Positions 1-64,000 of a stretch of DNA of 64,000 nucleotides are shown here, in pieces. Location of the stretch: NCBI GenBank assembly GCA_027262695.1, contig GCA_027262695.1_4722.1; one strand, given 5' to 3'. The notes under the pieces are model-generated. The model saw only the letters and a list, made by a program, of their open reading frames with translations, made no database searches and had not been told where the DNA came from. This DNA is from a phage. The position numbers and the translations under genes are program-made. Within the stretch, counting starts at the first letter, position 1. The number at the start of each line of letters is the position of its first letter.

Positions 1-33
1 GAACCCCACCAAAACGTCAGACACACGCAAAAA

Positions 34-459
34 TCAGTTCAATGACGTGTACAACGCATAACGGCTATAAATCTCGACCGCTGGCCCATTATGGGTTAAC
101 AGACCATCTCGGTTGTAGTACTGGAAAAACGAATAACGTTTATCGAAGCAGTAGACAAAAGCAATGTCTTTACCATCAAGACCAGTAATGGTTGGTTTGT
201 TTTTGTCTAACAGCGCTTTGACATTTAACAATGTTGCCGCACGTTCTTTAACATTAGGGATCAAGCCATCACAATCGATATAAACTGTGTAGCCTGTTTC
301 AGATGTTGCGACTGTCGTATTTTGATCGATGCGAAAGATTTTCGTGTTATGCGCACCATCTTCAAGAATCGGATTCTGCTTTTCATATTGACGAGAATCC
401 AAATATGTTTCAACGTGATCGCGAATAATTCCGATATACCCGAATACTTCTCTTACCAT
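34..459 (-). CDS. hypothetical protein
   Basis: 141-aa ORF; AAGAGGA-type RBS before ATG at 459; conserved upstream motif at 521-560. Confidence 0.5.
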   Translation of the reverse strand: MVREVFGYIGIIRDHVETYLDSRQYEKQNPILEDGAHNTKIFRIDQNTTVATSETGYTVYIDCDGLIPNVKERAATLLNVKALLDKNKPTITGLDGKDIAFVYCFDKRYSFFQYYNRDGLLTHNGPAVEIYSRYALYTSLN

Positions 460-520
460 CTTGACATCCTCTTATATTGGATTGATTACGGTTTGTTAAA
501 AAGATAAGATACTTTACTCT

Positions 521-560
521 TATCACTAAGGTAATATAGTCGTGAAATAAATTGTGTTAT
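521..560 (-). promoter_or_regulatory. conserved upstream motif copy 1 (putative promoter for leftward transcription)
   Basis: Plus-strand ggtaatatagtcgtgaaataaattgtgtt; minus-strand reading ACAAT-N3-TTTCACG-N-CTATATTAC. Confidence 0.45.
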
Positions 561-580
561 ACGTGAATTAACAGCATAAG

Positions 581-639
581 CCCTCCTCCCCATCCTCCCA
601 ACCCGTAAGGGAAGGGAGGATGCAAGGGAAGGAGGAGGG
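581..639. promoter_or_regulatory. compound GC-rich stem-loop of the CCCTCC/GGAGGG family
   Basis: ccctcctcc at 581-589 pairs with ggaggaggg at 631-639; contains inverted copy of the tcccttacgggtt core. Confidence 0.55.
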
Positions 640-645
640 TAGAGA

Positions 646-1062
646 TTAAATATCGTGGATGGCGGTGCCGTTTAACCAGCAGTACAGCTTAACGCGACAG
701 GGATAACGATTCGCAGCTAAGAGTAATTCATCACGCAAACGTTGATAGACTCCATCTTGATGTTCTCGAACGATAGGGTAATCAGCCCAACATTCGATCA
801 TCACGTCACCATTAGCCAGGATCGTCGTACGCATCCTGTCCTGGATACGACGGTCTTTCTCAGCATTAGGGAGATACATTCCTTCAGTACGAATAAGGTC
901 ACCACAAGGCATGGTTAACCATTCATTCGTCTTACCGGTGTTCTTATAATCCATCACAGCTTGCATTGCAGTGTCAACGCTAAAAGAAACATAATTCCAA
1001 ACAGGTGTCCAGTAGGCGGACTGGGGAATAAAGGTTGCAGGTTGTTCAAGTGTTTCGTTCAT
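646..1062 (-). CDS. hypothetical protein
   Basis: 138-aa ORF in minus-strand gene train; AGGAAA RBS. Confidence 0.5.
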   Translation of the reverse strand: MNETLEQPATFIPQSAYWTPVWNYVSFSVDTAMQAVMDYKNTGKTNEWLTMPCGDLIRTEGMYLPNAEKDRRIQDRMRTTILANGDVMIECWADYPIVREHQDGVYQRLRDELLLAANRYPCRVKLYCWLNGTAIHDI

Positions 1063-1259
1063 GGAGTGCTTTTCCTATTTTTATTTTCTGCACAGGATAA
1101 ATTCAACAGCATAATACCCTTCCCTACCCTTATATGGGGCGGGGAAGGGCTTATGACCGCAATGAGAATCTCTCACGACAAGCTCACAACGATTATCGCG
1201 TAACCCTGCGAGTAAGGGAGATTCGGATCACCTCCTAACGGGAGCTACCCAAAATCTTT

Positions 1260-1895
1260 TTACGCGAAGCGACGCATGTAACCTGCCAGGTAACCGCGGG
1301 TATCGAAGTAGGCGATTTCTGGAATGGCGATGTTAAGGTCGATAGCACGGATTTCAACCTGGCGACGGCTTTCATCATAGATCGCATCCATCAGACGCAG
1401 TACTGTCAGGAAAGCCATGCGGGTATGGTAATCCAGCGGCATGTTGTCGATACCGCGATACAGATAGCGGTTGGCATTAAACGCCCCTTCGCTGTTTTCT
1501 TTCCAAATCTTCAGCACGTCTGCAAAGGCTGTACGGAAGACTTCTGGATTATCAACATCCAGCAATGCGCGGAAAGCAGACATTAAAGAACGCTGATGGC
1601 GGATCAACGATTGCGGTGTCTGGGCCATGGTCGGACCCATTTCTTCCGCGTATTTCTCGAACGGCGCAACCAGAGTTGCAGCACGAGAAGCAACGATAGA
1701 TAACGCCGGTGATTCAACCGCAATCTTTTTCACAGGCTGTTCTTCAACCGCCGGTTTTGGTTGCTCAACGGTTTCAACAACCGGTTCAACAACGTCGGAT
1801 GGCTCTTGTTGTTCCATCACCTCGTCTTCGACAACCGCTTCCTCAGCCGCATTGCCTTGTTTTGCCGCAAAACGTTGGTCTTTATTCTTGGCCAT
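1260..1895 (-). CDS. hypothetical protein with acidic low-complexity N-terminal region
   Basis: 211-aa ORF; GAAAGGAAAG RBS; E/V/P-rich segment (EEAVVEDEVMEQQEPSDVVEPVVETVEQ). Confidence 0.55.
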   Translation of the reverse strand: MAKNKDQRFAAKQGNAAEEAVVEDEVMEQQEPSDVVEPVVETVEQPKPAVEEQPVKKIAVESPALSIVASRAATLVAPFEKYAEEMGPTMAQTPQSLIRHQRSLMSAFRALLDVDNPEVFRTAFADVLKIWKENSEGAFNANRYLYRGIDNMPLDYHTRMAFLTVLRLMDAIYDESRRQVEIRAIDLNIAIPEIAYFDTRGYLAGYMRRFA

Positions 1896-1920
1896 GTTTC
1901 TTTCCTTTCATTTAACAAGA

Positions 1921-3222
1921 TTAACTGATATAGAGTTCGGGATCATAAGGCGCAAGCGAAACGCTGGCGTTATGCATCGCTTTCATCATTGTGTTCATGA
2001 AGACGTTGTTCACGCCGGTAATTTCCGCCCCGATCGCATCCGGGGTTGGAGCCATCGCATTACCGCAACAGGTAGCACAGTATTCCAACGGACCTGCTTT
2101 ACAACGCTGTGGGTCACGTAACTTGATGGTTTGTCCTTCCAGTGAAGCTAACAGCTCTGCATCGATGAGCTTAAGCGCAGCACCATCGATCATGTAACGA
2201 CCTACCAACAACTTGTCTTTGATGTGGTCGCGGTTTACCGTAAACAGAATATGTTCTTGAGTACCACAATCATCCATCGTGATTTTCAGGTTCTGTGTTG
2301 CACGTTGTGATTCTTTAGCGGTTTGTCCTGCTAAAGCGGTTAACGCACCACGCGAGAACGAACCTGCACGTGCGCTGTTGTTATATTCAGCCCAGTGGTC
2401 AACACGCATACCTTCAGCCAGGCTATGCGTAATCACGTTACGTTTACCTGGATCGACGAAGTCAGCTTCAACCCCCATCATGATGTGCGTTTTCTTTCGA
2501 GTATTACCGAAACTCTTGCCGGGGTTAATATAGAACCCTTCTGATTCATCACCCTTAAAGGATTCCTTATCCATTTTGGTTAGCGTGGCTTCGAGTTTGA
2601 TCAGTTCTTCAGGTGTGAATTTACCTTCTTCCTGTAGACGTGCCAGCTCTTTATCACGATAGGCGATAATGTCGTCATCAACTGTTAATGCTTTATCGCT
2701 CATTGATGGAACAATCAAACGATTAATCGCGGTTAACGCACTGATGTTGTTGGTGAATTTCTTCACTTCGCTTGCATACAGCGGACCGATCGGACGTTCA
2801 TTAGGATCGGGAATCCCCTCTTCAGGATCGTCAGCGACACGTGGCGCAATCAACGCTTCCAACGTACCGCTGGTTAACCGTCCTGCTTGATACTCGATCT
2901 GTATCCCAAAAGCGTCATAAAGAACGTACATATTAAACAGCGCTTCACCGAACGTGGTGGTGGTTGTGTTCTTAACCGATGGAAGATCGCCAGGTGCTAA
3001 TTCAAGAGGCTCCCAGAAGTTAAGCAGAGGTTTTGTCGGTTCGGTTTCCCATTGATGTTCTTCACCGTCGATGGTTACGGTAACGATGTTACCTTGACGA
3101 CGAAGTTTTGGTTGATATTTCTCAGCACCGCCTTCAGTAAAAGCGAAAGCATCGTTTATCCATTCAAGATAACGGTAATGTCCCTCACGCAACGCGTAAA
3201 GGAAATAGTCGCGAGGTGTCAT
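1921..3222 (-). CDS. hypothetical protein (possible virion protein)
   Basis: 433-aa ORF tightly packed with flanking minus-strand genes; no recognisable motif. Confidence 0.55.
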   Translation of the reverse strand: MTPRDYFLYALREGHYRYLEWINDAFAFTEGGAEKYQPKLRRQGNIVTVTIDGEEHQWETEPTKPLLNFWEPLELAPGDLPSVKNTTTTTFGEALFNMYVLYDAFGIQIEYQAGRLTSGTLEALIAPRVADDPEEGIPDPNERPIGPLYASEVKKFTNNISALTAINRLIVPSMSDKALTVDDDIIAYRDKELARLQEEGKFTPEELIKLEATLTKMDKESFKGDESEGFYINPGKSFGNTRKKTHIMMGVEADFVDPGKRNVITHSLAEGMRVDHWAEYNNSARAGSFSRGALTALAGQTAKESQRATQNLKITMDDCGTQEHILFTVNRDHIKDKLLVGRYMIDGAALKLIDAELLASLEGQTIKLRDPQRCKAGPLEYCATCCGNAMAPTPDAIGAEITGVNNVFMNTMMKAMHNASVSLAPYDPELYIS

Positions 3223-3233
3223 GTAACAGCTCC

Positions 3234-4112
3234 TTAACCCTGGGCAGGATCGCCGTGACGTGAGACGAATTCGGATAACGCACGTAGCGCTTCTTTTGAT
3301 TCTTCAGCCATCGGGAAGTTTGTCGTAATAAGCTCACGCAAGATAGGAAGGACGGCAGTATCATCGAGATCCGACGCCAGTGCGAACGCGATCAGCTCTT
3401 GCGTGTATTCATACGGTTGTTGTCGTATCGCCGCAAGCTGTCCACGGCATTGCGTCATCAGTAAGTCAAGGGTGACACCAACCGTACCACCTTCTTCGAT
3501 GTATTGCTTAAAGACAGGTGGATACATACCATCCAAAACACGAATACGTCGACGGATGTTTTCAGGAATATGGACGTTTTCCTCATCGGTAAGATTCTCG
3601 CTGTCTTTCTCCAGCTTCTTGGTTAATACTTGCTGAATGCGTGGAAGCAAGCTGGAGTGCACGAAACCGATAAGCTGTATCACGTTTGTGGTGCCGGTGC
3701 CGTAAATATGACGTGCGCATTCGGCCAGCGCTTCAGATGCGGTGTAATCTTCATCTTCAACGATCGCCAACAGTAACGCGGTATCATCATGGGTTTCAAG
3801 GTCCAGCAACGTGGATGCCAACGCATGAAGATATTTCAAGCTGTCTAATGATAAATGCCCTTCGTTCACCCGAATACCAAAGGCCAGCAATTGCTGTTTG
3901 TAAAGTTCGATGCAACCGTTGGTTAAAATGATGTCTAACTCATTTAGGTCGTATTGTTCATCAGCACCGGATAACATCGTATTGCAGAATGTTTCCAGTT
4001 GTTCACATTTAAAATCTTGGTAAAGACGATGCATGCAGTGCTGTAACAGTGTGTGCCTTGTTTCAGGGATTTTACCTTCTAACAAGGCCAAGACGGAATC
4101 AATCATATCCAC
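3234..4112 (-). CDS. hypothetical protein
   Basis: 292-aa ORF; first gene of the leftward unit after the divergent region 4113-4202. Confidence 0.5.
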   Translation of the reverse strand: MDMIDSVLALLEGKIPETRHTLLQHCMHRLYQDFKCEQLETFCNTMLSGADEQYDLNELDIILTNGCIELYKQQLLAFGIRVNEGHLSLDSLKYLHALASTLLDLETHDDTALLLAIVEDEDYTASEALAECARHIYGTGTTNVIQLIGFVHSSLLPRIQQVLTKKLEKDSENLTDEENVHIPENIRRRIRVLDGMYPPVFKQYIEEGGTVGVTLDLLMTQCRGQLAAIRQQPYEYTQELIAFALASDLDDTAVLPILRELITTNFPMAEESKEALRALSEFVSRHGDPAQG

Positions 4113-4202
4113 TCCGGTGCGGTAAATGTCTACTAGCTCTCATAATCTATTGAAGAAACTACCGGCTGACGCCAACTGAGATTAATTAGGAGTAACCATC
4201 CC

Positions 4203-4676
4203 ATGCCAGTTTCATCCAAACCAAGAAAGAAATCCACAGCAAAACCGAAAGCTCAAGAAACAACAGCAATTCGTTGGGACGAGTTACGCGAACCTATCGA
4301 GAATTGCGAATTGTTGCTGAGTACCTTAGGCGCAGCGATCTATCAAGCCACGCAACCTTGCCGTTTACGATTAACCCAAAACAAACGTGATGAGTTCGTT
4401 GCGTTATCAACCAGCACGAATAAAGATCTAACGGAATTACAAACAGAACTGACGACGATCAAGAACTCGATCACGCCAATGTACGGTAAAGAAGTGGATG
4501 AACAAAGTATTCTGTTGCAATACAACTACGGGATGTCGTTAATGAACATCCTGGAACGTGCCTCCGATATTTTGCGTCCTGACGTTGCACGCCTAAGTCA
4601 ATTGCGTGTTGAAGGGATGGAAAACCAAATCAGATTCTCTAACAGTGTTAAATCCCAAGGAGCCGCTGAAGCATGA
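4203..4676 (+). CDS. hypothetical protein, basic N-terminus
   Basis: 157-aa ORF; AGGAG RBS 8 nt upstream; stop overlaps next start (ATGA). Confidence 0.55.
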   Translation: MPVSSKPRKKSTAKPKAQETTAIRWDELREPIENCELLLSTLGAAIYQATQPCRLRLTQNKRDEFVALSTSTNKDLTELQTELTTIKNSITPMYGKEVDEQSILLQYNYGMSLMNILERASDILRPDVARLSQLRVEGMENQIRFSNSVKSQGAAEA

Positions 4677-6313
4677 GCGAACAAGAAAAAGAAGCCATTA
4701 AAGATCGGACTGAAGACGTAGCGCGTTCAGAAAGCAATGCTTACGTTTCGTATTCAGAGCCTGTTGGTTCAGAACAAGATCAAGCATCTGAAGCCACGTA
4801 CGAAGAAGCCCCAGCGCATCCACCACTGATTGATTTCTCAAAAGCAACCATACGGTTCCAGTGTGACGATATTCGTCCGAAGAATCCGAAGAAAACGAAA
4901 CGTCAACCGTTGATGTTACCGCTCTATTCACCACGCGTACATACAGCGTTTTATCAGCAGTATATCGCGGATGCGTTGGATACCGTCCAGGACATCATTG
5001 CAAACCGTCAACAACCGACCGAAGAACAATTTGATCGATTCAATAAAGCCGCGATTCAATCGTTCTCTGACGGACAGTATCAGCCGAATGGCGATGCTCA
5101 GGATCGTGCATTAGAACGTAAGGGGAGTCAATGGACGAACGTACCGGTTGACGCTTCCGGCGTTGGACGTGTTATACCGGGTATCCCACAACCGAATCAT
5201 ATCCCCGATGATGTTGAAGCACCGCTGACTGGATCGGACGCGATTTATTTCGCCATTCGTAATACGAAATCAGGTGCTCCGGCTGTGATGCCGTTATGGC
5301 ATAGCGGAATCAAACTGCAATTCAACCCACCATCGAATGAACGCGTTGCGATCATGCATGAGCGTATCGCACGTGATAAAATTCTGGGTGGTCGTGATAG
5401 TGCTGGATTCTTGTTTTCGGCAACGTCGATTATCACCATGAAACACGCGATCGAATTAGCTCTCGAATGCTGTTACATGGCCAACGTTCCGAATCTGGAT
5501 ATTCAGCGTTTAAAAGACATCATCCCCGTTACAGATGTTCCAGCGCTCTTGTTGAACGTGTTGGTGACCATGTACCCCTACGGCTATCCGTACGTACAGA
5601 CCTGTTACCAGAATCCAGATACCTGTGATTACCGTGTTGAAGATATCGTCAGTTTTGCGAAGCTTTATCAAGTTGACAACAGTGCGATTACAAAACGTAT
5701 GCGTCAGATCATGACCGAAGGTCCGGTCATGACGGATGAGCTTTTGCGCGAATACGCGAACGAGCTGGGTGAAACCAATTCCCGTACGTTGGATCTGTCT
5801 GATAACGGTTCGGTGATCATTGAACTTGAAGTCCCGAAAATCTCCCGTCATATCGCCATGGGTGAACGCTGGTTAAGCGATACCTTAGAAGATCTCCGTG
5901 ATATTCTTTCTCGTCCATCGATGACGGAAGAAGAACGTGATCGCGTTATCCGTGAACGTCAGTTCTACAGCTGGATGCGTCAGTACGATGCGTGGATCAA
6001 ATCCATGCATGTGTCAGTAAACGGTACCATGCGTCGTGTAAGCGAAGCAGACACACCGGTCGTATTAGCGCAGTTATCCCGCGACAGCGACTTACGCGAA
6101 CGTTACATTGACGGGTTGATGCAATTCATCGGCGATTCAACCATCGCGCTTGCAGCGATGCCTGCCTGGAAGTGTCCGAAGTGTAACGAGGATATTGCGG
6201 AGAATCTTCGCGATCAGAAATACTACGACTTGATTGCATTGGATGTACCCCAGCTTTTTTTTACCCTAAACTCCGTCCAATCGCTGAGGGAGGGGATGGA
6301 CGCGGTATTCTAA
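4673..6313 (+). CDS. hypothetical protein (546 aa)
   Basis: Long plus-strand ORF translationally coupled to the upstream gene; no confident motif. Confidence 0.6.
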   Translation: MSEQEKEAIKDRTEDVARSESNAYVSYSEPVGSEQDQASEATYEEAPAHPPLIDFSKATIRFQCDDIRPKNPKKTKRQPLMLPLYSPRVHTAFYQQYIADALDTVQDIIANRQQPTEEQFDRFNKAAIQSFSDGQYQPNGDAQDRALERKGSQWTNVPVDASGVGRVIPGIPQPNHIPDDVEAPLTGSDAIYFAIRNTKSGAPAVMPLWHSGIKLQFNPPSNERVAIMHERIARDKILGGRDSAGFLFSATSIITMKHAIELALECCYMANVPNLDIQRLKDIIPVTDVPALLLNVLVTMYPYGYPYVQTCYQNPDTCDYRVEDIVSFAKLYQVDNSAITKRMRQIMTEGPVMTDELLREYANELGETNSRTLDLSDNGSVIIELEVPKISRHIAMGERWLSDTLEDLRDILSRPSMTEEERDRVIRERQFYSWMRQYDAWIKSMHVSVNGTMRRVSEADTPVVLAQLSRDSDLRERYIDGLMQFIGDSTIALAAMPAWKCPKCNEDIAENLRDQKYYDLIALDVPQLFFTLNSVQSLREGMDAVF

Positions 6314-6330
6314 TCGATCCGCGATACGGG

Positions 6331-6735
6331 TTGCATGATGGACAGCTTCTTCGTCAGGACGAGAAGATCTGGCAATTGTTGTTAGCGCGTAAAGGCGATG
6401 GGAGCATGAAGCTGAACATCGAAATGGGTATTGCTTACGATACCATGTTCGGCATGTATGATCGCGTTAGTGATTGGACACCATTGAAATGGGTGGCTCA
6501 GCATCCTGCCGAAGACCCATGGGATCGATTAGGTATTAAACCCCTAATCGAAGACTATGCGCGATTCGGCATCAAGGAGTTCATGACGCTCGACGCGTTT
6601 TTAAAAGCCCCCTATCCCTATGCGCAAACGGTGCTCAAAATCGCACAAGACGAATTACGGAAACGTAGTGCGGTATTGGACGATGATGAGGACAAATTAC
6701 GACGGGAAGAAGAACGTCTACGAAACGGAAGATAA
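6331..6735 (+). CDS. hypothetical protein (start uncertain, non-ATG start in ORF track)
   Basis: 134-aa ORF between the 546-aa gene and the macro-domain gene; first in-frame ATG is at 6406. Confidence 0.3.
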   Translation: MHDGQLLRQDEKIWQLLLARKGDGSMKLNIEMGIAYDTMFGMYDRVSDWTPLKWVAQHPAEDPWDRLGIKPLIEDYARFGIKEFMTLDAFLKAPYPYAQTVLKIAQDELRKRSAVLDDDEDKLRREEERLRNGR

Positions 6736-6736
6736 C

Positions 6737-7246
6737 ATGGCAAGATTTACCAGTTTGATTGGGTTGGATATTTGGGAAACGCCTGCTGATGTTCGGGTTA
6801 TTCCTGTTAACACGGTTGGTGTGATGGGACGTGGTTTAGCTAAACAAGCCGCGGAATGTGTGCCCGGTCTTCTTGAAGCGTACCGTAATCAGTGTCGTGA
6901 TGGATTTAAGGTGGGTGAAGTTGCAACGTATCAAGCTGGGGAAAATGACCATCTCACGTACGTCCTGTTTCCATCGAAAGCGGATTGGCGTGAAAGAACC
7001 CGTCGTGAGTATATCATCGATGGTCTGTTGGCGTTGAAGACCTGGTTATTAGAGACCCAGTTTGAAAGAGACTGCTTCTCATACCGGAATCTTGCCGAAC
7101 CCTTGATTGTTGCTATCCCACCAGTTGGTTCAGGCTGCGGTAATATCGGTTCTGGACAAACCGAAACAATCCAACCACAATGGGTACGCGCACAAATCAA
7201 ACAGTATCTTGCCACCGTGCCAAACGTTCATTTCTACTTGTTCTAA
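6737..7246 (+). CDS. putative macro-domain (ADP-ribose binding/hydrolase-like) protein
   Basis: 170-aa ORF from ATG 6737; VIPVNTVGVMGRGLAKQ glycine-rich loop and later PPVGSGCGN loop resemble macro-domain ADP-ribose binding loops; assignment from motif recall only. Confidence 0.45.
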   Translation: MARFTSLIGLDIWETPADVRVIPVNTVGVMGRGLAKQAAECVPGLLEAYRNQCRDGFKVGEVATYQAGENDHLTYVLFPSKADWRERTRREYIIDGLLALKTWLLETQFERDCFSYRNLAEPLIVAIPPVGSGCGNIGSGQTETIQPQWVRAQIKQYLATVPNVHFYLF

Positions 7247-7262
7247 TGCAAAGGTAACATAA

Positions 7263-7294
7263 CCCTCCTCCTTCCCTTACGGGTTGGAGGAGGG
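7263..7294. promoter_or_regulatory. 32-bp GC-rich stem-loop, exact copy of 53421-53452
   Basis: ccctcctccttcccttacgggttggaggaggg between convergent gene ends. Confidence 0.65.
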
Positions 7295-7311
7295 TATATG
7301 CTGTTATGCTA

Positions 7312-7686
7312 TTAATGTTCGTTCCAGATGGCATCTTCCGGTGGAACAATAGGATCTTTCTTTGGCATTGATGGCACTTCATGGCGATGCTTACGGAACT
7401 GCCTATCAATAACCTCACGAAGCCGGTACGCATCAACCCAGGTTGACTTGTTGAAGAGTTCCAAGGTTACCGTCAATCGTGTTCTCGTCATCGAATAGCT
7501 TTTCTTTGCAATGAGATCGGGATAATTCAGTTGAGCGAACCATGCACGGATTTGTTCTTCCGTAAACGCGATGCTGTAATAACTGAGTTTACCGTCATTG
7601 AAATCATGCGCATGGGTGTAGCGTCCAGCGTAACGCCAGACAAGATGCACATTCAGATCGATCCATGGTGGGGTGGTATCAGCCAT
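7312..7686 (-). CDS. hypothetical protein
   Basis: 124-aa ORF; hairpin 7263-7294 just past its stop. Confidence 0.5.
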   Translation of the reverse strand: MADTTPPWIDLNVHLVWRYAGRYTHAHDFNDGKLSYYSIAFTEEQIRAWFAQLNYPDLIAKKSYSMTRTRLTVTLELFNKSTWVDAYRLREVIDRQFRKHRHEVPSMPKKDPIVPPEDAIWNEH

Positions 7687-7695
7687 GTGTTACCC

Positions 7696-8265
7696 TCAAC
7701 GATTCTTCATCACTTTACCCAGGCTTTCGATATTATCCCAAAAGCGATTTTTACTTGGCGCATCGCCGACGATAACCGACATCAAATCGCGACGTTCACG
7801 ACTGATGATGCCCTGTGATTTCCAGATCACCATCGTCCAGCAAGCTGCCAGAACGAACAGATGGTTGATGCTTGGTTTGGTTTGCGCAATGAACGCAAGC
7901 CATGCCCAGATACCGGTATATACTAATGTCACTAAAAAGAGAGATATTGTCGCAATGACCACAACGAAGTTTTGGACAGCGGGTTGATTAGCGTTATCCT
8001 GAATAGCGGTAAGATCGGGAAGATTACCTTCAACTGAACTCGTTTCATCAATTTCCAATTCTTCGATTTCTTTTCGTGTGTCAGGAGCTAATCCAGCATC
8101 ATCGAGATGCTTTTTTAACCGCTGTATGCTTAATCGTTGACCGACAGGAATGTTGATGTTGTCGTAACTATTAAGCGCATCGACCAGGGAACGACCGTCC
8201 ACCAACACCAAACTCGCAGTACCCATCGTTTGCGGTTTTATTTTGTAAAGGTCTTTTACTTTCAT
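7696..8265 (-). CDS. hypothetical membrane protein
   Basis: 189-aa ORF with two hydrophobic segments (FVVVIATISLFLVTLVYTGIWAWLAFIA and LFVLAACWTMVIW). Confidence 0.5.
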   Translation of the reverse strand: MKVKDLYKIKPQTMGTASLVLVDGRSLVDALNSYDNINIPVGQRLSIQRLKKHLDDAGLAPDTRKEIEELEIDETSSVEGNLPDLTAIQDNANQPAVQNFVVVIATISLFLVTLVYTGIWAWLAFIAQTKPSINHLFVLAACWTMVIWKSQGIISRERRDLMSVIVGDAPSKNRFWDNIESLGKVMKNR

Positions 8266-8286
8266 GTAGCCACCACCTCCAACGTG

Positions 8287-10899
8287 TTAAGCGTCCGGCG
8301 TAAAATCAAAAGGAATGTCCGTACGAATGATATCATAACGTTTTCCGAGGAAATAAAACTCTTCGGGAACCTGGCCTGGAATGATGCTATCACCGATGAA
8401 CTGCGGATACGCCCAGATGTACTGAGTGAGTCCTTCGAACATATCCAGGTTATTTGCGTGGTTACCCATGATACGTTTCCAGAGTTCGCGTTTATACGGT
8501 GTTTTAACATCGAATCCATAAAGCGGTGCAAGATCTTCACCAGGCACAAATCCCAGGTAGTAATGGATCTGACTGACCGGGAAACCAAGCGTGTCTCGCG
8601 GAATGGTGATCGCTTGCTCAGCTTTGGTGACATGCGTTTCAATAATCCAGTCATAACACTCCGAATAGAACCGATCGAATTTCTCTGGATTATACCACGC
8701 TTTGGGAAGGTTGAGTTTCTCCGTGAACGCATTCGACATGATCGTCGGCAAGAACGGAAGAACGCCGGTTTTGATCTGCGTGTATTTCGATTTTACTCGG
8801 TTAACCAGATTCCAGCAACTGTATCCTAACTGTTCGTTACAAAACTCAACGTAGAGATCGTAGTCGCCACCGGATAACGGGTTGTTAATATCACCGATGT
8901 CTGCGGCATATTTGTCAGGATATTGGTTATTGAAAGCCAGTTTGGTTTGGTAGTCGTAGATACACGGTTTGTTGTTCGCCGTGTTGATCCACCACCAGGG
9001 TTCACCTACTTGTACACAAATGTCCTGGACATGAGGATAGATGATATCAGCAAATGCTGTTAACACATCCCCTAACCACGCCATCGCATATTGGTTACAC
9101 GGAGACAGCAACCAAGACGGCGGCGTGTATCCGGTTGCTGCGATATTCCCTTCCCAATCTTGCTGTGCCCACTCGAACGGACACGCTGTACTCATCAATT
9201 CGTAACTTAAACTGATGGTTACAGAGAAATGGTGTTTTGCAGCGAGTGCGGCGAAAGCTTCATGCCATGCAATACAGGGCGGATTTAATACATCCGTGGT
9301 GTTCACCAGTAGCTTACCCGCACTCGGCGTCCAGACGGTGTCGTAGAAATGCGACATTCCAACATAGTGTACTAATTCATCCTGATATCCCGCATACACC
9401 AGGTTCTCGAACACGCGTTCTGGCGTGATGTTATAATGGTCATCATAAGCGGTTATCGCACGAAGTTCGTGTGGTGCGCAGTGGTGACGATTAACGGTCA
9501 TTTCCTGATACACCCCATCGATAGGAAGAATCTCGATGGTTAAACCGAGGTCGATCGGTGTTTCCAGATAGGTCGTTTCAGTCGCATCTTCCTTATAATG
9601 TCGAGAACTCATGCTGAACATCAACGACGTTACCGATTCAAGTTCGATGGGCTCGTCAGCATAGAACCCCGCCATTGCGTCATTAAAATCGATCGTCACG
9701 GTCGCGCTTGTACCGTCTTCGGAGACGTCGGTCGCATATCGGGTTAATGAGATATACTGACGGCTATCGTCTTTGTGTACGACGGTTAAAACCGGCGGGT
9801 TTTCGGTATCCGCAAAGTTACGCTGATCGCCGGTAAACGTGACCTTTGCTTTAAAGATCAAACCGAGTAACGACGTCATGGGATCATACGCGATACAACC
9901 GTGATCCAGCGTATCCGTTGTCCGCCATTCTACCCCGACCAACCCGTTAGCGGTATGACATCGCATATACGCGTTAAGAACCATGTCTTCACTGACGACC
10001 GCGAAGTTCTCTGTTGATTGACCGTTGATAATCCAATACATCGGTTGCCAAAGATTGCGAGTACCTTTTGCATAGCGGTAGGTTGGTGTACCTTTGGGGT
10101 TGCCATTATTAAGATGAAATACGGCAGTACCTTGATAATGGTCGTTCGTATTAATCGGAACGCTATAAGCATCACCGAGATCCGTACGTTCCACTTTTGT
10201 AATAGCGGCATTCTCAAACAACCCACGTAGCGCTGGTAAACCGATATCTGCAGGTGCGTTTTCACGACGTATCGCATCGGCAATACGATGAGCTAAGGCT
10301 GGGTAAATGACTTCACCTTGTTGCAGGTTCGCAAGCCCCGCAAAGCGATCGGGATCGATACCGGCAATTAACAACTCGATATCACCTTTCGTTCTATCGT
10401 CGTGAAGATATTTCAGTCCGGTAAGGTCGAGATGTTGAATAAGCGATAGCAGGTTGTATTTACGGTTTTCGACGGTTAGTTCGAGATCGCCTGCCCAGAC
10501 CAGACTTTCGTCATCGGCTGTTAAAGTAACGGTTTGTCGACCTGTGGTAGATGTCGTCGTTATCTTATTTAATTGCTCTTGCAGGAAGTCTGTTGCAAGG
10601 TCAAAGGCAACGCCGTAGCGATCGGCGACCGTTTGCATGATTTCACGTAACTGGGTATCTTCTTCAATGATAACCTTGATAGGTATTCCCAAGAAAGCTT
10701 TAGCGAGGTCCCGTTTAACCATCGAGACAAATACGGATTTGTAATATCGGCTTCCATCTTTCCCTTTAAAAAGAATGGAGGTTGTTTCGGGTGACGATAG
10801 AACACGTGCAAATTCAACATCGTCGAAGGTAAGAGAAAGTCCGTTTTTCTCGTTGGTCAATCTTAGTATTTCATTCTGCGCGGTTTCATGTAACTTCAT
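8287..10899 (-). CDS. tail fibre/tailspike protein with conserved N-terminal attachment domain
   Basis: 870-aa ORF; N-terminal ~150 aa shares motif VKRDLAKAFLGIPIK and ADRYGVAFDLATDFL with three other genes in the locus; AGAGG RBS. Confidence 0.65.
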   Translation of the reverse strand: MKLHETAQNEILRLTNEKNGLSLTFDDVEFARVLSSPETTSILFKGKDGSRYYKSVFVSMVKRDLAKAFLGIPIKVIIEEDTQLREIMQTVADRYGVAFDLATDFLQEQLNKITTTSTTGRQTVTLTADDESLVWAGDLELTVENRKYNLLSLIQHLDLTGLKYLHDDRTKGDIELLIAGIDPDRFAGLANLQQGEVIYPALAHRIADAIRRENAPADIGLPALRGLFENAAITKVERTDLGDAYSVPINTNDHYQGTAVFHLNNGNPKGTPTYRYAKGTRNLWQPMYWIINGQSTENFAVVSEDMVLNAYMRCHTANGLVGVEWRTTDTLDHGCIAYDPMTSLLGLIFKAKVTFTGDQRNFADTENPPVLTVVHKDDSRQYISLTRYATDVSEDGTSATVTIDFNDAMAGFYADEPIELESVTSLMFSMSSRHYKEDATETTYLETPIDLGLTIEILPIDGVYQEMTVNRHHCAPHELRAITAYDDHYNITPERVFENLVYAGYQDELVHYVGMSHFYDTVWTPSAGKLLVNTTDVLNPPCIAWHEAFAALAAKHHFSVTISLSYELMSTACPFEWAQQDWEGNIAATGYTPPSWLLSPCNQYAMAWLGDVLTAFADIIYPHVQDICVQVGEPWWWINTANNKPCIYDYQTKLAFNNQYPDKYAADIGDINNPLSGGDYDLYVEFCNEQLGYSCWNLVNRVKSKYTQIKTGVLPFLPTIMSNAFTEKLNLPKAWYNPEKFDRFYSECYDWIIETHVTKAEQAITIPRDTLGFPVSQIHYYLGFVPGEDLAPLYGFDVKTPYKRELWKRIMGNHANNLDMFEGLTQYIWAYPQFIGDSIIPGQVPEEFYFLGKRYDIIRTDIPFDFTPDA

Positions 10900-10921
10900 T
10901 GAAAACCTCTGCCCTTTAGAA

Positions 10922-11563
10922 TTAGATGTACTGCTTACCGCCCACGAAGGACGTTAGCCAGTTCCCGCTGACGAGCTGTGACGCCCAACCTGGAACAGCT
11001 TTACCATTCTGGCTCATGATGTTACCACACCAACCAGGGAATCCGGGACGGATGTAATAGAAAGTTAAATTGTAGAGATGGCAATTCCATACCGCAACGT
11101 TATGTTTACCAGAAACCGCTTTAAAGACAAACGCGACAGGTAAAGGAGACGATAACAATTCGGTCACAGGGACAGCTGACCAGTTCGCATTCGCGTTCCA
11201 TGGTTGCCATGTATGGCTACGCGAGTCGCAATATACGTTACCGTTGTTACCGCGCCCACCCGCATTCCACCACAGCGACGGACTCATGTTCTTAAGTGAG
11301 GTAAATTGCTGCGGTGGAATATTAGGAATAATAACAGGGTTGGTACCTTGCCCATGTTTCTTTTCTTTTGCGTTCACATACCCGCTTATCGATTCGAGGT
11401 ATTTGACACCAGGATAATTATTCTGGACTTGTGTCGCAATATCACGAACATCGAACGTCCAGCAGATCATGGTGTTGTAGTAAGCATCGGTGTTGTCGTA
11501 CCATGCGTTACCATCTTGTAAACGTGCGCCACTATTCGGTGTTTTATCTGTGTTTATAGCCAT
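10922..11563 (-). CDS. hypothetical protein, paralog pair member with conserved C-terminal module
   Basis: 213 aa; C-terminus RPGFPGWCGNIMSQNGKAVPGWASQLVSGNWLTSFVGGKQYI shared with 11573-12340. Confidence 0.55.
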   Translation of the reverse strand: MAINTDKTPNSGARLQDGNAWYDNTDAYYNTMICWTFDVRDIATQVQNNYPGVKYLESISGYVNAKEKKHGQGTNPVIIPNIPPQQFTSLKNMSPSLWWNAGGRGNNGNVYCDSRSHTWQPWNANANWSAVPVTELLSSPLPVAFVFKAVSGKHNVAVWNCHLYNLTFYYIRPGFPGWCGNIMSQNGKAVPGWASQLVSGNWLTSFVGGKQYI

Positions 11564-11572
11564 AGTGTTGTC

Positions 11573-12340
11573 CTATACTGCGATGATTGAGATATCGGAT
11601 GCCGGATGTGTGTTGCCATCAGGTGGTACGTACAGAAACACCCACAGATAAAACAGTAGCTTCTCTAACTTCAATTTAATTGAAGTTAGATATTGTTTAC
11701 CTCCAACAAACGACGTTAACCAATTACCTGAAACAAGTTGCGATGCCCAGCCAGGCACTGCCCTACCGTTCTGGCTCATCACGTTACCTGCCCATCCCGG
11801 AAAACCCGGTCGGAAAATATATACTTGAATATGTGTTAAAGCGTTATCATTACCACCGCCAACAGCAACGTTACGACTCCCAGATGACGGGAAATATTCT
11901 TTTAAGAACAGAGGATCGGTTGCTAATAAAGATGCGGGCCAAGGGTTCGCGGATGCATCAACATCGAATTCGGTCCATCGCCATTTACGTCCCGTGTTGA
12001 ACCATGTCGATGTACCACCACCCCTCACGGCAAGATTGCGCGCATCACGGACATTATAAATTGATTCGATGTTACGCCATCCACCTTTTGCAGCGTTTGC
12101 CGCATAGCAAATCGCATTACCACCATTCTTCTTCTCGTAAACGGTTCGTTTGATATGAACACGGTCGATGAACGCTTCACCGTATTTGTTGACGAGTGTT
12201 TGTGCAATATCACGAAGATCGTGCATGTGAAAAGCGATGTCTTCGTTATGGAACCATGTTGTCTGGTTCCAGACGGTACCGTTTGGTTCGGCACACATCG
12301 ATCGGATATTGTTGCGTTGATTAATCGCGATAAAACCCAT
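11573..12340 (-). CDS. hypothetical protein, paralog of 10922-11563; conserved stop position lost
   Basis: Start set at ATG 12340 (AGGAACGAGG RBS) rather than the ORF-track start that reads through a hairpin; C-terminal 43-aa extension relative to paralog. Confidence 0.5.
   Translation of the reverse strand: MGFIAINQRNNIRSMCAEPNGTVWNQTTWFHNEDIAFHMHDLRDIAQTLVNKYGEAFIDRVHIKRTVYEKKNGGNAICYAANAAKGGWRNIESIYNVRDARNLAVRGGGTSTWFNTGRKWRWTEFDVDASANPWPASLLATDPLFLKEYFPSSGSRNVAVGGGNDNALTHIQVYIFRPGFPGWAGNVMSQNGRAVPGWASQLVSGNWLTSFVGGKQYLTSIKLKLEKLLFYLWVFLYVPPDGNTHPASDISIIAV
11664..11690. repeat. AT-rich perfect palindrome between the two paralog genes
   Basis: tctaacttcaatttaattgaagttaga. Confidence 0.75.
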
Positions 12341-12395
12341 TGTATACCTCGTTCCTATTCTCAAAAAGGAAATTTCATACGATGACGCCATAGCA

Positions 12396-12425
12396 GCTCC
12401 TCCTTCCCTTACGGGTTGGAGGAGC
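12396..12425. promoter_or_regulatory. GC-rich stem-loop, variant of the family
   Basis: gctcctccttcccttacgggttggaggagc between lipoprotein stop and next start. Confidence 0.55.
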
Positions 12426-12433
12426 ATACTTAA

Positions 12434-12940
12434 TTACTTGCTGATAACCTCAACGGAATTGGGATCAGCGATCAATGCGCGGTCGGTAGAACAATTGAAG
12501 AAGACCATGCCGACACCATCGCCGTTCGAGTTCAGGGTTGAACTTGCGTAAGACAGGGTTGGTTTATTCATGCGGTAGAAGCGTTCGCTGGTTGTGGTAT
12601 TGAACCCCAGATCAACGTAGTCTTTCACCGTGGTATACAACTGTGTGGATTCGAAAACGGTTACCGGAGAGTCAACGGTAAATTGACTACCTTCATCCAC
12701 AACCAGAACTTTATCGTTCCAGATTTCAGTGGTTGAAAACTTCGGTTTCCAGTGTTCGAATTCCTGGGTTGCGCCCCAGCAAGAATAAACAGCGAGATTG
12801 CTGTTCTTCTCAACAGGTTTCAACCCCACCAGTTGTGTCAGGTCTTTATCCAGGTTCGGTAAGCCTTCCAGCGTAGCGCACCCACCCAGAGAAAGTACCA
12901 TCAACATACCAAGAACGATCGCGCAGAGTTTTTTCATCAT
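12434..12940 (-). CDS. putative lipoprotein
   Basis: Start at ATG 12940 with AGGAA RBS; N-terminus MMKKLCAIVLGMLMVLSLGGC (signal peptide plus lipobox-like LGGC); immediately downstream of long tail fibre gene. Confidence 0.55.
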   Translation of the reverse strand: MMKKLCAIVLGMLMVLSLGGCATLEGLPNLDKDLTQLVGLKPVEKNSNLAVYSCWGATQEFEHWKPKFSTTEIWNDKVLVVDEGSQFTVDSPVTVFESTQLYTTVKDYVDLGFNTTTSERFYRMNKPTLSYASSTLNSNGDGVGMVFFNCSTDRALIADPNSVEVISK

Positions 12941-12988
12941 TAGATTTCCTTGTGTGTTAACGGAAGTGACTTCCATAAGGATTGATGA

Positions 12989-15900
12989 TTACTTTTTGAG
13001 CGCTTTAAGTTCTTCTTCCAACGCTTCCACTTTTGCCGTAAGCTTCTGTACTTGTTTGATTAATGGAACCACCAAACGTTCGTACATAACACCTTCAGCG
13101 ACGAGTCCGTTAGAAGAAACGATGGCGGGGTCATCTTCTTCGGTTGCATCACGCCAGTGCACGTATTGTGGTGCTATCTCACCAACCTCTTCGGCAATCA
13201 ACCCATACCAACCCCAATCCTTGTTGTCCGCTTCGCAGGTAGAACGATACCAAACAGGACGCATCTCCAATACTTTATCCGCTTGTTCATCCGTGATATT
13301 CTCGATATCTTTCTTATAGCGACGTGACGACGTTGAACGGAACACATTGTTGATCCCAGCAACAGGACTGATATACATATTAGCCCCGCTGGTTGTAGTG
13401 CTAATGTCCCATACCGCAAATCCGCCGTTACTCCCATTTTTTACTACCAACGTATTGGCAATAATGTCCAGGTTATTGTCGTACCCGGTTAACTGGTTTT
13501 CCGTTACATAACTGGATAGGTTAACCGAGTAGTTCTTACTGTTATAACAACGACGCCATCCTGGGCTGTTGGTGCTGCCGTTATAGTTGTCGTAGCTATA
13601 AATGAACTCGGAGTTGGTTTTCGCACCACTGACGGAAGATGTGGTTGCGGTGGTAACACGGATGGTGTAGTTTGTCATCCCGAAGCTAACGACCTCGATA
13701 ACAGCGCCAGCCAGAGGGATGATCCCGCATTTGGTTTCACTGTCTGGGATGTATGCGCTATCGGCAGCAGCGAAGGAGCAACGTGCGACCCAAGCACGAG
13801 TGTTGAAGGCTCCATGGTTTTGCAGTAATGTGATAAACGAGGACGTTGTAATCGAGCTGTTATTATCACCGGTGATCAACCAGCCGGTTGGACATGCAGT
13901 TGCACCAACGTTTTTCGCTGTTAGCGTGATGTTCTGTGATCCGTCGAAGGCTACGCCGCTAATAGTACGCGCAGTCTGTAGCTTCGTCGCCGTTGCTGCG
14001 TTCCCTGACGTGTTCTGGTTCCCTGCTGTGTTAACACCCGGCAGATCGATGTTTGCACTACCATCGAAAGACACCCCACCAATCGTTCTTGCCGTTTGCA
14101 ACTTCGTTGCGGATGCCGCATTCCCTGTGGTGTTTTGGTTGCCTGTTGTATTCACACCCGGGATACTATCCTTAGATGTGTAGATCTGTGCCCATTCCGA
14201 CCAGTTCGCATCGGTTGTATCGCGACGTGAACGTAAATAAGCTGGAGCGTGCGCACCCGAGGTACCCGACCATCCAATGAGGATTTCGCCTTCGCCGACC
14301 GATGAAGCACCTTTAAGATGAACAACGTTACCGTAGGCTGTAGGGTATCCGTTATTGTACGCTTCATACATCTGGATACCCGTGTTGCTGCCCTGGGTCG
14401 CATTAGCTAAAGCGGTGACCCGTCCCTTGGAAGCGAGCGCGTTAATGCTAAAGCTAATATCAGTTGTACCATCAAAGGCGACCCCATTAATCTTCCGTGC
14501 TGTTTGGAGTTTCGTGGCAGTGGCCGCATTACCAGAGGTACTCTGATTACCTGCTTTGTTCACGCCTGGTAAATCAATGTTGGCGGTTCCATCGAAGCTG
14601 ACGCCGCCTATTGTTCTTGCTGTAGCGAGTTTCGTTGCTGTGGTTGCAGCATTACCAACCTTTAACCATTCGCCCCATGGACCATCGATGCCGTTCCATG
14701 ATGCTGTTAAACTACGTACGTAAATATTTCCGGTACGTACAGTGTAACGTTGCGTTCCACCGAACTGTCCAGCTGGGAGCACTTCGATATAACCTACCGC
14801 GTTTGCTTCAGGGAAATTGTGGGCAACATCAGCATTCGTTGATGTTTGTTTAGACCAAATACCTACGGACTCCTCTACCGGACCGTAGGTATCCAGATTT
14901 GCGTCGGTGGGGAGCTGTCCTCGAAAACGTCGGAATAATGATGCTGTTAACCCCAACGTTGTTTGCATTCCTTGAACGCTTGACTGCGATAAAAGCGCCC
15001 GCGCTGTCGACGTAATGGCAGCTAAAGCAACCTTGTCGGCTCCGGTGAAAAATGGGAATTTGTTCGCCGAGGTCGTTAAGCCTGAAAGGGCTGTTAGTAA
15101 TGCGTTAAGGGGTTGTTTTCCGGCTAACGCGTTAGTTATCGTCGTTGCGAAATTAGGATCGTTGCCTAAAGCTTGAGCCAGCTCATTAAGCGTATTTAGC
15201 GCTTCTGGAGACGAGTCAATCAGCGACGCGATAGCACGCATTACAAATTCCGTGTTGGCAATCTGTTGACTGCTATCATTCTCTGCAGCCGTGGGCGCTG
15301 CTGGGATACCGGTGAATACAGGGTTATTAAGATCTGCCTTGAGGGCGATGAGACGTCTAAGCGCTTCAACATCGACTCTCAGGTTTTCCCATCCGACGAG
15401 ATAACCTTCACCGGTTGTGTGATAACGGTTGTACCAAAAATCGCCATTAACACCGAAAAAGAATATTCCCTTCTCTTCGTATTGTGGGTCAGAACCGTTC
15501 CGCGATGAGCTAATGTATTTTATTTCGATAAGGCCGTCTAATACCACTCCTGGGATAATTTTGTCGTTTCCATGCGATTGTGATACCTGGTACACCCCCG
15601 GCGTTGCGGTTCTAATCCACGTTAAGAATTCCGATGTTCCAGCGTTACCGCTAAAATGCTTGACGTCGGTGAGTATCGCACCAAAACCGAACATACCTGG
15701 TAAAGCAACTCGTCCATCGGTACGGTCACGAATATCTGTCGCAACAACGGGCAATTGTTTACGAACGTCATTAACCGCTTTAGGTGTTGCTGATTTTGTC
15801 TCGTCGTCGCTATCAATATCATTGCTCAGGATGGTCAGTCCTCGAGTATCTGTGGTTGCATCAGGAAGAAACGCATTATCCAACACCTTAAGCTGTATTG

Positions 15901-16306
15901 CATCCGTGTTACTAACAGCAACATACACCTGGCAGTTAAGAACGCTGGTTGCGCCTTCGGTGGGCACAGGCTTATATCTTTCTGGTGCGCTGCAGACGGC
16001 GACCAGAACACCTTGATCGTCATACAGACCGATCTCACGTACCCAGAACCCACCTTGACTGGTGGGAATAATGCCTTCAACAATAATCCGGGTTGTGTCG
16101 TCAACATCAATGCGGATGTTGGAAACTTCCCCACGATAAACTTCGTGTATAAGTGCCGTTTGGCTAGCATCGGGGGTTGGTGTAGAGCCGTTACTGTCAC
16201 CAACGGCAAAATGCGTGATTTTTAGTTTCTCACCGTCAGGAAGTAATGCTGCGGTGATACGTTCTGCGCCTTTATCGGTAATAACCGTTTTATATGTTGT
16301 ACTCAT
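12989..16306 (-). CDS. long tail fibre: P2 gpH-like N-terminal domain, tandem fibre repeats, C-terminal S74-type intramolecular chaperone
   Basis: 1105 aa; N-terminus MSTTYKTVITDKGAERITAALLPDGEKLKITHFAVGDSNG matches tail-collar fibre proteins; repeated ATKLQTARTIxGVxFDG units; C-terminus YGLIAEEVGEIAPQYVH with coiled-coil tail typical of the autocleaving chaperone domain. Confidence 0.8.
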   Translation of the reverse strand: MSTTYKTVITDKGAERITAALLPDGEKLKITHFAVGDSNGSTPTPDASQTALIHEVYRGEVSNIRIDVDDTTRIIVEGIIPTSQGGFWVREIGLYDDQGVLVAVCSAPERYKPVPTEGATSVLNCQVYVAVSNTDAIQLKVLDNAFLPDATTDTRGLTILSNDIDSDDETKSATPKAVNDVRKQLPVVATDIRDRTDGRVALPGMFGFGAILTDVKHFSGNAGTSEFLTWIRTATPGVYQVSQSHGNDKIIPGVVLDGLIEIKYISSSRNGSDPQYEEKGIFFFGVNGDFWYNRYHTTGEGYLVGWENLRVDVEALRRLIALKADLNNPVFTGIPAAPTAAENDSSQQIANTEFVMRAIASLIDSSPEALNTLNELAQALGNDPNFATTITNALAGKQPLNALLTALSGLTTSANKFPFFTGADKVALAAITSTARALLSQSSVQGMQTTLGLTASLFRRFRGQLPTDANLDTYGPVEESVGIWSKQTSTNADVAHNFPEANAVGYIEVLPAGQFGGTQRYTVRTGNIYVRSLTASWNGIDGPWGEWLKVGNAATTATKLATARTIGGVSFDGTANIDLPGVNKAGNQSTSGNAATATKLQTARKINGVAFDGTTDISFSINALASKGRVTALANATQGSNTGIQMYEAYNNGYPTAYGNVVHLKGASSVGEGEILIGWSGTSGAHAPAYLRSRRDTTDANWSEWAQIYTSKDSIPGVNTTGNQNTTGNAASATKLQTARTIGGVSFDGSANIDLPGVNTAGNQNTSGNAATATKLQTARTISGVAFDGSQNITLTAKNVGATACPTGWLITGDNNSSITTSSFITLLQNHGAFNTRAWVARCSFAAADSAYIPDSETKCGIIPLAGAVIEVVSFGMTNYTIRVTTATTSSVSGAKTNSEFIYSYDNYNGSTNSPGWRRCYNSKNYSVNLSSYVTENQLTGYDNNLDIIANTLVVKNGSNGGFAVWDISTTTSGANMYISPVAGINNVFRSTSSRRYKKDIENITDEQADKVLEMRPVWYRSTCEADNKDWGWYGLIAEEVGEIAPQYVHWRDATEEDDPAIVSSNGLVAEGVMYERLVVPLIKQVQKLTAKVEALEEELKALKK
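13880..14640 (-). repeat. two blocks of degenerate ~66-bp tandem repeats inside the long fibre gene (phage tail fibre repeat units)
   Basis: Recurrent DNA units such as ccatcgaa(a/g)g(a/c)cac(c/g)ccacc(a/t)at.gt.cttgc and corresponding protein repeats NIDLPGVNxAGNQxTSGNAATATKLQTAR. Confidence 0.6.
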
Positions 16307-16312
16307 GGCGTT

Positions 16313-16840
16313 TTATCCCGGGTAAATAGCGATGACATCACCAATGACAGTTGCCGCACCAGCGTATAAATAAGCTGGAGATGCCTCACGTTGGTTTGTC
16401 ACGGTAAGATCCAATTGTCCACGCCAAACCATGGAGGTATTCGCGATGGGAATCGAGATCTTCTTGGATGTGTCGTCACGAAAATCAATGACAGTAGCAA
16501 GGATAGCTGAATCAAAATCGACATCGGTTTCAAAGATGAATCCGTACTGATCTGAAATAGCTTGTATAACCGCTCTTATAGTTGTTGTTTCAACCGACTC
16601 CAAAACGATTTTTATCGGTATCCCTAGAAACGCTTTCGCGATATCACGTCGTGCGTAAGTGATAAAACTTTCACCACACCACCTTGTTCCTTCATTTGCT
16701 GTGACGATCACTTTTGCCCTGTTAGCACCAGAACTCCCATCCAGGGTTAAAGTGAGATCGGAGTTACTGAACACGCTACCGTTACGTTGGTTTATCAACG
16801 TAATCAGTTCGTCTTTCCACGGCAGGTAAAGTGAACGCAT
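16313..16840 (-). CDS. tail fibre N-terminal attachment-domain protein (putative adaptor)
   Basis: 175 aa from ATG 16840 (GGAGG RBS); contains shared motif YARRDIAKAFLGIPIKIV; stop 6 nt before start of long fibre gene. Confidence 0.55.
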   Translation of the reverse strand: MRSLYLPWKDELITLINQRNGSVFSNSDLTLTLDGSSGANRAKVIVTANEGTRWCGESFITYARRDIAKAFLGIPIKIVLESVETTTIRAVIQAISDQYGFIFETDVDFDSAILATVIDFRDDTSKKISIPIANTSMVWRGQLDLTVTNQREASPAYLYAGAATVIGDVIAIYPG

Positions 16841-16953
16841 AAGCGCACCCTCCTCCAACAATCAAATTAAGATGCAAAACGCCTCGAAACCGGAGTGCGA
16901 TTCGAGGCAAACGTAAACAGTCTTAACGACCGCATAAAATTCCGCGCATATTA

Positions 16954-16965
16954 CCCCCCCCCCCC
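16954..16965. repeat. C12 homopolymer (G12 on coding strand), intergenic
   Basis: Twelve consecutive C between stop of 16997-18751 and start of 16313-16840. Confidence 0.9.
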
Positions 16966-16996
16966 TCGCTTCGTCGAGGTAGGGGAGGATAACACT

Positions 16997-18751
16997 TTAT
17001 GCCGCTACATACCCAGGCCAACGTTCTCTTGGCCAGTTTGTTGCGCCCTGTCCAACGTTGTCCTTACCAGAAGTTACATTACTTACGTCCCAACCACTAA
17101 GATCCTGGTTAAATGCGGTGTTGTTGCGCATCATGAGGTCGATCCTACGTAACGATTGGGTATTCCAGCCGGAAATGTCTTGGTTGAATGCCGCGTTGTA
17201 AGCAAACATGTTAACAACGTCTTGTAATTTTGAAGTGTTCCAGCCGCTTATATCGCTATTGAACTGCATGTTCGAGAACATACTGCTAGCGTTGACAAGA
17301 CTACCTGTTTTCCAGTTAACCAGCTTGTCCCCATCAAGTGCATCGCAGCTACTGAACATGTAACTCATGTCGTTAACTTTGGATACATCCCATTTATCTA
17401 ACCCGTTACCAACGAACTCGTAACAAGCTTGGAACATCCAGCTCATATCGGTAACCTGGCTCACATTCCATTTGCTAAAGTCGAGGTTGAGTTTTGCGCA
17501 TCCGGAGAAGGTTTTATACATACTGGTGATACGACTAACATCCCATTCTTGAATGTTAGGATCATTAAGTATAGATAAGAATTGGAACAATTCGTCTAAC
17601 GACGTCCATTTCTCTGGAATACGGTTTGGTACTGTACGGAGCGATGAAAGGTTATTGGTTGACGGAGAGCGGAACATACCGTTATCCCAATTTACGATTT
17701 CCGTAATGTTGTACCCACGGATCGTTTGGCGTCCATTACCATTATACACAGACCCTGTTGCAGTTATTGTATATTCGTTTGTATCAGCATACGTATGTTC
17801 AGCCTGTGTAGGCCACTCACCTATTACATCCCTATTCCCATCACCCCAATCGATGGAAATATCTGTCCAACCATCAAGATCTAGGGTAACGGTCCCGCCA
17901 TTGGTCTTCAGGACGTATTTACCTGCATTGTCGGTATAATAACAAACAATCATCGCACCGTACAGGTTACCAATTTGCCAATCATCCTTTTGAGTTACCG
18001 CGATATGTGCTGTGCCACGTTGTAGGAAAAGAACCGTACGGTTCTCGTCAGTCTGTAATGCGGTTAGTGCCTGAGTCTTATCATCGTCGGTAATTTCACC
18101 GGCTTCCACTAAAGCACTTAACATTCTTTCGAAGTATTCGATGGGTAATTGGCGTCCTACAGACATATCAACTGATGGAACAGCGAGATCATCCAATGCG
18201 GCGGCAGTTGCAAGCACTAATGATCCATTGGTGGTGCCTGTTTCTTGGAGGTAACGCAGTCCCGTAATCTGGTACGCTTGAATGATTGTAATCAGATCCA
18301 GCGTATCGTTAATGACCTGTACTTGTAAATGTCCAGACCAAACATAGCTGCTTTCAGCAATCGGTAATTCGACCGACTGAATACCCGATGTTTCAAAACT
18401 GATCTTCTTATTAAGATCGGCTTCCAGGAAATCAACCGCGAGGTCGAAATTTATACCGTACTTTTCAGCGATGGAATCTATGATGTTCCTGAAAGCAACA
18501 TCGGTACTTACGATGAATCGTAAAGGGATTCCTGTGAACGCATTAGCAATATCTCGACGAACATACGTAAGTGATTGTTCGAAGAAATAGGGACTGTTAT
18601 CTCCAGGTTTGATGGTTACCTGACACATTTCAGGATGTTCAGATGGGATGAACGATTCAAATTTAACATCGGATTCCTTCAACGAAAGCATGTTCTTCCG
18701 GTTTACCAGCGCCAGAAGATCGGCTTTCCATCCAGGATAAACAGTAGACAT
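16997..18751 (-). CDS. tail fibre protein with C-terminal DUF285-type (WxVSxVTxMxxMF) repeats
   Basis: Start at ATG 18751 (GGAG RBS); N-terminal shared domain (YVRRDIANAFTGIPLRFIV); C-terminal repeats KWNVSQVTDMSWMF, DISGWNTSKLQDVVNMF, DLSGWDVSNVTS. Confidence 0.65.
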   Translation of the reverse strand: MSTVYPGWKADLLALVNRKNMLSLKESDVKFESFIPSEHPEMCQVTIKPGDNSPYFFEQSLTYVRRDIANAFTGIPLRFIVSTDVAFRNIIDSIAEKYGINFDLAVDFLEADLNKKISFETSGIQSVELPIAESSYVWSGHLQVQVINDTLDLITIIQAYQITGLRYLQETGTTNGSLVLATAAALDDLAVPSVDMSVGRQLPIEYFERMLSALVEAGEITDDDKTQALTALQTDENRTVLFLQRGTAHIAVTQKDDWQIGNLYGAMIVCYYTDNAGKYVLKTNGGTVTLDLDGWTDISIDWGDGNRDVIGEWPTQAEHTYADTNEYTITATGSVYNGNGRQTIRGYNITEIVNWDNGMFRSPSTNNLSSLRTVPNRIPEKWTSLDELFQFLSILNDPNIQEWDVSRITSMYKTFSGCAKLNLDFSKWNVSQVTDMSWMFQACYEFVGNGLDKWDVSKVNDMSYMFSSCDALDGDKLVNWKTGSLVNASSMFSNMQFNSDISGWNTSKLQDVVNMFAYNAAFNQDISGWNTQSLRRIDLMMRNNTAFNQDLSGWDVSNVTSGKDNVGQGATNWPRERWPGYVAA

Positions 18752-18789
18752 AAGCACTCCAATCATGGGGCGGTTACCGCCCCCATCAG

Positions 18790-21700
18790 TTAAATTGTCG
18801 GTTTCACGTCGCGTAATAGGGCAATATAATAGCCTAATCCTCGGAGGATCTCCCCACTCCAGAAACCAAAATACATTCCGTCTCTGCCGAGATTAGCACT
18901 ATCTGGTGCAGGACTCCACCCACCATTCATTGCGTCATCAACGGTGTAATGATTGATGTAGTTTTCAGCGATCTCGTTATAAACGTTAACAGCAACAGGA
19001 TAGCCTTTATCGTTGGGATGTCCGTACAACATCGCTAACGACGCACCCGCCAGCCATAATCCTGCCATGTGACCAGTAAAGTCATTCGGGATAAACGCAG
19101 GCGGTTTCTCCATTGGAAAATCCGTTGGTGATTGATAAGCATTTTCCTGCTGGAACGTATATAAGAAATCGATCCAATGACTGATGTAATGGGTTAACTT
19201 CTCAGGGACAGTTAATTTACGATCGATCAATCCCGCGTAAAGCCGTACCGCTGAAAAGAAAGCCCGCGGCTGATAACCAGACCATGCTGTTTGATCGCCG
19301 AAGTGGTACATCGTAAAATCATTGACCTTTGATCCGCTTGGCGCATCCCAACGATCCCACACGTACGCACTCGCACCCGGCCCTAAAACACCGAACTTCT
19401 GATAGTACCATTGCTGTGAGTCATACCAGAAATCCACAACATTCTGAATCATGAGGTCACGACGTTCAGCCGAAACGTCCATATCCAGGAAGACCCACGG
19501 ATGCTGGTAACCCGGATAAGGCTGACCACGCCAGCTGTCGAAAGTCGGTGCATTAGGGATATAGTTGTTCGAGAACGGAATAATACCTGGGGTATAAGGT
19601 AGTGGATCAAGACGTTGGTTAACAATCGTGCAGTCACCAACACGTAATGTTCCTTCCGCTTCAAAGGTTGCTTTCAATGTAAACAGCATGGTATATCCGT
19701 CATCCGTGGCGTAAGTTGATGGTGGATTGTTGATAGCGTAAAGCTTAAACATACCTTCAGCAACACCGCTGTCATCTGGCAAGAACAGAATTTCGGTTGA
19801 ACCATCACCCCATACCGGCGCAGAAGGTTTAGGATCGGTATCAGCATGATTCGGTTGATATCCTGAAAGTGTCCAACCATCAGCAGCGAGCGTTAAGGTA
19901 CTTCGTGCTGTAGTGGTGGGGAGCATCTGCCACCAGCGCCAACCATTTGCATCTTCTACACGGACGTTGTAATCGATCGATGCGAAATAACTGATCTGCC
20001 TTACGATCTGCTTTGCCGTTGGATTGAATTCAAATTGCCCGCCTGCCGCAGTAAGCTGCGCTTTTAAGAACAGCCCATCCCAGGAATCTTCCACAGCTTC
20101 GCTGAACTCCGTGGTGATTGCCACGTCATCCTTCCAGCCGACTTTATCCGCCGATATCAATACAGAACCTGTAACAGCATCACCGGTTGGCGTTGAAGCT
20201 TCATCAACCGCATCAGCAGGAATCAACGCGCCTATTTTGAAATCCCATTCTTTCGGTTCAACGCTGGAAGGTAATACCAGCTTGTACGTTTTGGCTTTCG
20301 CTTCGGTTTTGTCCAAAGAAAGCGATAGTGAGATCTCAACCGGAATTGCAACGCCCGCTGCATCTTTACCTCCGCAGGTTACACGAAGAATTGAATCGCG
20401 ATTGACGCGGAACGGAATGGCCTGCTGTTCAAGGTAAATCTGTGCCGAAGATGCTTGAATCACGATCCAACCGTCAACATCACGTGTGATCGTGAACGGT
20501 GCTTTCGATGGATAGGTATACGTGTAAGCGATACCGTCGGTGTCGTAACGATCGGTTCCTTTTACCTGGCGGAAGAACTTGTCATTCGCATCAATGCGGG
20601 TATATTCCTCAATCGTAAACAAAGATGCCTTATACGCTTTCTGATAGCGCTCCTGCTGCGTTAAACGGTATAAGGTGTAGGCTGCTTCACAAAACCACTG
20701 TTCAGCGTCTGATGCGTTTCCCATGTAGTCTCTGGTGACCGGTACCTGAATTGGTCGGTTATGCTGACACTCATTCGTTTTAATGAGATATCCGCCATAT
20801 TCAACAGGTACACGGGGTGCCCATGCAACCAAATAAGAACCGGTAACGGATTTATCTTTGAGTACGATAGTCCCTACCTCGTCATCCGCACACGCCTCAA
20901 GATCTTCACCGTCCGCTGTTACGTAACGTTTTGTCCGCAACGCCACTTTCTCAATAGGGAATACGGTACCTTTTGTATTCCAGTCAATCGTCCCATTTTC
21001 ATTCGTCTTGAACACATCCGCATTTAGATTTTGCCATCCAAGCTTACCCTCATAGACCTGAACAACAAGATCCATGTATTCCCCGAACGTTGGTGAACCG
21101 TGAGGGATCTTACCGATTCCGTTGGTAAACACAACCGCGGTATCATGGAAACCACCATGTGTTGGGTAATCGTCTTTCGCAAGCGGGTAATGAGCCAACA
21201 CCGGCTGTTTCCCATTAACAATCCAGTTTGCTATCCAACGTGTTGGGGTATCCGGTGGTTCAAGTCCTGCATAGAACGCTTTTACGTACGCGTCGAACGA
21301 TGATTCCGCTAACGTAAGAAAATGGGCTTTAAGCTGGGTATCGTCGGTCGTATGACTGAAAATGCTTGCACCCAGGATTAACAACGATTGTCCTTCCGTT
21401 GTCGCGTCGCCATCCGGTTGTGCTTCCTGACGCGTTGCTGCGATAAAGTGACGGTTATTCACCAACACACCGCTTTCATTCAAGACGTAATGATCGGTTT
21501 CAGGATCGGTAAACGTTCCTGTATTTCGCGTTAAGAAGCGAGCGTGGCCGTAACCAACGAAATTCACCGGAGACGCTGTGATCATCCATTTACCGATAAG
21601 TTGTGCGACGTCCTTATAACGTTCCGACGCCGCGATCTGTTTTACGTACCAGTCTTGTCGATTGAACGTCCAAAGCAGGAAGTAATACGTCTTATTGATC

Positions 21701-22386
21701 TCCATTACCGGAAACGTGGGCGTCAACGGTTCCAACGTTAAATAGTTACTCCAGTCAATCTGACCACCAACAACCGACGGGGTGATTTCAAGCAGTTGGC
21801 ACCATTCGTAACGTTTCGGTTTCGCATCGTAGGTAACTGGCAATGACTGTTTATACGTTCCGACACGGTTCAGGTTGTACTTCTTCCTGGCCGATCCTAA
21901 ATCAACGTAAATGCTAGAACTCGAACTCGCTCCGTATGTACCTAAACCACCCAACGTTGAACGGTACAATGAAATAAACAACGTATCTTCCCAGTAGGGA
22001 TTATCCTCGGTAGGTTCTAACGCAATCTGAGCGGATATCGAGTTCCATGTACCGAGTTGATACGTTGCGTCGAGAGATTCATCCGTGAAGTACGACTCTG
22101 GTAAGCTGAGTTGATACCTTTCGTTAATTAATGCTAACGCGGCACGACCCGTAATATCTTCATTACCAGTTTCTTTCTTTACGATCGCGCCGAATGGAAA
22201 CAACGTTGCAAATGAACGTTTTGGTTTATTTACGGTTACCGTTCCTGTGTAGCTTCCTGTTCCCGTGAGTTGTTGGCCATCAACTGTTGCGGTAACGTTG
22301 ATAGTCGCATCTGGAACGTTCGTTTTGTTGAGCGTGTTTAGTTGCTCGATCAGTTCGCGTTTATCGTCAGGCAGAAATGTTGCCAT
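18790..22386 (-). CDS. large tail fibre/tailspike protein (1198 aa), distal domain of unknown activity
   Basis: Longest ORF in window, within fibre locus; N-terminal region weakly similar in pattern to shared attachment domain. Confidence 0.6.
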   Translation of the reverse strand: MATFLPDDKRELIEQLNTLNKTNVPDATINVTATVDGQQLTGTGSYTGTVTVNKPKRSFATLFPFGAIVKKETGNEDITGRAALALINERYQLSLPESYFTDESLDATYQLGTWNSISAQIALEPTEDNPYWEDTLFISLYRSTLGGLGTYGASSSSSIYVDLGSARKKYNLNRVGTYKQSLPVTYDAKPKRYEWCQLLEITPSVVGGQIDWSNYLTLEPLTPTFPVMEINKTYYFLLWTFNRQDWYVKQIAASERYKDVAQLIGKWMITASPVNFVGYGHARFLTRNTGTFTDPETDHYVLNESGVLVNNRHFIAATRQEAQPDGDATTEGQSLLILGASIFSHTTDDTQLKAHFLTLAESSFDAYVKAFYAGLEPPDTPTRWIANWIVNGKQPVLAHYPLAKDDYPTHGGFHDTAVVFTNGIGKIPHGSPTFGEYMDLVVQVYEGKLGWQNLNADVFKTNENGTIDWNTKGTVFPIEKVALRTKRYVTADGEDLEACADDEVGTIVLKDKSVTGSYLVAWAPRVPVEYGGYLIKTNECQHNRPIQVPVTRDYMGNASDAEQWFCEAAYTLYRLTQQERYQKAYKASLFTIEEYTRIDANDKFFRQVKGTDRYDTDGIAYTYTYPSKAPFTITRDVDGWIVIQASSAQIYLEQQAIPFRVNRDSILRVTCGGKDAAGVAIPVEISLSLSLDKTEAKAKTYKLVLPSSVEPKEWDFKIGALIPADAVDEASTPTGDAVTGSVLISADKVGWKDDVAITTEFSEAVEDSWDGLFLKAQLTAAGGQFEFNPTAKQIVRQISYFASIDYNVRVEDANGWRWWQMLPTTTARSTLTLAADGWTLSGYQPNHADTDPKPSAPVWGDGSTEILFLPDDSGVAEGMFKLYAINNPPSTYATDDGYTMLFTLKATFEAEGTLRVGDCTIVNQRLDPLPYTPGIIPFSNNYIPNAPTFDSWRGQPYPGYQHPWVFLDMDVSAERRDLMIQNVVDFWYDSQQWYYQKFGVLGPGASAYVWDRWDAPSGSKVNDFTMYHFGDQTAWSGYQPRAFFSAVRLYAGLIDRKLTVPEKLTHYISHWIDFLYTFQQENAYQSPTDFPMEKPPAFIPNDFTGHMAGLWLAGASLAMLYGHPNDKGYPVAVNVYNEIAENYINHYTVDDAMNGGWSPAPDSANLGRDGMYFGFWSGEILRGLGYYIALLRDVKPTI

Positions 22387-22398
22387 TTATACACCCCT

Positions 22399-23220
22399 TT
22401 AATCGTAACTAAAATAAAGCTGGCTGCTAATTCCGCTATCTGGATGCGGTTTTAACACGAGTACGGATTCACCAAACGATGGTTTTACGGGTGCTGAGGG
22501 ACCGCTCGTGATACCGTTATAAACGACGGTAGCGTTCGTGACAAGTTCCCACGCAAGGGTATAATCCATAGACGACAATGCCGTTGCTAAACAGTAAGCT
22601 GCACGTCCTGTCGGTGATGTTCCAGCCGCGAGCCGACGTATCGCACCTTGTATAGGCACATCAAGTAATATCCCGTAGGTACTTAACGCGTGAATACCGG
22701 ATTGCGCTTGATCTTCAGGGTAGTACGATGTTAACGGTGTTTTCACCATAAACAACTCGGTGAGGTTATTGCTCTGTGCTTTCTTCGCAACGAATTGGAA
22801 AGTCCCATACCACGATTCTGAGGCGTTGGCACGAACAGCAATTGAAACCGTCTTCTCTTGGGTTTCGAATACGATCGATTGGGTTAACGTATCCTGATCG
22901 AATATTGCTAAATCAATCACTAATCCGTATTTTTGAAACAGCTGGCTTAAACAATCCGCGACGGTGGTTGCGTTAGCGACGATAACATAAGGTTGATGAT
23001 GAATGAACAGTTTACTGATATCGCGTCGTTGGAGATAAATGGAGACAGGATCGTCGGAATAATACAGTGATTGTGGCGCGGGATTAATGGACAAGCGTAT
23101 ACGTCCAGAGTTACCGTACCAGTCAGGCGTTATCGTGATATCCGATAAGGTTAGCGGTTGGTGTATATGTTGATTTAATCTAGAGAGTACATCCTCTTGC
23201 CATGTTCGTTCTGGGTACAT
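22399..23220 (-). CDS. tail fibre-locus protein with shared N-terminal attachment domain
   Basis: Start set at ATG 23220 (GAGG RBS); motif QRRDISKLF and FQKYGLVIDLAIFDQ align with the other fibre N-termini. Confidence 0.5.
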   Translation of the reverse strand: MYPERTWQEDVLSRLNQHIHQPLTLSDITITPDWYGNSGRIRLSINPAPQSLYYSDDPVSIYLQRRDISKLFIHHQPYVIVANATTVADCLSQLFQKYGLVIDLAIFDQDTLTQSIVFETQEKTVSIAVRANASESWYGTFQFVAKKAQSNNLTELFMVKTPLTSYYPEDQAQSGIHALSTYGILLDVPIQGAIRRLAAGTSPTGRAAYCLATALSSMDYTLAWELVTNATVVYNGITSGPSAPVKPSFGESVLVLKPHPDSGISSQLYFSYD

Positions 23221-23307
23221 TTTTTGACCTCGTAACTTATAAATATAACGGAGGACTGAATTCATACCATGGGAGAGGCGAAAAAAAAAAACGAAAAAAT
23301 AGGAAAA

Positions 23308-23339
23308 CGGTGTTCATCCTTTTTAGGGGATGAACACCG
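23308..23339 (-). terminator. rho-independent terminator for leftward transcription
   Basis: 12-bp perfect stem cggtgttcatcc/ggatgaacaccg with 8-nt loop; followed on minus strand by U-rich tract (plus-strand A11 at 23281-23291). Confidence 0.7.
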
Positions 23340-23349
23340 GATAACAAAA

Positions 23350-23937
23350 TTAATGAGGAATGAGAGAACTTAATTCGCTTTCTTCGATAACGAAGGTTTC
23401 GTTTTGGTTATCGAGATTCGTCAGCAAGACTTGTCCGACCGTAAAACAATCACCGCCTTTCTTCGGTACCCAAACCGGTTCGTTGGTTACCGAATCAGGA
23501 TACCATTTAAAACGGTTGGTGTCCAGGAAGAACGCTGCTTTGTTTTCATTATCGGTAGAACGATAACTGATCAATGCAGGCCACTCAATCCATGTCTTGG
23601 TGCACGGCACATGCAGGGGATACCACGCACGCCAATACTTACCAGGGCGTTTTGGATCCTCCCAGTATTCTGCCGTTAGCACGGCATCTTTATACTGTTT
23701 CTGCATCAGCATCTCAAGAACAGGTTCGTTGCCGAGCGGTAAACGCACCAATTCTCTTTCGACGTACGCGGGATCGTCAAAAACGTCTCGATGTAAGTGG
23801 GTGGATACCCCAACAGGGGGTTTCGCGATCGTTGGTTTACGTTTCTGTTCTTTACGACGTGTATACAGAAACAATCCGATCGATACCAGCACGAGTAAAA
23901 CAAACAACACTACCTTCATACCATCAATCCAACTCAT
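23350..23937 (-). CDS. hypothetical membrane-anchored protein
   Basis: 195 aa; N-terminal TM helix VVLFVLLVLVSIGLFLY followed by basic stretch. Confidence 0.5.
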   Translation of the reverse strand: MSWIDGMKVVLFVLLVLVSIGLFLYTRRKEQKRKPTIAKPPVGVSTHLHRDVFDDPAYVERELVRLPLGNEPVLEMLMQKQYKDAVLTAEYWEDPKRPGKYWRAWYPLHVPCTKTWIEWPALISYRSTDNENKAAFFLDTNRFKWYPDSVTNEPVWVPKKGGDCFTVGQVLLTNLDNQNETFVIEESELSSLIPH

Positions 23938-24629
23938 TCGTCAACGTCTCCTTCTGCAAACAGGGTCAATTTGATTTCGGGATCATAGAACATGGTGATC
24001 ACACCATCTTGTTCTGCTGAACGCTGCGCTGTCCATATTAACTGTTCATCCCGAATATCAAATTTATACCGTTCGTCGCTAACCACCGCTTCTGCATCGA
24101 CGTAATGATAAATGGCACCTTCAGGATTCTCAATCCAGCCACGTACCATCAAACGGTCTTTCTGCTTACGTGTGAAGAATCGATACGGATCTTCACATGT
24201 TTGCCAAACATCACCGCTTTCGCTTACCAGTTCGTCATACACCTTCGAAAGCTCGTCAGGCACTGGAATCAGAATGTTATCCTGATAACTTGACCAGAAG
24301 CGACGTACGTCTTGTAATAGATCATCGCCCTGAAGTTCGATGGTTTCAGTATCATTGCCCTTTACAATTTCAATGCGGTCATGATAAACCCGAACCCAAC
24401 CGTCATGCCAGTTATTACCATCAATCCGAAAAAGCAACGTATGAAAAACAACAACGTCGATATCGTCGAATGAATCAAGTAACGCTTTAGCTGCTAACAA
24501 CGGCGAATAATTCTTCGATTGCGTTGCTTTATGGATCTCTTCTTTGATGTACAGCTTTCCATGGATTGGGTGTTCTATAACAAAACCACAGGAAAGCATG
24601 ATGCTTCCTTGATAACGTGCTTCTTGCAT
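23934..24629 (-). CDS. hypothetical protein
   Basis: 231-aa ORF, start overlaps upstream stop. Confidence 0.5.
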   Translation of the reverse strand: MQEARYQGSIMLSCGFVIEHPIHGKLYIKEEIHKATQSKNYSPLLAAKALLDSFDDIDVVVFHTLLFRIDGNNWHDGWVRVYHDRIEIVKGNDTETIELQGDDLLQDVRRFWSSYQDNILIPVPDELSKVYDELVSESGDVWQTCEDPYRFFTRKQKDRLMVRGWIENPEGAIYHYVDAEAVVSDERYKFDIRDEQLIWTAQRSAEQDGVITMFYDPEIKLTLFAEGDVDE

Positions 24630-24713
24630 TTCTATTCCTCAAAATAAAGATTGTCTTTTTACATGACATGATTACAGTTTATCAGTTCACAGGTTACTGA
24701 TTTTCGGTAAGAA

Positions 24714-25244
24714 TTAATTTTGGCCTATCACCTTTTCTACCGCTTCAAGAATAGCGTCGTTTAGTCGTTGCCCACGTTCCTCCATTGTTCCACCATCGCG
24801 ATGTTTGTAGTTAACCGAGTCGATGTCCCAAGCCCAGTAAGGCATCTCCGATGACTTGTCATCTCTGGTAGGATCGTTCAATCGGCTAGCACTAATCTGC
24901 CAGATGAAATCGGCGGGTTGTCGCCGCAAGCATTCACCGATAGCGTCTATATAAGACAACCCTTCGGTCGTCACAGCGACGATGACGTGCGGGTGTTTAT
25001 TAACAACCTTCGTGATTGGTTTCCCATTAACAACCACTATACGGGTTACGTTATCGTGCCCTTCGCACGACCACATCGGTGCGATACCAGGCGCATCCAA
25101 TAATGCCTGACAGGCGGGTAAAATACGCGGTTCGACTACACCTGCTTCGATAGCAGCCCGTGCGCGCTCTTTAAAACGCATCAGTTGTTCTTCAGTGATA
25201 ACAAAAGAAAACATGGTTACTCCTTTCTGGTTCTTCCCCTCCAC
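24714..25244 (-). CDS. hypothetical protein
   Basis: 176-aa ORF. Confidence 0.45.
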   Translation of the reverse strand: MEGKNQKGVTMFSFVITEEQLMRFKERARAAIEAGVVEPRILPACQALLDAPGIAPMWSCEGHDNVTRIVVVNGKPITKVVNKHPHVIVAVTTEGLSYIDAIGECLRRQPADFIWQISASRLNDPTRDDKSSEMPYWAWDIDSVNYKHRDGGTMEERGQRLNDAILEAVEKVIGQN

Positions 25245-25286
25245 AGCCTCAGGAAGAGAAGAACCATTTGTTACGTTGACGGATGA

Positions 25287-25544
25287 TCAAAATCCACTGA
25301 TTGGATTGTTCAACGCTTTATCGCGGATTTTAATTGCCGCCAACATCGCTTTCTGATACGAATCGTAGGTATCGACAGAAACCGTTAAATCGACCAATTT
25401 CTCTAACACAGATTCAGTCGCTTTTACGCGAACGCGAAACTTGGTAATGACATTATCTTTGTTACGGTAAACGGTGATGTGATGCAACGGCTGAACTTTA
25501 GTTTTATTAGTTTTAACGGATTTAGTTACGTTGATCGTTTTCAT
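25287..25544 (-). CDS. hypothetical small protein
   Basis: Start moved to ATG 25544 (AAAAAGGAAACC RBS); ORF-track start lies inside hairpin 25599-25616. Confidence 0.45.
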   Translation of the reverse strand: MKTINVTKSVKTNKTKVQPLHHITVYRNKDNVITKFRVRVKATESVLEKLVDLTVSVDTYDSYQKAMLAAIKIRDKALNNPISGF

Positions 25545-25598
25545 GGTGGTTTCCTTTTTAACTAGGATGATTGCATATACAGGGTTTAACGGCATAAA

Positions 25599-25616
25599 CC
25601 CTCCCCGGAGGGAGGG
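25599..25616. promoter_or_regulatory. short GC-rich stem-loop preceded by GGCATAAA
   Basis: ccctccccggagggaggg. Confidence 0.5.
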
Positions 25617-25633
25617 CATACGAACAGTTCGAT

Positions 25634-26128
25634 TTACGTATGTCGGCGTTTGCCAAAGAAAATGTGATTATCTACCACGGTGATGTTGGTAGCATGCTTT
25701 TTGAAATGTTTGGGGCGAAGGTGTTTCGCGTTGAAGAATACAGCTCCTTTAGTTGGATCAGCTTTTCGATAGGCGGGCATATCGTTACGTAAGACTGCAA
25801 CTTTACGTGCGATTGCTCTTGCGCGGTCGAAAGCGACTTTATCGGTAATGACGATCCTTTTACGTTTTGTCCAGGGGAATTGACCTCTTTGCAGTACCAC
25901 GTCTCTGACGTTCGTAGGGAATCGGGAATCCATAGAACGGTTATGTATTAAAAACGCCACGGAGTATTGTCCTTTCAGCGATTCGCCTCTGGCCTCCATA
26001 TACACGGCACAGGCGACGATCTCTTTCCGACAATCTATTCTAGGCCCTGCGTTCACCGATGCTTGACTGAACGGTGTAATAAGCAACATAACAAGCCCTA
26101 AAATCAACGTGTGTAAAATACCTTGCAT
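25634..26128 (-). CDS. secreted cell-wall hydrolase, SleB/Hydrolase_2-like (putative endolysin)
   Basis: 164 aa; N-terminal signal peptide MQGILHTLILGLVMLLITPFSQA; motif IVACAVYMEARGESLKGQYSVAFLIHNR characteristic of SleB-type hydrolases; GAGGT RBS. Confidence 0.65.
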   Translation of the reverse strand: MQGILHTLILGLVMLLITPFSQASVNAGPRIDCRKEIVACAVYMEARGESLKGQYSVAFLIHNRSMDSRFPTNVRDVVLQRGQFPWTKRKRIVITDKVAFDRARAIARKVAVLRNDMPAYRKADPTKGAVFFNAKHLRPKHFKKHATNITVVDNHIFFGKRRHT

Positions 26129-26380
26129 CTTAATAACCTCACGATAAGGTGCTGTCCACTGGCGTCTTGATAACGCATCCCGTCATCGGGTTGTTCTATT
26201 CAGCGGGCAGCAGGTTAGCGTCAGATGTTTGCCCGACATCCACGACAGAAATAAACAGTACTGAAAATGCGGTCTCCTCTGGTTTGGCAATAAACATAAC
26301 GTTGGATAACAGAACCCATTTCCCGCATCCAACGCGGTAAAGGTGTACATCGTTTGAATTCATATAGTTTCTCAAAGATG

Positions 26381-26683
26381 TTAACCTCTACCGTCAAGCC
26401 ACAGGTTATATTTCTCACGGATAGTAGGATCGCGATAAATACGACGATACCTTAATTCCGGTAATAACCCGGTTCGTACCAACTCATCCGTTATCTTCCG
26501 ACGTCGTTCTACGCCATCATGAATACGACGTAACTCACGGAAGTTAAGCGGTGTTTGTTTCATCAGAATTCCCATTACAACCGGGCGATGATCGATTTCG
26601 TACAGTGACAATACTCCACGTATTTCGTCTAACACGCGTTCTCGATCGATCAATATACGGTCGTGGTATTTTAACTGTTCCAT
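26381..26683 (-). CDS. hypothetical protein
   Basis: ORF with start set at ATG 26683 overlapping upstream stop by 13 nt. Confidence 0.35.
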   Translation of the reverse strand: MEQLKYHDRILIDRERVLDEIRGVLSLYEIDHRPVVMGILMKQTPLNFRELRRIHDGVERRRKITDELVRTGLLPELRYRRIYRDPTIREKYNLWLDGRG

Positions 26684-27048
26684 AACGACCACTCTTGTTC
26701 TACACGTCGACATACCGGTAATAAACACCACCAACATAAGGCGCTAAACGATAACAGCGCGAGAATAGCTGTGATTCCATTCAGGTGTCCGCTGATTTGC
26801 CATGAAGTAAACATGAATAGAACATAACCTAAACCATACCCAATGAACCGTTTGATGTTATATACCGATTGTACACAGATGTACAGCAACGGGATTTGCC
26901 CAACAATAGAAATAACGGATCGTACCACAAAGTTAATACGCGCTGACGTATCAATGAAATCCATTGTAACCGCATTAATACCAATCAACGTAAGTGTGAT
27001 ACCGAGAAAGATTTTTATATACGTGCTGAATTTAGTTGCTTTTTGCAT
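26671..27048 (-). CDS. multi-pass membrane protein (holin-like candidate)
   Basis: 125 aa with about four hydrophobic segments. Confidence 0.5.
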   Translation of the reverse strand: MQKATKFSTYIKIFLGITLTLIGINAVTMDFIDTSARINFVVRSVISIVGQIPLLYICVQSVYNIKRFIGYGLGYVLFMFTSWQISGHLNGITAILALLSFSALCWWCLLPVCRRVEQEWSLWNS

Positions 27049-27259
27049 TGTGCTTATTCCTACCTACGTTCCTCAACAATGTAACGATAACGAATACCGC
27101 TATCATCAAGAAGATGAACCATAACCCAACGTTGATTCGGGCTGCAGGTTCGTCCACCATGAAGAACATCCATCCGCAGAACCCGATGACAATCCATACC
27201 AACACCATCCCGGTTAATCCACGCAACAGCAGATGTCCCATAATCCCTCCTGATTTCAT
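27032..27259 (-). CDS. small two-TM membrane protein (holin/antiholin candidate)
   Basis: 75 aa; hydrophobic segments GMVLVWIVIGFCGWMFFMV and LWFIFLMIAVFVIVTLL; start overlaps upstream stop (ATGA). Confidence 0.5.
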   Translation of the reverse strand: MKSGGIMGHLLLRGLTGMVLVWIVIGFCGWMFFMVDEPAARINVGLWFIFLMIAVFVIVTLLRNVGRNKHNAKSN

Positions 27260-27426
27260 TTATCCTGATACAACGATAACTCCAGTCGTAGAAATACCGC
27301 TAACGCAATAGACAGTAACGCTACGCGTACCCACATCCCACCTTGAACGCTGTTATACAGCATAAAGACCAGAGCGATGCCGCCCATATGCAGGCGGCAC
27401 TTATCGAAAAGTGTTGGTTTATACAT
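27256..27426 (-). CDS. small membrane protein (56 aa), below ORF-track size cutoff
   Basis: Hand-translated: MYKPTLFDKCRLHMGGIALVFMLYNSVQGGMWVRVALLSIALAVFLRLELSLYQDK; stop overlaps next start. Confidence 0.4.
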   Translation of the reverse strand: MYKPTLFDKCRLHMGGIALVFMLYNSVQGGMWVRVALLSIALAVFLRLELSLYQDK

Positions 27427-27646
27427 AGGAAATTAATCGTTGAGTGATTTTTACTTTGCCTTTACCCGGACCTTTCTTGCGACGATTCAACAGACGGATG
27501 CGGTATCCGGTTACGGTATCCCCATCGTAATCAGCGCGTAACGATAACGAGAGAGCACGATGTTCCCGATCAACGCCCGGGTTGTTATAGAAACGATTGA
27601 AACTTAAAAGATGATTACTTGGAATCATTGTGTTATCCTTACTCAA
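27419..27646 (-). CDS. hypothetical small basic protein
   Basis: 75-aa ORF in gene train. Confidence 0.4.
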   Translation of the reverse strand: MSKDNTMIPSNHLLSFNRFYNNPGVDREHRALSLSLRADYDGDTVTGYRIRLLNRRKKGPGKGKVKITQRLISYV

Positions 27647-28006
27647 TTATCGGCCCAGGTCGAGGTATTCAGCACCAACCACGGTATTAGTGGTAGGATC
27701 AACCAATACGCGAACACGCGCGTAAGTACGATACCCTGGATTGAACACTTCGAAATCCGCAACACGCAGTTTCACTTTAGGGTCGGTTGGACTTTTCACA
27801 CCTGGCAGTTCTTTCGGTTCACCGAAGTCTACGCCCATTTCTTCAAGGTCGTTCGATGTAAACTCATTCATGGCCATATAGACACGTGAGGCTGTATTGA
27901 ATACATCACGGCTGTAGAGGAAATCGGTTTGGTTAGCATGTACAGAACCAATAAAACCACCGAACAGAATAGCAACAGCAACAAACAGTTTTGTTAACGT
28001 TTTCAT
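27647..28006 (-). CDS. secreted protein of unknown function
   Basis: 119 aa; signal peptide MKTLTKLFVAVAILFGGFIGSVHA. Confidence 0.55.
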   Translation of the reverse strand: MKTLTKLFVAVAILFGGFIGSVHANQTDFLYSRDVFNTASRVYMAMNEFTSNDLEEMGVDFGEPKELPGVKSPTDPKVKLRVADFEVFNPGYRTYARVRVLVDPTTNTVVGAEYLDLGR

Positions 28007-28044
28007 GAGCGTTTCCTTAATAACTTAAATAGAACAATATCGTA

Positions 28045-28467
28045 TTAACGTACAGCTGCTACACCGCGTGAGCATGCCTGGATACCATCGGTGTTCACGA
28101 TGATGGTTTCGTTAAACGCGCGAATACGTGCACGACGGGCTTCTTTAAGGCTGGCGATAGCGCTAGCAACTTCGTTAACGTTAGCGAGACTTACGACCGG
28201 AATCAGACGAGCGTCAGGGCTGCAGATGTTCAAGCCTTGATAAATACGTCCGTTAATTCCTAAGGTATCAGACATCGGATAATGCGCGCGGCATTGATTT
28301 TGGCCCATCACCACAAATGAACGATCGGAGAGACCAATTTGGTAACGACCGTCTTCACTGTAGGTGTAGCAATTGTGTCCACGAAGCATCCAGTTTGCTT
28401 GTGCTTGAACGCTTACGAAAGCCAGAGATGCAACGATAGCCAGTACGATGTTTTTGATCAGTTTCAT
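28045..28467 (-). CDS. secreted protein of unknown function
   Basis: 140 aa; signal peptide MKLIKNIVLAIVASLAFVSVQAQA. Confidence 0.55.
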   Translation of the reverse strand: MKLIKNIVLAIVASLAFVSVQAQANWMLRGHNCYTYSEDGRYQIGLSDRSFVVMGQNQCRAHYPMSDTLGINGRIYQGLNICSPDARLIPVVSLANVNEVASAIASLKEARRARIRAFNETIIVNTDGIQACSRGVAAVR

Positions 28468-28551
28468 GATAAGATTCCTTATTAAAGATTAAAATGAATA
28501 TTGAGAAATAAGAGATTGATAAGGCCCTCATCACGAGGGCCTCCGTAACCA

Positions 28552-28860
28552 TTAATTTGCCGAGAAGAAATGCATTATAGCATCTACCGGCTGCGGGTTG
28601 CTTTCAAATTTGTCGTTAGTAAACACGACGCGCTGTCGTAGGACGTGTGCGGCTATGATATCGCTTTTATCTCCGGCAAGCGAAACGAAACTCATCGTCC
28701 CAGCAGGGATCGCGATTTCGAACGTTGATGTACGACCTTTAGCTTTCTTGATGCTCTGTAAGGTGCTGTTGAGCGTTTCCGTTTTCTGACCGATCAGAAG
28801 ACCGGTAACAAAACGATTTTCGATTTTACCAGCAACGTTCATCTTGAATGAAGTTGACAT
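28552..28860 (-). CDS. hypothetical protein
   Basis: 102-aa ORF flanked by GC hairpins at 28522-28542 and 28911-28930. Confidence 0.45.
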   Translation of the reverse strand: MSTSFKMNVAGKIENRFVTGLLIGQKTETLNSTLQSIKKAKGRTSTFEIAIPAGTMSFVSLAGDKSDIIAAHVLRQRVVFTNDKFESNPQPVDAIMHFFSAN

Positions 28861-28937
28861 AATTACATCCTCTTAATACGGATTGATTTTAGATTGATAA
28901 CAACATAACAGCCCTCCGAAGTGGAGGGCCTGGTTAA

Positions 28938-29249
28938 TTACTTGTAGAAATGACGTAAAACCGTTGCGATAGGGAACAACCCTGTAACGGTGTTATCACC
29001 CGCGAACATCATGTTCGAACCATTAACCGTGATGAAACGGATATCGGTTACTGAACCATCGATGGCGACAAATCGCATCGAGTTAGGTGGAAGATCTTCA
29101 ATAACATCCTCCAGGTATTCACGGTTTTCAAACGCTTCTTTAACACGACGCATGAAACGAATCAAGGTTCCTTCAGCATCAGCTTCCAAATGGCCTAAGG
29201 TATCACGATTGTTACGAATAGCGAATACAGTCATTTTAAACATATTCAT
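28938..29249 (-). CDS. hypothetical protein
   Basis: 103-aa ORF; conserved upstream motif at 29311-29345. Confidence 0.45.
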   Translation of the reverse strand: MNMFKMTVFAIRNNRDTLGHLEADAEGTLIRFMRRVKEAFENREYLEDVIEDLPPNSMRFVAIDGSVTDIRFITVNGSNMMFAGDNTVTGLFPIATVLRHFYK

Positions 29250-29310
29250 CCTAGCATCCTCTTGTGTTGGATTGATTTCTAAACATCTAGGTGAAGCATA
29301 TTACTGCTTT

Positions 29311-29345
29311 GCTTCACCTTGGTAATATAGCCGTGAAAATTATTG
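29311..29345 (-). promoter_or_regulatory. conserved upstream motif copy 2
   Basis: Plus-strand ggtaatatagccgtgaaaattattgtatt. Confidence 0.45.
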
Positions 29346-29376
29346 TATTAGCTTATCACGCCTTCGTTAAATAAGG

Positions 29377-30309
29377 TCAGATCTCATTAATACGTTTAAT
29401 CACAACGTCAGGGAAAAGTTTAAGGATCTCATCGGGCGGTGCCTCGTCTTTCGTCCAACGATAACGTTCAACCTTTTCAATCCGTGGACTCCCTCCTACG
29501 TCAGCGATACGAAAGATGCTGGCAATACCCAAATCAAAACTTACACTGTAGATATCTTCTACGCCTCCTTTATCAGCAAGCATTTTCGCAAAATGTTCGG
29601 TATCAGGAAGAATCGCCAAATTGCGTATACACCACACATTGTCACCCATCTCCTCAAGTTTCGGGTACGTCAACGTATGTCCGTGTTGCGTTAACCAGCG
29701 GTGGTTTTCAAGATAAAAGTCTTTATCTCCCGGACGATAACCCAATATCACTCTTGTATAGAAAAGATTAGGGGTATCCAGCAGTTCTCGAATTGTCGGT
29801 CCGGTGTGCTCCCAGAGACAAATCCGATTACGGTCTATGTCGTAATCGGCGTCATTGCTCACTTCCCAACTTATCGTAAGCTCGTCGATAACATTCCAGC
29901 CAAATACACGATCACAGCCGAGTAGGTTGACGATGGTTGAAATATCATGCTTGTCGAATATGCCAGGATTACGCGGAGGTTCCATTATGCGTAGCGGCTC
30001 CCACAGCTCGGCATAATCGTAAAGCAAATGACGACATAAGCTTTTTGTTAACGGCGTTTGTTCGCGGAACAGTGGAAGAATCACTCTATCCAATAACGGA
30101 CGCAGTGGGTGATTATCCGGTGGTAGCGGGGCAATTAACCGACCTCCCTCTTTAGAGCCGTCAAGACCGAACCCGTAACGCTCTGAAAGGAGCGCAATCA
30201 ACACTTTTGCTATGCGATTACGTACTACGCGGTGGACATCATCGGTGTAGCCGAATGTCGGTTTATTACCGCAAACGAAGGTGAAGTATCTAGGCGTTAG
30301 CTTAACCAT
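29377..30309 (-). CDS. hypothetical protein
   Basis: 310-aa ORF. Confidence 0.5.
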   Translation of the reverse strand: MVKLTPRYFTFVCGNKPTFGYTDDVHRVVRNRIAKVLIALLSERYGFGLDGSKEGGRLIAPLPPDNHPLRPLLDRVILPLFREQTPLTKSLCRHLLYDYAELWEPLRIMEPPRNPGIFDKHDISTIVNLLGCDRVFGWNVIDELTISWEVSNDADYDIDRNRICLWEHTGPTIRELLDTPNLFYTRVILGYRPGDKDFYLENHRWLTQHGHTLTYPKLEEMGDNVWCIRNLAILPDTEHFAKMLADKGGVEDIYSVSFDLGIASIFRIADVGGSPRIEKVERYRWTKDEAPPDEILKLFPDVVIKRINEI

Positions 30310-30319
30310 CTTCTTTCCT

Positions 30320-30766
30320 TTAATCTAAATAGTAGATGATAGAAAGGTCTTTTCCATCAAATACGATATCCGTACAATCATGGAGCGTTGGCAAGACCAT
30401 TTTTGCCGCGATTGGAACATACGCTTGTAATTCCATGAAGTTGTTCATACGGAACGCACGGCGTACCATCAACGGGGTTAACGTAAAGGTTACGCTGACA
30501 TTACCGTTTTGTGTTAAATGCATGATCGCATGACCGTGATCGCACCAGCAATGGTTCTCAATCCATCCAGTATAAACAAGAACGTTTTTATTCTCGTCGT
30601 AATAAGCAATACCTGGTTGCTTTAGACGACTGGTGAATCGAGAAGCCTGCTCGTAGCCTGCGCGTAACATACGGGCGACCAAACGGGTGTTGTTATCCAT
30701 TCGGTTTTGTTCGTTGGTTTTCGTGGTGTTGAAAAGTTCGATACGTTCTGCTTTTGTAATTTGCAT
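30320..30766 (-). CDS. hypothetical protein
   Basis: 148-aa ORF. Confidence 0.5.
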   Translation of the reverse strand: MQITKAERIELFNTTKTNEQNRMDNNTRLVARMLRAGYEQASRFTSRLKQPGIAYYDENKNVLVYTGWIENHCWCDHGHAIMHLTQNGNVSVTFTLTPLMVRRAFRMNNFMELQAYVPIAAKMVLPTLHDCTDIVFDGKDLSIIYYLD

Positions 30767-30768
30767 GA

Positions 30769-31185
30769 TTACTGTCCTAAGAAATTGCGGTTGAATAAAG
30801 GAATGCCTGAGCCACTAAAGATACGGGTGGTGGAATGTCCTTGATGTTCGGTTGATTCGTAATACTCGATAGGCCATGATACGGGTTTAGGGAGACGATC
30901 TAATGCTCGCAACACACCGAGCTTGATCAAATTGCTTTCGAACGGGTAGGGTTGTATCGTTAGCGAACAGAACACCCTCGTTCTATGCAGATGAATAAGC
31001 CGTTGTTGAAGCTTCGATAACCGTTTGTATTTGATCAAGAAGCCAATAACATGGCTCTCTGGATGATCATGATGATAGCGTGCGTTATCAAAGTAAGCGT
31101 GCTCTCCTCTTACAACGAGATACTTTATTGCTTGCATGAATGAGTAACGCCGCAATTCACCGTCGGTTAGCATCACACGAATCAT
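30769..31185 (-). CDS. hypothetical protein
   Basis: 138-aa ORF. Confidence 0.45.
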   Translation of the reverse strand: MIRVMLTDGELRRYSFMQAIKYLVVRGEHAYFDNARYHHDHPESHVIGFLIKYKRLSKLQQRLIHLHRTRVFCSLTIQPYPFESNLIKLGVLRALDRLPKPVSWPIEYYESTEHQGHSTTRIFSGSGIPLFNRNFLGQ

Positions 31186-31784
31186 GGCTTCGCATCCATG
31201 ACCGGTCCGAACATCCAGAACGCAAGCTGCTGATACACTTGCTCAACAACCGCGGCTTCGGTTTGTTCGTTCACCACTCTCCCTTTTGTTTGTTTGATTC
31301 CAGGGGGTATATCGCCAGGATGGACATAGCTTGTCGGAAATTGCCAGAGTAGACGTTTACCTAACGTGGGTAAATAAACTTCGTCGAACTGGAAGGCTTT
31401 TGGATTCCAATGAAGCAACTGGTCCGATTCGACGTTTAACGCTTTCTTACGTTTGCTTGGTGGGTTACCAAAATACTGAACGATTTCCGACGCCAGAATC
31501 TGTTCAACAAAACGTTTTGCTTCTGCGTCATCGATGGGTGGTAAACGATGCGACAGATTCATCCTTCGCTGCTCTGTGTCGATTCTCCGCATGTTTTTTA
31601 CCAACTCACGAGCATCGAGCTTACCGTTGTGTCCAACCTGTCGATGTAATATCTGTCCCTGGAACAAAACGCAAAGTTCTTGAGGCGCGGTACTTTCCAT
31701 ACGTCCGTAAGCAACTATCACCGAGCGCCGACGGTCGATAACCTCGCGGATGAACCGCGGCTCAGTAATACTCACCACTATCAT
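31182..31784 (-). CDS. hypothetical protein
   Basis: 200-aa ORF, overlaps downstream start by 4 nt. Confidence 0.5.
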   Translation of the reverse strand: MIVVSITEPRFIREVIDRRRSVIVAYGRMESTAPQELCVLFQGQILHRQVGHNGKLDARELVKNMRRIDTEQRRMNLSHRLPPIDDAEAKRFVEQILASEIVQYFGNPPSKRKKALNVESDQLLHWNPKAFQFDEVYLPTLGKRLLWQFPTSYVHPGDIPPGIKQTKGRVVNEQTEAAVVEQVYQQLAFWMFGPVMDAKP

Positions 31785-31828
31785 TTAAAGCCCTCTTTAT
31801 CTTTTTCCATTTCTCTTTACATAGCCAC

Positions 31829-32515
31829 TTAAGACGTTGCCATCTTATATTCCAGAGATTTCTTCGATAGACCATGAATAATACCTTCTGGGGTTAACAG
31901 TAGACAATCTGGATTCTGTGTTTTGGAACGGTCGTCATGACTGTTCAATGAAAACAGCAATGCAGAAATCCCCTTTGTTCTATTTAACGTTGCAGCAATA
32001 ACGTCGTATTGTCTTAACGCTTCTGACACGGTACGATGCGGAACCACACGCGACTGCTTAAAGCTGGCTAACCGCCACGTCTCGAACAGACAACGCAGTT
32101 TAAACACATCCGTCGGAACAGCGTTGGCCCCCTCTTCGATAACCTTAACACGATCAGCCTCAGGATATCCGACGGCAACAGCTCCAAAGTGACGCACGCC
32201 ATCATGGAAAGCATCGACGGACGTTTCCGCATACTTACACACGGTACCCGAAACCACCATGACCTTCGCTAACCCACGGTAATTGATGGTTAACGGAATA
32301 CGGAATACACGGAACGCATGTTCTGGTGTTAATGCGGTATCATTGACCTTTGTTGCAGTCAGTTTACCGCGTTCATAACGCGCCTCGAACGTAAGCCCAT
32401 CGTAAACAGGATTGATAACAACGCCCCCAGGGGAGGCGTTAGCGTTGAGATGGGTGTTAAGCCAATCCGATACTTCCTGTTTGGTGGTCACGATTAACAT
32501 AAAACGGTCCTCCAT
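31829..32515 (-). CDS. hypothetical protein
   Basis: Start set at ATG 32515 (AAGGA RBS) to avoid overlap with upstream gene. Confidence 0.5.
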   Translation of the reverse strand: MEDRFMLIVTTKQEVSDWLNTHLNANASPGGVVINPVYDGLTFEARYERGKLTATKVNDTALTPEHAFRVFRIPLTINYRGLAKVMVVSGTVCKYAETSVDAFHDGVRHFGAVAVGYPEADRVKVIEEGANAVPTDVFKLRCLFETWRLASFKQSRVVPHRTVSEALRQYDVIAATLNRTKGISALLFSLNSHDDRSKTQNPDCLLLTPEGIIHGLSKKSLEYKMATS

Positions 32516-32525
32516 TTCTGTTCCT

Positions 32526-33176
32526 TTATTGTTGAACGGTTTCTTCCAAACCATCTTTCTGTTTTGTTAATTCTGATTGCTTGCGATACACCGTCCACGA
32601 GTCGTATAACCCGGTAAACGTCAAATGACGGGCATTTAAGTTCACGGTGAATTCCGTCACGTTGACGAAATCCGAACGAAGCATCCGATGAAAGTTATCA
32701 TCTCCGGTACAGCCTCCGTTTCCTTCGCCCTGATAAATCAGAAGCTGATGCGGTTGAATCCGCGTTGCAACCAATGTGGCTTGTGGTTCGTTGTAAGGCG
32801 GCCACGACAATAAAATGACATCGTATTGCGAAAGGTCGACGTTCGTGTAGTCAGCCTGCTGAATGTCCTCAATAAACGGATGGGGATGTATTGTCGTATC
32901 GTAAGCGGTAACGTCCTCAACACCAAGTTTACGCAGTACGTGAGTCAGGTAACCTGTCCCACAACCCAGGTCAGCAACACGCCGTCCGTAACAGATGTTC
33001 GCTAACTGAAGCGCGGTTTCCATGGTTAACAGCGACCATCCAACGTGTTGGGTGTATTCTTCACGTGTGTCCCATTGTTGTTGAAATGACATCGGTTCGA
33101 TGATACCGGCAAGCCGTGGATAGGGCAACGGCATCTTGTTTTCACCCTGAGTGAGTAACGCAATAACATCGTTCAT
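32526..33176 (-). CDS. class I SAM-dependent methyltransferase
   Basis: 216 aa; motif I VADLGCGTGYLT, acidic residue after beta-2 (VTAYDT). Confidence 0.55.
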   Translation of the reverse strand: MNDVIALLTQGENKMPLPYPRLAGIIEPMSFQQQWDTREEYTQHVGWSLLTMETALQLANICYGRRVADLGCGTGYLTHVLRKLGVEDVTAYDTTIHPHPFIEDIQQADYTNVDLSQYDVILLSWPPYNEPQATLVATRIQPHQLLIYQGEGNGGCTGDDNFHRMLRSDFVNVTEFTVNLNARHLTFTGLYDSWTVYRKQSELTKQKDGLEETVQQ

Positions 33177-33202
33177 TTCTTTTCCTTCTTATCGGCATAA
33201 AC

Positions 33203-33220
33203 CCTCCCATACCGGGAGGG
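33203..33220. promoter_or_regulatory. short GC-rich stem-loop preceded by GGCATAAA
   Basis: ccctcccataccgggaggg. Confidence 0.5.
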
Positions 33221-33225
33221 TACAA

Positions 33226-33669
33226 TCATTCATTATCAATAACCCTGAGATTCGGTGCACCAAGTTCTCTTTTGGCTATCGCACTAAGTAACCGTTCTTC
33301 AACGAAACAGGTTTCTTTGCTGCCATCGATTGTACGCATATCACCTCGGAAATTGTTAAGAACCATGAACAGTTCGCAACCTTCGATCGGGATAGCGATA
33401 TCGTAATTAACCTGGGATGCTGTGAAGCGAATACCTACCACGATACCAGGAACGTAGATGACGGGTGCGGTCGGTATCTGGGCGGCTTCATTATCTGGAT
33501 CTGCCTCCATTATAAGCTCAACCCGGTCACCAATATGGAATTGCGAGTACCCGTTCACTTCGCGTAAATAAGCAGATTGCTGCATATTGACAAACTTCTC
33601 TTTGCTTGAGTCGCAAGGTAAATCCAGGACTTCTTCCAACGTTAAGAATTTGCGATCGAACCAACTCAT
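33226..33669 (-). CDS. hypothetical protein
   Basis: 147-aa ORF. Confidence 0.45.
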   Translation of the reverse strand: MSWFDRKFLTLEEVLDLPCDSSKEKFVNMQQSAYLREVNGYSQFHIGDRVELIMEADPDNEAAQIPTAPVIYVPGIVVGIRFTASQVNYDIAIPIEGCELFMVLNNFRGDMRTIDGSKETCFVEERLLSAIAKRELGAPNLRVIDNE

Positions 33670-33670
33670 C

Positions 33671-34210
33671 TTAAGCTCCTTTATGCTTTGTTTTGATTGA
33701 TGATGTTAACCAGGATGATCTTACCGTAAAGCCTTCGGATTCATAGAACGCTTGGGCTTCAGCGTTATCGGCACGAACATCCAAACCGATGGCGTGCCCA
33801 CCGCAATGGTACGCGACGTTACGGGCTTCGTTCATCAAGGCATGACCAATTCCGCGTCCGCGATACTCTTGCTTTACGATAATCGACGTCACGTCATGAA
33901 TACCCATATGGCTCTCGGTGTTCACTTCCAGGAGTCCTACCGGTATTGAGGCAATAGCATCGATCATGACAATCAACATCGCGCCAGCTGGGAGACGGTC
34001 TTCCAATTCCAGGGAAGCGTACTCGTCTTTTAAACTAGGGATACGTTCTGGTAGGAAGGTATCTATCCAGGCTTCCGATTCTGCATCATCGAGAATACGA
34101 TACAGTTCACGAATCCGCTGTTTATGTGGATAGAGGTGTGGGTCAGCCGCCGTTGAAGCGATAATGCAGTGGAACGGCCGTTCATTGATGACCAATGATT
34201 TAATACTCAC
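33671..34210 (-). CDS. GNAT-family N-acetyltransferase
   Basis: 179 aa; motif A VKQEYRGRGIGHALM and downstream AEAQAFYESEGF. Confidence 0.55.
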   Translation of the reverse strand: MSIKSLVINERPFHCIIASTAADPHLYPHKQRIRELYRILDDAESEAWIDTFLPERIPSLKDEYASLELEDRLPAGAMLIVMIDAIASIPVGLLEVNTESHMGIHDVTSIIVKQEYRGRGIGHALMNEARNVAYHCGGHAIGLDVRADNAEAQAFYESEGFTVRSSWLTSSIKTKHKGA

Positions 34211-34713
34211 GCTAAGTTTTCCTCGTTTTCTAAGAGTCGATTACGATGACGTTTATACATTTGATGTAACGCTGTGATCTGATAAAATTTCTTATAGCGT
34301 CTTTCAATCCGCTTCTGCACCTCTTTCCATGGGAGTTTATCGTATTGACGATAACGATGGATTTCATTTAACATGCGGAGTCGATCAGGGTCTGTGTTCT
34401 GTATCGTCCTGAGTTTGATACGCTGGTAACCGCGTTGTAACCCCGATTCAGAATACGTCACACCGAATTCATCTTGAATTAAGGTGATGATCTCCCGCCA
34501 ACGTCGTTTCTCACCGTCGCGCAAATGCACGACCCGCGATAAAATATCGTTACGATTACGATGACTCAGCTTGATATTAAGCATTGAAGCGATCGCGCTT
34601 ATCCCTCTCTGACTCCGTCCTAACGCTTCACCGATCTCCTTTGATGTCATGACGCCAGCGTTTCGGCGTATGAATGCGATTTCGGTTGTTGTGTATTCTT
34701 TACCTGCTGCCAT
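34207..34713 (-). CDS. HTH protein, tandem paralog 6 (single-repeat version)
   Basis: Shares TTEIAFI...SKEIGEALGRS and C-terminal W.E....I...F...Y pattern with five upstream paralogs. Confidence 0.55.
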   Translation of the reverse strand: MAAGKEYTTTEIAFIRRNAGVMTSKEIGEALGRSQRGISAIASMLNIKLSHRNRNDILSRVVHLRDGEKRRWREIITLIQDEFGVTYSESGLQRGYQRIKLRTIQNTDPDRLRMLNEIHRYRQYDKLPWKEVQKRIERRYKKFYQITALHQMYKRHRNRLLENEENLA

Positions 34714-35183
34714 TTCTTACCACGTGTGTTATAATAGTAACGCTGACAAAGATGTGTGTGGTGATACTCCCGTTTGAACTCGATGCTGATAACGCGAGCA
34801 ACTTCTCTCCAGCTAACTCCTTCACGTCGAAGTACCGCAATACGACCTGAAATTTTGCACCATTCGCCCGGGTCATATCGCCGTAGCTTATGTCGTCGTA
34901 TTACAGAGGCGACACTCGCTTTCGACCGGCCAAGATGATTCGACATTTGTTTAACCGAGTATCTGTGGATATTGTTACGGATATAGGAAAGCTCATCGTC
35001 AGTATATGCCGCGTTGGTTCTCGGTGAAGGAAATAAAATATATAACTTATTCTTAATCGCGCTTTCTGTGCGTTGAAATACAGTAGCCAGATCACTAATC
35101 GGTGGTCTGGGTATTTGGTATGCGTAATTCTCGAGGCGGGAGAGTTCCTCATCTGTCCAGCGACGACACTTGCGCATGGGCAA
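34647..35183 (-). CDS. HTH protein, tandem paralog 5
   Basis: RWTDEELSRL and YTDDELSYIRNN...KQMSNHLGRS repeats. Confidence 0.55.
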   Translation of the reverse strand: MPMRKCRRWTDEELSRLENYAYQIPRPPISDLATVFQRTESAIKNKLYILFPSPRTNAAYTDDELSYIRNNIHRYSVKQMSNHLGRSKASVASVIRRHKLRRYDPGEWCKISGRIAVLRREGVSWREVARVISIEFKREYHHTHLCQRYYYNTRGKKWQQVKNTQQPKSHSYAETLAS

Positions 35184-35646
35184 CTCCTTTATTTTTCATG
35201 TGGTAATACCAGCGCTGATATAACGCATGTTTGTTCGTTACAACACCAAATTTGACGACAACGTCGTACGTAATCTCATCCCAGCTTTTCGTGACCTTAA
35301 GTCGTTCGTTAATGAAATCGAGCACACGCTGTCGTTCTTGTCGGGTTGGTGAGCGACGTATTCCGTTAAGGCGGACGAACTGACGGACCGAATCATAGGA
35401 CCGATTCAAATCAACCGCGATCTCACGTAACGTCTTCTGTTTTATTACCGACTCGATGTACGTACGTTCTTTGTTGGTATAAGGTCGATAGTTTTGACGA
35501 CGTTGTAATCCTAAACGTCTCAAACGTGTGTCGATACTCGCCTTGGTTCGATTCATCTGTTGTGCGATTTCATCGATCGATAACGTCGTGTTAGTGTAAA
35601 GATGCGCAACCGCTTCGAGATCTTTATTGCGCCACGGTCGTACCAT
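35149..35646 (-). CDS. HTH protein, tandem paralog 4
   Basis: PWRNKDLEAV...IDEIAQQMNRT and YTNKERTYIESV...REIAVDLNRS repeats. Confidence 0.55.
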   Translation of the reverse strand: MVRPWRNKDLEAVAHLYTNTTLSIDEIAQQMNRTKASIDTRLRRLGLQRRQNYRPYTNKERTYIESVIKQKTLREIAVDLNRSYDSVRQFVRLNGIRRSPTRQERQRVLDFINERLKVTKSWDEITYDVVVKFGVVTNKHALYQRWYYHMKNKGVAHAQVSSLDR

Positions 35647-36124
35647 CCTGGAGTCCTCTCTTCTTCTGATGATGCCACCATCGTTGATAGATAGCTTGTT
35701 TCGTACGCATTATACCAAAATGCGCATTAACCTGTTCGGCAATGCGATACCAATCATTCGTCTCTTTCAACAACGTGTCAACGAAGATCAGAAAGGCTTC
35801 GGTATCGTCATTGGTTAACCGTTTGAAACCGTAGCGGTGCGCGGTTACCCTAAGACTGTTTGGATCTCGGTTGAGGTCACGAGCAAGCTGTTTGTAGCTC
35901 TTACGTTTACAGTTCGCCTTGATATACTCCAATTCACGATGTGTAAAACGGTTGTGTGCTTTACGACGTTCGACGTTTAAATAGCGAAGCCGTGCTTCGA
36001 CTGCACCGAACGTCGTCTCCATGATTTCCGCAATTTCGCGAATCTTTAATCGCGGTTGCCGAAAATATAGTTCTAACAACTGATTATCGGACTTACGATT
36101 CCATCGTCGTATCGTTGGTTTCAC
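35624..36124 (-). CDS. HTH protein, tandem paralog 3
   Basis: RWNRKSDNQLLEL...IREIAEIMETT and FTHRELEYIKAN...KQLARDLNRD repeats. Confidence 0.55.
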   Translation of the reverse strand: MKPTIRRWNRKSDNQLLELYFRQPRLKIREIAEIMETTFGAVEARLRYLNVERRKAHNRFTHRELEYIKANCKRKSYKQLARDLNRDPNSLRVTAHRYGFKRLTNDDTEAFLIFVDTLLKETNDWYRIAEQVNAHFGIMRTKQAIYQRWWHHQKKRGLQDGTTVAQ

Positions 36125-36137
36125 AACGAGGTTTCTC

Positions 36138-36605
36138 CTATTCTCCGCGTCTTAGTACCTGAGTGTAGTAGAGGGCATAGACACCGCTTAACGTGTAATG
36201 GGTGTTAAATTCGTTATTGATGATATTCTGTATTTTCTCCCAGGTTCTCTTCTCTTTTCTAAGCGTGTGTATTCGGTGATAAATCATCTCTCGACGTTGC
36301 GCTTTACAGGCGACAATACCGTAACGGTAGCAGAGTTTAGCGATTGCTTCTGCGCTACGATTGAACATTACGGCAGCTTCTTTTACGCTATGTGTCTTGA
36401 GATAATCGGCTAACATCACGCGTTCATCAAAACAGCAGTAGCGATGACGTGACGCGAGTTTCCAGCGCTTGCGATTGCGGTTAATTCGACCTTGAACCGA
36501 ACCTTCCGTTCTGCCAAGCCGCTCTGCAATCTCTTGCATCGGTATACCGTTTCGATACAGGGTAATCAGCATCGCATCCTCTTCAGGTGTCCAGTCCTTG
36601 ACCAT
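36138..36605 (-). CDS. HTH protein, tandem paralog 2
   Basis: DWTPEEDAMLITL...MQEIAERLGRT repeat. Confidence 0.55.
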   Translation of the reverse strand: MVKDWTPEEDAMLITLYRNGIPMQEIAERLGRTEGSVQGRINRNRKRWKLASRHRYCCFDERVMLADYLKTHSVKEAAVMFNRSAEAIAKLCYRYGIVACKAQRREMIYHRIHTLRKEKRTWEKIQNIINNEFNTHYTLSGVYALYYTQVLRRGE

Positions 36606-36615
36606 CGTATCTACC

Positions 36616-39486
<2,871 letters not shown>

Positions 39487-39512
39487 GTTGGGAGGGACAC
39501 AGGCGAATCACC

Positions 39513-40145
39513 TTACGATTTCACAACACATTCGACTTCGTCGTTCATGTACGCGTCGTATAAAGACAAGACTTCTTTCATTTTGATTTCAGGTAACGCA
39601 ACGGAACGTATCGCTTTCAAGATGTTCCGCGTTTGATGATGTTTTGCTGTGGCCTCACGTGCTTTACAGAACCGACGGATACAGGTATTAACTTTACCGC
39701 CTTCAGCACGTTCGAGAGCAACATGCAGCTTCAAATCAAGCAATACATCGGTAAGTTCCTGAGTAGCCGGATCGTTACGAATGAGTCGTACGGTATGTTC
39801 ATCAGGATTCAGCATCGTGAGGAACTGAAGTTTGATGTGCTCTGGTACCGGTTTCGTGTTCACCATGATGGCATCAAGCTGTTCTTTAACGTCCAACTCG
39901 TTGAACACATAACGTTCGACGTGTACAACATGTGCTTTTCCTGATTCACCGTAAATCGCCATCGCACGATAATCATCAAACAACACGACGTACATCAGAT
40001 CTTGTTCTGGTCCTAGGGTACCATCGATGAGTTTCGGGGCATGTTTCTTGAAGAAACCGTAACGAACAGCTTCATCCGGCTGGAGCGTCCACGCATTAAC
40101 AGGCTGTTTTACGAGTTCCATGTAACACCTCATCAAGATCATCAC
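39513..40145 (-). CDS. hypothetical protein
   Basis: 210-aa ORF. Confidence 0.5.
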   Translation of the reverse strand: MMILMRCYMELVKQPVNAWTLQPDEAVRYGFFKKHAPKLIDGTLGPEQDLMYVVLFDDYRAMAIYGESGKAHVVHVERYVFNELDVKEQLDAIMVNTKPVPEHIKLQFLTMLNPDEHTVRLIRNDPATQELTDVLLDLKLHVALERAEGGKVNTCIRRFCKAREATAKHHQTRNILKAIRSVALPEIKMKEVLSLYDAYMNDEVECVVKS

Positions 40146-40410
40146 TTACACCAGACGGCACAACCACACCAGTACGAATCACTGCTGCGATTTCCTGCAT
40201 CGCTTTGCCTTTCAACGCAAAGGTTTCGTATACAACAGCACGTCGGGTTGTTAAACCCACAAACTTACAGACGACCATGTTGTCTTCTGAAAGATAAGCG
40301 GTTTCCAATTCACCATGTAACAGTTCTTTTTCTCGAGTATCAATGCCCATTAAGGCAATTTGATAGGCAGATAGTTTCCAATAACGCATATTCATCCTAC
40401 TTGTAAACAA
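40096..40410 (-). CDS. hypothetical protein
   Basis: 104-aa ORF; overlaps downstream ORF start, true start uncertain. Confidence 0.4.
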   Translation of the reverse strand: MFTSRMNMRYWKLSAYQIALMGIDTREKELLHGELETAYLSEDNMVVCKFVGLTTRRAVVYETFALKGKAMQEIAAVIRTGVVVPSGVSDDLDEVLHGTRKTAC

Positions 40411-41223
40411 TCAAATATTCCGAAACCGAGTTCCTCGTTTCTACTTTAGCCGAGATCATTCTCCTTACCGTAATCGGATGAAATTCTGATGCGGTACTAT
40501 AGATTTCTTCAACCAATGGGCACGTACTATTACTGATTACGGTAGGGATACCCTGCCTACGAAGTTTGTCGGCCGTTTCTGCAAGGTATCGGTGGTCATC
40601 CAACGTGAATCCTTCCTTGGTATAACCTGTAAAAGAGGCTGTGGTCGAAATAGGGATATACGGCGGGTCGCAATATACGACATCGCCCGATCTCACGTTT
40701 TCGAGGTGTCGTCTAAACCCACCACGTACAATTTCCACCCCCCCCCCCTCTCGACGGTGGTACGAAGATGGTTAGCAGCCGCCCGTAATTCGTATTTCGG
40801 ACAATAGATCGTCTTGTATCGTCCGTGTGCGACGTTAAATAATCCGTTTTGGTTATAGCGACACAAACCATTGAATCCGTAACGGTTCAGGTATATGAAA
40901 CACACCGCACGTTCCCAAGGATCGTTGCTTTGATTAAAACGGTCGCGCACCTCGTAATAACGTTTAACGTCTTCCGGCGCAATTTGGAATAAACGTTCAA
41001 CACCCTCAATGAATTGTTTCGGACATGTCACCAACGCTCTCCAAACATTAAGGATATCCTCGTTAGCATCCCCAATGGAATAACTAGGATATTTCAGTGA
41101 AAGCGTCACCGCACCAGAGCCGACGAACGGTTCAACCAAACGCTTTCCATCCGGCAACACATTCCTAATTTCAGGGATAAGTTTGGTTTTGTTACCCAAC
41201 CATTTAAGAAACGTTTTATTCAT
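40397..41223 (-). CDS. dam: DNA adenine methyltransferase (Dam family), reading frame interrupted inside a G11 homopolymer
   Basis: N-terminal ORF has LKWLGNKTKL and EPFVGSGAV (SAM binding); second ORF in +1 frame has VVYCDPPYIP catalytic motif; frames meet in C11 tract 40738-40748. Confidence 0.8.
40738..40748. repeat. C11 homopolymer (G11 on coding strand) inside dam
   Basis: Eleven consecutive C counted across line break 40738-40748. Confidence 0.9.
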
Positions 41224-41644
41224 CGAGAGACCCCTGCGACCCGATGAACTCGATGCTTATTTCCGTTCGAATCGGGTTGATAAGAATTTCACGTACACGC
41301 TCCAACCATTCGGGATTATCCGTCAGAACAACATCGGCGTATTTCAACGGTGTATGTTCGAACGTATCGGTTGTGCTTACCATCAATACACCGTTAAGTT
41401 CTACGTACAGCGGTATACGTCCACGAATACGTTGCCATGTGTCATGGGTCAGATCTTCGCATTCAAGCGCAATCGCGATGATGGGGCTGATGTTAAGTGG
41501 GAAGCTAGGATGCAACGTGCGGCGAAAGGTCACCCAGTTCTCAACATGAGAAACCGCAAGTTCTATCGAACAACATTTTGGTGGTATCTGAATATGAATT
41601 TGTTGGACAAGTTTATTGGGGTTTTGTACAGACTTATCGGCCAT
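41216..41644 (-). CDS. hypothetical protein
   Basis: 142-aa ORF. Confidence 0.5.
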   Translation of the reverse strand: MADKSVQNPNKLVQQIHIQIPPKCCSIELAVSHVENWVTFRRTLHPSFPLNISPIIAIALECEDLTHDTWQRIRGRIPLYVELNGVLMVSTTDTFEHTPLKYADVVLTDNPEWLERVREILINPIRTEISIEFIGSQGSLDE

Positions 41645-42613
41645 TTACTTTTTCCTGAAAATCAGCGTCGGTAATCCATTTCTTACAGCGTAGTATAACA
41701 CCAATAAGTTAATCTTACCGGCCGATACCGTCAGGGTCTTCTTACGACGCGGTAAACTGATCGGGATCTCGGTGGCGATTTCGCTGACGTTATGGAACGA
41801 TTGAGCATATCGACGCAGTGACGCTTCACCGAGGATCGGTAAGAAGAGATCTTCAGTAAAGGTACTATCGCAAATATACTGGATGTTAATAAGCGGGGGA
41901 TTAAACTCATCCAGGAAATCGAAGAGTTCATCAACGATTTTCAACAGGTTCGCGGGTAATGGAACTTCACGAACATATTTCTGATTCCCTTTCTCAAGTA
42001 GAATCATCGTCATGCAGTAATCCTGGATGATATCAACAACGTCTTGCTGGGTGGTTGCCGCATTTAACAACGTGCAGGCTTCCGACCAGGAGAGTTGTCG
42101 GCGTGTCTCGTAGTAAGACGGTTGTAATACCGCGTAGAACTCACGGAGTAAACGACCAACATCACCACGGGTACGTATCGCTAACTCAACAGCATAACCT
42201 GTCTTTTCAGCATCGCTCAGAATGTCGTTACGCCACAAAACGTAATCGTCAAGCATGCTGCGGTATTTCTCGGTCCAATCAGATGAAAGATAATAACCGA
42301 TTTCTTCAATAAGGACATTTACCTTACCGCCCAATGCCTCGCGACGAGGATCGACCGAAGGCTCGAATGTAAACGGTAATTTAGGTATGCCGAAACCATC
42401 AGCCACGATAACGTCGCTAAGGAAGGTCCCTAATGGCGACCAAGGACCCAGAAGATCCTGATACAGCATGGGGTGCATGCTATTAATCAAGGTGAATCGA
42501 TCATCAAAGAAACGAACGCTTGGGTGCTCGGCGAGCGCAAGTTCCGCGTAGACTTTCTCAAGCTGTATTTTTATTGCGTCCCGTGTTTTATCGATAGGGC
42601 CTATAGAAGCCAT
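41645..42613 (-). CDS. hypothetical protein
   Basis: 322-aa ORF. Confidence 0.55.
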   Translation of the reverse strand: MASIGPIDKTRDAIKIQLEKVYAELALAEHPSVRFFDDRFTLINSMHPMLYQDLLGPWSPLGTFLSDVIVADGFGIPKLPFTFEPSVDPRREALGGKVNVLIEEIGYYLSSDWTEKYRSMLDDYVLWRNDILSDAEKTGYAVELAIRTRGDVGRLLREFYAVLQPSYYETRRQLSWSEACTLLNAATTQQDVVDIIQDYCMTMILLEKGNQKYVREVPLPANLLKIVDELFDFLDEFNPPLINIQYICDSTFTEDLFLPILGEASLRRYAQSFHNVSEIATEIPISLPRRKKTLTVSAGKINLLVLYYAVRNGLPTLIFRKK

Positions 42614-42627
42614 GTCGTATATCCTCG

Positions 42628-42894
42628 TTAAAATGTGCCCATGATAGACAGGGCAACGTGATCTTTACTCGCACGTGCTTGTAAGGACATATCCAGATTG
42701 CCTTTCTTAACACGCCAACGTGCGATCAGTTCTGGCTGCTCGACGGAATATAACCCTTCCCGGTGTTTATTCAACCATTTCGCGATCGGATGCAATTTAT
42801 CGGGATCGACGACACCCAATTCCAATCCGCCTGCCGTCAGTGGTTTAGAATAAAAGTCAAGCGCGTTCCGTAAAAAGTCATCCTCGATACTCAT
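42628..42894 (-). CDS. hypothetical protein
   Basis: 88-aa ORF. Confidence 0.45.
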   Translation of the reverse strand: MSIEDDFLRNALDFYSKPLTAGGLELGVVDPDKLHPIAKWLNKHREGLYSVEQPELIARWRVKKGNLDMSLQARASKDHVALSIMGTF

Positions 42895-43007
42895 CGCAGC
42901 ATACCTACCATGCCGATAACCGCAAACAGTACGCCAACAGCGCTATACGCCAGCAGGACTTTTGCAGCCCACGATTTTATTTCTACGTACTCTTCATTAT
43001 TTACCAT
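42891..43007 (-). CDS. small single-TM protein (38 aa), below ORF-track cutoff
   Basis: Hand-translated MVNNEEYVEIKSWAAKVLLAYSAVGVLFAVIGMVGMLR; GGGGTGA RBS; stop overlaps next start (ATGA). Confidence 0.3.
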   Translation of the reverse strand: MVNNEEYVEIKSWAAKVLLAYSAVGVLFAVIGMVGMLR

Positions 43008-43083
43008 ATTTCACCCCGTTAGGTTATTGTCTGATCTCATACCTTTACCGAAGCGCATCCCCGCCATTAAGACGGGGTGTTTA

Positions 43084-43458
43084 TTACCAGAGACGATTAC
43101 CTTCCTCGTCCCACCAAGCAATCGCTTGCGTCGACTCAAATGAGTGAGGACGTAATGCCATGCCTTTGCGGTCAACGACTAACCGTAATTCGGTACCGAA
43201 CCATTCAATCGAGATAAACAAACCCTTCCGAATGATGGCCTGGTAACCCGATAACCGTTCAAAGAGCCGTTGAAAGATCGTATCGTGTTCACACGACGTT
43301 AACGCTTCTGAATAACGCTGCAGGGATCTTGCATCAACAGGTAACCGTGTTTTACAGTTCCACCACAATACCGCGTACATCAATGCCGCATTACGCAAAC
43401 GTAACGATTGAACCGGTGTGAGTTGTCGTCCTTCAACATCATCAATAATAACATACAT
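43084..43458 (-). CDS. hypothetical protein
   Basis: 124-aa ORF. Confidence 0.45.
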   Translation of the reverse strand: MYVIIDDVEGRQLTPVQSLRLRNAALMYAVLWWNCKTRLPVDARSLQRYSEALTSCEHDTIFQRLFERLSGYQAIIRKGLFISIEWFGTELRLVVDRKGMALRPHSFESTQAIAWWDEEGNRLW

Positions 43459-43464
43459 TGCGTT

Positions 43465-43719
43465 TTATTCCGCGCTTGTTTCCTTAACATGGACACATTC
43501 CGCATCGATAGTCACACCGGTAGAACGATGGGTCTCGCTGGTAGAATCAAATCCGCTGTTGAACAACATGGCGAACGTGTTATTATCCATACGAGCAAAG
43601 GTCTCCGCAATACGATCGGGATGAAAATCGGTGCGGTTGATGGTCGATTTCACAAAAACTCCTATAAACAATTTAATTATTGGTATTAAGATTAAAGCAG
43701 GATCTGCGGACAGCAGCAT
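43465..43719 (-). CDS. hypothetical protein
   Basis: 84-aa ORF overlapping upstream gene end. Confidence 0.35.
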   Translation of the reverse strand: MLLSADPALILIPIIKLFIGVFVKSTINRTDFHPDRIAETFARMDNNTFAMLFNSGFDSTSETHRSTGVTIDAECVHVKETSAE

Positions 43720-44171
43720 GATTCGTAACCACCTTCATGGGGTAACGTATTGCTGGTGTCAGGCCAAACAAGTTGAATACCCGCAACCTTACCATAACGG
43801 ACAACAGCGGTTGTCGCATATTCTTGATTGAAAGCGTCGATATCTTCGATTTCACGTACATCCAAACGAAGGGTTTCACCGGTACCTTTCAGGGTCAGGT
43901 TACCATCAAAAGCACCTAACGGAACGGTCTTTGTTTTGACCATGAAATTACCCAGTTTGTTAATCGCATTACCTAACGCCGGACAATAACCAGATACGAA
44001 GATTTCCGGCATTCCATGTTCGGTTAAACCAACGGTATACATAAAGCCAGGCTCATCGCTTCCTTCATCAGGAGCGACGCCGATGATAGCCCAATGCTTT
44101 TTCTCGATATGTTCTTCAACGAAATCATTCAGTTTGGAGAAATTATTATTAAGTTTAACAACGTTACTCAT
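43692..44171 (-). CDS. hypothetical protein
   Basis: 159-aa ORF. Confidence 0.5.
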   Translation of the reverse strand: MSNVVKLNNNFSKLNDFVEEHIEKKHWAIIGVAPDEGSDEPGFMYTVGLTEHGMPEIFVSGYCPALGNAINKLGNFMVKTKTVPLGAFDGNLTLKGTGETLRLDVREIEDIDAFNQEYATTAVVRYGKVAGIQLVWPDTSNTLPHEGGYESCCCPQILL

Positions 44172-44457
44172 GTTCTTTTTCCTTTAATGCGTTTTCTAAC
44201 CAACGGACGTAGCTTTCACGATAGATGTGAATATGTCTTTTCCCGTCCCGGAAGTTAGGGTCAATGAGGTGGACAGCGGCGCATGTCGACGTCACCGCGT
44301 GCTGAAGATGTTTTCGTGTTAATCGCCCAAGTTTTACCCAGCGTTGAATATACCGTGCGTCTGCCGCTAAACAGGTACGTTCATCGATGAAAGGTACCAA
44401 TACCTGAACGATACTACCGTAATACACCATCGAACTGTTGAACATCTGCGTCTCCAT
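44164..44457 (-). CDS. hypothetical protein
   Basis: 97-aa ORF. Confidence 0.45.
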   Translation of the reverse strand: METQMFNSSMVYYGSIVQVLVPFIDERTCLAADARYIQRWVKLGRLTRKHLQHAVTSTCAAVHLIDPNFRDGKRHIHIYRESYVRWLENALKEKEHE

Positions 44458-44475
44458 GCAAATGGATGGGGCGGA

Positions 44476-44784
44476 TTAGTGAAGAATTACTGTTTGCGAC
44501 CCTTTCTCGTATTCGGTAAGTAACTCGTCGTACCGACGATCAACTACCATGATCGCATTATCGATCTCTGTCATGTCTGATGCAACAGATCGTTTCGCTT
44601 CCAGTCGATATACTAACGCATCACGCATACCCTCAGCTGCAGCGAGTTCGCAAGTTGCTTGATGTTTATTATCCGAAAAGACGAAGAATGGTTTGTTTTC
44701 TTCATCAGCCAAGAAGTAGTCACGAATCGCAACCAACCTTTCTTCTGGAACCAGTTCACAATTGTTTTCGTTCATTTTCATCAT
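44476..44784 (-). CDS. hypothetical protein
   Basis: 102-aa ORF. Confidence 0.45.
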   Translation of the reverse strand: MMKMNENNCELVPEERLVAIRDYFLADEENKPFFVFSDNKHQATCELAAAEGMRDALVYRLEAKRSVASDMTEIDNAIMVVDRRYDELLTEYEKGSQTVILH

Positions 44785-44789
44785 CTCTC

Positions 44790-45122
44790 TTAAAGTTTTA
44801 ACGTATTGACGCCGCTTATAAAGGCGTTGATTTCATTGTCGATGTTACCGGTTTGCTCGATAATCTTCTCCACCATCAATCTTGGTTTGTTATAAGCAAT
44901 ACTTACAGCATCGGGACCATTCCCATACATGCTCGCCACGTAAATTCGAAGTTCTTTTAAACGATCGAGTAACAACTGTGTGATATCCAGAACTTCTTCT
45001 GTAGCGGTCTGTACGTTGCATTCGCGTAACTTGTGCTCTAACAGCGAAGTCGCAGCATCGAGCATGGATGTGTATTTACGGTAGTTATAAATATCAATTA
45101 TAGCTGTCTGATTCATATACAC
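44790..45122 (-). CDS. hypothetical protein
   Basis: 110-aa ORF. Confidence 0.45.
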   Translation of the reverse strand: MYMNQTAIIDIYNYRKYTSMLDAATSLLEHKLRECNVQTATEEVLDITQLLLDRLKELRIYVASMYGNGPDAVSIAYNKPRLMVEKIIEQTGNIDNEINAFISGVNTLKL

Positions 45123-45127
45123 GTTGT

Positions 45128-45496
45128 TTATTTATCGGGGTCTGGAAAATAGTAAAATCGCCAATGCAACATAGAAATCGCATTTCTTATTCGATTCGCA
45201 CGAACACGACGTCCGAGAAAGGACTTGTAGCAAGAATCGCAATCCATAAACAACTCATGGCTCGATTTCATCAGAACCACGATATCTCTTATATACGAAT
45301 TGCAGTACTCGATAAACGGGTCTGTATCGTACGTATATTTCCTCGCACTACCTATCCCCAACTCTCTATTTAACTCACGACAATTTATCATAAGCTTCAC
45401 ATAACGGATAAGCCGAACGAAGTCACGTAAATTACGATTAAACCAATATCGATACCAAAATGACTGTATACTCCGAACAGTTCTATTTAACTTCAT
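45128..45496 (-). CDS. hypothetical protein
   Basis: 122-aa ORF. Confidence 0.45.
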   Translation of the reverse strand: MKLNRTVRSIQSFWYRYWFNRNLRDFVRLIRYVKLMINCRELNRELGIGSARKYTYDTDPFIEYCNSYIRDIVVLMKSSHELFMDCDSCYKSFLGRRVRANRIRNAISMLHWRFYYFPDPDK

Positions 45497-46124
45497 TGAT
45501 ACCTTCTATTAGTTGTACAGCAACTTCTTTTTCGGTGTTATAAAAGAACTTGCGGTGGAACTGAACAAGAAGCTTTTCGAATTTACATTGAACGATCTTT
45601 TTGCGTTCGATGTGACCCAGGGAGAGCAAAGCACCCATGCAACGTACTGCTTGTTCGAGAACTTGTTTCGCGGTATCGTGATCGTCAGGCAACGGTAAAT
45701 CTTCCTCATCATCTTTAGCGATAAGGCGTCTGATGATGTTATCAATACGTATCTCATCACCGTTAATAAAAGCCCCCTTCTCCCAGTCATCGAATCGTTG
45801 ATGGATTCGACGTTGTAAGTTGGCCCTGTCTTCCATTAACTCTTTCAATTGGTTTTCTAAGTTGAATACGGTACGGCGATCTGTTTCAGTGAATCTTTCC
45901 GATTCTTTGTACCACCAATCATTACGCGCTTGTAAGTCATTAATGCGAGATATTGTCCGACGACACTCACTAACAAGCCCATCACCATTCGGTAGCTCTG
46001 TACCGAAATAGCTTTTGTATTTATAACGCATAACGCGGATTAAACGTTTCGCTAGAAAACCTTGTTTTTCCAGTTTCTTCTTCAGCTGTGTATATTTCTC
46101 TTCTTTTGTTTCCATTAATTCCAT
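45483..46124 (-). CDS. hypothetical protein
   Basis: 213-aa ORF. Confidence 0.5.
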   Translation of the reverse strand: MELMETKEEKYTQLKKKLEKQGFLAKRLIRVMRYKYKSYFGTELPNGDGLVSECRRTISRINDLQARNDWWYKESERFTETDRRTVFNLENQLKELMEDRANLQRRIHQRFDDWEKGAFINGDEIRIDNIIRRLIAKDDEEDLPLPDDHDTAKQVLEQAVRCMGALLSLGHIERKKIVQCKFEKLLVQFHRKFFYNTEKEVAVQLIEGINEVK

Positions 46125-46513
46125 GATGTTGTACCTCGTTCAGCAATCAGGAGAGTCGTGGTTGTGCTTTTCACTAATCTATTAAAGTCTTGATATATCC
46201 GCCTGAGGGATTGTTTTAGATCGCAATAACGGCTGAAATAAACCTTCAAGTCATCTTTTGTCACTGTCTCCGTATTTATTTTCGTAGAAACACCGAGATC
46301 GATAAACTCTTTTCTTAATTGGGATAATTCATCAAGAAGTCGATGGTGGCTTAGATAAATAACAGATTTATCGGATAACAACTCGCCGGTTATCCGGCTC
46401 TGGCGTTCATCGAAATATTGGAGCCGCCATTCAATTCGCTTACGTAATTTATCAAGTAAATCAACAAAAGCGGTATAGCTGTTAACGGCTAGGTTAACTT
46501 GACTCGTTATCAT
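46115..46513 (-). CDS. hypothetical protein
   Basis: 132-aa ORF. Confidence 0.45.
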   Translation of the reverse strand: MITSQVNLAVNSYTAFVDLLDKLRKRIEWRLQYFDERQSRITGELLSDKSVIYLSHHRLLDELSQLRKEFIDLGVSTKINTETVTKDDLKVYFSRYCDLKQSLRRIYQDFNRLVKSTTTTLLIAERGTTSWN

Positions 46514-46860
46514 TCCACTTTCTCCGTTATATGCTTTAAACTGTTACGTATGCTTTTCAATCGATGGTTAAATCCGGAACGATAACATTTCCGTACATCC
46601 CGTGCGGCTCGCGCTTTATTCGCCTGATGAAGCTGTTCATTCACCTGCGACGCTATACGTAAACGCTCTAATAAAGACCTCAACCGAACGACAACCAACG
46701 GCTGTTCTTTCACCTTCTCTAGTTTGAGTAAATAGTCAATATGAAACTTTATTTCGATAATCTGATTCCTGTTTTTGCGGTACTGATGAATATACCAACA
46801 TCGACGAAAATAGGCGATGTTTAGCATCGGGTAGATCCTTTTCAACGCTACCTCCAACAA
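46510..46860 (-). CDS. hypothetical protein
   Basis: 116-aa ORF. Confidence 0.45.
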   Translation of the reverse strand: MLEVALKRIYPMLNIAYFRRCWYIHQYRKNRNQIIEIKFHIDYLLKLEKVKEQPLVVVRLRSLLERLRIASQVNEQLHQANKARAARDVRKCYRSGFNHRLKSIRNSLKHITEKVE

Positions 46861-47045
46861 TACATCGGATTAGGCGCTTTATGGTATTTATAGATACCTA
46901 CTTTCTTCTGTTTGTCTTTACCAGGTCCTCGCTTAACGCGTTTGTTGAAAACACGATCCAAATATCGAGTAGCTATAAATCTGGACAAATACACCGGATC
47001 GATATAATCCATGGTACCTGCTTCTGTTTCTTCGAGACACTGCAT
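46848..47045 (-). CDS. hypothetical small basic protein
   Basis: 65-aa ORF, lysine-rich. Confidence 0.35.
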   Translation of the reverse strand: MQCLEETEAGTMDYIDPVYLSRFIATRYLDRVFNKRVKRGPGKDKQKKVGIYKYHKAPNPMYCWR

Positions 47046-47071
47046 CCGTAACTCCTCTTTCCTCTAAGAAA

Positions 47072-47275
47072 TCAATCCAACATAAGCCACGGCATCGCTT
47101 TCACGAGAGAATCCAATGCAACGTCCATGATTCTTCGTTCCGACGTTTGTGTGATGCGTGCCGTAAATCGCTTTCCTTTATTACAACCCTTCTTGTATTT
47201 CCCTTTGATATAACGAACACCAATCGTGTCACGAATAACAAGTTTGGCTACGTCGTAGGGCGATATCTTAGTCAC
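47072..47275 (-). CDS. hypothetical small basic protein
   Basis: 67-aa ORF, lysine-rich. Confidence 0.35.
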   Translation of the reverse strand: MTKISPYDVAKLVIRDTIGVRYIKGKYKKGCNKGKRFTARITQTSERRIMDVALDSLVKAMPWLMLD

Positions 47276-47450
47276 CGTGTTTACCTCAAGTAGAGAAGGT
47301 TATCGGCTTTATTTCTACCTGTCCGTACATCCAGGTGTATCTCGATTTTCCTTTACGAGGACCTTTCTTAAATTTGGTGCTTATCGAAATACGATAACAG
47401 TACGACCAGGTCGCATGATTTATAGTGATCTTGTCCGCCATGCCTTACCC

Positions 47451-47744
47451 TCAGTGCAATTGTTTCTTAAACCCAGCATTAAGGAGCTGGGTTCTTTCAT
47501 CGATAGTATCCAACGTGGTCAATAACAACCTGCGTTGTTCTTTCGTCAACATCTCTCCTTTAAGACGCTGTTCTATTTCTATCTTCAGTAGCATCGGCAT
47601 CGTTTGCGATAGCACGCTATCCGCTTCTATCTCGTAATTATCTTCCGGCGTGGGTAATACATCACTAACACCGACAAGATAATGGCCGATAACGGTCCGT
47701 CGTCTTTCCATTGCCTCCAGCAGTTCGCTGCTCACTTCATCCAC
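47451..47744 (-). CDS. hypothetical protein
   Basis: 97-aa ORF. Confidence 0.45.
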   Translation of the reverse strand: MDEVSSELLEAMERRRTVIGHYLVGVSDVLPTPEDNYEIEADSVLSQTMPMLLKIEIEQRLKGEMLTKEQRRLLLTTLDTIDERTQLLNAGFKKQLH

Positions 47745-47756
47745 GATTATCCTCCT

Positions 47757-47782
47757 TTAAGGGCGAGGTACCTCGCCCTTAA
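47757..47782. repeat. 26-bp perfect palindrome immediately downstream of thyA
   Basis: ttaagggcgaggtacctcgcccttaa. Confidence 0.8.
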
Positions 47783-47787
47783 GATCT

Positions 47788-48084
47788 TTATACCGCTACT
47801 TGTGCTTTAATAGCAGGGTGTGATTGATATCCGACGAACACGAAGTCTTCGTAACGGTAATCCGTGATACTCTCTGGTTTCCGCACAATTTTCAGTTTTG
47901 GTAACGGATACGGCTCACGACTAAGTTGTTCTTTAACCTGTTCGAAGTGGTTATGGTAGATGTGACAATCTCCACCTGTCCACACGAACTCCCCAACGTC
48001 CATATTCAGCTGTTGGGCGATCATGTGTGTCAACAGCGAATATGATGCGATGTTGAACGGAACACCTAAAAATACGTCAGCACT
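47788..48084 (-). CDS. thyA: thymidylate synthase, exon 2
   Basis: Encodes [25 protein letters not shown]...[39 protein letters not shown], the conserved ThyA C-terminal part. Confidence 0.85.
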
Positions 48085-49191
48085 CATTCTGTTCAGATAA
48101 GGTCGTTAGTCTTATCCCGTTATGTTAACCGCTGTAGATTATCTCTACAGTTCGGACTATATCACGATCTCCTTCCCTGGAGACCCCTCCCGTTTCACAC
48201 CCACTTGGGCGTTACGCTACTCATCACTATTTTCATTCATCCGTTTAGTGCTTTCGCTAGTCTCTGGGCATTCTTCTACAAGTCTGTACGATTCAAATTT
48301 GGGATTTTTACTGCCTAATCGATAAAGTATCGTTGCCGGAACAACGCCTAACTGCCGAGCCGCTTCAGTTAGAGAGACGTACTCGATTCCATCGATTTCC
48401 ACTTTACGTGCGTTAAGTGGAATATTCCCTCTATTCCTTTCGGCGATGAGACGGCGCGTTTCTTCGCTATGATGTCGACCATAGAACGGATTCCTTTCTC
48501 CGGTTCTGGTTTTCGCAAACTCCGACATCTTTCGACGTGTTTCGTCACTGACTTTTACCCCTAAACGTCTCGCTCTGGATGCAGCAATATTCTCAGGAGT
48601 ACACACTTTTTGTCGAATGAGTTCACGTGTTTCAGGCGTATGTGTTCGACCATACATCCCGTTACGTTCACCGGGTTTTCCGTACACTATACGACGCTCC
48701 TCTGCTGTTAAGGATGCGTTTCTTTTGTTAACAGCATAAGCTATCTTATCGATTATTTTGTCACGGTCTGGGTTTCTGGTGAGGTTGTCTCCGCCTACGA
48801 CACCCAACCCAATATTAAGCAAAGCTTCATTCGGTAGACAGTCAATGAACTTCTGCTCTAAAGCATATGCTTCTTCACGAGAAGCGCATTCATCGACCGT
48901 AACCGAGATAAAGCAGCCCTTATTATAGGCATTTTGTAATCGACTGTTTCGATGAACACCGCGACGCAAATTCGATTTGTGATCCACTAAGCGTTGCTTT
49001 AAATTGTTGGTACTACCAACATAGACATCACCATCTTGGGTACATAACCGATATACTACTGGTTTTTTCATACTGCCTCCTTTATAAGAGAGACAGACAT
49101 GTAGAAGGTTAGCAACGGATTAGCCCGTAGGCTTTCCCGTTTTAAGGAGGTTATTCGACGTAGCTCACGCTACGAAGGCGCAGTTGCATTT
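48085..49191 (-). mobile_element. group I-type intron in thyA carrying a homing endonuclease gene (boundaries inferred)
   Basis: ThyA frame broken after QLYQR (codon CGU ending at 49192) and resumed at SADVFLG (48084); intron last nucleotide G at 48085; internal GIY-YIG ORF. Confidence 0.7.
48217..49071 (-). CDS. GIY-YIG homing endonuclease (I-TevI-like) with NUMOD-type repeats and C-terminal HTH
   Basis: 284 aa; VVYRL...DVYVGSTNNLKQRLVDHKS...NSRLQNAYNK GIY-YIG motifs; repeated G.HTPETRELI and GRHHSEETRRLI modules. Confidence 0.8.
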   Translation of the reverse strand: MKKPVVYRLCTQDGDVYVGSTNNLKQRLVDHKSNLRRGVHRNSRLQNAYNKGCFISVTVDECASREEAYALEQKFIDCLPNEALLNIGLGVVGGDNLTRNPDRDKIIDKIAYAVNKRNASLTAEERRIVYGKPGERNGMYGRTHTPETRELIRQKVCTPENIAASRARRLGVKVSDETRRKMSEFAKTRTGERNPFYGRHHSEETRRLIAERNRGNIPLNARKVEIDGIEYVSLTEAARQLGVVPATILYRLGSKNPKFESYRLVEECPETSESTKRMNENSDE

Positions 49192-49914
49192 ACGCTGATA
49201 AAGCTGACACGACAGTGCGCGCGTAGGTACGTTATGCGCATTCAACCAGAGTTCGGTTTCGCTCTGTTTAACGTCGTCAGTAACCCATCGTGCCCTTAGC
49301 GCATCGTTACGGTGGACGTAATAAACACGTTCGTCGATGGTGAGCTCGTGAGTGTAGAACTGATAGAAACTATGGCATGCGGGAAGCGCCATATCGTCTA
49401 AATCGCCTACGTTCCATGCACTAACGATAATCCGCCGAGAATCAGGATCTTCTTTGAGTTGACGCATCACGTTTGCAATTTGGTCATGGTGTTTAACATA
49501 CAAGAGATGTTTGACCATACCGTCGTTAACAATACCGCAATACTCATAACCACGTTGCATCAAAGTACGGGTACGTTCTGTATCATGCGGAACAACCACT
49601 TTGTAGTCAATCCATTCTCGCCATTGTCTGCCGTAAATCGGTCCTAGATTCCCTTCCTTATCAGCCCACTCATTCCAGATGCGAACACCATTATCCTGAA
49701 GATAAGCAACGTTTGTGTCGCCGTTAAGAAACCAGAGCAGTTCGTGGATAACGCTCTTAAGGTGAATCTTCTTAGTGGTTACCAGCGGGAATCCTTTCTT
49801 CAAGTCAAAACGCATTTGACGCCCGAATACCGAACGGGTACCGGTACCTGTACGATCGGCCTTATCGCGACCGTTATCCATGATGTCTTGCAAAAGGTCC
49901 AAATACTGTTTCAT
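49192..49914 (-). CDS. thyA: thymidylate synthase, exon 1
   Basis: [38 protein letters not shown]... closely matches ThyA N-terminus; [14 protein letters not shown] and catalytic-Cys motif [11 protein letters not shown] present. Confidence 0.9.
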
Positions 49915-50187
49915 TTTAATCCTCTAAGTGTTTCAAGTAGTTCCTGAAATTTGTAACGATATTTAGGATCGCTTAACGTGCAGCAGCAACCATGTAACAC
50001 GTTATACGCGTAATCGGCTTGTAAACCACGAACCTTAGGATCCAATGATAGATTCAATGACGCACCATCAAAAATCCACGCTTCAATGTTCTTCTTGGAT
50101 TCCTTCGTTAACGTCGTTTTTCACCTCGTCGTAAAAGTAAATAGAGTTTTGTCGAGACGCCCTAATTACATACAACGTCGGTTATCC

Positions 50188-51069
50188 TCAGTAACAGTTA
50201 TAATGGGTTCCAAGCCGCTCCGGTTTTCTCAGAAGACTATCTTTAAGCGGTACGACGTCGATATCAACGTTTTCTGAATAATAACCATTAGAACTACCAT
50301 ACCAACGAATAACAACACATCCTTTTGCTGTACGAATATGGTAAAATGTCCATCGCGTACGTTTGCAAAAGTCGTCATCCTCGTCTCTTTCCTCGGTTCT
50401 TTCTTCAGCGCTAAGTATCTTCTCACCAATAATGTCGTTAAGATCGCCATCGATGTCTTCAAGGTACACTTTTTCACAGCAATCTTGCTTATGGCAGAAT
50501 TCAACAACGTTCCCATCGCCCCGATAGAAAAGAAGGGCAATGCTGTATTGTAGCTGTTCGGCCGTTAAGTCTGTCGCGCAATACAAACTTTGATCTTCGG
50601 TTATCACCAAGACATTGTTGATTACGTGTCCGGCAAGCGCTCCGATCTTATTTACCGTGATAATCGGACGAACCGGTTCAGGTTGAACGATAGGGATACG
50701 AACACAGCCAATTAAAGCCATCCGTCCTTTCTTTGGTCTAACCGCAAGGTAAGGTGATTTTCTTGGGTGGTTATGTAGTCGTATTTCTACCTCGTTGAAT
50801 TTAATCCCGTATATACCCAAAAACCGATCGAACAGTTTATGAAATTCCTCGGTTGCCTCTTGCAGTGTGATGTTATTTACTGTGAGTTTATGTCCCCTGA
50901 ACACCCGGGTTAAATCGATAACATCCAGTGTTTTGAAATATATTTCCGTAAGGGGATGACCCGTGTTTTCCAGGTAAGTAATTGTTCTTTGAACCACGAT
51001 TTTAGGTGGTGTGCCTTTAAAACGTTTCAGATATTTAACACGATAACGGGTATGATCCGATGTTAACAT
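50188..51069 (-). CDS. hypothetical protein
   Basis: Start set at ATG 51069 (AGGAGAGGAG RBS); ORF-track start lies in hairpin 51144-51164. Confidence 0.5.
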   Translation of the reverse strand: MLTSDHTRYRVKYLKRFKGTPPKIVVQRTITYLENTGHPLTEIYFKTLDVIDLTRVFRGHKLTVNNITLQEATEEFHKLFDRFLGIYGIKFNEVEIRLHNHPRKSPYLAVRPKKGRMALIGCVRIPIVQPEPVRPIITVNKIGALAGHVINNVLVITEDQSLYCATDLTAEQLQYSIALLFYRGDGNVVEFCHKQDCCEKVYLEDIDGDLNDIIGEKILSAEERTEERDEDDDFCKRTRWTFYHIRTAKGCVVIRWYGSSNGYYSENVDIDVVPLKDSLLRKPERLGTHYNCY

Positions 51070-51143
51070 TTTAATCTCCTCTCCTGGCTTCAGAGAATTC
51101 TTAAAATCCGTTAGTTTTGATAGATAGGGTAAGACGGCATAAA

Positions 51144-51164
51144 AGCCTCCCATTACGGGAGGCT
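51144..51164. promoter_or_regulatory. short GC-rich stem-loop preceded by GGCATAAA
   Basis: agcctcccattacgggaggct. Confidence 0.5.
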
Positions 51165-51176
51165 TCATTAATCAGC

Positions 51177-51725
51177 TTATTTCACAAGAACAGCGAATTC
51201 GAGAACGTAAATAGCTTCATCGTCCATCGGATTTGTTGTGGTATAACCAACGAAGCAATAGCCCATAACCGCGATAAACTCGCTAAGTTTATCGATGACT
51301 GATGCCCCGATACGATCGTCAACAGACAGACGACATTTACGGGTTATGTTTTGCCCGCGAGGAACACCAGCCAACACGGATAGAAAATGTACGATCCGGT
51401 TATTGGTTGTGAACTGTACGTAATCATCGTAGTGCTTAAGGTCTTTCATCGCAGACTCTACAGTCATCCGACGACCAGGTGACACATACTCAGAATAAGA
51501 ATAAGCTGCAATCGTGCGGCGGTCTTCAGTGAGGTAAGTATTCCCTTCGGGATGATAGCTCTCGATTGTTCCGTCTTCATAGGCGACGGTTACAACAGGT
51601 GCGCCGTACTCGTCGCGACCAAAATCAATTTTACATTTATTTGAAAGCGGTAGAACCGTACAAGGCTTTGCATTGTTCTCATCAGGGAGATCGTAACCAC
51701 TCATCATTTTCAAGAACATAGACAT
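51177..51725 (-). CDS. hypothetical protein, tandem paralog family member 3
   Basis: N-terminus MSMFLKMMSGYDLPDENNAKP... aligns with two upstream paralogs. Confidence 0.5.
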   Translation of the reverse strand: MSMFLKMMSGYDLPDENNAKPCTVLPLSNKCKIDFGRDEYGAPVVTVAYEDGTIESYHPEGNTYLTEDRRTIAAYSYSEYVSPGRRMTVESAMKDLKHYDDYVQFTTNNRIVHFLSVLAGVPRGQNITRKCRLSVDDRIGASVIDKLSEFIAVMGYCFVGYTTTNPMDDEAIYVLEFAVLVK

Positions 51726-51811
51726 AATAGAACCTCATGATAATAAATAATAGAAATGATAGATAGTACAACAAATTGAGGGGGTATTATCCCACCCCCT
51801 CGCAGGGATTA

Positions 51812-52345
51812 CTACTTAACGATCGCGATGATTTTTCCGCCAGCACCGGCGTAATATGCCGTTAACTTACCAGTAAACAACTCTTGTAAAAGACGATTTA
51901 CATGACTAACAAAGTTAGGATTGTCTGATTTTACAAACTCGATGTGGCGCGTTTGTTTTATATCACGATCGATTAAGCGGATTTCCAACAACGCATGAAT
52001 AAGGTTATCGTCAAGTTCACCGTTCGCATCCAGCACTCCCCCGTACGTCGTAGCACGGGCGTCTGCATACATACGGTCAACATCATCCTTCCCAAAACAA
52101 CTGGAATAGGTATACGTTGCGATGGTATTACCATTATCCATCACGTAAACGTTACCGCCTGGGTAATCGATAAATCGTTGAGACTTATCGCCGTGAGCTA
52201 CGAACTCCAACATCGGTTTACCCAACGAATTACGGTTGAATTCAATTGTGGTCAAGCGATCTGGTACCACATGCAACGTAAATGGTTTTGCATTGTTCCG
52301 ATCGCTAGTATCACAGTTACCCATTACTTTAATAACAACACTCAT
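51812..52345 (-). CDS. hypothetical protein, tandem paralog family member 2
   Basis: N-terminus MSVVIKVMGNCDTSDRNNAKPF... Confidence 0.5.
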   Translation of the reverse strand: MSVVIKVMGNCDTSDRNNAKPFTLHVVPDRLTTIEFNRNSLGKPMLEFVAHGDKSQRFIDYPGGNVYVMDNGNTIATYTYSSCFGKDDVDRMYADARATTYGGVLDANGELDDNLIHALLEIRLIDRDIKQTRHIEFVKSDNPNFVSHVNRLLQELFTGKLTAYYAGAGGKIIAIVK

Positions 52346-52417
52346 GTTTTATTCCTTAGTAGTCCTAGTAGTAGTAATGAAGGGGATTTAACCCTCCCCT
52401 TCAAGGGTTAACATGTA

Positions 52418-53017
52418 TCACCAAACCGATTGGTTATTTTCCACTGAAGGTAAAACAACAATATACATTACCGTTCTTTCGGTCGATGTATTTTCCGGTT
52501 CTGGATAAATAAACTTAATGTTGGGATAACCACAATCGCCGAACAGTTTTTTCAGCAATGGAGTTTGACTCTCCGTCACTTTAACTGGACCCACGCTATA
52601 TCTCGACAGACGGATATTAAACGCGCGAATTGGTTCATCTAAACATTTAGGAGGCGTATGTTTCAATGCTAGAAGCATATGTTCAATGTGTAGACATTTA
52701 ATATCCGCCGGTAAATTCTGGTATGAATCCAAGCCTTGGAGAAAATCAAGCGTCGCTTTACAATCTTCGGCGCTAAATTTTTCTTCGAACTCAAACTTAG
52801 ATACCGTCGTTTTACCATCGACAACATAAGTATTACCTGTCGGAGAAAACGATCTTTTTGTTTTATCATTCATGACAACGTTAATGAATGGATTCCCTGT
52901 AGGATCGCGACTGAATTCAATACAAGCTCCGTCGGGAACGGGATATAAATTGAAAGGACGATTAGCATCGGCAATTTCGTTAGAATGTCCGTTAATCATT
53001 TTCAAATAAATAGTCAT
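52418..53017 (-). CDS. hypothetical protein, tandem paralog family member 1
   Basis: N-terminus MTIYLKMINGHSNEIADANRPF... Confidence 0.5.
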   Translation of the reverse strand: MTIYLKMINGHSNEIADANRPFNLYPVPDGACIEFSRDPTGNPFINVVMNDKTKRSFSPTGNTYVVDGKTTVSKFEFEEKFSAEDCKATLDFLQGLDSYQNLPADIKCLHIEHMLLALKHTPPKCLDEPIRAFNIRLSRYSVGPVKVTESQTPLLKKLFGDCGYPNIKFIYPEPENTSTERTVMYIVVLPSVENNQSVW

Positions 53018-53098
53018 TTGATACCTCGGTAAATAAGTAGTTAAAGTAAGTAGTATTGAGGAATTTCACCTCATTAGATAATCTATTTTGGTAATGTT

Positions 53099-53410
53099 TT
53101 ACTGAAACAAGACATTAAATTCGACAAGATACCCATCGGATCTATCGCCACGATACCTGTTACAGAAAACGCCGAATTTCATCAAGAACTCACATAACTC
53201 TTCGGCTTTGTATAACGGAATACGATTTTCGTCGAGCAGAGGACACATATGGCTAACCCGCTCTGACGAATCAACGCAACACAAATAAAGAAGGAATCGA
53301 ACAATAGCTCGGTTCTTAGTGAAGCTCTCGAATTCACCCGCAGCTCTGAACTCATCGAGGAGCTTTGTCGTTTTCTTCAATCGTTCACGATCAAGCATGT
53401 TAACCTCCAT
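53099..53410 (-). CDS. hypothetical protein
   Basis: 103-aa ORF; GGAGGT RBS directly after hairpin 53421-53452. Confidence 0.5.
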   Translation of the reverse strand: MEVNMLDRERLKKTTKLLDEFRAAGEFESFTKNRAIVRFLLYLCCVDSSERVSHMCPLLDENRIPLYKAEELCEFLMKFGVFCNRYRGDRSDGYLVEFNVLFQ

Positions 53411-53420
53411 ACAAACATAA

Positions 53421-53452
53421 CCCTCCTCCTTCCCTTACGGGTTGGAGGAGGG
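53421..53452. promoter_or_regulatory. 32-bp GC-rich stem-loop, exact copy of 7263-7294
   Basis: ccctcctccttcccttacgggttggaggaggg; flanks also conserved (acataa before, tatgctgttat after). Confidence 0.65.
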
Positions 53453-53462
53453 GATTATGCTG

Positions 53463-53777
53463 TTATTCTGTTTTAGGTGACGAACCGTTCTTCTTGAAGT
53501 CGGATTCGTATTTCACATTAGAATCGAGAACCTCACGAACGGTTTTATCTGTACAACCGCGGGCGATATACGCGTTCAAATCGTCACGCAATTTACGCAT
53601 CGTTGTTTTATCCACATCAGAAACATCTGACTTGGTAAGACGGAATGCAATCGCATCACGAATTTTATTCAACGTTGCTGGATTATTACGCTGCTCTGCA
53701 AATACCGCTTTGATGAAGGTACCGCTGTCTTTCGAAGCAACGGCAGCATCAAGAATCTCAATATGCTTTTCAGACAT
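53463..53777 (-). CDS. hypothetical protein
   Basis: 104-aa ORF. Confidence 0.45.
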   Translation of the reverse strand: MSEKHIEILDAAVASKDSGTFIKAVFAEQRNNPATLNKIRDAIAFRLTKSDVSDVDKTTMRKLRDDLNAYIARGCTDKTVREVLDSNVKYESDFKKNGSSPKTE

Positions 53778-53828
53778 TTTCTTTCCTTTAATAAACGATC
53801 ATCGTCATATTCATTGTGCAGGATACCG

Positions 53829-55142
53829 TCACTTAGACACCGCCATGCTTCGCGCTAACGCAACGTCGTACGCATCCATGATTGCGTCGCCGATAGCAGT
53901 ATGACGAATCAACGGAATACCTACGTCTGGATACTCTTTGGTACCCATGATCGATACCGGTTTGTCCTGATAGGCTGCGATCATCGAACGAATGTCCTGA
54001 ACCTGGTTGTATCGGCAGATGGGTTTAAAGCCTGCTTTACGGAACCAATACTCTAATTGAGGCCAATCGGTTTCACCGCGGGCAAGATAATAGAAGGTAT
54101 CTTTACCGTAGTATTCTGTCATTTTGTCACGAATATTGTTAACGAACGCATTGACTTCAGCAATGGCTTCTTTATAGCCCATTACCTTACCATGCTGGAA
54201 ACAATAATCACGTGCTTCTTTCGGTGCTTTGGTTTGCCACCACTCTACCGTTGATTCGCTGATACGACCACCGTCAGCGATTTGACCGTGCACGTCAGGG
54301 AAGACATCAATACGCGGACCGTTAACGATGGATTCTGGATTAGCCAGATCGAAGAACACGATACCGATTTCTAACAACACCCCGTTCTTTTCCAGACTAA
54401 GGTTCTCAACATCCAAACAGAATGCAGGCTTCTCTACCGCTAATGGCTCGAATGAATGGTTGCTGGTATCCGACTCAGCTTCGAGTTCGGTGGCGTCCAG
54501 ATCGGTATCCGCAGGTTTCAGTTCTATTGCGGCATTATCGAGTCCCGATAACGAAAAATAGTCTTCGAAGAAATCAGGTACCGTCATACCACGCAAGTCG
54601 ATATCACAATCTTCCATCCATTGTTTAAACTGGCGCTCATCAACATGGATCGCTAAACGGCATGGTCTGGAACGATTATCCAACACTTCGTCGATCCAGA
54701 AGAAAGTGCGTATAAGTAAGTAAGGATTATGCTCCGCGATGATTTCTTGGCTAGCGTGAGCATCATACACCATTACCTGTATTATTTCCTTACGTGTGTT
54801 ATACGGATCAACCATCAATCGCCGCACGACTTCTCCCAGGTATTCCAGCGCACGTGTGTACACGGTAGATCCAACTTGTCCGTACGCGCTTATACCCGTC
54901 AATAGTTCCTTATAAGACGCGTCTGAAAGCGAAGACGATAGCACACGCGCCAGCTCGGCATTGTATATACTGCATGATTTCTTCGGGGCGATAGCATCAT
55001 GTAACGCTTCAATAAACGCTGGTCCATCAATATCAAACAACCATCCTTGGCGTCGGTGGGCGGTATATCGTAATAACGCACCGATAGCTGCCTGGGGTGG
55101 TGTATATTCTTTTTCGTTAATTTCAAACAGTAGTTCGCTCAT
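53829..55142 (-). CDS. protein with C-terminal DnaQ-like 3-prime-5-prime exonuclease (DEDDh) domain
   Basis: 437 aa; FCLDVENLSLE (DxE), later acidic motifs, and HTAIGDAIMDAYD (H-x4-D) in C-terminal half. Confidence 0.5.
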   Translation of the reverse strand: MSELLFEINEKEYTPPQAAIGALLRYTAHRRQGWLFDIDGPAFIEALHDAIAPKKSCSIYNAELARVLSSSLSDASYKELLTGISAYGQVGSTVYTRALEYLGEVVRRLMVDPYNTRKEIIQVMVYDAHASQEIIAEHNPYLLIRTFFWIDEVLDNRSRPCRLAIHVDERQFKQWMEDCDIDLRGMTVPDFFEDYFSLSGLDNAAIELKPADTDLDATELEAESDTSNHSFEPLAVEKPAFCLDVENLSLEKNGVLLEIGIVFFDLANPESIVNGPRIDVFPDVHGQIADGGRISESTVEWWQTKAPKEARDYCFQHGKVMGYKEAIAEVNAFVNNIRDKMTEYYGKDTFYYLARGETDWPQLEYWFRKAGFKPICRYNQVQDIRSMIAAYQDKPVSIMGTKEYPDVGIPLIRHTAIGDAIMDAYDVALARSMAVSK

Positions 55143-55158
55143 TTTAACACCTTTTTTG

Positions 55159-55494
55159 TTATTCTGGTTTATCTGCTGACAGACCGAGACCCGCCAGTAT
55201 TACGTAGTCGTACCACGCTTTTACTTTTGCTTTCGCGTCATCTAAACTGAATTCGGTGACGTAAGGAAATTCGCCGTTGACTTGGAAAGGCAGCTCGCAG
55301 GTGTAGCCGGTATGATCCTTCCAACCTTTCCATTCGATAATCAGAAGACCAAAAACAGTCTCAGCGGTAACATGATTGTAGCGGCACGCTTCGTTTGGCG
55401 GATATTCTTCCGACCAGGTAATCTCCTGCTGTGCTAAAAGCTGTTGTACGACCGCTAACGGTTGTTCCTCATTAAGTTCGATACTATCGATCAT
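55159..55494 (-). CDS. hypothetical protein
   Basis: 111-aa ORF. Confidence 0.45.
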   Translation of the reverse strand: MIDSIELNEEQPLAVVQQLLAQQEITWSEEYPPNEACRYNHVTAETVFGLLIIEWKGWKDHTGYTCELPFQVNGEFPYVTEFSLDDAKAKVKAWYDYVILAGLGLSADKPE

Positions 55495-56087
55495 CGGATA
55501 CCCTCTTTCTCTTTATCGTAATCACTGCAAACATTAACGAATGCGGTATTGCTGGATAGTGCGCTTACCATCTTACGGATTGCATCCAGCGGTTCAAGTT
55601 TAGGATCAATTAACGCACCGGTCAACACGCTGATTGCTCGTGCGATCTCAGCCAAATTAACATTTGGGTCTTTGTCGTCAATAATGAGCAAACTCTTTGC
55701 TGACTTCCGGCGACGCTTGACGATCAACAAGAACGTAATCAGGTTCTCACGCCACGCATCAGAATCCAGATTACGTATCAGGGTTAATGCCCGACGTTCT
55801 TCTGCCCAGGATGGTTTCTCACGGATCACCGGCATGTAAGCTAATTGTTCGGCAAGTCCTTTCAGACTGACGCGGTTGGTCCCACCAGGATGTTCGCTGA
55901 TCCTCAACATCTCGGTTAATATACGCACATATGCGGTTGTTGTTGATACGCCACGTAGCGGCAAGAACAAATTATGTCCTGGAACACCATCATGGCTCAA
56001 CGGTGCGATATAAGTCATGAACCAGCGAATATCATCGTCGGTTTGTTCTCCAACGACGAATGTAAACGCCTCACGTAAAACACTCAC
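55491..56087 (-). CDS. hypothetical protein
   Basis: 198-aa ORF. Confidence 0.5.
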   Translation of the reverse strand: MSVLREAFTFVVGEQTDDDIRWFMTYIAPLSHDGVPGHNLFLPLRGVSTTTAYVRILTEMLRISEHPGGTNRVSLKGLAEQLAYMPVIREKPSWAEERRALTLIRNLDSDAWRENLITFLLIVKRRRKSAKSLLIIDDKDPNVNLAEIARAISVLTGALIDPKLEPLDAIRKMVSALSSNTAFVNVCSDYDKEKEGIR

Positions 56088-56373
56088 GATGAAATCTCCT
56101 TAACGCTTCTTGTATACGTAATCTCTTCGGTAGGTACAGACGTTTGTACAAATCGATTAACAGATAACGCAACACTGACGCGACCACCAGGTACTCACCC
56201 TCGGATTCGGAATAGCGGATCATGTTAATCGGGTAATTCAAATAAGAATAAGAAAAGAGATCATCGTTAGTAAGGCGATGATCCTCAAGATACTGACGAA
56301 ATATGTTTGCTAAGGCATCGTACTCCATTCCGTAGTAACGCAACGACACCTGTCTTGCAGACAGTCGTTTCAT
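56071..56373 (-). CDS. hypothetical protein
   Basis: 100-aa ORF. Confidence 0.4.
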   Translation of the reverse strand: MKRLSARQVSLRYYGMEYDALANIFRQYLEDHRLTNDDLFSYSYLNYPINMIRYSESEGEYLVVASVLRYLLIDLYKRLYLPKRLRIQEALRRFHRECFT

Positions 56374-57212
56374 GCTGGGTTACCTTTTAGTTTTTCGCGT
56401 ATCGCTTCAACAACGCTTGAAGGATCAGTAATAATGGCCGCGATAAGATAATCGATAGGTATGTCAAGAATGATTTTCTTCAATTGAAAGGTCGTATCTT
56501 TACGACGTACACCGTAAAACACACCATCCTTAAACACGACTTCGTATGAAATTGGGAGCTGGCTAATGATGGTATTGGCGTAATCCCCTAACCACATCGA
56601 CCCCGCCATCAGGTGCGCACAAATTGCATGACTGATACGCACATCCTTGTTCTTCTGACTGACATCTTTGATTTTAGCCATGGAGACCAGAAGTTCACCA
56701 ACCTTATTCAGCATGTCGTCGTATACCCCGAAGAACTTAATCAACTGCCGTGTCCCTAACGACATATACGTCTCTCGAGGTAACACACAACACACCTGTG
56801 GTAACGTACCGACACCATAGACGCAACTGTGGGGTGATAACGGAAGCAGGTCAGCAACCGCATTTTTGATGTTGTTGTAAGCCGTGATATCGTTGAATGG
56901 CGAAAGACCTTTTGTCATCGGCTTATCGATCGCCACATCGAACTCAGCGAACGTCCATGCGGCTTTACGATGTTGACCCTTATGGTAAGGCGGAGCCAAT
57001 ACAGCAACAACACGAAGACGGTATTCATGGGTATCACGCAATGTGAGTTGAATGCCTTCATCATCCCCTTTACGTACAAGCAGATAACGACTCGCACAGC
57101 CATCACACACCACCGTGGGTTCATGTTGACCATACGCGGCAAGGATTGGTTTACTAAGATCTTTATCGCAGTGTTTACATCGATGATCTTGTTCCTGATA
57201 ACAGATTTTCAC
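56370..57212 (-). CDS. hypothetical protein with N-terminal Cys-rich zinc-finger-like motif
   Basis: 280 aa; CKHCDK...CDGC near N-terminus. Confidence 0.5.
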   Translation of the reverse strand: MKICYQEQDHRCKHCDKDLSKPILAAYGQHEPTVVCDGCASRYLLVRKGDDEGIQLTLRDTHEYRLRVVAVLAPPYHKGQHRKAAWTFAEFDVAIDKPMTKGLSPFNDITAYNNIKNAVADLLPLSPHSCVYGVGTLPQVCCVLPRETYMSLGTRQLIKFFGVYDDMLNKVGELLVSMAKIKDVSQKNKDVRISHAICAHLMAGSMWLGDYANTIISQLPISYEVVFKDGVFYGVRRKDTTFQLKKIILDIPIDYLIAAIITDPSSVVEAIREKLKGNPA

Positions 57213-57226
57213 GATTAACCCCTCTA

Positions 57227-58183
57227 TTAATGTAAAACACGATTTGCTGGAACTACAACGGCGTTATCCATTGACAGATTCGTTGCTTTACGATCTGGAC
57301 TGAATCGACGTGCGTTTTCTTCGTGATGGTTAACAGGGTTATCTTGTCCCATCAGTTCCTCTGCCTCACTGAACGAGAGTTCTCGAAATCCTTTCGGATA
57401 CAAGAACAGCGGCCCATCAACATCCAACCCTTCGACAAATCCATGCGATAACCAGACACTACCATCTGCACTGTAAAGAATCGGTTCGATATCGTAATCC
57501 AGAACGTACTGATACCAGTAGTTAAACAACTGAGCGATCCAACGGTTACGTAATAAGTAATCAATGACCACCGCGCTACGTACGCTATGACACCAGCCGA
57601 TCTTACCGTCAACTTTCTGTAGCAAGGTGCCGTCATTTGCTTGTTGGATAACCGCATTAAACAGCCACACGAGATCGGTTGCGAAGCTTGCTGCTTCTCG
57701 GATGTCAGGGATGTAACGCATGGGTATCGTCAGATGAGAACGGTATTTAGCCAATGCTTCTTCGCCGTTGTCCCCTTCGACGCAGAGAATACCATTTGCC
57801 GATAGATGGCCTTGATTCAACGACTGGGCGATGTAAAGCTCGCCAATTTCGTCAATATGTTCGACTGTCCCCAAGGTTAACTCGGACATAAAACGGTCGA
57901 GATCGATAGGCATCGTCGTGCTTGCAATAAACGGATTCATAGGTCGGTTCTTATCCGAGAAAACAATCGACCAAACAGCTTCAAATTTCTCATCGGTTGG
58001 AACAAACGAAACATGTCGTTCCTTACGTTTATTCACCACAGACATTTTCGATGCTTTCCAGCAACGCGTACAAACATAACCGGTGTCCTGCAATGGCGTA
58101 TCCGAAAACACATCGTAACGAATCGATGCAATTGAGATATCATACCCGCAATGAGGACAGGTGGTATCAATAAGCGTTTTCAT
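57227..58183 (-). CDS. hypothetical protein with N-terminal zinc-ribbon-like motif
   Basis: Start set at ATG 58183; CPHCGY...CTRC. Confidence 0.5.
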   Translation of the reverse strand: MKTLIDTTCPHCGYDISIASIRYDVFSDTPLQDTGYVCTRCWKASKMSVVNKRKERHVSFVPTDEKFEAVWSIVFSDKNRPMNPFIASTTMPIDLDRFMSELTLGTVEHIDEIGELYIAQSLNQGHLSANGILCVEGDNGEEALAKYRSHLTIPMRYIPDIREAASFATDLVWLFNAVIQQANDGTLLQKVDGKIGWCHSVRSAVVIDYLLRNRWIAQLFNYWYQYVLDYDIEPILYSADGSVWLSHGFVEGLDVDGPLFLYPKGFRELSFSEAEELMGQDNPVNHHEENARRFSPDRKATNLSMDNAVVVPANRVLH

Positions 58184-58187
58184 TTTG

Positions 58188-58448
58188 TTAAATTCCTTTT
58201 GATAAAAATACGTGGATGTCTGTAAGCTGTTCTTCGGGGATATCATCAGCTGCTGTTAGAACCTTGGGACCATGTTCGTTGAGGTAGGCTTCCCGCTGAA
58301 GCTGATGGAATCGATTGGCTTCTTGGAACTCGGTGTCCGTCATGTAAACCAACTTGTACTTCGAACGTTTATTCGGATTATATCTCTTATTACGTTTCTT
58401 TGGTTTCTTCGCCATAATAGCCTCGTGAAGGTGGATGGTACGCGCCAT
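58188..58448 (-). CDS. hypothetical small basic protein
   Basis: 86-aa ORF; KKPKKRNKRYNPNKRSK. Confidence 0.4.
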   Translation of the reverse strand: MARTIHLHEAIMAKKPKKRNKRYNPNKRSKYKLVYMTDTEFQEANRFHQLQREAYLNEHGPKVLTAADDIPEEQLTDIHVFLSKGI

Positions 58449-58463
58449 CCACCTTCCTCCATG

Positions 58464-58994
58464 TTAAAGTGCGTTCAATTCTTCAGGTGTACGTACGGTA
58501 CGGGTGTTAGGATCAACCATTGCCGGTGTGCCAGCAGGACATTTGCGAACATCGATCCGCATCTCAGGTTCGATCGGACGAATACGGTATGTTTTACCGT
58601 CATCGGTTAATACCGAAATCGTCAACGCCTGGTTCAGTTCATTAACGAAGTTCACCAAACGTTGTTGACCTCCTTTCGCCCAGAAGTTAAGATCGGTTTC
58701 TCCATTAAAATAGCTGATCCCTTCAGCGGTGCCAATCGTGATCTTAACGATGCCAGGATAATCACGAAGAAGAGGTGCTTGATAACCTTCGTCCTCTGTA
58801 TCCAGTTTTACCCACGCACCACCTGTGGACAAGCAATTAACTTCTAACGCGGTTGGTGCACTAACCTCCGCTGATGACCAGGTATACATGGTACCTAGTT
58901 TTGCGTGTCCGGTTTCCAGTTCGCTGTAATCCCAAGCCTGTGCTGACGCGGTAATAAAGAAAGCAGCAAGAAACAACTTTTTCATTCTTTTCAA
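58464..58994 (-). CDS. secreted protein of unknown function
   Basis: 176 aa; signal peptide MKRMKKLFLAAFFITASAQA. Confidence 0.55.
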   Translation of the reverse strand: MKRMKKLFLAAFFITASAQAWDYSELETGHAKLGTMYTWSSAEVSAPTALEVNCLSTGGAWVKLDTEDEGYQAPLLRDYPGIVKITIGTAEGISYFNGETDLNFWAKGGQQRLVNFVNELNQALTISVLTDDGKTYRIRPIEPEMRIDVRKCPAGTPAMVDPNTRTVRTPEELNAL

Positions 58995-59039
58995 TTCCTA
59001 TTAGAGTGACCGATTATAGTGGTCGAGATTGCTAATAAC

Positions 59040-59474
59040 TTAATTCTGGTATTGTTTTCGTAATGCGCGATTACGTTTGCGTTCTTGGTTTTTAACGGTA
59101 CCAAGAAACAGCTTCAATTCTGACGGTTTAAGCGTACCCTCACGTACCGCACCGTTTTGTTCGATGTGATACGTCCAATGATCGACTTCCGCGGTTAAGA
59201 CTAACGTGGTGGGTTGTTCATCAGGTAACGATCGGGGTGAGAAAATAAAGAGTAATTCAAAAGGCGTTTCTCGGCTGATGATAGGACGGATACTAACATC
59301 AAGGCCCTCCCATCGCTGAGGTTTAAATATTCCTCCAGCCGCGACGATTGTCTCCGAGCGTTGTTCTACAAGCTGGGCTAATTCACGATCGTCATTGAAA
59401 TAAATATCGTGAAGGATATCTGTATCGATAAAAAATCCGCGCTCCGAATCGTGATGAACAATTGAATTCTTCAT
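59040..59474 (-). CDS. hypothetical protein
   Basis: 144-aa ORF. Confidence 0.45.
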   Translation of the reverse strand: MKNSIVHHDSERGFFIDTDILHDIYFNDDRELAQLVEQRSETIVAAGGIFKPQRWEGLDVSIRPIISRETPFELLFIFSPRSLPDEQPTTLVLTAEVDHWTYHIEQNGAVREGTLKPSELKLFLGTVKNQERKRNRALRKQYQN

Positions 59475-59526
59475 TTTAACGCCTTTTGTTGTTTGCTATC
59501 ATGTCCTATACGAACATGAAAAATCG

Positions 59527-59802
59527 TTAATCTTTACCGTTGAACGTAACGCCACGGCCGGTTACCGACGAAGGAACCTTGAGATAATAGAAGTAAATGT
59601 AATTGTCGCGATGGCTAAAATGGTTTTTGCAAGCATAGTACTCTCCAGCTCCAATGAATGATTTAATACGTGTAATTTGAGGGTGTCGTGCAAGCAACGC
59701 ACGTATCACGATTTCCATCTGATGGTCATTCAAACCCGGTCGTGCGTCGACGTGGAAATGAAGGTCCTTGAGGAACCGTTTCCAGGGATCAGGCTTTGAC
59801 AT
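59527..59802 (-). CDS. hypothetical protein
   Basis: Start set at ATG 59802 (AAGGAGGTGA RBS); ORF-track start lies in hairpin. Confidence 0.45.
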   Translation of the reverse strand: MSKPDPWKRFLKDLHFHVDARPGLNDHQMEIVIRALLARHPQITRIKSFIGAGEYYACKNHFSHRDNYIYFYYLKVPSSVTGRGVTFNGKD

Positions 59803-59842
59803 CGTCACCTCCTTTAATAAGTAGCAGGAATGCGGCATAGAA

Positions 59843-59860
59843 CCCTCCCCGGAGGGAGGG
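59843..59860. promoter_or_regulatory. short GC-rich stem-loop preceded by GGCATAGA
   Basis: ccctccccggagggaggg. Confidence 0.5.
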
Positions 59861-59869
59861 TATGTAATG

Positions 59870-60427
59870 TTATTCCATCCAGACTTCTTCGTCGTAATGG
59901 TTCTCTATTGCGTTGCGCCAGAAGCGAACGGTATCCAAACTGATCGGCGTATAGAAATGTTGGTCAACACCGACGTTGAGTCCGTTTGCTTTCGCTAACA
60001 TACAACGATGGATATGTCCAAACAGATTGAAATACCCTGGGTTTCTTTCACTGGGTTTATGGCATAACCAATAAGACTCGTCGTTATTGATCGGCAATAC
60101 CAACGGATGTTCATAAACCGCAGCAAATCCCATATCAAGGAGCTTGTCGCGGAAAGCATCAAAACTCAACCCGCTCGCCTTGCAGGCGTCCTCGTCCCAA
60201 TTCCCGAGTACTAACTGAACCTGGATATCAGAACGAATGGCTTCAATGAACTCGAACTTGCCCCAATCGCCCAGATGCCACAACACGCTGTTCTTAGGGA
60301 GATTGTTGATGGCTTTCAGCATGTGTTGGTTCATGTCAGCCACGCTTGCAAACGGACGACGTGAATACACCCGGGTGCGTTCGCTGTCAAAATGCGTATC
60401 TGAAGTAAAGAAGATAGATGGGATCAT
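59870..60427 (-). CDS. metallophosphoesterase (calcineurin-like phosphatase fold)
   Basis: 185 aa; motifs SDTHFD, HLGDW, GNWDED, GHIH. Confidence 0.65.
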   Translation of the reverse strand: MIPSIFFTSDTHFDSERTRVYSRRPFASVADMNQHMLKAINNLPKNSVLWHLGDWGKFEFIEAIRSDIQVQLVLGNWDEDACKASGLSFDAFRDKLLDMGFAAVYEHPLVLPINNDESYWLCHKPSERNPGYFNLFGHIHRCMLAKANGLNVGVDQHFYTPISLDTVRFWRNAIENHYDEEVWME

Positions 60428-60906
60428 CGATCTAATTGCTCCAGAAATGCACGCCCTGATTTACTTGCACGCAAATGTTGTTCTGCGGAAGTCAGCAGCA
60501 CGTCGGTTGGCGTATAGGCTACACTGCCTTTCCACTCCGTCTTCAGCTTACCCTCTTCGATGCTGAACTGAATCAGTTGTTGGGTGCCAAAATTAAGCGT
60601 GTTGGTTGCTGCGCTGAATACACCACCCATCATGCTGTAACCAAAGACTTTCGCATCTTCTGCATAGAAGTCGTTGTCGATCAATTTGTTCTGTAGTTCC
60701 AGCTGATCGGACGGCAGCAGTCCACCATCAAAGACACTTAGAATACCGGCTAAGCGATAAATACTCACCTTTCCTGAAACACCCACCACGTAATTGCCGT
60801 ATGGTGTTTCCTCAAGCTTCGCGACGACGGTGCGATCATCGGAGGTTTTCATTGAAACCTCAATGCCATCATCGATTTCCGTTAATGTTAAATCAACAAT
60901 ACTCAT
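60424..60906 (-). CDS. hypothetical protein
   Basis: 160-aa ORF overlapping downstream start by 4 nt. Confidence 0.5.
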   Translation of the reverse strand: MSIVDLTLTEIDDGIEVSMKTSDDRTVVAKLEETPYGNYVVGVSGKVSIYRLAGILSVFDGGLLPSDQLELQNKLIDNDFYAEDAKVFGYSMMGGVFSAATNTLNFGTQQLIQFSIEEGKLKTEWKGSVAYTPTDVLLTSAEQHLRASKSGRAFLEQLDR

Positions 60907-60927
60907 TTGTTTTCTCCGCGTTCATGT

Positions 60928-61614
60928 TTAACACATGATTTCACCATGTTTCTTTTCAACATACGTATAAACATCATCCAAATAAGCGATGAGTTTATCA
61001 CGATTCGCACAAAGCGATTTGATCGTTGCAATCTCTTTCGTATAAAGCTGCTGGCCCAGGGCTGGATAAGTAATCCAAGCATAACCATCAGGTGCGAATT
61101 TAGAGATAAGGTAATCGGCGGTTTCCTGTAATGCGAACTCCTTGCTCATCTGGCCGTAGCGGTGTTCGATAGCACGAATACCAAAACGTTCACTATCAAG
61201 ACGACCCATATCCGCCAAACGAAGAACCTGAGAAGCCACAGAACTACGTGGACCGGAATACGAGGCGCGATGTTCAGCAATGAGTACGCGTATCTCCTCG
61301 ATATCTTCCGGTGTGAAAATATGTTGCTCATTACGAAGTAAGATAATCGACGCGCGAATACCGCCAATAAGGTGGTGGTATGTTCTGTTCTCATGACAAG
61401 CGATATCATGCATGAACGCTGCGGTTAACAGACGACGGCGTTCAACCGGTCGAATGATACCAACCACATCAGCAAGTTCATTTGCCAGTTCGACAACAGC
61501 AAGGACATGTTCTTCTTGATGGGCAAGATCGTTCTTTTTAATGTTATCAATAACTTCAGTGCGTGTTTCCTGAGATAAGAAATTTAAGCAGTCTAACGAA
61601 AATAAAGATTTCAT
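60928..61614 (-). CDS. HD-domain phosphohydrolase
   Basis: 228 aa; H...HD...D pattern (EEHVLAV, AAFMHDIACHE, RLADMGRLD); conserved upstream motif at 61654-61690. Confidence 0.6.
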   Translation of the reverse strand: MKSLFSLDCLNFLSQETRTEVIDNIKKNDLAHQEEHVLAVVELANELADVVGIIRPVERRRLLTAAFMHDIACHENRTYHHLIGGIRASIILLRNEQHIFTPEDIEEIRVLIAEHRASYSGPRSSVASQVLRLADMGRLDSERFGIRAIEHRYGQMSKEFALQETADYLISKFAPDGYAWITYPALGQQLYTKEIATIKSLCANRDKLIAYLDDVYTYVEKKHGEIMC

Positions 61615-61653
61615 CGTACGTACCTCTTTGACTGTATTAATAAATCGTGTTTA

Positions 61654-61690
61654 CTCACGTAAGTAATATAGCCGTGAAAGGATTTGTATT
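61654..61690 (-). promoter_or_regulatory. conserved upstream motif copy 3
   Basis: Plus-strand agtaatatagccgtgaaaggatttgtatt. Confidence 0.45.
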
Positions 61691-61757
61691 GGCACGTTCG
61701 ACGTTCATCGTATTTTATGGATTGTCGAATGACGTCATTTTAAGGGACATCCCCGGC

Positions 61758-61791
61758 CTCCTCCCCAGGAAAGGTGTGGGGAGGAGTTTTT
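61758..61791 (+). promoter_or_regulatory. stem-loop followed by T5 in helicase 5-prime region (terminator-like, rightward orientation)
   Basis: ctcctcccc / ggggaggag stem with 11-nt loop, then ttttt. Confidence 0.45.
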
Positions 61792-61820
61792 ACCAGACTT
61801 TTATTAATTCGAGTGCGAGT

Positions 61821-63902
61821 ATGTTAGATAGAATAAATCGCCTAATGAACCGGATAACGGTTAAAAATCAAAGCAACAATACCGTGCATGTTGGGGGTAT
61901 CGATGCCTGGCGTCTTTCGGACGATATCCAGCGAATCTGGGGTACCTCTCGGTTTATGAAATATATGTTTCGTAACTTCTCTTCCAGCGGTCTTAGCATT
62001 CACAACTTCTATCTGCCTGATTTCGTTTATATTCTTGAAACGATCATTGATGCAAAGAACACCCGCAGCAACAAGCGGATGCTAAAACGCCTTGTTGAAG
62101 TCTTGTTAGAAGAAACCTGGCTGCAAAATACCACCATCGAACAGCCAGCCATTCTTGATAAAGCGCGCATGAAGAAAATGATGACGCTTTCTTTGTTCGA
62201 TTATCAAGATGAGTATCTCGACATTTATAACCGCAACGTTCCGAAATATCGATTAAAAGGCCATGTGTGTGCGATGGGTGCCGGGGCGGGTAAAACAATT
62301 ACCGCGTTGGCGTTAAGCGCTGCCTTGGGTGTTGACGTCTTCGTGGCATGCTGTCCTAAGAACACCATGCGTTCGGCATGGCAATCAGATTTACATAAAG
62401 CGCTTGTGGATCCTGCAACCGAATCCGCATTCTGGTCTGATGTGATGCCCCCAACCCAGTTACAGAAAAGCGATAAATATTACTTCCTGCATTACGAGCA
62501 GATGGGATTGTTAAACGAGATCATGCTCAAGCATAAACGCACAGCAAAACGTGTGTTGATCGTTGTCGATGAAAGCCATAACTTCAACGATAAGAACAGT
62601 CAACGTTCTCAGCGTTTGGTTGATCTGGTACAGACGATGCGTCAAACCATGAATGCGGACATACATGTCTTATTTATGTCGGGTACGCCTGTTAAACAGA
62701 TGGGTTCTGAAATGATCCCATGTTTAGGTTGCATTGACCCGATGTTCCAAGGCCAGGTGGTTGATAGCTTCAAGTCGATTTACGGTTTAACCAGCAGTCG
62801 TGCTAATGATATCTTAAGGCATCGTCTTGGATTCATGATGCATGTCGTACCCAAAGAAGCTTACCGTAAGACACGGCCTGAGGTTCAGGACGTATACGTG
62901 AAACTGCCTAACGGTAGTGATTACACCATCTCAAGTATCCGTGACGATATGGCGGTGTTTGTGCGTGACCGTGCAAAATACTACAAAGATAACTGGGGGC
63001 ATTACCGGAAGATTTTCGATGATGCGCTGGATTTCTATCGTCGGACCATACGGACGGAAGGTGAGCGTAAAGAACTGTCTCGTTATGAATCCATCGTCGC
63101 CCGCTTTCAGAAAGGTTACGATCCTGTCAGGGATAAAGAAGACGCCATGTTCTGCAACGTGTTCGAGAAACGAGCGATCATGCCGATTCTTCCTCCCGAT
63201 TTACGGATTGCGTTCAAAGACGCCAAAAGCGTCATCAAGTACGTCGGATTGAAGATTCAAGGGGAAGCCTTGGCAAGGGTTCTTGGCGCAGCGCGCATTC
63301 AATGCCACGTTGATATGGTCGAGTATATCGATTTTGAAGGGTATATCAACAATGCTGAAGCCAAAGTGCTGATCTTCACGTCATACGTTCAGGTAGTTGA
63401 ACGCGTTGATAACCTGCTTCGCGATGCGGGCTTCTTACCAGAACCGATCTACGGGAAGACCAACAAGAACATTAACCAGATCCTCGCGCGATTACGCGAT
63501 GATCCTGACAGCGGTCCCGCTATCGCAACCTTTGATAGTTTAGCGGAAGGGGTTCCTATGTTAATGTGTAACGTCGGCCTTTTCTTAAATAACCCCTGGC
63601 GTTCCTCCGATGAGATCCAAGCCATCAGTCGTCTCGACCGTGTTGGTCAAACCCAACCTGTTCGTATCTATCGTTTCATGCTGGATACTGGCAGCGAAGG
63701 TAACGTTTCAACACGAAGCCAAGAGATCATGGAGTTAAGTCGTCAGCTGGTTGAAGAAATCACAGGTGTTAAATACAATGTGAATAAACAAGCCGACGTT
63801 AACCTACAAGAAACGCTGGCTATGGAAGGGTACGATAGATACTTGACGATTAATACCCCTGGGTTTGAAATCAAACCGCGTTCCACGTTCTTAGAATGGT
63901 AA
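61821..63902 (+). CDS. SF2 helicase, SNF2-like ATPase
   Basis: Walker A GAGAGKT, DEXH box VVDESHNF, SGTPV, motif VI QAISRLDRVGQ; start set at ATG 61821 after hairpin. Confidence 0.7.
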   Translation: MLDRINRLMNRITVKNQSNNTVHVGGIDAWRLSDDIQRIWGTSRFMKYMFRNFSSSGLSIHNFYLPDFVYILETIIDAKNTRSNKRMLKRLVEVLLEETWLQNTTIEQPAILDKARMKKMMTLSLFDYQDEYLDIYNRNVPKYRLKGHVCAMGAGAGKTITALALSAALGVDVFVACCPKNTMRSAWQSDLHKALVDPATESAFWSDVMPPTQLQKSDKYYFLHYEQMGLLNEIMLKHKRTAKRVLIVVDESHNFNDKNSQRSQRLVDLVQTMRQTMNADIHVLFMSGTPVKQMGSEMIPCLGCIDPMFQGQVVDSFKSIYGLTSSRANDILRHRLGFMMHVVPKEAYRKTRPEVQDVYVKLPNGSDYTISSIRDDMAVFVRDRAKYYKDNWGHYRKIFDDALDFYRRTIRTEGERKELSRYESIVARFQKGYDPVRDKEDAMFCNVFEKRAIMPILPPDLRIAFKDAKSVIKYVGLKIQGEALARVLGAARIQCHVDMVEYIDFEGYINNAEAKVLIFTSYVQVVERVDNLLRDAGFLPEPIYGKTNKNINQILARLRDDPDSGPAIATFDSLAEGVPMLMCNVGLFLNNPWRSSDEIQAISRLDRVGQTQPVRIYRFMLDTGSEGNVSTRSQEIMELSRQLVEEITGVKYNVNKQADVNLQETLAMEGYDRYLTINTPGFEIKPRSTFLEW

Positions 63903-64000
63903 TTAAGAAGCTCTGCCCGAAGGCAGAGCTTTATGCCGGATTTACCACGAAATCGTATGACGCGATATGCGTCTTTAATTAAAGGAAAAGCGCGAAATGA

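Follow-up and report, generated by a model that had tools for sequence, protein, structure and literature searches.

Three putative phiKZ-type early promoters in a relative of the E. coli jumbo phage Goslar

Results

Genes and conserved sites in the window

The 64,000-nt stretch of phage DNA analyzed here (the window) carries three minus-strand genes that are each preceded by a copy of the same non-coding block. The first copy (site 1; 521..562, minus strand) lies upstream of a gene at 34..459 (minus strand) encoding a 141-aa homolog of Goslar gp075. Site 2 (29312..29353, minus strand) precedes the gene at 28938..29249 (minus strand), which encodes a 103-aa homolog of Goslar gp105. Site 3 (61653..61694, minus strand) is followed first by the gene at 60928..61614 (minus strand), whose 228-aa product is a Goslar gp159 homolog with an HD domain (PF01966, E 1.5e-7). 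A long series of minus-strand genes begins with the HD-domain gene. The 141-aa and 103-aa proteins matched no Pfam or PHROG family, and no structural gene directly follows any of the three sites. A terminator-like hairpin (28910..28930, minus strand; -17.1 kcal/mol, z -3.2) is located directly after the 103-aa gene, and the unit behind site 2 is therefore considered monocistronic. In the Goslar record a terminator is annotated directly after gp075; the edge of the window cuts off its counterpart. Sites 1 and 2 each seem to serve a short monocistronic unit, in which a small ORF is followed by a terminator. The window also contains a gene for a virion RNA polymerase (vRNAP) subunit (1921..3222, minus strand). 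Its product is identical to Goslar gp078 at 428 of 433 residues (99%) and matches phrog_2962 (RNA polymerase beta subunit) with an E value of 3.5e-106.

A search of the window with TTTCACGNCTATATTAC found exactly three matches without a mismatch, all on the minus strand (531-547, 29322-29338, and 61663-61679), in agreement with the first-pass annotation, which had reported three minus-strand copies at these places. Raising the tolerance to 3 mismatches gave no extra match. The looser 12-base pattern TAYATTACNNNNNTG returned these three sites again (0.33 expected), a count that 0 of 100 shuffled sequences reached. Read on the minus strand, the sites are acACAATttaTTTCACGaCTATATTACcttaGTGAtaag (site 1), atACAATaatTTTCACGgCTATATTACcaagGTGAagc (site 2), and atACAAAtccTTTCACGgCTATATTACttacGTGAgta (site 3). 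All three are intergenic. The ATGs of ORFs 34-459, 28938-29249, and 60928-61614 follow the last motif base at 72, 73, and 49 nt, respectively, within the range of 40 to 100 nt proposed earlier. The motif had been described as 25 bp long; the conserved block is in fact about 40 bp and can be written as TAAYNCAA-N4-TTTCACGRCTATATTAC-YNNN-GTGA, with TAAY at its upstream edge and an invariant GTGA at its downstream edge. The upstream element ACAAT, which was thought to be common to all copies, is present in copies 1 and 2 and reads ACAAA in copy 3. Each site contains the exact core TATATTAC (3/3). TTT is located 6 nt upstream of this core at all three sites and at most of the Goslar sites described below. 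At the level of sequence only, the 7th base after the core is a G, which lies within the invariant GTGA, at 3/3 sites.

Placing the predicted transcription start at this G, the block extends from about -38 to +4 and the core takes the place of a -10-like box. Site 1 (GTATAACACAATTTATTTCACGACTATATTACCTTAGTGATA) has its box at 538-531 and a predicted start at G524. The box of site 2 (AGCTAATACAATAATTTTCACGGCTATATTACCAAGGTGAAG) is found at 29329-29322 with a predicted start at G29315, and that of site 3 (TGCCAATACAAATCCTTTCACGGCTATATTACTTACGTGAGT) at 61670-61663 with a predicted start at G61656. The predicted 5'UTRs are 65, 66, and 42 nt in length, and the Goslar counterparts of the three predicted starts are positions 86691, 113783, and 142786.

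Two weight matrices were used to scan the window. Matrix A was derived solely from six Goslar sites whose positions are not orthologous to those in the window. It scored the three window sites at 29.5 to 37.1 bits, the next window match at 13.4 bits, and the null maximum at 19.6 bits. The recovery of the window sites is not circular, because a matrix derived from non-orthologous Goslar sites gives the same three. With matrix B (Goslar sites), sites 1, 2, and 3 scored 45.8, 43.5, and 43.0 bits and nothing else in the window exceeded 10 bits. No weaker window copy was detected with up to 3 mismatches, with the two weight matrices, or with the C-variant TACATTAC.

Conservation in Goslar and a close relative

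In a megablast search, window positions 1-6000 matched a single phage, Escherichia phage vB_EcoM_Goslar (237 kb, genus Goslarvirus), with 84% identity in collinear order. A second window segment is 79% identical to Goslar. As judged by this nucleotide identity of 79 to 84%, the window phage is a relative of the E. coli jumbo phage Goslar in the Chimalliviridae. Goslar, a nucleus-forming jumbo phage, is the model for studying the phage nucleus and the early-infection vesicle in E. coli. The motif recurs in Goslar at each of the three orthologous positions (upstream of gp075, gp105, and gp159), as it does in an uncultivated relative, IMG/VR 3300011560_000001 (237.5 kb). Alignment of the orthologous sites shows no variation in the 17-nt core apart from one T-to-C change at the Goslar gp075 site (TACATTAC). 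Invariant columns make up 82 to 95% of the 40-nt block versus 63 to 87% of the flanking non-coding DNA. At site 2 the core is invariant in the three phages and the flanks are 63% invariant.

In the whole Goslar genome, TAYATTACN5TG has 13 matches, all on the minus strand, which bears most of the genes and is the coding strand at these sites. Twelve of the 13 are intergenic and lie directly upstream of gp004, gp021, gp040, gp075, gp105, gp159, gp175, gp182, gp246, gp225, gp214, and gp200. Among these, gp246 is the nuclear-shell gene encoding chimallin. The remaining site falls inside a small annotated ORF, gp047. Matrix B recovered the 13 sites at 29 to 52 bits together with two weak extra sites (null maximum, 15 bits). 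The consensus for the Goslar clade is TAAYNCAA-N4-TTTCACGRC-TAYATTAC-YNNN-GTGA, in which the spacer is G+C-rich and TACATTAC is tolerated. The GenBank record of Goslar has annotated terminators and no annotated promoters. In the literature searched, we found no description of Goslar-type promoters and no mapped transcription starts for Goslar or the window phage.

Two Goslar copies have an unusual setting or sequence. The copy at 49715-49756 (minus strand) is of full strength (44.9 bits) and lies within the 62-aa ORF gp047, which suggests either that gp047 is mis-annotated or that a promoter of gp046 overlaps it. The copy at 151617-151658 (minus strand), one of the two weak extra sites, is a degenerate block with TACATAAC (22.6 bits). 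It lies upstream of gp165, which carries the annotation RNA polymerase beta subunit, and may act as a weak early promoter of this polymerase subunit gene.

Leaders and hairpins around the sites

Between site 1 and its gene there is a leader and ribosome-binding module (CAATCCAATATAAGAGGATG; 465..484, minus strand) that is shared with the leader of site 2 (29255-29274); two copies were found versus 0.02 expected. This 20-nt module, CAATCCAAYAYAAGAGGATG, ends in a ribosome-binding site and lies at the same distance from the predicted start in both leaders (predicted UTRs of 65 and 66 nt). It is kept in the orthologs in Goslar and the IMG/VR relative and absent elsewhere, and the two ORFs behind it are unrelated.

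Inverted repeats at 503-524 and 29289-29319 (both minus strand) begin at or just before the predicted +1, and a 5'-terminal RNA hairpin is predicted from them. Similar repeats at +1 are seen at the Goslar sites before gp021, gp047, gp075, gp105, and gp246; in the orthologs the stems are conserved and the loops vary. Site 3 has no 5'-terminal hairpin. Such a hairpin is present at 5 of the 13 Goslar promoters versus 20% of 3000 matched controls (p about 0.1), with a shift in MFE at p = 0.03. We do not claim the 5'-terminal hairpin as a general promoter feature, as the trend is weak (5/13 versus 20%).

Upstream of site 1, a very stable hairpin with C-rich and G-rich arms (581..639, minus strand; -43.3 kcal/mol, z -4.6) immediately follows the stop codon of the preceding gene, 646-1062. 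It is probably the terminator of this gene and an insulator of the putative promoter at site 1. A weaker hairpin (61756-61787; -25.6 kcal/mol, z -1.5) lies upstream of site 3 in a divergent intergenic region and is likewise a probable insulator. Both hairpins have stems of the CCCTCCTCC / GGAGGAGGG type, 40 to 90 nt upstream of the respective sites. In this divergent region Goslar has an annotated plus-strand "terminator". The divergent intergenic region (61600-61800), between the HD-domain gene and a plus-strand helicase gene, is 96% identical in the three phages, in genomes that are otherwise 79 to 84% identical. It contains a perfect palindrome, AATGACGTCATT, at 61728-61739, which also occurs in the leader of the Goslar chimallin gene but shows no overall enrichment. 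The palindrome ATGACGTCAT is not enriched (6 matches with at most 1 mismatch versus 3.5 expected).

Comparison with published early promoters

A motif of this kind is reported before the early operons of every jumbo phage that has its own polymerases. Where tested, it was an early promoter centered near -10 and was read by a virion-packaged multisubunit polymerase (PMC7598289, PMC10914365, PMC13282480). The published early-promoter consensus of phiKZ is TATATTAC (PMC7058600, Table 2), which is identical base for base to the core of the window sites. We also read the phiKZ DNA directly. The first 50 kb contain seven TATATTAC sites, all on the plus strand, and the six that were mapped to the annotation all lie between genes. 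In all seven sites TTT precedes the box by 6 nt, and T-G follows it at positions 6-7. The likeness to the window sites covers the TTT, the T-G with its G at the mapped-start position, the intergenic location, and the common direction with the genes; as in Goslar, one phiKZ copy lies before the chimallin gene. The phiKZ site before the chimallin gene gp054 reads tgaaaaaaaTTTgagattTATATTACtaaattGaat and is nearly collinear with the Goslar site before the chimallin gene gp246, tgaaaaaaaTTTcagggtTATATTACctaggtGaat. In phiKZ the early motif is carried by the primary TSS of PHIKZ054 (PMC8244752; Wicke 2020). The differences lie in the spacer between the T-tract and the box, which is A-rich in phiKZ (AAACAG, AAGATA) and G+C-rich in the Goslar clade (CACGGC), and in features of the Goslar clade that set it apart from phiKZ: tolerance of TACATTAC, an invariant start-site GTGA, and the element TAAY-CAA near -30. 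The hosts also differ, E. coli for the Goslar clade versus Pseudomonas for phiKZ.

The flanks of the block resemble the extended consensus sequences of early promoters predicted or mapped in 201phi2-1, OBP, and N1M2. The consensus is TTAWTAVAA_HYWTTTRARR_BTATATTACDWHDGTG for 201phi2-1 and TTTCARRYAKATATTATYWAAGTG for OBP/N1M2 (PMC7058600, Table 2). Like the window block TTTCACGRCTATATTACYNNNGTG, these are long and tripartite, with TTTCA, the same spacing, the box, and a downstream GTG (PMC7058600, PMC11512511). The spacer is CGRC in the window, whereas it is purine-rich, RR(Y)A, in 201phi2-1, OBP, and N1M2; the upstream elements differ as well. Directly after the box the window has C or T, and 201phi2-1 has "not C". 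AR9, a PBS1-like Bacillus phage, has the early consensus AAATATATATTAT-(6N)-G+1, and its early transcripts are made despite chloramphenicol (PMC5312081). Common to AR9 and the window are the TATATTA(Y) box and, after 6 nt, an initiating G; AR9 is also similar in that an injected multisubunit polymerase reads its early promoters without new protein synthesis. AR9 is not a chimallivirus. It differs in its uracil-containing genome and in an upstream element that is a pure AT-run, and it lacks TTTCACG and GTGA. In phiKZ and phiR1-37, transcription starts 6 nt downstream of the consensus element (PMC5312081). The three window sites have every sequence-level feature that defines a phiKZ-type early promoter.

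Discussion

We consider it very probable that a Goslar-like nucleus-forming jumbo phage uses the three sites as early promoters and that they are read by its virion-packaged vRNAP. The start points, timing, and polymerase are our inference: promoter activity, timing, and the start nucleotide are extrapolated from phiKZ, 201phi2-1, AR9, and phiR1-37. In AR9 one deviation from the consensus can abolish activity (PMC5312081), so that a sequence match alone is no proof of function. The first-pass annotation had proposed a phage promoter marking a temporal class. By homology this proposal holds up, and the class would be early, as the core equals the phiKZ consensus and the flanks correspond to the extended consensus of 201phi2-1 and OBP/N1M2. 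Its suggestion of a modified host polymerase is not supported; the polymerase would be the phage's own virion enzyme, of which the window encodes a subunit. The alternative that it named, a phage factor, is correct only if the term is taken broadly, since the phage makes the whole enzyme.

Several reports link such promoters to the virion polymerase. The phiKZ early promoters are assigned to the virion RNA polymerase by Ceyssens 2014, as cited in PMC7598289. In Goslar, gp78 is among five vRNAP subunits found in virions by mass spectrometry (bioRxiv 10.64898/2026.04.21.720040); the genes for the other four lie outside the window. Early genes of Goslar, chmA among them, are transcribed by vRNAP from the injected genome, and a tagged Goslar virion polymerase was located together with this DNA inside the early infection vesicle (10.1101/2023.09.20.558163).

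Drawing on these relatives, we propose that vRNAP would bind the block of about 40 bp from -38 to +4. Its parts would be the A-rich or TAAY-CAA element (about -35 to -27), the T-tract with CACG (about -23 to -17), and the box TATATTAC (-14 to -7). The first transcribed base would be the later of the two Gs in the invariant GTGA, 7 nt beyond the box, which gives G524, G29315, and G61656 on the minus strand; the +1 position is taken from the text of PMC5312081. Initiation would be expected within minutes of infection and would need no host RNA polymerase, sigma factor, or new protein synthesis. From site 3, transcription would enter the long leftward gene array headed by the HD-domain protein. 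In RNA-seq of Goslar, presented at 1-kb resolution, 175 of 249 genes were detectable at 5 min (Armbruster et al., 10.1101/2023.09.20.558163). The roughly 13 to 15 promoters of this type may not explain all of these early genes, and other early start signals could therefore exist.

A different phage enzyme might use the sites. The phage family encodes two polymerases, and PHIKZ054 has a middle start in addition to its early one, so the block might be a middle or late promoter of the second, non-virion polymerase. The phiKZ middle motif is TACT at about -22 after an A-run, however, and its late motif, TATG, overlaps the start (PMC7598289, PMC8244752); the block looks like neither of these and instead matches the early consensus base for base. 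No structural gene lies directly downstream of the three sites, which fits the early class. We regard a middle or late assignment as very unlikely.

It is even less credible that the sites are host promoters used by the E. coli sigma-70 holoenzyme, with TATATT as the -10 hexamer. This hexamer agrees with TATAAT at 5 of 6 positions and, like that of a sigma-70 promoter, is AT-rich and located about 10 nt before the start. The first-pass annotation had noted a poor fit to sigma-70, and consensus scans bear this out. We looked for -35 and -10 hexamers 16 to 18 nt apart with at least 9/12 matches in the same register in all copies. Site 1 just reaches the threshold with ATAACA-16-TATATT (9/12), but sites 2 and 3 give no match with TATATT as the -10 hexamer and are not called, and there is no conserved -35 element at 16 to 18 nt. 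The strongest conservation falls instead on TTTCACGRC directly 5' of the box, the trailing AC, and GTGA, which are low-information positions in sigma-70 promoters. Conservation in the window block runs continuously from the box up through TTTCACGRC, with GTGA added at the start site, unlike in a sigma-70 promoter. In phiKZ, moreover, the same architecture serves a host-independent polymerase (PMC10914365, PMC7598289).

We attach almost no weight to a third reading, in which the block would be a regulator binding site or a repeat dispersed by duplication or a mobile element and would have no promoter activity: sites 1 and 2 do also share the 20-nt leader module, but site 3 and ten other Goslar copies have only the promoter block in common, 12 of 13 Goslar copies keep a strict orientation to the gene downstream, and the motif is common to the distant phages phiKZ and AR9, in which starts have been mapped. 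Duplication of a gene cassette at sites 1 and 2 was considered separately and ruled out, as the downstream proteins are unrelated and the similarity is confined to the promoter block and the 20-nt leader.

As early promoters, the three sites would probably be the points at which the polymerase injected by an E. coli-infecting chimallivirus begins the infection program, with three precise predicted starts (G524, G29315, and G61656). An early-promoter class is expected for a phiKZ-like phage and is not surprising, the promoter type being known already from phiKZ and its relatives. The 40-bp consensus and the 13 to 15 Goslar sites would help to define the immediate-early regulon. The consensus could also be used to drive reporters or payloads from the injected genome, and it offers a basis for in vitro work on promoter recognition by a multisubunit virion polymerase that lacks sigma.

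At sites 1 and 2, the block (about -38 to +4), the 5' hairpin, and the leader CAATCCAAYAYAAGAGGATG might together form a composite "immediate-early cassette", although we think this unlikely. If such a cassette exists, the hairpin and leader might stabilize the first phage mRNAs, aid their export from the early infection vesicle, or favor their translation.

Exact matches to the motif were also seen in other IMG/VR contigs. Those in small contigs look like chance matches, as the flanking consensus is missing. Four uncultivated, unclassified jumbo-phage contigs of 214 to 229 kb (L007, L011, L020, and L023) carry TTTCACGTCTATATTACTTGGGTGA, with the same 17-mer in the context TTTTTTTAAGATACAGNNGGTTTCACGTCTATATTACTTGGGTGATTAAGAC. 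They show no nucleotide similarity to the sequenced phages in the collection searched and probably represent another chimallivirus-like clade with the same type of promoter.

Follow-up and report, generated by a model that had tools for sequence, protein, structure and literature searches.

A conserved phiKZ-like operon with a candidate −1 frameshift and a DarG-type macrodomain gene in a Goslar-type jumbo phage

The window analyzed here is a stretch of 64,000 nucleotides with 85.7% nucleotide identity to Goslar, a nucleus-forming phage of E. coli. It contains a block of four plus-strand genes in a region that is otherwise read from the minus strand. Such an arrangement raises the question of whether the block is an accessory anti-defence island or a part of the core genome, and of what its genes could do. 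We investigated the order and conservation of the genes, the junction between the second and the third of them, and the possible functions of their products.

Gene order and boundaries of the rightward block

The plus-strand open reading frames (ORFs) of the block are located at 4203–4676 (gene 1, 157 aa), 4673–6313 (gene 2, 546 aa), 6331/6406–6735 (gene 3) and 6737–7246 (gene 4, 169 aa). Outside the block, all ORFs of at least 90 aa from 34 to 28860 are on the minus strand, and the only remaining plus-strand ORFs in the window are 29011–29325 and 61821–63902. ORF calling, the strand survey and folding confirmed what the initial annotation had described: four plus-strand genes, a divergent spacer and a GC hairpin.

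The divergent intergenic region (4113–4202, 90 nt) is 96% identical to that of Goslar and presumably carries the operon promoter. A sigma-70 scan found no site in this region, which is expected because the phage uses its own RNA polymerases, and folding gave no stable structure. The divergent partner of the operon is a minus-strand gene (3234–4112) for a homologue of the phiKZ head protein gp79 (phrog_5038, E = 7.8e-26), and its position matches phiKZ gp79, 201phi2-1 gp138 and RAY gp269. The adjacent minus-strand gene (1921–3222) encodes a virion RNA polymerase (vRNAP) subunit (Goslar gp078, phiKZ gp80), according to both the Goslar annotation and phrog_2962, 'RNA polymerase beta subunit' (E = 3.5e-106); Goslar gp78 is one of five vRNAP subunits (bioRxiv 10.64898/2026.04.21.720040).

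At the other end, a GC-rich hairpin (7263–7294) is common to the convergent transcription units, and a terminator is annotated there in Goslar. It folds with −32 kcal/mol on the plus strand (z = −5.3) and −34 kcal/mol on the minus strand (z = −6.9), and none of 200 shuffled sequences folded equally well. The hairpin is likely a bidirectional terminator; a simple terminator scan did not pick it up because it has no clean T tract.

The block had been regarded as an island. We found instead that genes 1–3 correspond to phiKZ gp78, gp77 and gp76.4, and that they hold the same divergent order beside the vRNAP gene, with vRNAP/gp79 as partners, in phiKZ, 201phi2-1, Noxifer, LucasX and RAY. The gene pair was also found in a Bacillus jumbo phage. 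The rightward block is therefore an ancient operon of phiKZ-like jumbo phages, not an accessory island. Of 79 IMG/VR loci from metagenomic relatives, 41 have a macro gene on this strand farther downstream, and in 37 of these 41 the macro match starts no more than 132 nt from the end of gene 3.

Gene 1 (4203–4676, plus strand) is the positional equivalent of phiKZ gp78 and is 96% identical to Goslar gp080, which was its only match in a tblastn search. It belongs to no Pfam or PHROG family and aligns weakly with its positional equivalents.

Taken as a whole, the block is likely to be a phiKZ-like operon that combines a frameshifted gene 2/3 pair with the macrodomain gene adfM. In this model, phiKZ-like jumbo phages of the Chimalliviridae type have one conserved and probably late operon, whose transcription would run rightward from the spacer as far as the common hairpin and which would have two functional halves. 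The four genes are presumably co-transcribed.

The junction of genes 2 and 3

The four genes had been described as translationally coupled. This description holds for genes 1 and 2, which overlap as ATGA, and for genes 3 and 4, which are one base apart (TAA-C-ATG), but the gene 2/3 junction is not a case of simple coupling. The sole ATG lies 92 nt beyond the gene 2 stop, and the gene 3 frame overlaps the end of gene 2. The TTG at 6331 of the window is TTA in Goslar.

Near the end of gene 2, we found a candidate −1 slippery heptamer, T_TTT_TTT (6256–6262, plus strand), which consists of the last base of the Leu528 codon followed by Phe529 and Phe530 and lies within a run of eight T (6255–6262). 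No stop interrupts the −1 frame between 6187 and 6735. The extension in this frame (6262–6735, plus strand; annotated ATG at 6406) comprises 157 codons, and its C-terminal part belongs to the Goslar gp082/phiKZ gp76.4 family. Judged from the sequence, the trans-frame product is predicted to have 530 + 157 = 687 aa, with the predicted junction peptide ...LFFYPKLRPIAEGG....

The comparative signature of recoding was observed across the family. Relative to gene 2, gene 3 lies in the −1 frame, and this frame is open across the gene 2 stop, in 88 of 88 relatives (79/79 IMG/VR loci and 9/9 genomes); most of these loci have a stop in the +1 frame within about 100 nt. A U_UUU_UUY heptamer is found at the invariant Phe-Phe in 81 of 89 loci, or 48 of 53 clusters; the other five clusters lack the canonical heptamer (Noxifer type G_TTT_TTC; TTT_ATT). 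In 50 of 53 clusters, the codon before Phe-Phe has T as its third base, compared with a background of 0.28 (binomial p-value 3.5e-24; the binomial p-values for this wobble bias ignore shared ancestry), and nine codons for nine amino acids are represented at this position. The first Phe is encoded by TTT in 51 of 53 clusters compared with 39% elsewhere in the gene. Moreover, TTTTTTTTACCCTAAACTCC is identical among lineages that are only 53–56% identical in protein.

The extension itself also appears in the comparison as protein. The extension peptide is conserved across the gene 2 stop. At 62 of 89 loci, including Goslar, phiKZ, RAY and the window, the stretch from the slip site to a conserved H-x5-FG motif (F 95%, G 89%) contains no ATG, GTG or TTG. 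Between positions 6331 and 6405, 10 of the 15 differences between the window and Goslar are at third codon positions and none is at a second position. This codon pattern of substitutions upstream of the annotated ATG at 6406 fits a coding −1 frame. Some lineages have an ATG, GTG or TTG just ahead of H-x5-FG and may also use independent initiation.

According to the proposed mechanism, most ribosomes would end gene 2 at 6313 and produce the 546-aa form. A fraction would slip by −1 on U_UUU_UUU at Phe529–Phe530 and would read to 6735, which would give a 687-aa form with the 'gene 3' domain. We infer frameshifting rather than RNA polymerase slippage, and likewise its efficiency. This putative, conserved −1 ribosomal frameshift joining gene 2 to gene 3 is apparently unreported.

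Transcriptional slippage would provide another route to the same fusion, in which the phage RNA polymerase stutters on the T7–T8 run and adds one U, so that a subset of the mRNAs encodes the fused protein. Homopolymer runs of 7–9 are slippage sites in bacterial dnaX and in IS elements, and runs of 8–9 T are common at the loci studied here. It also agrees with this account that no convincing stimulatory RNA structure was found. Goslar-type loci have a 7-bp hairpin (CUCCRUC...GAUGGAG) 8–9 nt after the heptamer, but its z of about −1.2 is no better than that of shuffled sequences and it does not occur in phiKZ or LucasX; the downstream region contained no significant RNA structure, and an Rfam search gave no match. 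However, about one third of the loci have only T_TTT_TTC (6–7 T), a short run for slippage by an RNA polymerase but one with the correct register for X_XXY_YYZ tRNA re-pairing. The run keeps its register with respect to the codons, and this matters to ribosomes, not to RNA polymerase. We thus consider transcriptional slippage unlikely.

It is quite unlikely that no recoding takes place at all. In that case gene 3 would be a separate gene, translated by reinitiation or from a non-canonical start after the gene 2 stop, and the constant −1 frame would be the relic of an ATGA overlap. Candidate starts do exist: an AUU at 6307 in the window, with a GGAGGGG Shine-Dalgarno-like run 10 nt ahead of it, an AUA overlapping the stop in two loci (L008, L009), a TTG overlapping the stop in 201phi2-1, and the ATG or GTG just ahead of the motif in some lineages. 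Goslar gp082 gave far fewer peptides than gp081 in mass spectrometry of virions, the tables of which were searched against annotated proteins only, and this is compatible with either model. However, separate translation leaves unexplained why T is selected at the wobble base before Phe-Phe, why TTT is preferred, and why, in each of the 88 loci, the −1 frame stays open from the T run onwards. In phiKZ, RAY, AgentSmith and two further loci (L046, L047), the first canonical start comes 68–151 codons past the slip site, well beyond the motif. The peptide upstream of the gene 2 stop is also conserved (VVND.RYSRL in phiKZ and Noxifer).

Programmed −1 frameshifts are present in several morphogenesis genes of tailed phages, namely lambda G/GT, P2 E/E+E' and T7 10A/10B, and the slippery sequence of P2 E/E+E' is T_TTT_TTG. 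Like these genes, the gene 2/3 pair has an X_XXY_YYZ heptamer shortly before its first ORF ends, an overlapping ORF in the −1 frame, which contributes a C-terminal domain and is conserved across very divergent relatives, and two isoforms per message, which are predicted here. The two-isoform logic would match that of lambda G/GT and similar assembly chaperones of phages. However, the upstream protein of lambda G/GT-like genes has about 90–140 aa, compared with about 540 aa here, and no sequence similarity to gpG families exists. A G/GT-type tail assembly chaperone was rejected, because the pair is not located between tail-tube and tape-measure genes (its neighbors are vRNAP, gp79 and AdfM) and the 546-aa protein has no chaperone family match.

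Overall, we lean towards the view that the phiKZ gp77-family core gene, with its 1225 cluster representatives, is made as two isoforms via an unannotated programmed −1 frameshift. In its bolder form, this view would also take the persistent linkage of the pair with AdfM and the vRNAP gene as a sign of a shared function on phage DNA or in vRNAP packaging, not in tail assembly.

Possible roles of genes 1–3

The 0-frame product of gene 2 (4673–6313, plus strand) has 546 aa and belongs to the Goslar gp081/phiKZ gp77 family (phrog_4585, E = 7.4e-68; 153 phage records). This Cys4 protein has a disordered N-terminus. Its invariant residues are C311, C318, C501, C504, G240, D288, W400 and F529, among which D288 is the sole acidic one, and it probably binds zinc. 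The AF2 model is confident (pLDDT 84.8, pTM 0.85), and PDB searches gave no solved structural relative.

Foldseek comparison with BFVD matched gene 2 to 'Baseplate hub assembly protein, T4-like' (E = 4e-4 to 7e-4, probability 1.00, target TM 0.49–0.53). The corresponding Pfam family, PF12322 (T4 gp26/gp51), was the top weak match in 2 of 92 relatives (E = 0.002 and 0.014, both sub-threshold), collinear over the C-terminal part. The window protein itself has no Pfam match, PF12322 included, and a profile–profile comparison with PF12322 was not significant (hhalign probability 1%). PDB searches brought up no solved gp26 or gp51 structure.

Besides the weak fold match, the two families resemble each other in two separated cysteine pairs and a C-terminal CPxC followed by FF..L. 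In T4 gp26, C82, C84 and C190 are invariant and C187 is nearly so, and in gene 2 the four invariant cysteines form two pairs. However, the window protein is 2–3 times longer, no baseplate genes exist in its neighborhood, and the second product of T4 gp26 is annotated as arising by internal initiation, not frameshifting. On this structural comparison, a morphogenetic chaperone in hub or virion assembly is the likeliest role for genes 1–3, though only tentatively.

The initial annotation had named a core structural module that carries virion annotations in relatives as grounds against its own reading, and these grounds hold by half. The module is indeed core, but its virion status is ambiguous. 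Goslar gp081 was estimated at about 15–35 copies in a virion preparation that also held chimallin, PhuZ and ThyA, while the 201phi2-1 record marks gp138/139 as present in virions and gp135–137 not; the evidence on gene 2 is conflicting for this reason. The hits of an ASO knock-down screen did not include the phiKZ genes 077/078.

Instead of serving in assembly, genes 1–3 might have a nuclear role in transcription or on phage DNA, in one version as a vRNAP loading or packaging factor. Such a role would explain the lasting linkage to AdfM and the vRNAP gene, given that about half of the lineages have the macro gene next to genes 1–3 and that the divergent partners are vRNAP and gp79. The copy numbers in the Goslar virion preparation, about 22 for gp081 and 7–21 for the vRNAP subunits, also agree with it. 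However, fold searches gave no nucleic-acid-binding or enzymatic fold, and D288 is the only invariant acidic residue. The 201phi2-1 record lacks a virion mark for the gene 2 equivalent, the Goslar preparation includes clear non-virion proteins, and the linkage may merely mirror common late timing. We consider this role improbable.

The macrodomain gene and its meaning for the family

Gene 4 (adfM; 6737–7246, plus strand) encodes a 169-aa macrodomain with the glycine-rich motifs VNTVGVMGRGLA and PPVGSGCGNIG. The assignment of the last gene to the macro domains was correct, and the domain is of the DarG type. Its Pfam Macro score (21.6 bits) is slightly below the cut-off of 22, and the DarG models matched it strongly (NCBIfam DarG NF048014, E = 9.5e-22; PADLOC DarG, E = 8e-21). 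In the PDB search, the best solved relative was the T. aquaticus DarG macrodomain (5M31/5M3E, E = 3e-13), followed by M. tuberculosis DarG (5M3I, E = 6e-10); these are its closest solved structures by sequence. The motifs NTVGVMG and FP(S/T)K..WR align with the T. aquaticus protein. N25 (VNTVGVMG) and K81 (FPSKADWR) align with Taq N22 and K80, and N25 corresponds to phiKZ N23; the catalytic Asn (Taq N22, phiKZ N23) and Lys (Taq K80) have been named previously (PMC13309987).

Gene 4 is not a full DarG antitoxin. It spans only positions 7–146 of the 338-position model, its 77.7 bits are far under the equivalog cut-off of 250, it lacks the C-terminal DarT-binding domain, and its neighbors are not darT.

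The protein is 89% identical to Goslar gp83 (YP_009820768.1) and has a syntenic position. Morgan et al. (Cell Rep 2026, PMC13309987) list Goslar gp83 as AdfM in their Fig. 1B, and have shown that phiKZ gp104 and PhiPA3 gp108 strip the ADP-ribose added by DarT2 from DNA and protect against DarTG2. PicA-dependent nuclear import belongs to their description of AdfM, for which the Asesino orthologue was shown for localization only. In phiKZ and PhiPA3, AdfM is imported into the phage nucleus and hydrolyzes the ADP-ribose attached by DarT2 of the host to thymidine of single-stranded phage DNA, and replication and packaging are thereby restored. Like phiKZ gp104, PhiPA3 gp108 and Goslar gp83, gene 4 is a single macrodomain of about 160–170 aa from a nucleus-forming jumbo phage. 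It is 32–35% identical to phiKZ gp104 and has the same catalytic Asn and Lys. We infer from this orthology and these residues that gene 4 is a predicted ADP-ribosyl-DNA glycohydrolase. The function was shown for the phiKZ and PhiPA3 proteins, whereas activity of the Goslar type against enterobacterial (E. coli, Salmonella) DarT is a prediction from sequence. The idea that the macro domain counters DarTG is right and agrees with the experiments on these orthologues, but it is already published (AdfM, 2026).

The initial annotation had further proposed a partner phage ADP-ribosyltransferase, which was not found in the block, and a weak hint of an ART-like fold in the 546-aa protein, for which neither an invariant catalytic Glu (ExE) nor R/S-x-S on beta strands was found. 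A mobile accessory anti-defence island, in which an ART-like 546-aa protein is partnered with the macro domain, is highly improbable and already largely refuted. In its favor, the macro domain is genuine, R241 and S249 show fair conservation (78/92 relatives each) and the macro gene is missing from about half of the relatives (also PMC13309987). However, genes 1–3 are core with fixed synteny, no composition anomaly is evident (GC 0.45–0.49, as in the flanks), most relatives have Asp, Asn or Ala where the catalytic Glu would be expected, the residues sit in helices 222–243 and 246–265 of the confident model, no ART is among the listed fold matches, and Pfam and PADLOC gave no match.

The macro gene contributes little that is new, since AdfM was published in 2026 and the window protein is closely orthologous to it. 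It extends the AdfM family to a second Goslar-type phage, whose nearest relative among database proteins belongs to a Salmonella assembly. Usually, adfM occupies the 3′ end of the gp78–gp77 operon; it is the last gene of the operon here and in about half of the metagenomic relatives, while in phiKZ it is about 35 kb away.

The recoding signal is the useful result. If true, it corrects how a core gene pair is annotated in the genomes of phiKZ-like jumbo phages and gives a testable handle on a large family, that is, two isoforms at a fixed ratio, as in assembly chaperones. It also bears on knock-down, transposon and engineering work in therapeutic-candidate phages, in which gene 3 is now treated as an independent small ORF.

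Layout and conservation of the plus-strand block

We compared region 4000-7400 with Escherichia coli phage vB_EcoM_Goslar and found 85.7% identity to Goslar 90158-93582 over 97% of the length. Goslar is a nucleus-forming jumbo phage of the Chimalliviridae. ORF calls gave four genes on the + strand, namely gene 1 (4203-4676), gene 2 (4673-6313), gene 3 (6331/6406-6735) and gene 4 (6737-7246), whose counterparts are Goslar gp080-gp083. All remaining ORFs of at least 90 aa between 34 and 28860 lie on the - strand. The divergent spacer ahead of the block is 90 nt long and 96% conserved in Goslar, and a sigma-70 promoter scan of it found no site. The hairpin at 7263-7294 (−32 and −34 kcal/mol in the two orientations, z −5.3 and −6.9) is a terminator in the Goslar annotation. 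The four genes, divergent spacer and shared hairpin of the initial annotation were thus confirmed by ORF calls, Goslar comparison and folding. The coupling that it proposed holds for genes 1 and 2, which overlap by ATGA, and for genes 3 and 4, which are one base apart, but genes 2 and 3 are not joined by ordinary coupling. An Rfam search of 3900-7500 matched no family. Elsewhere in the 64-kb window, + strand ORFs of at least 90 aa occur only at 29011-29325 and 61821-63902; the 693-aa ORF at the right end marks the start of another strand switch.

The block had been taken for an island, which is contradicted for genes 1-3. Its GC content is that of its flanks, and tblastn with the 546-aa gene 2 product found 153 phage records, including phiKZ gp77, PhiPA3 gp074, 201phi2-1 gp136 and RAY gp267, as well as jumbo phages of Ralstonia, Vibrio, Serratia, Klebsiella, Xanthomonas and even Bacillus. 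An exhaustive search brought the gene 2 family to 1225 cluster representatives. The protein nearest to the gene 2 product in a large database (98% identical) sits on a 180-kb contig in an assembly of Salmonella enterica serovar Panama, which points to a Goslar-like phage that the isolate carried or that contaminated it; a further relative lies on a 238-kb metagenome contig. In phiKZ, LucasX, Noxifer, 201phi2-1 and RAY, the same three + strand genes diverge from gp79 and the virion RNA polymerase (vRNAP) subunit genes, as in the window.

The macro gene adjoins this core in part of the relatives. Of 80 IMG/VR relatives, 79 had evaluable loci, and 41 of these carry an AdfM-like gene downstream of gene 3 in the same orientation (at about 5500-6600 in each), with the match starting at most 132 nt away in 37 of them. 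Therefore, the four-gene layout is widespread and probably ancestral. The phiKZ arrangement, with its macro gene about 35 kb off, is the exception.

The - strand ORF at 1260-1895 is homologous to Goslar gp077, which decorates the capsid in the cryo-EM structure of Goslar (bioRxiv 10.64898/2026.04.21.720040); thus, structural genes surround the operon. An 870-aa protein at 8287-10899 (- strand) corresponds to Goslar gp086, whose counterpart in a related contig has DUF7941, NCTSP_N and TIM-barrel_NCTSP domains. The "filament cloud" of Goslar virions reportedly consists of DUF7941 proteins.

The macrodomain gene

Gene 4 scored 21.6 bits against Pfam Macro, slightly under the cut-off of 22, and was matched strongly, in its macrodomain part only, by the DarG-specific models NCBIfam NF048014 (E 9.5e-22) and PADLOC DarG (E 8e-21). 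Among solved structures, it comes closest to the T. aquaticus DarG macrodomain (5M31/5M3E, E 3e-13) and next to M. tuberculosis DarG; its N25 and K81 line up with the catalytic Asn and Lys. The macro domain that the initial annotation placed here is therefore of DarG type.

The family owes its name, AdfM, to Morgan et al. (Cell Rep 2026, PMC13309987), who showed that phiKZ gp104 strips DarT2 ADP-ribose from DNA in vitro, neutralises DarT2 toxicity and is imported into the phage nucleus, and that phiKZ and PhiPA3 deletion mutants lose 3-6 logs of titre on DarTG2 hosts. Goslar gp83, to which gene 4 is 89% identical, is included in their Fig. 1B alignment. Based on these orthologue experiments and this identity, the suggested role against DarTG is correct and already known from the literature; the window AdfM itself probably has anti-DarT activity, judging from its sequence.

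A probable recoding signal between genes 2 and 3

Relative to gene 2, gene 3 lies in the -1 frame, and this frame is open from 6187. From the gene 2 stop (6311-6313) to the start that Goslar annotates (ATG, 6406), the window and Goslar differ at 15 positions, of which 10 are third and none are second codon positions of the gene 3 frame; the TTG at 6331 is TTA in Goslar. A hairpin search of the "gap" at 6314-6405 gave nothing better than shuffles. This gap is coding. Upstream of it, a run of eight T (6255-6262) encodes the invariant Phe529-Phe530 and forms, in register, the slippery heptamer T_TTT_TTT.

Relatives at only 53-56% protein identity keep TTTTTTTTACCCTAAACTCC identical, together with the -1 frame peptide across the gene 2 stop (GRGILIDPRYGL, GRGHIVDPRFGL, QGAIINPGFGL). 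The same -1 pattern was found in phiKZ, 201phi2-1, LucasX, RAY and Bacillus phage AgentSmith, and VVND.RYSRL, ahead of every annotated start, occurs in the -1 frame of both phiKZ and Noxifer. All 79 evaluable IMG/VR loci have their downstream ORF in the -1 frame, open from the T run to 404-620 nt beyond the stop; in most of them, the +1 frame runs into a stop after no more than about 100 nt. Of 89 loci, 81 carry U_UUU_UUY. Of 53 clusters below 50% identity, 50 have T directly before Phe-Phe, in nine different codons (background 0.28), and 51 use TTT for the first Phe (background 0.39). The most conserved motif of the extension is H-x5-F-G (F 95%, G 89%), and 62/89 loci have no ATG, GTG or TTG between the slip site and this motif. 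Conservation also extends to the 0-frame tail FF.L..QR..., which is predicted to form a helix. With both the -1 extension and the 0-frame tail conserved, selection appears to act on both products.

The simplest reading is a programmed -1 frameshift, in which a slip at T_TTT_TTT would carry gene 2 on into gene 3 and yield a 687-aa form beside the 546-aa form. The predicted trans-frame junctions are ...DVPQLFF|YPKLRPIAEGGDGRGILIDPRYGLHDGQ... in the window and ...STFF|YFGGLEVKPDGVVNDLRYSR... in phiKZ. A Goslar-type hairpin, CUCCRUC...GAUGGAG (window 6271-6300; 1809-1830 in the related locus L008), lies 8-9 nt past the heptamer, a spacing that fits a frameshift stimulator; its folding energy is no better than that of shuffled controls, and neither phiKZ nor LucasX has it. 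Transcriptional slippage would be a variant of the same recoding. In the window's lineage, non-canonical reinitiation could act beside frameshifting or in its place: a strong Shine-Dalgarno-like GGGAGGGG stands 10 nt before an ATT at 6307 in the gene 3 frame (both lie in 6289-6309), and in the related loci L008 and L009 an ATA overlaps the gene 2 stop. Homopolymer sequencing error cannot account for the conservation of both frames. A literature search for a frameshift in phiKZ or the Chimalliviridae found no report.

Product, possible role and annotation of the putatively recoded gene

Searches of Pfam, NCBIfam and PADLOC assigned the 546-aa protein to no family, a PDB sequence search found no relative, and a homologue search with the close-relative alignment added nothing further. 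Its family keeps C311, C318, C501, C504, G240, D288, W400 and F529 invariant. The AlphaFold2 model (141-sequence alignment; pLDDT 84.8, pTM 0.85) has about 40 disordered residues, then a mixed alpha/beta body with two Cys pairs on separate beta hairpins. An ART-like fold, weakly hinted at in the initial annotation, is rejected: both Glu vary among relatives, the segment is helical in the model, and no ART fold was matched.

Outside its own family, the model had matches (E 4e-4 to 7e-4, target TM about 0.5) to viral models of 250-285 aa that carry the name "Baseplate hub assembly protein, bacteriophage T4-like". This name is that of Pfam PF12322, which holds both T4 gp26 and gp51 and is called "gp26 family baseplate hub assembly chaperone" at NCBI. 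Among 92 relatives, two had PF12322 as their top Pfam match, below threshold and collinear along the C-terminal part, and T4 gp26 shares the CxC...CPxC...FF layout. Comparisons of the gp77 family with a T-even gp26/gp51 alignment (hhalign/hmmsearch) were not significant, so the likeness is a lead rather than membership.

We infer that genes 1-3 may act as assembly chaperones. The logic of two isoforms, the structural and late gene neighbourhood and the weak fold match with gp26/gp51 would be consistent with this role, and the 201phi2-1 record flags gp138/139, not gp135-137, as found in virions. However, Goslar virion mass spectrometry detected gp081 with 24 peptides (about 15-35 copies, near vRNAP subunit levels), and gp082 weakly. 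The same preparation also holds chimallin, PhuZ, ChmC and thymidylate synthase. PhiKZ 077/078 do not figure in the hit table of the ASO screen, and a literature search on PHIKZ077 and Goslar gp81 returned nothing relevant.

Gene 3 looks mis-annotated in public records (window 6256-6735; related loci L001 8280-8760, L002 6146-6649 and L092 3430-3978). Goslar gp082 is annotated from an internal ATG, phiKZ gp76.4 takes in no more than the final 80 of the 172 codons in an open -1 frame, and RAY gp266 is drawn with a 135-nt overlap onto gp267. An extension of the upstream gene in the -1 frame accounts better for all three. Such putative -1 recoding of a core jumbo-phage gene, conserved but so far unannotated, is the most interesting content of the block.

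Follow-up and report, generated by a model that had tools for sequence, protein, structure and literature searches.

Five neighbouring genes within the window, i.e. the whole 64-kb stretch of phage DNA that was analysed, were found to share an N-terminal domain of the DUF7941 family and to carry, in three cases, different putative sugar-binding or sugar-cutting parts behind it. This finding is confirmed but not new, because a preprint from April 2026 (Basu et al., bioRxiv 10.64898/2026.04.21.720040) lists the orthologues gp86, gp91, gp92 and gp93 of phage Goslar as DUF7941 proteins and proposes that these assemble head-to-tail into chains beginning at the baseplate. The present analysis shows that the N-termini are homologous, describes the folds and domains of the proteins and documents which genes of the locus were gained or lost; its additions to the preprint are modest, namely an extra DUF7941 paralogue and these gains and losses. 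The phage from which the window derives is closely related to the chimallivirus Escherichia phage Goslar, with which the window is collinear over ~86-145 kb of the Goslar genome at 85-88% nucleotide identity; the same nucleotide comparison documents that the five genes are encoded by a chimallivirus, as is expected for DUF7941 members. It is considered fairly probable that the locus groups the genes by which this Goslar-like phage recognizes its host, a reading which is held jointly with the docking, chaining and cargo roles suggested below. All features located in the following lie on the minus strand, where the genes occupy the coordinates reported by the initial annotation, and the start codons at 16840, 18751 and 23220 are consistent with orthologue lengths of 175, 584 and 273-276 aa, respectively. 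Just upstream of the 273-aa gene, a consensus scan returned a terminator-like hairpin (23308..23339; 12-bp stem followed by a T run; pattern match only), which probably forms the upstream boundary of the locus.

The common start of ~150 aa was identified as the N-terminal subdomain of Pfam DUF7941 (PF25613), whose gathering score of 27 bits is exceeded by the 870-aa protein (E 1e-40, 140 bits; profile positions 2-275 of 276), the 584-aa protein (E 2e-20, 74 bits), the 175-aa protein (E 1e-16, 61 bits; profile positions 3-155 of 276) and the 273-aa protein (E 2e-11, 44 bits), with the match of the 1198-aa protein (E 4e-5, 23.7 bits) remaining under it. The N-terminus of the latter was recovered with 47 bits (E 9e-12) by a family HMM built from 137 sequences without that protein. 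Pairwise BLASTP, carried out with the first 200 aa of each protein and the database size set to 1e8, related the 870-aa N-terminus to those of the 584-aa (E 6e-33, 40% identity) and 175-aa (E 3e-20) proteins, the 584-aa to the 175-aa N-terminus (E 2e-21) and the 273-aa N-terminus to those of the 175-aa (E 2e-4) and 584-aa (E 1e-3) proteins; among these comparisons no match was obtained for the 1198-aa N-terminus. A search of all six frames of the window with the DUF7941 HMM revealed exactly five copies, all residing in the named genes. The initial annotation had described a homologous domain in four genes and a weaker version of it in the 1198-aa protein, and both statements hold true; the sequence motifs it quoted fit the 175-, 584- and 870-aa proteins approximately, the 870-aa protein possessing RDL instead of RDI, but the 273-aa protein is much more divergent. 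The low identity of the 273-aa protein (20-27%) and the failure of BLASTP to detect the 1198-aa protein could be taken to mean that the N-terminal resemblance goes back to chance, compositional bias or a duplication relic without shared role. This possibility is refuted, and its probability negligible, given the BLASTP E-values, four proteins exceeding the gathering score, the fifth being found by an independent HMM, the extent of the family and the structural match to PDB entry 9xqd described below. A census of the family at E <= 1e-3 yielded 350 clusters, whereby the domain locates to residues 1-160 in almost all members and the protein lengths fall into three groups (~170 aa, ~275 aa and 320-1537 aa). 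The cargo of the long members includes DUF285 (11), LRR_5 (2), Gp38 adhesin, a ConA-like lectin and the N4 TIM barrel.

The 870-aa protein (8287..10899), which possesses 96% aa identity to Goslar gp86, comprises a complete DUF7941 module (aa 2-277; nt 10069-10896), an NCTSP_N domain (PF23844; aa 285-442; nt 9574-10047; E 1e-10, 41 bits) and a TIM barrel of the N4 gp64/gp65 type (PF23845, TIM-barrel_NCTSP; aa 476-837; nt 8389-9474; E 1e-84, 285 bits), both NCTSP models scoring above gathering. Comparison with the PDB identified N4 gp64 (9lc0_M, E 4e-30) and the N4 non-contractile sheath protein gp65 (9lc0_I, E 9e-8). N4 gp65 is the receptor-binding protein of N4, its homologues in other phages and in prophages being tail or tail-fibre proteins, and gp64 and gp65 were reported to be variable host-range proteins of N4-like phages (PDB 9lc0, 9yf4; PMC13434306). 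Like gp64 and gp65 of coliphage N4, the 870-aa protein combines an NCTSP_N domain with a TIM barrel; unlike in N4, this module is fused behind DUF7941 and belongs to a contractile-tailed jumbo phage, and the match to gp65 spans 63 residues only. A function as sheath around a short non-contractile tail, as served by the gp64-gp65 heterodimer, was rejected on the grounds of the Goslar-type contractile tail, the DUF7941 fusion and the short gp65 match. What the 870-aa protein has in common with the N4 proteins is hence a domain and not the role as tail sheath.

The second cargo resides in the 584-aa protein (16997..18751), a paralogue of Goslar gp161, whose DUF7941 N-terminal domain (aa 1-~175; nt 18227-18751) precedes DUF285/BspA-type leucine-rich repeats (aa ~320-565; nt 17057-17794; Pfam DUF285 E 7e-45). 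The initial annotation had correctly recognized these repeats, which match PF03382 (DUF285) with 152 bits in two stretches, above the gathering score. The best phage match of the whole protein is Goslar 145152-146576, a 'BspA family LRR surface protein', with 44.7% identity at 91% coverage.

The third cargo belongs to the 1198-aa protein (18790..22386; 91% aa identity to Goslar gp92), in which a divergent DUF7941 N-terminal domain (aa 1-150; nt 21937-22386) is followed by a distal module (aa ~279-1190; nt 18817-21552) with the fold of an (alpha/alpha)6 glycoside-hydrolase-like barrel, broken up by beta-sandwich domains. No GH family was found for the distal module in Pfam at E <= 0.01 and no PDB match was returned for the (alpha/alpha)6 domain by phmmer or by profile, and membership by sequence in a CAZy or Pfam GH family was rejected on the basis of these searches. 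Among (alpha/alpha)6 glycoside hydrolases, especially those of GH8 (3ren; BcsZ-like 4q2b, 6vc5 and 5gy3), identity to the 1198-aa barrel amounts to only 8-14%, and the known enzymes differ from it in that its barrel is split by large beta-sandwich insertions. The candidate catalytic acid and base residues E331 (in TTEGQS) as well as D560 and E562 (in NASDAE) do not vary among 53 homologues, and the motifs holding them resemble the GH8 motifs SEGQ and ASDAD. The fold of the distal module is a GH8-like (alpha/alpha)6 barrel, and the 1198-aa protein is regarded as a putative hydrolase. Both large distal domains, that of the 870-aa and that of the 1198-aa protein, had previously been described as matching nothing recognizable, which does not hold. 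The distal parts had been called unrelated to each other, and those present are indeed mutually unrelated and of host-recognition type, but only three of the five proteins carry one.

The other two, the 273-aa protein (22399..23220; 60% aa identity to Goslar gp93) and the 175-aa protein (16313..16840; 87% aa identity to Goslar gp91), are bare DUF7941 modules and contain no receptor-binding part, contrary to their initial assignment as receptor-binding genes. [quoted passage not shown] The AF2 model of the 273-aa protein shows pLDDT values of ~80-90 for residues 1-150, <50 for the linker (residues 151-185) and 50-60 for the C-terminal domain. When this model was compared with the PDB by Foldseek, the sole significant match was 9xqd_0 (E 1.7e-6, probability 1.00, TM 0.54, 148/150 residues), a chain of phiKZ gp127 from the outer peripheral baseplate, and the 273-aa model thus has a phiKZ gp127-like N-terminal fold. 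The family profile matched the same chain (PHIKZ127) with E 5.8e-26 over residues 11-290. Within phiKZ, gp127 locates to the outer end of the gp139 band in the peripheral baseplate, its placement there relying on an AlphaFold model docked into a map at 4.4-4.7 A (PMC13250141). In the phiKZ pair of gp127 and gp126 (PDB 9xqd; PMC13250141), gp127 belongs to the same family by profile, shares the N-terminal fold and is a complete DUF7941 module of 290 aa comparable to the 273-aa protein; on the other hand, identity is ~21%, the phiKZ members lack cargo domains and the recognised fibres of phiKZ are those of the unrelated gp131 family (PMC13250141).

Considering this, the ~150-aa N-terminal fold may be a docking module, which would take up the linker and the C-terminal domain of another DUF7941 protein. 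By this means, DUF7941 proteins would join head-to-tail into chains starting at the baseplate periphery, whereby three members would display glycan-binding or glycan-cutting cargo (the 870-aa TIM barrel, the 584-aa BspA/DUF285 repeats and the 1198-aa GH8-like barrel) and the 273- and 175-aa proteins would serve as connectors without cargo. The 273-aa protein probably acts as connector or adaptor, and together with the 1198-aa gene its gene would probably form an adaptor-cargo pair as gp127-gp126 does in phiKZ. As a whole explanation, docking, chaining, glycan binding or cleavage, the pairing and the cargo roles are regarded as the reading that is probably right, held with moderate confidence. 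Natural proteins were found in which two or three complete DUF7941 N-terminal domains follow each other in tandem every ~170 aa; they correspond to the proposed chain in covalent form and lend it indirect support. Head-to-tail dimers predicted by AF3 and filaments seen in negative stain were reported, the filaments being demonstrated for recombinant gp22 only, and otherwise unexplained phiKZ density was found to fit a gp126-gp127 dimer; DUF7941 density was not resolved in the Goslar peripheral baseplate, and PhuZ filaments and fragments of the phage nucleus were present in the virion preparation as well (bioRxiv 10.64898/2026.04.21.720040). High-copy DUF7941 proteins could therefore co-purify unattached. 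Virion association was established elsewhere for the Goslar orthologues in purified virions, with copies per virion estimated by mass spectrometry (Table S4) at ~4.5 for gp86, ~4.9 for gp92, ~4.8 for gp93 and ~111 for gp161.

The initial annotation had proposed interchangeable receptor-binding modules on a common baseplate anchor. Spelled out, this model would have each of the five proteins bind its own site at the peripheral baseplate directly through the N-terminal domain and act, in six copies each, as an independent side fibre or spike without chaining. The anchor finds support in that the family includes phiKZ gp127 of the outer peripheral baseplate (9xqd), but the sole experimental study proposes head-to-tail filaments and not a fixed anchor with exchangeable trimeric fibres of the kind known from multi-fibre phages. 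Direct anchoring would agree with the direct contact between phiKZ gp127 and gp139, each star lobe holding a single gp127 (PMC13250141), with the N-terminal position of the domain in nearly all family members, as usual for fibre anchors, and with the ~5 copies per virion of Goslar gp86, gp92 and gp93, which are near six; this last number is fitted equally well by fixed six-fold baseplate positions and by chain ends. However, phiKZ has one modelled gp127 site per lobe and Goslar ten DUF7941 paralogues, the copy numbers of gp161 as well as of gp22 and gp23 (hundreds to thousands) are too high for any fixed number of six-fold sites, and the AF3 dimers, the phiKZ density fitting gp126-gp127 and the tandem domains within single polypeptides likewise speak for chaining. 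Moreover, the 175- and 273-aa proteins would anchor nothing. Direct anchoring is consequently judged rather unlikely, though it is the alternative to be taken most seriously. Branched multi-tailspike systems such as CBA120 TSP1-4, G7C gp63.1/gp66 and those of Klebsiella phage PhiK64-1 use conserved N-terminal modules to attach receptor-binding proteins encoded side by side, the anchors being T4 gp10-like or other trimeric adaptor domains. The locus resembles them in encoding proteins with unrelated distal domains side by side, but differs in that the DUF7941 N-terminal domain is proposed to chain as monomers and not to branch as trimers. A gp10-like or tailspike adaptor Pfam domain is absent from all five proteins, and homology of the DUF7941 N-terminus to such adaptors was rejected, as beyond this Pfam result 9xqd alone was significant in the Foldseek search.

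With respect to Goslar, four of the five genes are direct orthologues in the same order and share the domain, the cargo classes and the proposed role as baseplate-anchored, head-to-tail chaining host-recognition proteins. Unlike Goslar, the window possesses the extra DUF7941-DUF285 gene (584 aa; 45% identical to gp161) between the gp91 and gp92 orthologues, an additional gp87 paralogue and a tail fibre with a different distal end, whose S74 chaperone replaces a separate assembly protein. At the position of the 584-aa gene, the comparison revealed a clean indel; Goslar has deleted the gene yet retains its ribosome-binding site and last ~11 nt. Orthologues of 72-95% identity locate to the same position in the relatives L005, L006, L008 and L009. 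The pair of 273- and 1198-aa genes is missing from L006 and L009, both metagenomic relatives, is truncated in both genes in L008 and is carried together in a Scandinavium island. The comparison of locus content among relatives, as suggested initially, thus documents that whole genes were gained or lost among related phages, by which host range may be altered.

The variability of the locus within a backbone that is conserved elsewhere, as is usual for host-range determinants, bears on a further alternative, according to which DUF7941 proteins are virion-associated or co-purifying without recognizing the host, either as braces of the very large peripheral baseplate or with the domain as targeting tag for exopolysaccharide or cell-wall enzymes during penetration or release. 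The family is labelled by PHROGs as 'virion structural protein' only, the preparation of the preprint contained non-virion assemblies and an (alpha/alpha)6 hydrolase fold would also suit an enzyme that degrades matrix material without recognizing a specific target. Against this, besides the variability, stand the cargo types, which are of known receptor-binding kinds (N4 gp64/gp65 module, BspA-type LRR, Gp38 adhesin, lectin fold), and the fact that DUF7941 genes surround a classical tail-fibre gene; the alternative is considered improbable and a role of the locus in host recognition preferred.

The tail fibre itself (12989..16306; 1105 aa) is not a DUF7941 protein; its N-terminus is of the tail-collar fibre type, followed by fibre repeats and, at the C-terminus, by an S74 intramolecular chaperone (Pfam Phage_tail_fib, E 4e-42; Phage_fiber_2; Peptidase_S74, E 3e-8). 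It shares partial nucleotide similarity only with Goslar gp90, from which its distal part differs, the Goslar tail-fibre assembly gene gp89 is missing from the window, and the fibre length in relatives ranges from 1016 to 1324 aa. Between the 870-aa and fibre genes reside the 213-aa gene (10922..11563; 96% aa identity to Goslar gp87), whose product matched neither Pfam nor PHROGs, and its paralogue of 284 aa (11573..12427), which is missing from Goslar, L008 and L009; their products match by BLASTP with E 1e-34, the last ~48 aligned residues being nearly identical. They are followed by the gene of a 180-aa protein (12434..12976; phrog_9559; 99% aa identity to Goslar gp88), for which a signal-peptide and lipobox-like N-terminus, MMKKLCAIVLGMLMVLSLGGC, was read from the sequence.

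Five proteins encoded on the minus strand of the window, named here by their lengths (870 aa, 8287-10899; 175 aa, 16313-16840; 584 aa, 16997-18751; 1198 aa, 18790-22386; 273 aa, 22399-23220), begin with the N-terminal subdomain of DUF7941 (Pfam PF25613). When the first 200 residues of each protein were compared by BLASTP with an effective database of 1e8, the N-termini of the 870-aa and 584-aa proteins matched with E 6e-33 and 40% identity, that of the 175-aa protein matched both (E 3e-20 and 2e-21, respectively) and that of the 273-aa protein gave E-values from 2e-4 to 1e-3, while for the 1198-aa protein no match to the other N-termini was found within these 200 residues. Pfam placed DUF7941 at the N-terminus of all five, four of them above the gathering score and the 1198-aa protein with 23.7 bits, under the cut-off of 27; a family HMM from which relatives of the 1198-aa protein had been excluded still matched the latter N-terminus (E 9e-12). 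Running the DUF7941 HMM on all stop-to-stop ORFs in the six frames of the window identified these five copies and no others. The shared domain claimed in the initial annotation is real, the start codons given there fit the orthologue lengths, and the motifs by which the domain had been marked fit approximately, but poorly in the case of the 273-aa protein.

As a word-indexed protein search with the 870-aa N-terminus returned only three near-identical proteins, HMMER had to be run exhaustively against 1.84 billion representative proteins for a family census, which yielded 350 clusters at E <= 1e-3 with the N-terminal domain located at residues 1-160 almost without exception. The family proteins fall into three length groups (~160-200 aa, ~257-306 aa and 320-1537 aa), which represent, in turn, a lone N-terminal subdomain, a complete DUF7941 module and a module followed by further domains. 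A PDB search with the profile of the five window N-termini alone gave no significant match; a 77-sequence family profile identified one solved chain, 9xqd_0 ('PHIKZ127', E 5.8e-26, residues 11-290). In the AlphaFold2 model of the 273-aa protein, residues 1-150 form an N-terminal domain predicted with confidence (pLDDT about 80-90), residues 151-185 a disordered linker (pLDDT about 30), and confidence is lower for the C-terminal domain; the sole significant Foldseek match of this model in the PDB was again 9xqd_0 (E 1.7e-6, TM 0.54, 148 columns), cadherin and Ig-like similarities (E 0.04-0.7, probability <= 0.2) being discarded as noise. The entry is titled 'outer peripheral region in the phage phiKZ baseplate complex' and, because the solved homologue sits in the baseplate, the PHROG category 'head and packaging' of the N-terminal domain families was rejected. 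In phiKZ, a band of five gp139 dimers was reported to run over the outer baseplate platform and to end at gp127, which is present once in each star lobe, this part of the model having been built from AlphaFold predictions docked into maps of 4.4-4.7 A (PMC13250141). As a side observation, the protein P0250 (273 aa), deposited as a Salmonella enterica serovar Panama hypothetical protein, is 95% identical to the 273-aa protein, and its 180-kb contig is probably a Goslar-like phage genome inside a bacterial assembly.

Escherichia phage vB_EcoM_Goslar, a jumbo phage of the Chimalliviridae that forms a nucleus, aligns with 69% of the region 8287-23265 at 88% nucleotide identity, and the entire window is collinear with ~86-145 kb of the 237-kb Goslar genome. 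All genes of the locus lie on the minus strand and, in order of transcription, comprise those for the 273-aa (Goslar counterpart gp93), 1198-aa (gp92), 584-aa (no counterpart) and 175-aa (gp91) proteins, the 1105-aa tail fibre (12989-16306; gp90 as partial counterpart), the 180-aa (12434-12976; gp88, 99% identical), 284-aa (11573-12427; no counterpart) and 213-aa (10922-11563; gp87) proteins and finally the 870-aa protein (gp86). From a pattern scan a single strong terminator-like hairpin was kept; a sigma-70 promoter scan gave 17 sites, fewer than the 28.6 in shuffled sequence, and was not used.

For Goslar, ten DUF7941 proteins have been described in a preprint of April 2026, gp86, gp91, gp92, gp93 and gp161 among them, for which AlphaFold3 predicted head-to-tail DUF7941 dimers; recombinant gp22 was found to form filaments in negative stain, and carbohydrate-binding, glycoside-hydrolase or LRR domains were identified on gp86, gp92 and gp161 (bioRxiv 10.64898/2026.04.21.720040). 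The authors proposed a 'fiber cloud' that has its anchor at the peripheral baseplate, and also a gp126-gp127 dimer of phiKZ; DUF7941 density was not seen in the Goslar peripheral baseplate, and the virion preparation also held PhuZ filaments and phage-nucleus fragments (bioRxiv 10.64898/2026.04.21.720040). Copy numbers per Goslar virion, estimated from the mass-spectrometry table of that work, are ~4.5 for gp86, ~4.9 for gp92, ~4.8 for gp93, ~1.2 for gp91, ~111 for gp161, ~577 for gp22 and ~43 for the fibre gp90 (bioRxiv 10.64898/2026.04.21.720040). As the Goslar orthologues were described in exactly these terms, with family, baseplate link and proposed role all published, the finding is already known, and the present result confirms the Goslar work without opening new ground. 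What is added here is an extra paralogue, gene gain and loss among relatives, the inferred pairing of the 273-aa and 1198-aa proteins, proteins with tandem domains, and specific fold and family assignments of the distal parts.

Such a distal part, or cargo, is present in three of the five proteins (870, 584 and 1198 aa). The initial view that exchangeable distal modules sit behind a common attachment domain holds broadly, save that the two remaining genes lack such a module. In the 870-aa protein, Pfam identified the full DUF7941 module followed by NCTSP_N (E 1e-10) and a 'non-contractile tail sheath protein TIM barrel' (E 1e-84), and the protein matches gp64 (E 4e-30) and gp65 (E 9e-8) of coliphage N4 (PDB 9lc0/9yf4); gp65 has long been known to bind the N4 receptor, and gp64/gp65 vary among N4-like phages as their host-range proteins. 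The 584-aa protein carries DUF285/BspA-type repeats (Pfam, E 7e-45). For the 1198-aa protein, no solved structure was found by sequence, using phmmer and a 53-sequence profile, and fold comparison was the sole informative route to its structure: the AlphaFold2 model based on 53 sequences (pLDDT 82.4, pTM 0.73) contains an (alpha/alpha)6 barrel that beta-sandwich domains break up, and its BFVD matches include annotated tail fibres of Klebsiella, Alteromonas and Erwinia phages. Residues E331, D560 and E562 are invariant among 53 homologues, and the motifs around them may resemble those of GH8. Residues 279-1190 are assigned to phrog_2871, labelled 'tail protein' (E 2e-298), and homologues of ~940 aa occur in E. 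coli, Enterobacter and Salmonella prophages and other phages, in one E. coli prophage within the structural module between head genes and the tail-tip gene. The distal domains of the 870-aa and 1198-aa proteins, previously regarded as matching nothing recognisable, are recognisable, as an N4 gp64/gp65-type TIM barrel and an (alpha/alpha)6 barrel, respectively. Among 67 long family members, Pfam identified DUF285 in 11, LRR_5 in two, and a Gp38 adhesin, a ConA-like lectin fold and an N4 TIM barrel in one case each, most cargo being without a Pfam match. Judged from folds and homologues, the cargo would bind or cleave glycans.

Comparison with close relatives revealed that the genes of the locus vary as whole units. 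The 273-aa and 1198-aa genes, the 584-aa gene and the 284-aa gene are all present in the window and in the metagenomic Goslar-like relative L005; Goslar has the 273+1198 pair but neither of the other two, L006 lacks the pair and has the 584-aa and 284-aa genes, L009 has the 584-aa gene only, and in L008, which has the 584-aa but not the 284-aa gene, both members of the pair are truncated. The 273-aa and 1198-aa genes are thus jointly present, absent or damaged, and the fibre gene ranges from 1016 to 1324 aa in these genomes. In L008 (209 kb; 7382-9962) the 273-aa gene spans just 154 aa and, in another frame, only the last 722 aa of the 1198-aa gene remain, which could reflect a deletion fusing both genes or an assembly error. 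By BLASTN, the 584-aa gene is a clean indel relative to Goslar, where GGAGTG, its ribosome-binding site, and its final ~11 nt survive at the junction, for which reason Goslar is considered to have lost it. The closest phage relative of its product is Goslar gp161 (44.7% identity), whose gene lies just past the window end; a scan of IMG/VR viral contigs found no copy of the 584-aa protein, and a metagenome scan found six loci, the gene residing at the same position in four metagenomic Goslar-like genomes (209-249 kb, 72-95% identity).

Outside phages, the Scandinavium sp. H11S7 chromosome (JALIGE010000076.1; 9563-15405 of the stretch compared) contains, between its cellulose (bcs) and PNAG (pga) operons, a 5.8-kb island that is flanked by IS elements and low in GC (0.44, compared with 0.54 on either side). 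A 1512-aa homologue of the 1198-aa protein is encoded there, along with a fragment that shares homology with the 273-aa protein in its C-terminal half (39% identity) and another protein with the DUF7941 N-terminal domain (289 aa, E 5e-7). Here a bacterial chromosome carries part of a chimallivirus host-recognition locus, which counters the statement that DUF7941 is confined to chimalliviruses. Because the 273-aa and 1198-aa proteins co-vary in relatives and travel jointly in this island, we infer that they form an adaptor-cargo pair, like the proposed phiKZ gp127-gp126 dimer.

Mechanistically, the N-terminal domain probably serves as a docking module for baseplate-periphery proteins, and the locus probably supplies connectors and cargo-bearing members of a single attachment system. 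Whereas the initial annotation assumed attachment of the known multi-fibre kind, the proposed mode is monomer chaining instead of a fibre anchor, and proteins with tandem N-terminal domains lend indirect support to chaining. Chains could be long, as in the 'cloud', or short, and the low-copy cargo proteins could reside directly on the baseplate; the ~5 copies per virion of gp86, gp92 and gp93 suit six-fold positions and chain ends equally. A more specific idea, which we consider rather doubtful, is that the cargo DUF7941 proteins, at about six copies each, are exchangeable ends of short hetero-chains built on cargo-less connectors, for example from the baseplate via the 273-aa adaptor to the putative 1198-aa hydrolase. 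Receptor-binding domains would then be displayed by chained monomers, unlike on trimeric fibres, and adaptor-cargo pairs would be passed on as units among chimalliviruses and would even enter bacterial chromosomes, as exemplified by the Scandinavium island. Chimalliviruses are of interest for phage therapy, as a nucleus-like compartment protects them against many host defences, and their host choice is poorly known; most candidate host-range genes of Goslar-type phages lie in this locus, and its whole-unit variation (the 584-aa gene deleted in Goslar, the 273+1198 pair absent in two relatives) provides natural 'swap' variants for the docking model.

Several further observations concern the family and the neighbouring genes. 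Two or three complete DUF7941 N-terminal domains occur in tandem, with a period of ~170 aa within one polypeptide, in the library proteins P0129, P0153, P0195, P0173, P0157, P0179 and P0218. The tail fibre (12989-16306, minus strand), when compared with the Goslar stretch L001 (10003-14393), retains the N-terminal two-thirds of gp90 and ends in an S74 intramolecular chaperone domain, and the window lacks the separate tail-fibre assembly gene of Goslar (gp89); fibre tip and chaperone system were therefore exchanged together. The 180-aa protein (12434-12976, minus strand) has a signal-peptide and lipobox-like start, MMKKLCAIVLGMLMVLSLGGC. Its reading as a superinfection-exclusion lipoprotein was dropped in view of the ~737 copies per virion estimated for Goslar gp88, an abundance in the virion preparation that is unexplained for a lipoprotein-like protein. 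Directly downstream of the 870-aa gene, a 189-aa protein (7696-8265, minus strand) with two hydrophobic membrane-span-like stretches is 98% identical to Goslar gp85, whose ~4.6 copies per virion are close to the figures for gp86, gp92 and gp93. The 213-aa (10922-11563) and 284-aa (11573-12427) ORFs, both on the minus strand, are paralogues (36% identity, E 1e-34) with near-identical last ~48 aligned residues (RPGFPGWxGNxMSQNGxAVPGWASQLVSGNWLTSFVGGKQY), which suggests a common C-terminal interaction part or gene conversion. The 284-aa ORF extends ~34 codons past the end of its 250-aa orthologue in L005.

Follow-up and report, generated by a model that had tools for sequence, protein, structure and literature searches.

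A strongly constrained lipoprotein of Goslar-like jumbo phages as a possible fiber-independent factor in envelope protection

In the 64,000-nucleotide stretch of phage DNA that we analyzed (the window), the gene that follows a long tail fiber gene on the minus strand is, with little doubt, authentic and under strong constraint in Goslar-like nucleus-forming jumbo phages, and its product is a secreted lipoprotein. Its function can be assigned only tentatively. The reading that we favor, as one possibility among several, is that the lipoprotein protects the envelope of the infected cell or excludes other phages, and that it does so independently of the fiber encoded next to it. The gene bears on how enteric nucleus-forming jumbo phages deal with the outer membrane, be it in excluding rivals, in resisting lysis from without or in exit. 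The single lipoprotein encoded by Goslar-like phages is very abundant and among the most constrained genes of its neighborhood, and offers one clear target for studying exclusion and lysis in these phages.

Results

The gene encodes a precursor with a class II signal peptide

The open reading frame begins at the ATG at 12940-12938, which is followed by a second in-frame ATG (12937-12935), and ends at the TAA at 12436-12434. A Shine-Dalgarno sequence, AAGGA, lies 6 nt 5' of the first ATG. The gene comprises the following features (window coordinates):

12434..12940, minus strand: lipoprotein coding sequence, 168 aa; ortholog of Goslar gp88, member of PHROG 9559, represented by peptides in Goslar mass spectrometry
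12878..12940, minus strand: signal peptide and lipobox, residues 1-21; Cys21 codon at 12878-12880
12434..12877, minus strand: mature part, with a tether (residues ~22-45) and a predicted beta-barrel (residues ~46-151)
12941..12977, minus strand: conserved 37-nt leader, TATGGAAGTCACTTCCGTTAACACACAAGGAAATCTA, with TATG at its 5' edge (12977-12974) and containing the Shine-Dalgarno AAGGA

The N-terminus, MMKKLCAIVLGMLMVLSLGGC continued by ATLEG, displays the features of a class II signal peptide: a basic n-region, a hydrophobic core of 13 residues, and a lipobox, L-G-G-C with Cys21, that follows the pattern [LVI][ASTVIG][GAS]C about 15-35 residues from the start. Residues +2 and +3 are Ala and Thr. 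The signal peptide is the only hydrophobic segment of the protein, which lacks a C-terminal TMD. In a six-frame pattern scan, this was the sole open reading frame with a lipoprotein signal within the 64-kb window, and the same scan of the 237-kb Goslar genome matched, among annotated genes, only the homologous gene. These results bear out an earlier, sequence-only reading of this DNA, which had placed on the strand of the fiber gene a protein of 168 aa that carries a signal peptide and a lipobox-like LGGC; the distance from the fiber stop, which it had put at 49 nt, is in fact 48 nt (12941-12988).

The lipoprotein family is confined to jumbo phages and under strong purifying selection

Between 5 and 25 kb, the window matches Escherichia phage vB_EcoM_Goslar with 87.7% identity across 73%. 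[quoted passage not shown] The lipoprotein is 99% identical in amino acid sequence to Goslar gp88 (QBO63881 / YP_009820773), and its gene lies in a near-identical block of DNA shared with Goslar that runs from 12337 to exactly 12977. Outside this block Goslar differs, with a P1-S-like fiber and a separate Caudo_TAP assembly gene upstream, and without the 272-aa gene that lies 3' of the lipoprotein gene in the window.

The protein matches phrog_9559 (E 7.8e-22, residues 1-153), a PHROG of no assigned function, and Pfam, NCBIfam, PADLOC and PDB sequence searches returned zero matches. A word-indexed protein search yielded six clusters of the family. When 1.84 billion representative proteins were searched exhaustively with a profile, no more than about ten true relatives emerged, none of them bacterial, and a second profile search brought the family to a total of about 25 clusters. 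The large repetitive hits of the exhaustive search (P0035, P0040, P0042, P0043, P0045 and P0046) were rejected as spurious, being eukaryotic repeat or LRR proteins whose similarity is limited to the region of the signal peptide or to short repeats. A 'DUF2846' label on one NR record was reproduced in none of 25 family members.

All family members with a long contig on record lie on contigs of ~235-260 kb, from Escherichia, Salmonella, Shigella, Erwinia and Proteus material; for these clusters, the family is confined to jumbo phages of Enterobacterales. Named orthologs include SPN3US gp159 (33% identity) and gp173 of Erwinia phage Kwan (31% identity), both of which keep the lipobox and both cysteines. 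UniProt automatically names the orthologs 'Lipoprotein', and the Goslar annotation reads 'hypothetical protein'.

By a PROSITE-type rule, 29 of 30 homologs retain a lipobox (LAGC, LSGC, LGGC, LTGC and others). In these 29, position +2 is occupied by A, S, V, K, T or Q and never by Asp, in agreement with the E. coli Lol rule for sorting to the outer membrane. Each mature family protein contains exactly two more cysteines. These (Cys54 and Cys150) are invariant in the family alignment, as are G84, R120, Y122, S134, G140 and G142. The lipoprotein gene has a dN/dS of 0.024-0.049, compared with 0.03-0.09 for neighboring genes and 0.16-0.23 for the DUF7941 adaptor. These values were taken only from loci found by homology (L012, L013, L014 and L005); loci found by exact-sequence look-up (L023-L032) were left out, as their dN is 0 by construction. 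Purifying selection on the lipoprotein is strong, with dN/dS at or below that of its neighbors. Because the signal is unique in both the window and the Goslar genome, nearly all homologs carry a lipobox and peptides of the ortholog are detected by mass spectrometry (see below), we consider this reading frame to be beyond chance.

The predicted fold is a small beta-barrel on a tether

An AlphaFold model based on a 25-sequence alignment reached a pLDDT of 76.8, with 85-94 in the core; it replaced one based on a 7-sequence alignment, whose pLDDT of 35 made it useless. The model predicts an all-beta domain (residues ~46-151) that follows a low-confidence tether of ~25 residues. The mature protein has 147 residues, 4.1% of them proline. 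Searched against the PDB with Foldseek, the model retrieved nothing at E<=0.001, and fold comparison named Cap15, OmpW, nitrobindin and the NHBA/TbpB/fHbp lipoprotein barrels, none of which is informative. Against viral models, Foldseek returned the protein's own family and, with weak matches, a few lipoprotein-like analogs from phages. A structural analog, gp51 of Xanthomonas phage DIBBI, is secreted and is encoded among small hypothetical genes, apart from both the tail genes and the lysis cassette; it was uninformative. As modeled, the fold says that the protein is a small periplasmic barrel and little more.

The gene resides stably in a host-recognition cluster

The genes around the lipoprotein gene in the window are the following:

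16313..16840, minus strand: DUF7941 protein, 175 aa, directly 5' of the fiber; homolog of Goslar gp91 (DUF7941 1.3e-16)
12989..16306, minus strand: tail fiber, 1105 aa, with a conserved N-terminus and a Peptidase_S74 intramolecular chaperone at the distal end; differs from Goslar's fiber
11573..12391, minus strand: variable accessory gene encoding 272 aa counted from MASSYEIS, Shine-Dalgarno GGAAGGAGGAG; paralog of the 213-aa gene
10922..11563, minus strand: 213-aa paralog (Goslar gp87), with its C-terminal ~40 residues in common with the 272-aa protein
8287..10899, minus strand: DUF7941 and NCTSP TIM-barrel protein, 870 aa (Goslar gp86), a proposed host-recognition protein
7696..8265, minus strand: membrane protein, 189 aa (Goslar gp85), with a hydrophobic stretch at residues ~94-128

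In Pfam the fiber matches Phage_tail_fib (3.5e-42), Phage_fiber_2 and, at its C-terminus, the Peptidase_S74 chaperone. The accessory gene of the window (272 aa) is elsewhere absent or encodes 218, 235 or 255 aa. The gp85-type membrane protein gene lies near the end of the co-oriented run and is conserved in L004, a relative at 49% identity.

In every lineage examined, a DUF7941 gene neighbors the lipoprotein gene. Goslar-like phages carry the domain in the 175-aa protein 5' of the fiber and in the 870-aa protein downstream; in L004, DUF7941 genes flank the lipoprotein gene on both sides; in L011, the most divergent member, DUF7941 modules lie directly upstream of it; and in SPN3US and Kwan its divergent neighbors, gp160 and gp172, bear the domain. 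It has been proposed that DUF7941 proteins surround the peripheral baseplate with a cloud of host-recognition filaments (10.64898/2026.04.21.720040). Given that DUF7941 is always near, the lipoprotein gene is a fixture of the host-recognition region, though one that is indifferent to which fiber is present.

This indifference became apparent when we compared the contexts of the gene. By exact-sequence look-up, at least 65 blocks of the assembly collection encode the identical protein of 168 aa, with ten distinct contexts among the matches listed. The fiber upstream of the identical lipoprotein has 1105, 1107, 1299, 1302, 1322 or 1413 aa, and the gene downstream is absent or encodes 218, 235 or 272 aa. 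Across the family, four distal fiber/chaperone modules that cannot be aligned with one another lie beside the lipoprotein gene: S74, '...GATNEGY', P1-S-like with Caudo_TAP, and DUF4376. Beside the first three, the lipoproteins are 98-100% identical, and beside DUF4376 (L005) identity is 86%. A near-identical lipoprotein next to unrelated fiber tips means that it does not co-vary with fiber specificity. The SPN3US and Kwan homologs are solitary, monocistronic genes between oppositely oriented ones, with no fiber alongside.

These observations bear directly on the idea that the protein is an Llp-type factor, that is, one that masks the neighboring tail fiber's receptor by binding to it. The idea draws on the short distance to the fiber gene, on the lipoprotein nature of the product and on the precedent of T5 Llp. 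The protein has no similarity to Llp, and its constancy beside three unrelated fiber tips, and at 86% beside a fourth, speaks against a partnership with any one of them, as do the fiberless loci of SPN3US and Kwan. Moreover, genome-wide screens identified glucose II of the LPS outer core as the Goslar receptor and assigned no outer-membrane protein, and a lipoprotein in the inner leaflet cannot cover such a receptor. We consider masking of the adjacent fiber's receptor very unlikely.

Expression is likelier late or continuous than early

The 37-nt leader is conserved whichever gene precedes the lipoprotein gene, and its 5' edge coincides with the position at which the Goslar DNA match stops. 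Late promoters of phiKZ are defined only by T-3ATG+1 (PMC7598289). TATG alone is too frequent for a promoter to be called from it, and the one at the leader's edge is weak evidence. A hairpin in the leader was rejected (z-score -0.4): sequence variants break its pairs, with no compensation.

Upstream of Goslar genes, the most enriched 8-mer is TATATTAC. An extended motif containing it, TTTCACGRCTATATTAC, occurs in the window at 531, 29322 and 61663 and is probably the early promoter. No motif of this type is found near the lipoprotein gene in the 64-kb window. The gene is one of a series of structural genes in the same orientation, and no terminator is annotated ahead of it; the Goslar annotation places one only after gp84. 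The lack of an early motif and the position of the terminator make late or continuous expression likelier than early expression of the Llp kind. Expression that may be late is a poor fit with early exclusion.

The protein is abundant in particle preparations and in all likelihood no virion component

In a 2026 preprint, CsCl-purified Goslar particles were analyzed by LFQ mass spectrometry, and HOV27_gp088 (YP_009820773.1) was identified at 77.8% coverage by 20 peptides, such as ALIADPNSVEVISK and DLTQLVGLKPVEK (10.64898/2026.04.21.720040). Both of these peptides belong to the window's lipoprotein. The authors put its abundance at 491-1158 copies for each virion-equivalent, with a median of 737, and listed gp88 among the abundant proteins without predicted function; its estimate is several-fold above those of the known contaminants PhuZ and chimallin, and its lipoprotein signal goes unmentioned (10.64898/2026.04.21.720040). 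None of the gp88 peptides listed derives from residues 1-31, which is expected from signal peptide removal and N-terminal acylation and is not proof of them.

Taken at face value, the copy number would make gp88 a true component of the virion with about 700 copies per particle. Several observations render this highly improbable. The protein is missing from the 28-protein cryo-EM atomic model of Goslar (10.64898/2026.04.21.720040). Its conserved signal for export and lipidation is incompatible with assembly in the cytoplasm. The same sample is rich in host outer-membrane proteins: among the peptides listed, OmpA, OmpC and OmpF account for at least 19, 29 and 17 rows, compared with 32 for the major capsid protein. 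The authors themselves note that other assemblies, namely nucleus fragments and PhuZ filaments, co-purify with the particles (10.64898/2026.04.21.720040). Finally, the SPN3US homolog, gp159, gave 0, 0 and 3 PSM in particles purified over two CsCl gradients and was scored 'Non-virion'.

In our reading, gp88 is an abundant late outer-membrane lipoprotein that is carried on membrane debris in virion preparations and that most likely forms no part of the virion. Its recognition as a probable outer-membrane lipoprotein recasts the Goslar proteomic signal as co-purifying membrane. One could also envision a real association, in which lipid-anchored gp88, or membrane patches bearing it, travel with the particle, perhaps retained by the fibers or by the cloud of DUF7941 filaments, and perhaps with a role in entry such as handling of the host membrane at genome delivery into the early-infection lipid vesicle. 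If true, this would be without precedent, as it would place a lipidated component in the particle of a tailed phage; we give this scenario hardly any weight.

Lysis and other envelope roles

An outer-membrane lipoprotein that accumulates late could act once the peptidoglycan is degraded, as the outer-membrane part of a non-canonical spanin-like system, of another system that disrupts the outer membrane, or of one that times lysis. Goslar has no other lipoprotein among its annotated genes, and this one is abundant at lysis. Genes for peptidoglycan hydrolases lie within ~1.5 kb in some lineages (GH108 with PG_binding_3 in SPN3US and Kwan, a Peptidase_M15_3-like gene in SPN3US and L011), and the Serratia chimallivirus PCH45 has a predicted Rz-like spanin. 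Goslar itself encodes one i-spanin-like protein, gp247, with an N-terminal TMD and a coiled coil, but its gene has no embedded or adjacent lipoprotein reading frame and lies ~136 kb from the lipoprotein gene; gp247 has no homologs in the other lipoprotein-carrying phages, and none was found outside Goslar.

The immediate surroundings of the gene also argue against a lysis role. No lineage has an adjacent or overlapping i-spanin gene: the neighbors are the fiber and the soluble 272-aa protein, and in SPN3US, Kwan and L011 the neighbors are without TMD. The putative lysis cluster of Goslar-like phages, with a secreted Hydrolase_2 protein and multi-TMD genes, is ~13 kb away. The mature part is predicted to be a folded, proline-poor beta-barrel, not a short proline-rich chain, and the lack of a C-terminal TMD means that it is not a u-spanin of the T1 gp11 type. 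The Pfam and PHROG families of spanins are unmatched, and no Goslar membrane protein carries a PHROG annotation as spanin or holin. On balance, we regard a part in lysis as unlikely, although it is the chief alternative to the reading that we favor.

The protein might instead manipulate the envelope in some other way, by stabilizing the outer membrane during a long infection, damping envelope-stress signaling or vesiculation, or inhibiting a periplasmic enzyme of the host. Its high copy number suggests a stoichiometric role, and the strong purifying selection and the restriction of the family to phages of Enterobacterales are in keeping with such functions; nothing speaks specifically in their favor, and we find them doubtful.

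Discussion

A candidate factor for envelope protection

The reading that we tentatively favor, a fiber-independent factor that protects the envelope or excludes other phages, can be laid out as follows. After export, the host enzymes Lgt, LspA and Lnt would acylate Cys21, and the Lol system would, given Ala at +2, deliver the lipoprotein to the inner leaflet of the outer membrane. From there, a small beta-barrel, presumably stapled by a disulfide between its two cysteines, would hang into the periplasm on its ~25-residue tether. By lysis, the protein has been made in large amounts. The altered envelope of the infected cell would then cause further phage attack to fail, which would amount to superinfection exclusion or to resistance against lysis from without. 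The action would fall on a step common to Goslar-like phages, such as a conserved envelope protein or the penetration of peptidoglycan, rather than on the receptor of the adjacent fiber.

We count in favor of this reading the uniqueness of the signal, the conservation of the lipobox and of two cysteines, and the restriction of the family to jumbo phages; the abundance of gp88 in mass spectrometry together with OmpA, OmpC and OmpF, its absence from the cryo-EM model and the non-virion score of SPN3US gp159; and the low dN/dS and the location in a host-recognition cluster in all lineages examined. In addition, where known phage outer-membrane lipoproteins other than spanins are encoded next to a receptor-binding gene, they serve in exclusion (T5 Llp, and the Rtp accessory protein, which is not called a lipoprotein in its report).

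Other points count against envelope protection. There is no homology to a known exclusion protein or defense family (Pfam, PADLOC, and hhalign against Llp), there is no early-promoter motif, and expression is possibly late. Co-infection is frequent in Goslar infections, and we know of no exclusion phenotype for any member of the family. Furthermore, with peptidoglycan-hydrolase genes beside the SPN3US-like homologs, a role linked to lysis fits equally well.

From position and type, the sequence-only reading had proposed a candidate receptor-masking or exclusion factor. One half of this proposal survives: a lipoprotein, encoded in a host-recognition cluster and with a non-virion homolog in SPN3US, makes a general exclusion or envelope-protection role plausible. 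The other half, masking of the adjacent fiber's receptor, is not borne out, in view of the lack of co-variation, the solitary homologs, the LPS receptor and the missing early-promoter motif. The case cautions that a lipoprotein gene beside a fiber gene does not in itself signify Llp-like receptor masking.

Comparison with known systems

By sequence comparison, the family appears unrelated to every characterized phage lipoprotein. The closest parallel in type is to Llp of T5 and to Cor, since here too a virulent phage encodes a lipoprotein with a class II signal peptide next to its host-recognition genes. The Llp precursor has 77 aa, whereas the present one has 168. As the sequence-only reading had suspected, the two are unrelated: hhalign aligns 11 columns, within the signal peptide only, and no Llp chain appears among the PDB sequence and fold hits. 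The llp gene has its own annotated promoter, in contrast to the Goslar-like gene, which is without an early-promoter motif. The receptor-binding protein of T5 and Llp are matched to one receptor, whereas the Goslar-like lipoprotein is invariant across fiber types. Adjacency to a receptor-binding protein gene, as for Llp, is present in Goslar-like genomes and absent in SPN3US and Kwan.

With o-spanins of the Rz1 type, the protein shares being a late outer-membrane lipoprotein of a lytic phage and the single lipoprotein of its genome. It departs from them in its predicted folded barrel, in having no adjacent, overlapping or embedding i-spanin gene, and in its location outside the putative lysis cluster of Goslar-like phages. 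The periplasmic peptidoglycan-hydrolase inhibitors of the MliC/PliC/PhiA/ACP group differ as well. The 25 family members give no MliC hit in Pfam at E<=1, the motifs SxSGAxY and YxxxTKG of MliC/PliC are absent from the family alignment, the gp88-type barrel is larger, and after trimming of the signal peptide hhalign assigns MliC a probability of 0.6%. T4 Spackle, with which the comparison is functional, is not a lipoprotein.

The accessory superinfection-exclusion protein of phage Rtp has been reported, in a preprint, to bind the periplasmic face of LptD, a sort of fiber-independent target that the Goslar-like lipoprotein could also have. To name LptD or any other target for gp88 by this analogy would be pure conjecture; the likeness lies in a gene beside the receptor-binding protein locus, whose product in Rtp acts from the periplasm on a conserved, essential outer-membrane protein.

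Fibre exchange upstream of a conserved lipoprotein leader

The tail fibre encoded ahead of the lipoprotein gene (window 12989-16306, minus strand) is mosaic. In a comparison with L005 and L012, relatives found by homology, and with L023-L032, loci that encode an identical lipoprotein, the N-terminal ~180-300 amino acids of the fibre retain 71-85% identity between genomes, but distally four unrelated classes can be told apart. They differ in chaperone strategy, with intramolecular S74 in one class, a Caudo_TAP gene in another, a DUF4376 gene in a third and none in the fourth. The breakpoints of fibre-cassette recombination lie immediately upstream of the lipoprotein gene's leader, which is conserved regardless of the gene preceding it. 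The 5' end of this leader is TATG, the TSS motif of phiKZ late promoters (PMC7598289). An extended motif recurs in the window; it is formed by TATATTAC, the top-enriched 8-mer of Goslar upstream non-coding DNA, where seven of its ten copies reside. This motif is probably the early promoter of the virion RNA polymerase.

12941-12977, minus: 37-nt leader of the lipoprotein gene
531, 29322 and 61663, minus: three copies of ATACAA-N7-8-TTTCACGRCTATATTAC

Downstream of the lipoprotein gene lie two paralogs (~35% identity) that share the C-terminal block GFPGWxGNxMSQNGxAVPGWASQLVSGNWLTSFVGGKQY and returned no match in a family search.

11573-12391, minus: 272-aa paralog
10922-11563, minus: 213-aa paralog

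The 272-aa gene is present, absent or variant depending on the genome; in Goslar, ~54 nt from the 5' end of this gene survive as a remnant. Across the compared genomes, the state of this gene does not co-vary with fibre class.

For the protein clusters of the lipoprotein family P0001 and P0005 and for loci L023-L032, complete Goslar-like phage contigs of ~236-260 kb occur in assemblies of isolates that carry the labels E. coli, Shigella flexneri or one of several Salmonella serovars, which suggests that virulent Goslar-like phages are carried in, or contaminate, cultures.

DUF7941 paralogs

Five DUF7941 paralogs form one co-oriented cluster, in which one member contains DUF285 repeats and one an NCTSP TIM barrel.

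22399-23265: DUF7941 paralog
18790-22386: DUF7941 paralog
16997-18766: DUF7941 paralog
16313-16840: DUF7941 paralog
8287-10899: DUF7941 paralog (870 aa, DUF7941/NCTSP)

Proteins of this type have been proposed to make a host-recognition filament cloud (2026 preprint, 10.64898/2026.04.21.720040). In one Goslar-like genome (L031 8350-8779), the 870-aa gene is cut down to 88-aa and 58-aa fragments, with no damage to the lipoprotein or to the rest of its neighbours.

Putative lysis-related genes

The predicted cell-wall hydrolase (Pfam Hydrolase_2, 4e-17) begins with a signal or SAR-like segment. Upstream of it, the small ORFs extending to ~27050 include homologs of Goslar gp100 (three TMDs) and gp101 (two TMDs), and together these genes (25634 to ~27050) form a probable lysis cluster.

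25634-26128, minus: cell-wall hydrolase
MK327938 234664-235215 (Goslar region L010 41664-42215): gp247

With its basic N-terminus, single TMD, coiled-coil periplasmic part and cysteines at the C-terminal end, Goslar gp247 appears i-spanin-like; no partner lipoprotein ORF was found near it, and no gp247 homologs were found in the phage collection.

The lipoprotein locus in SPN3US-like relatives

In SPN3US, Erwinia phage Kwan and L011, the most divergent lipoprotein carrier, two radical-SAM genes adjoin the lipoprotein locus, where Kwan and L011 additionally carry a ~67-aa Cys-rich peptide (...CAGSCSWTCSGSCSRSASG).

L011 10616-13954: radical-SAM/lipoprotein region
L003 (Kwan) 12152-15578: radical-SAM/lipoprotein region
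L002 (SPN3US) 4880-6995: radical-SAM/lipoprotein region

In these jumbo phages, the radical-SAM genes and the Cys-rich peptide together resemble a RiPP-like cluster.
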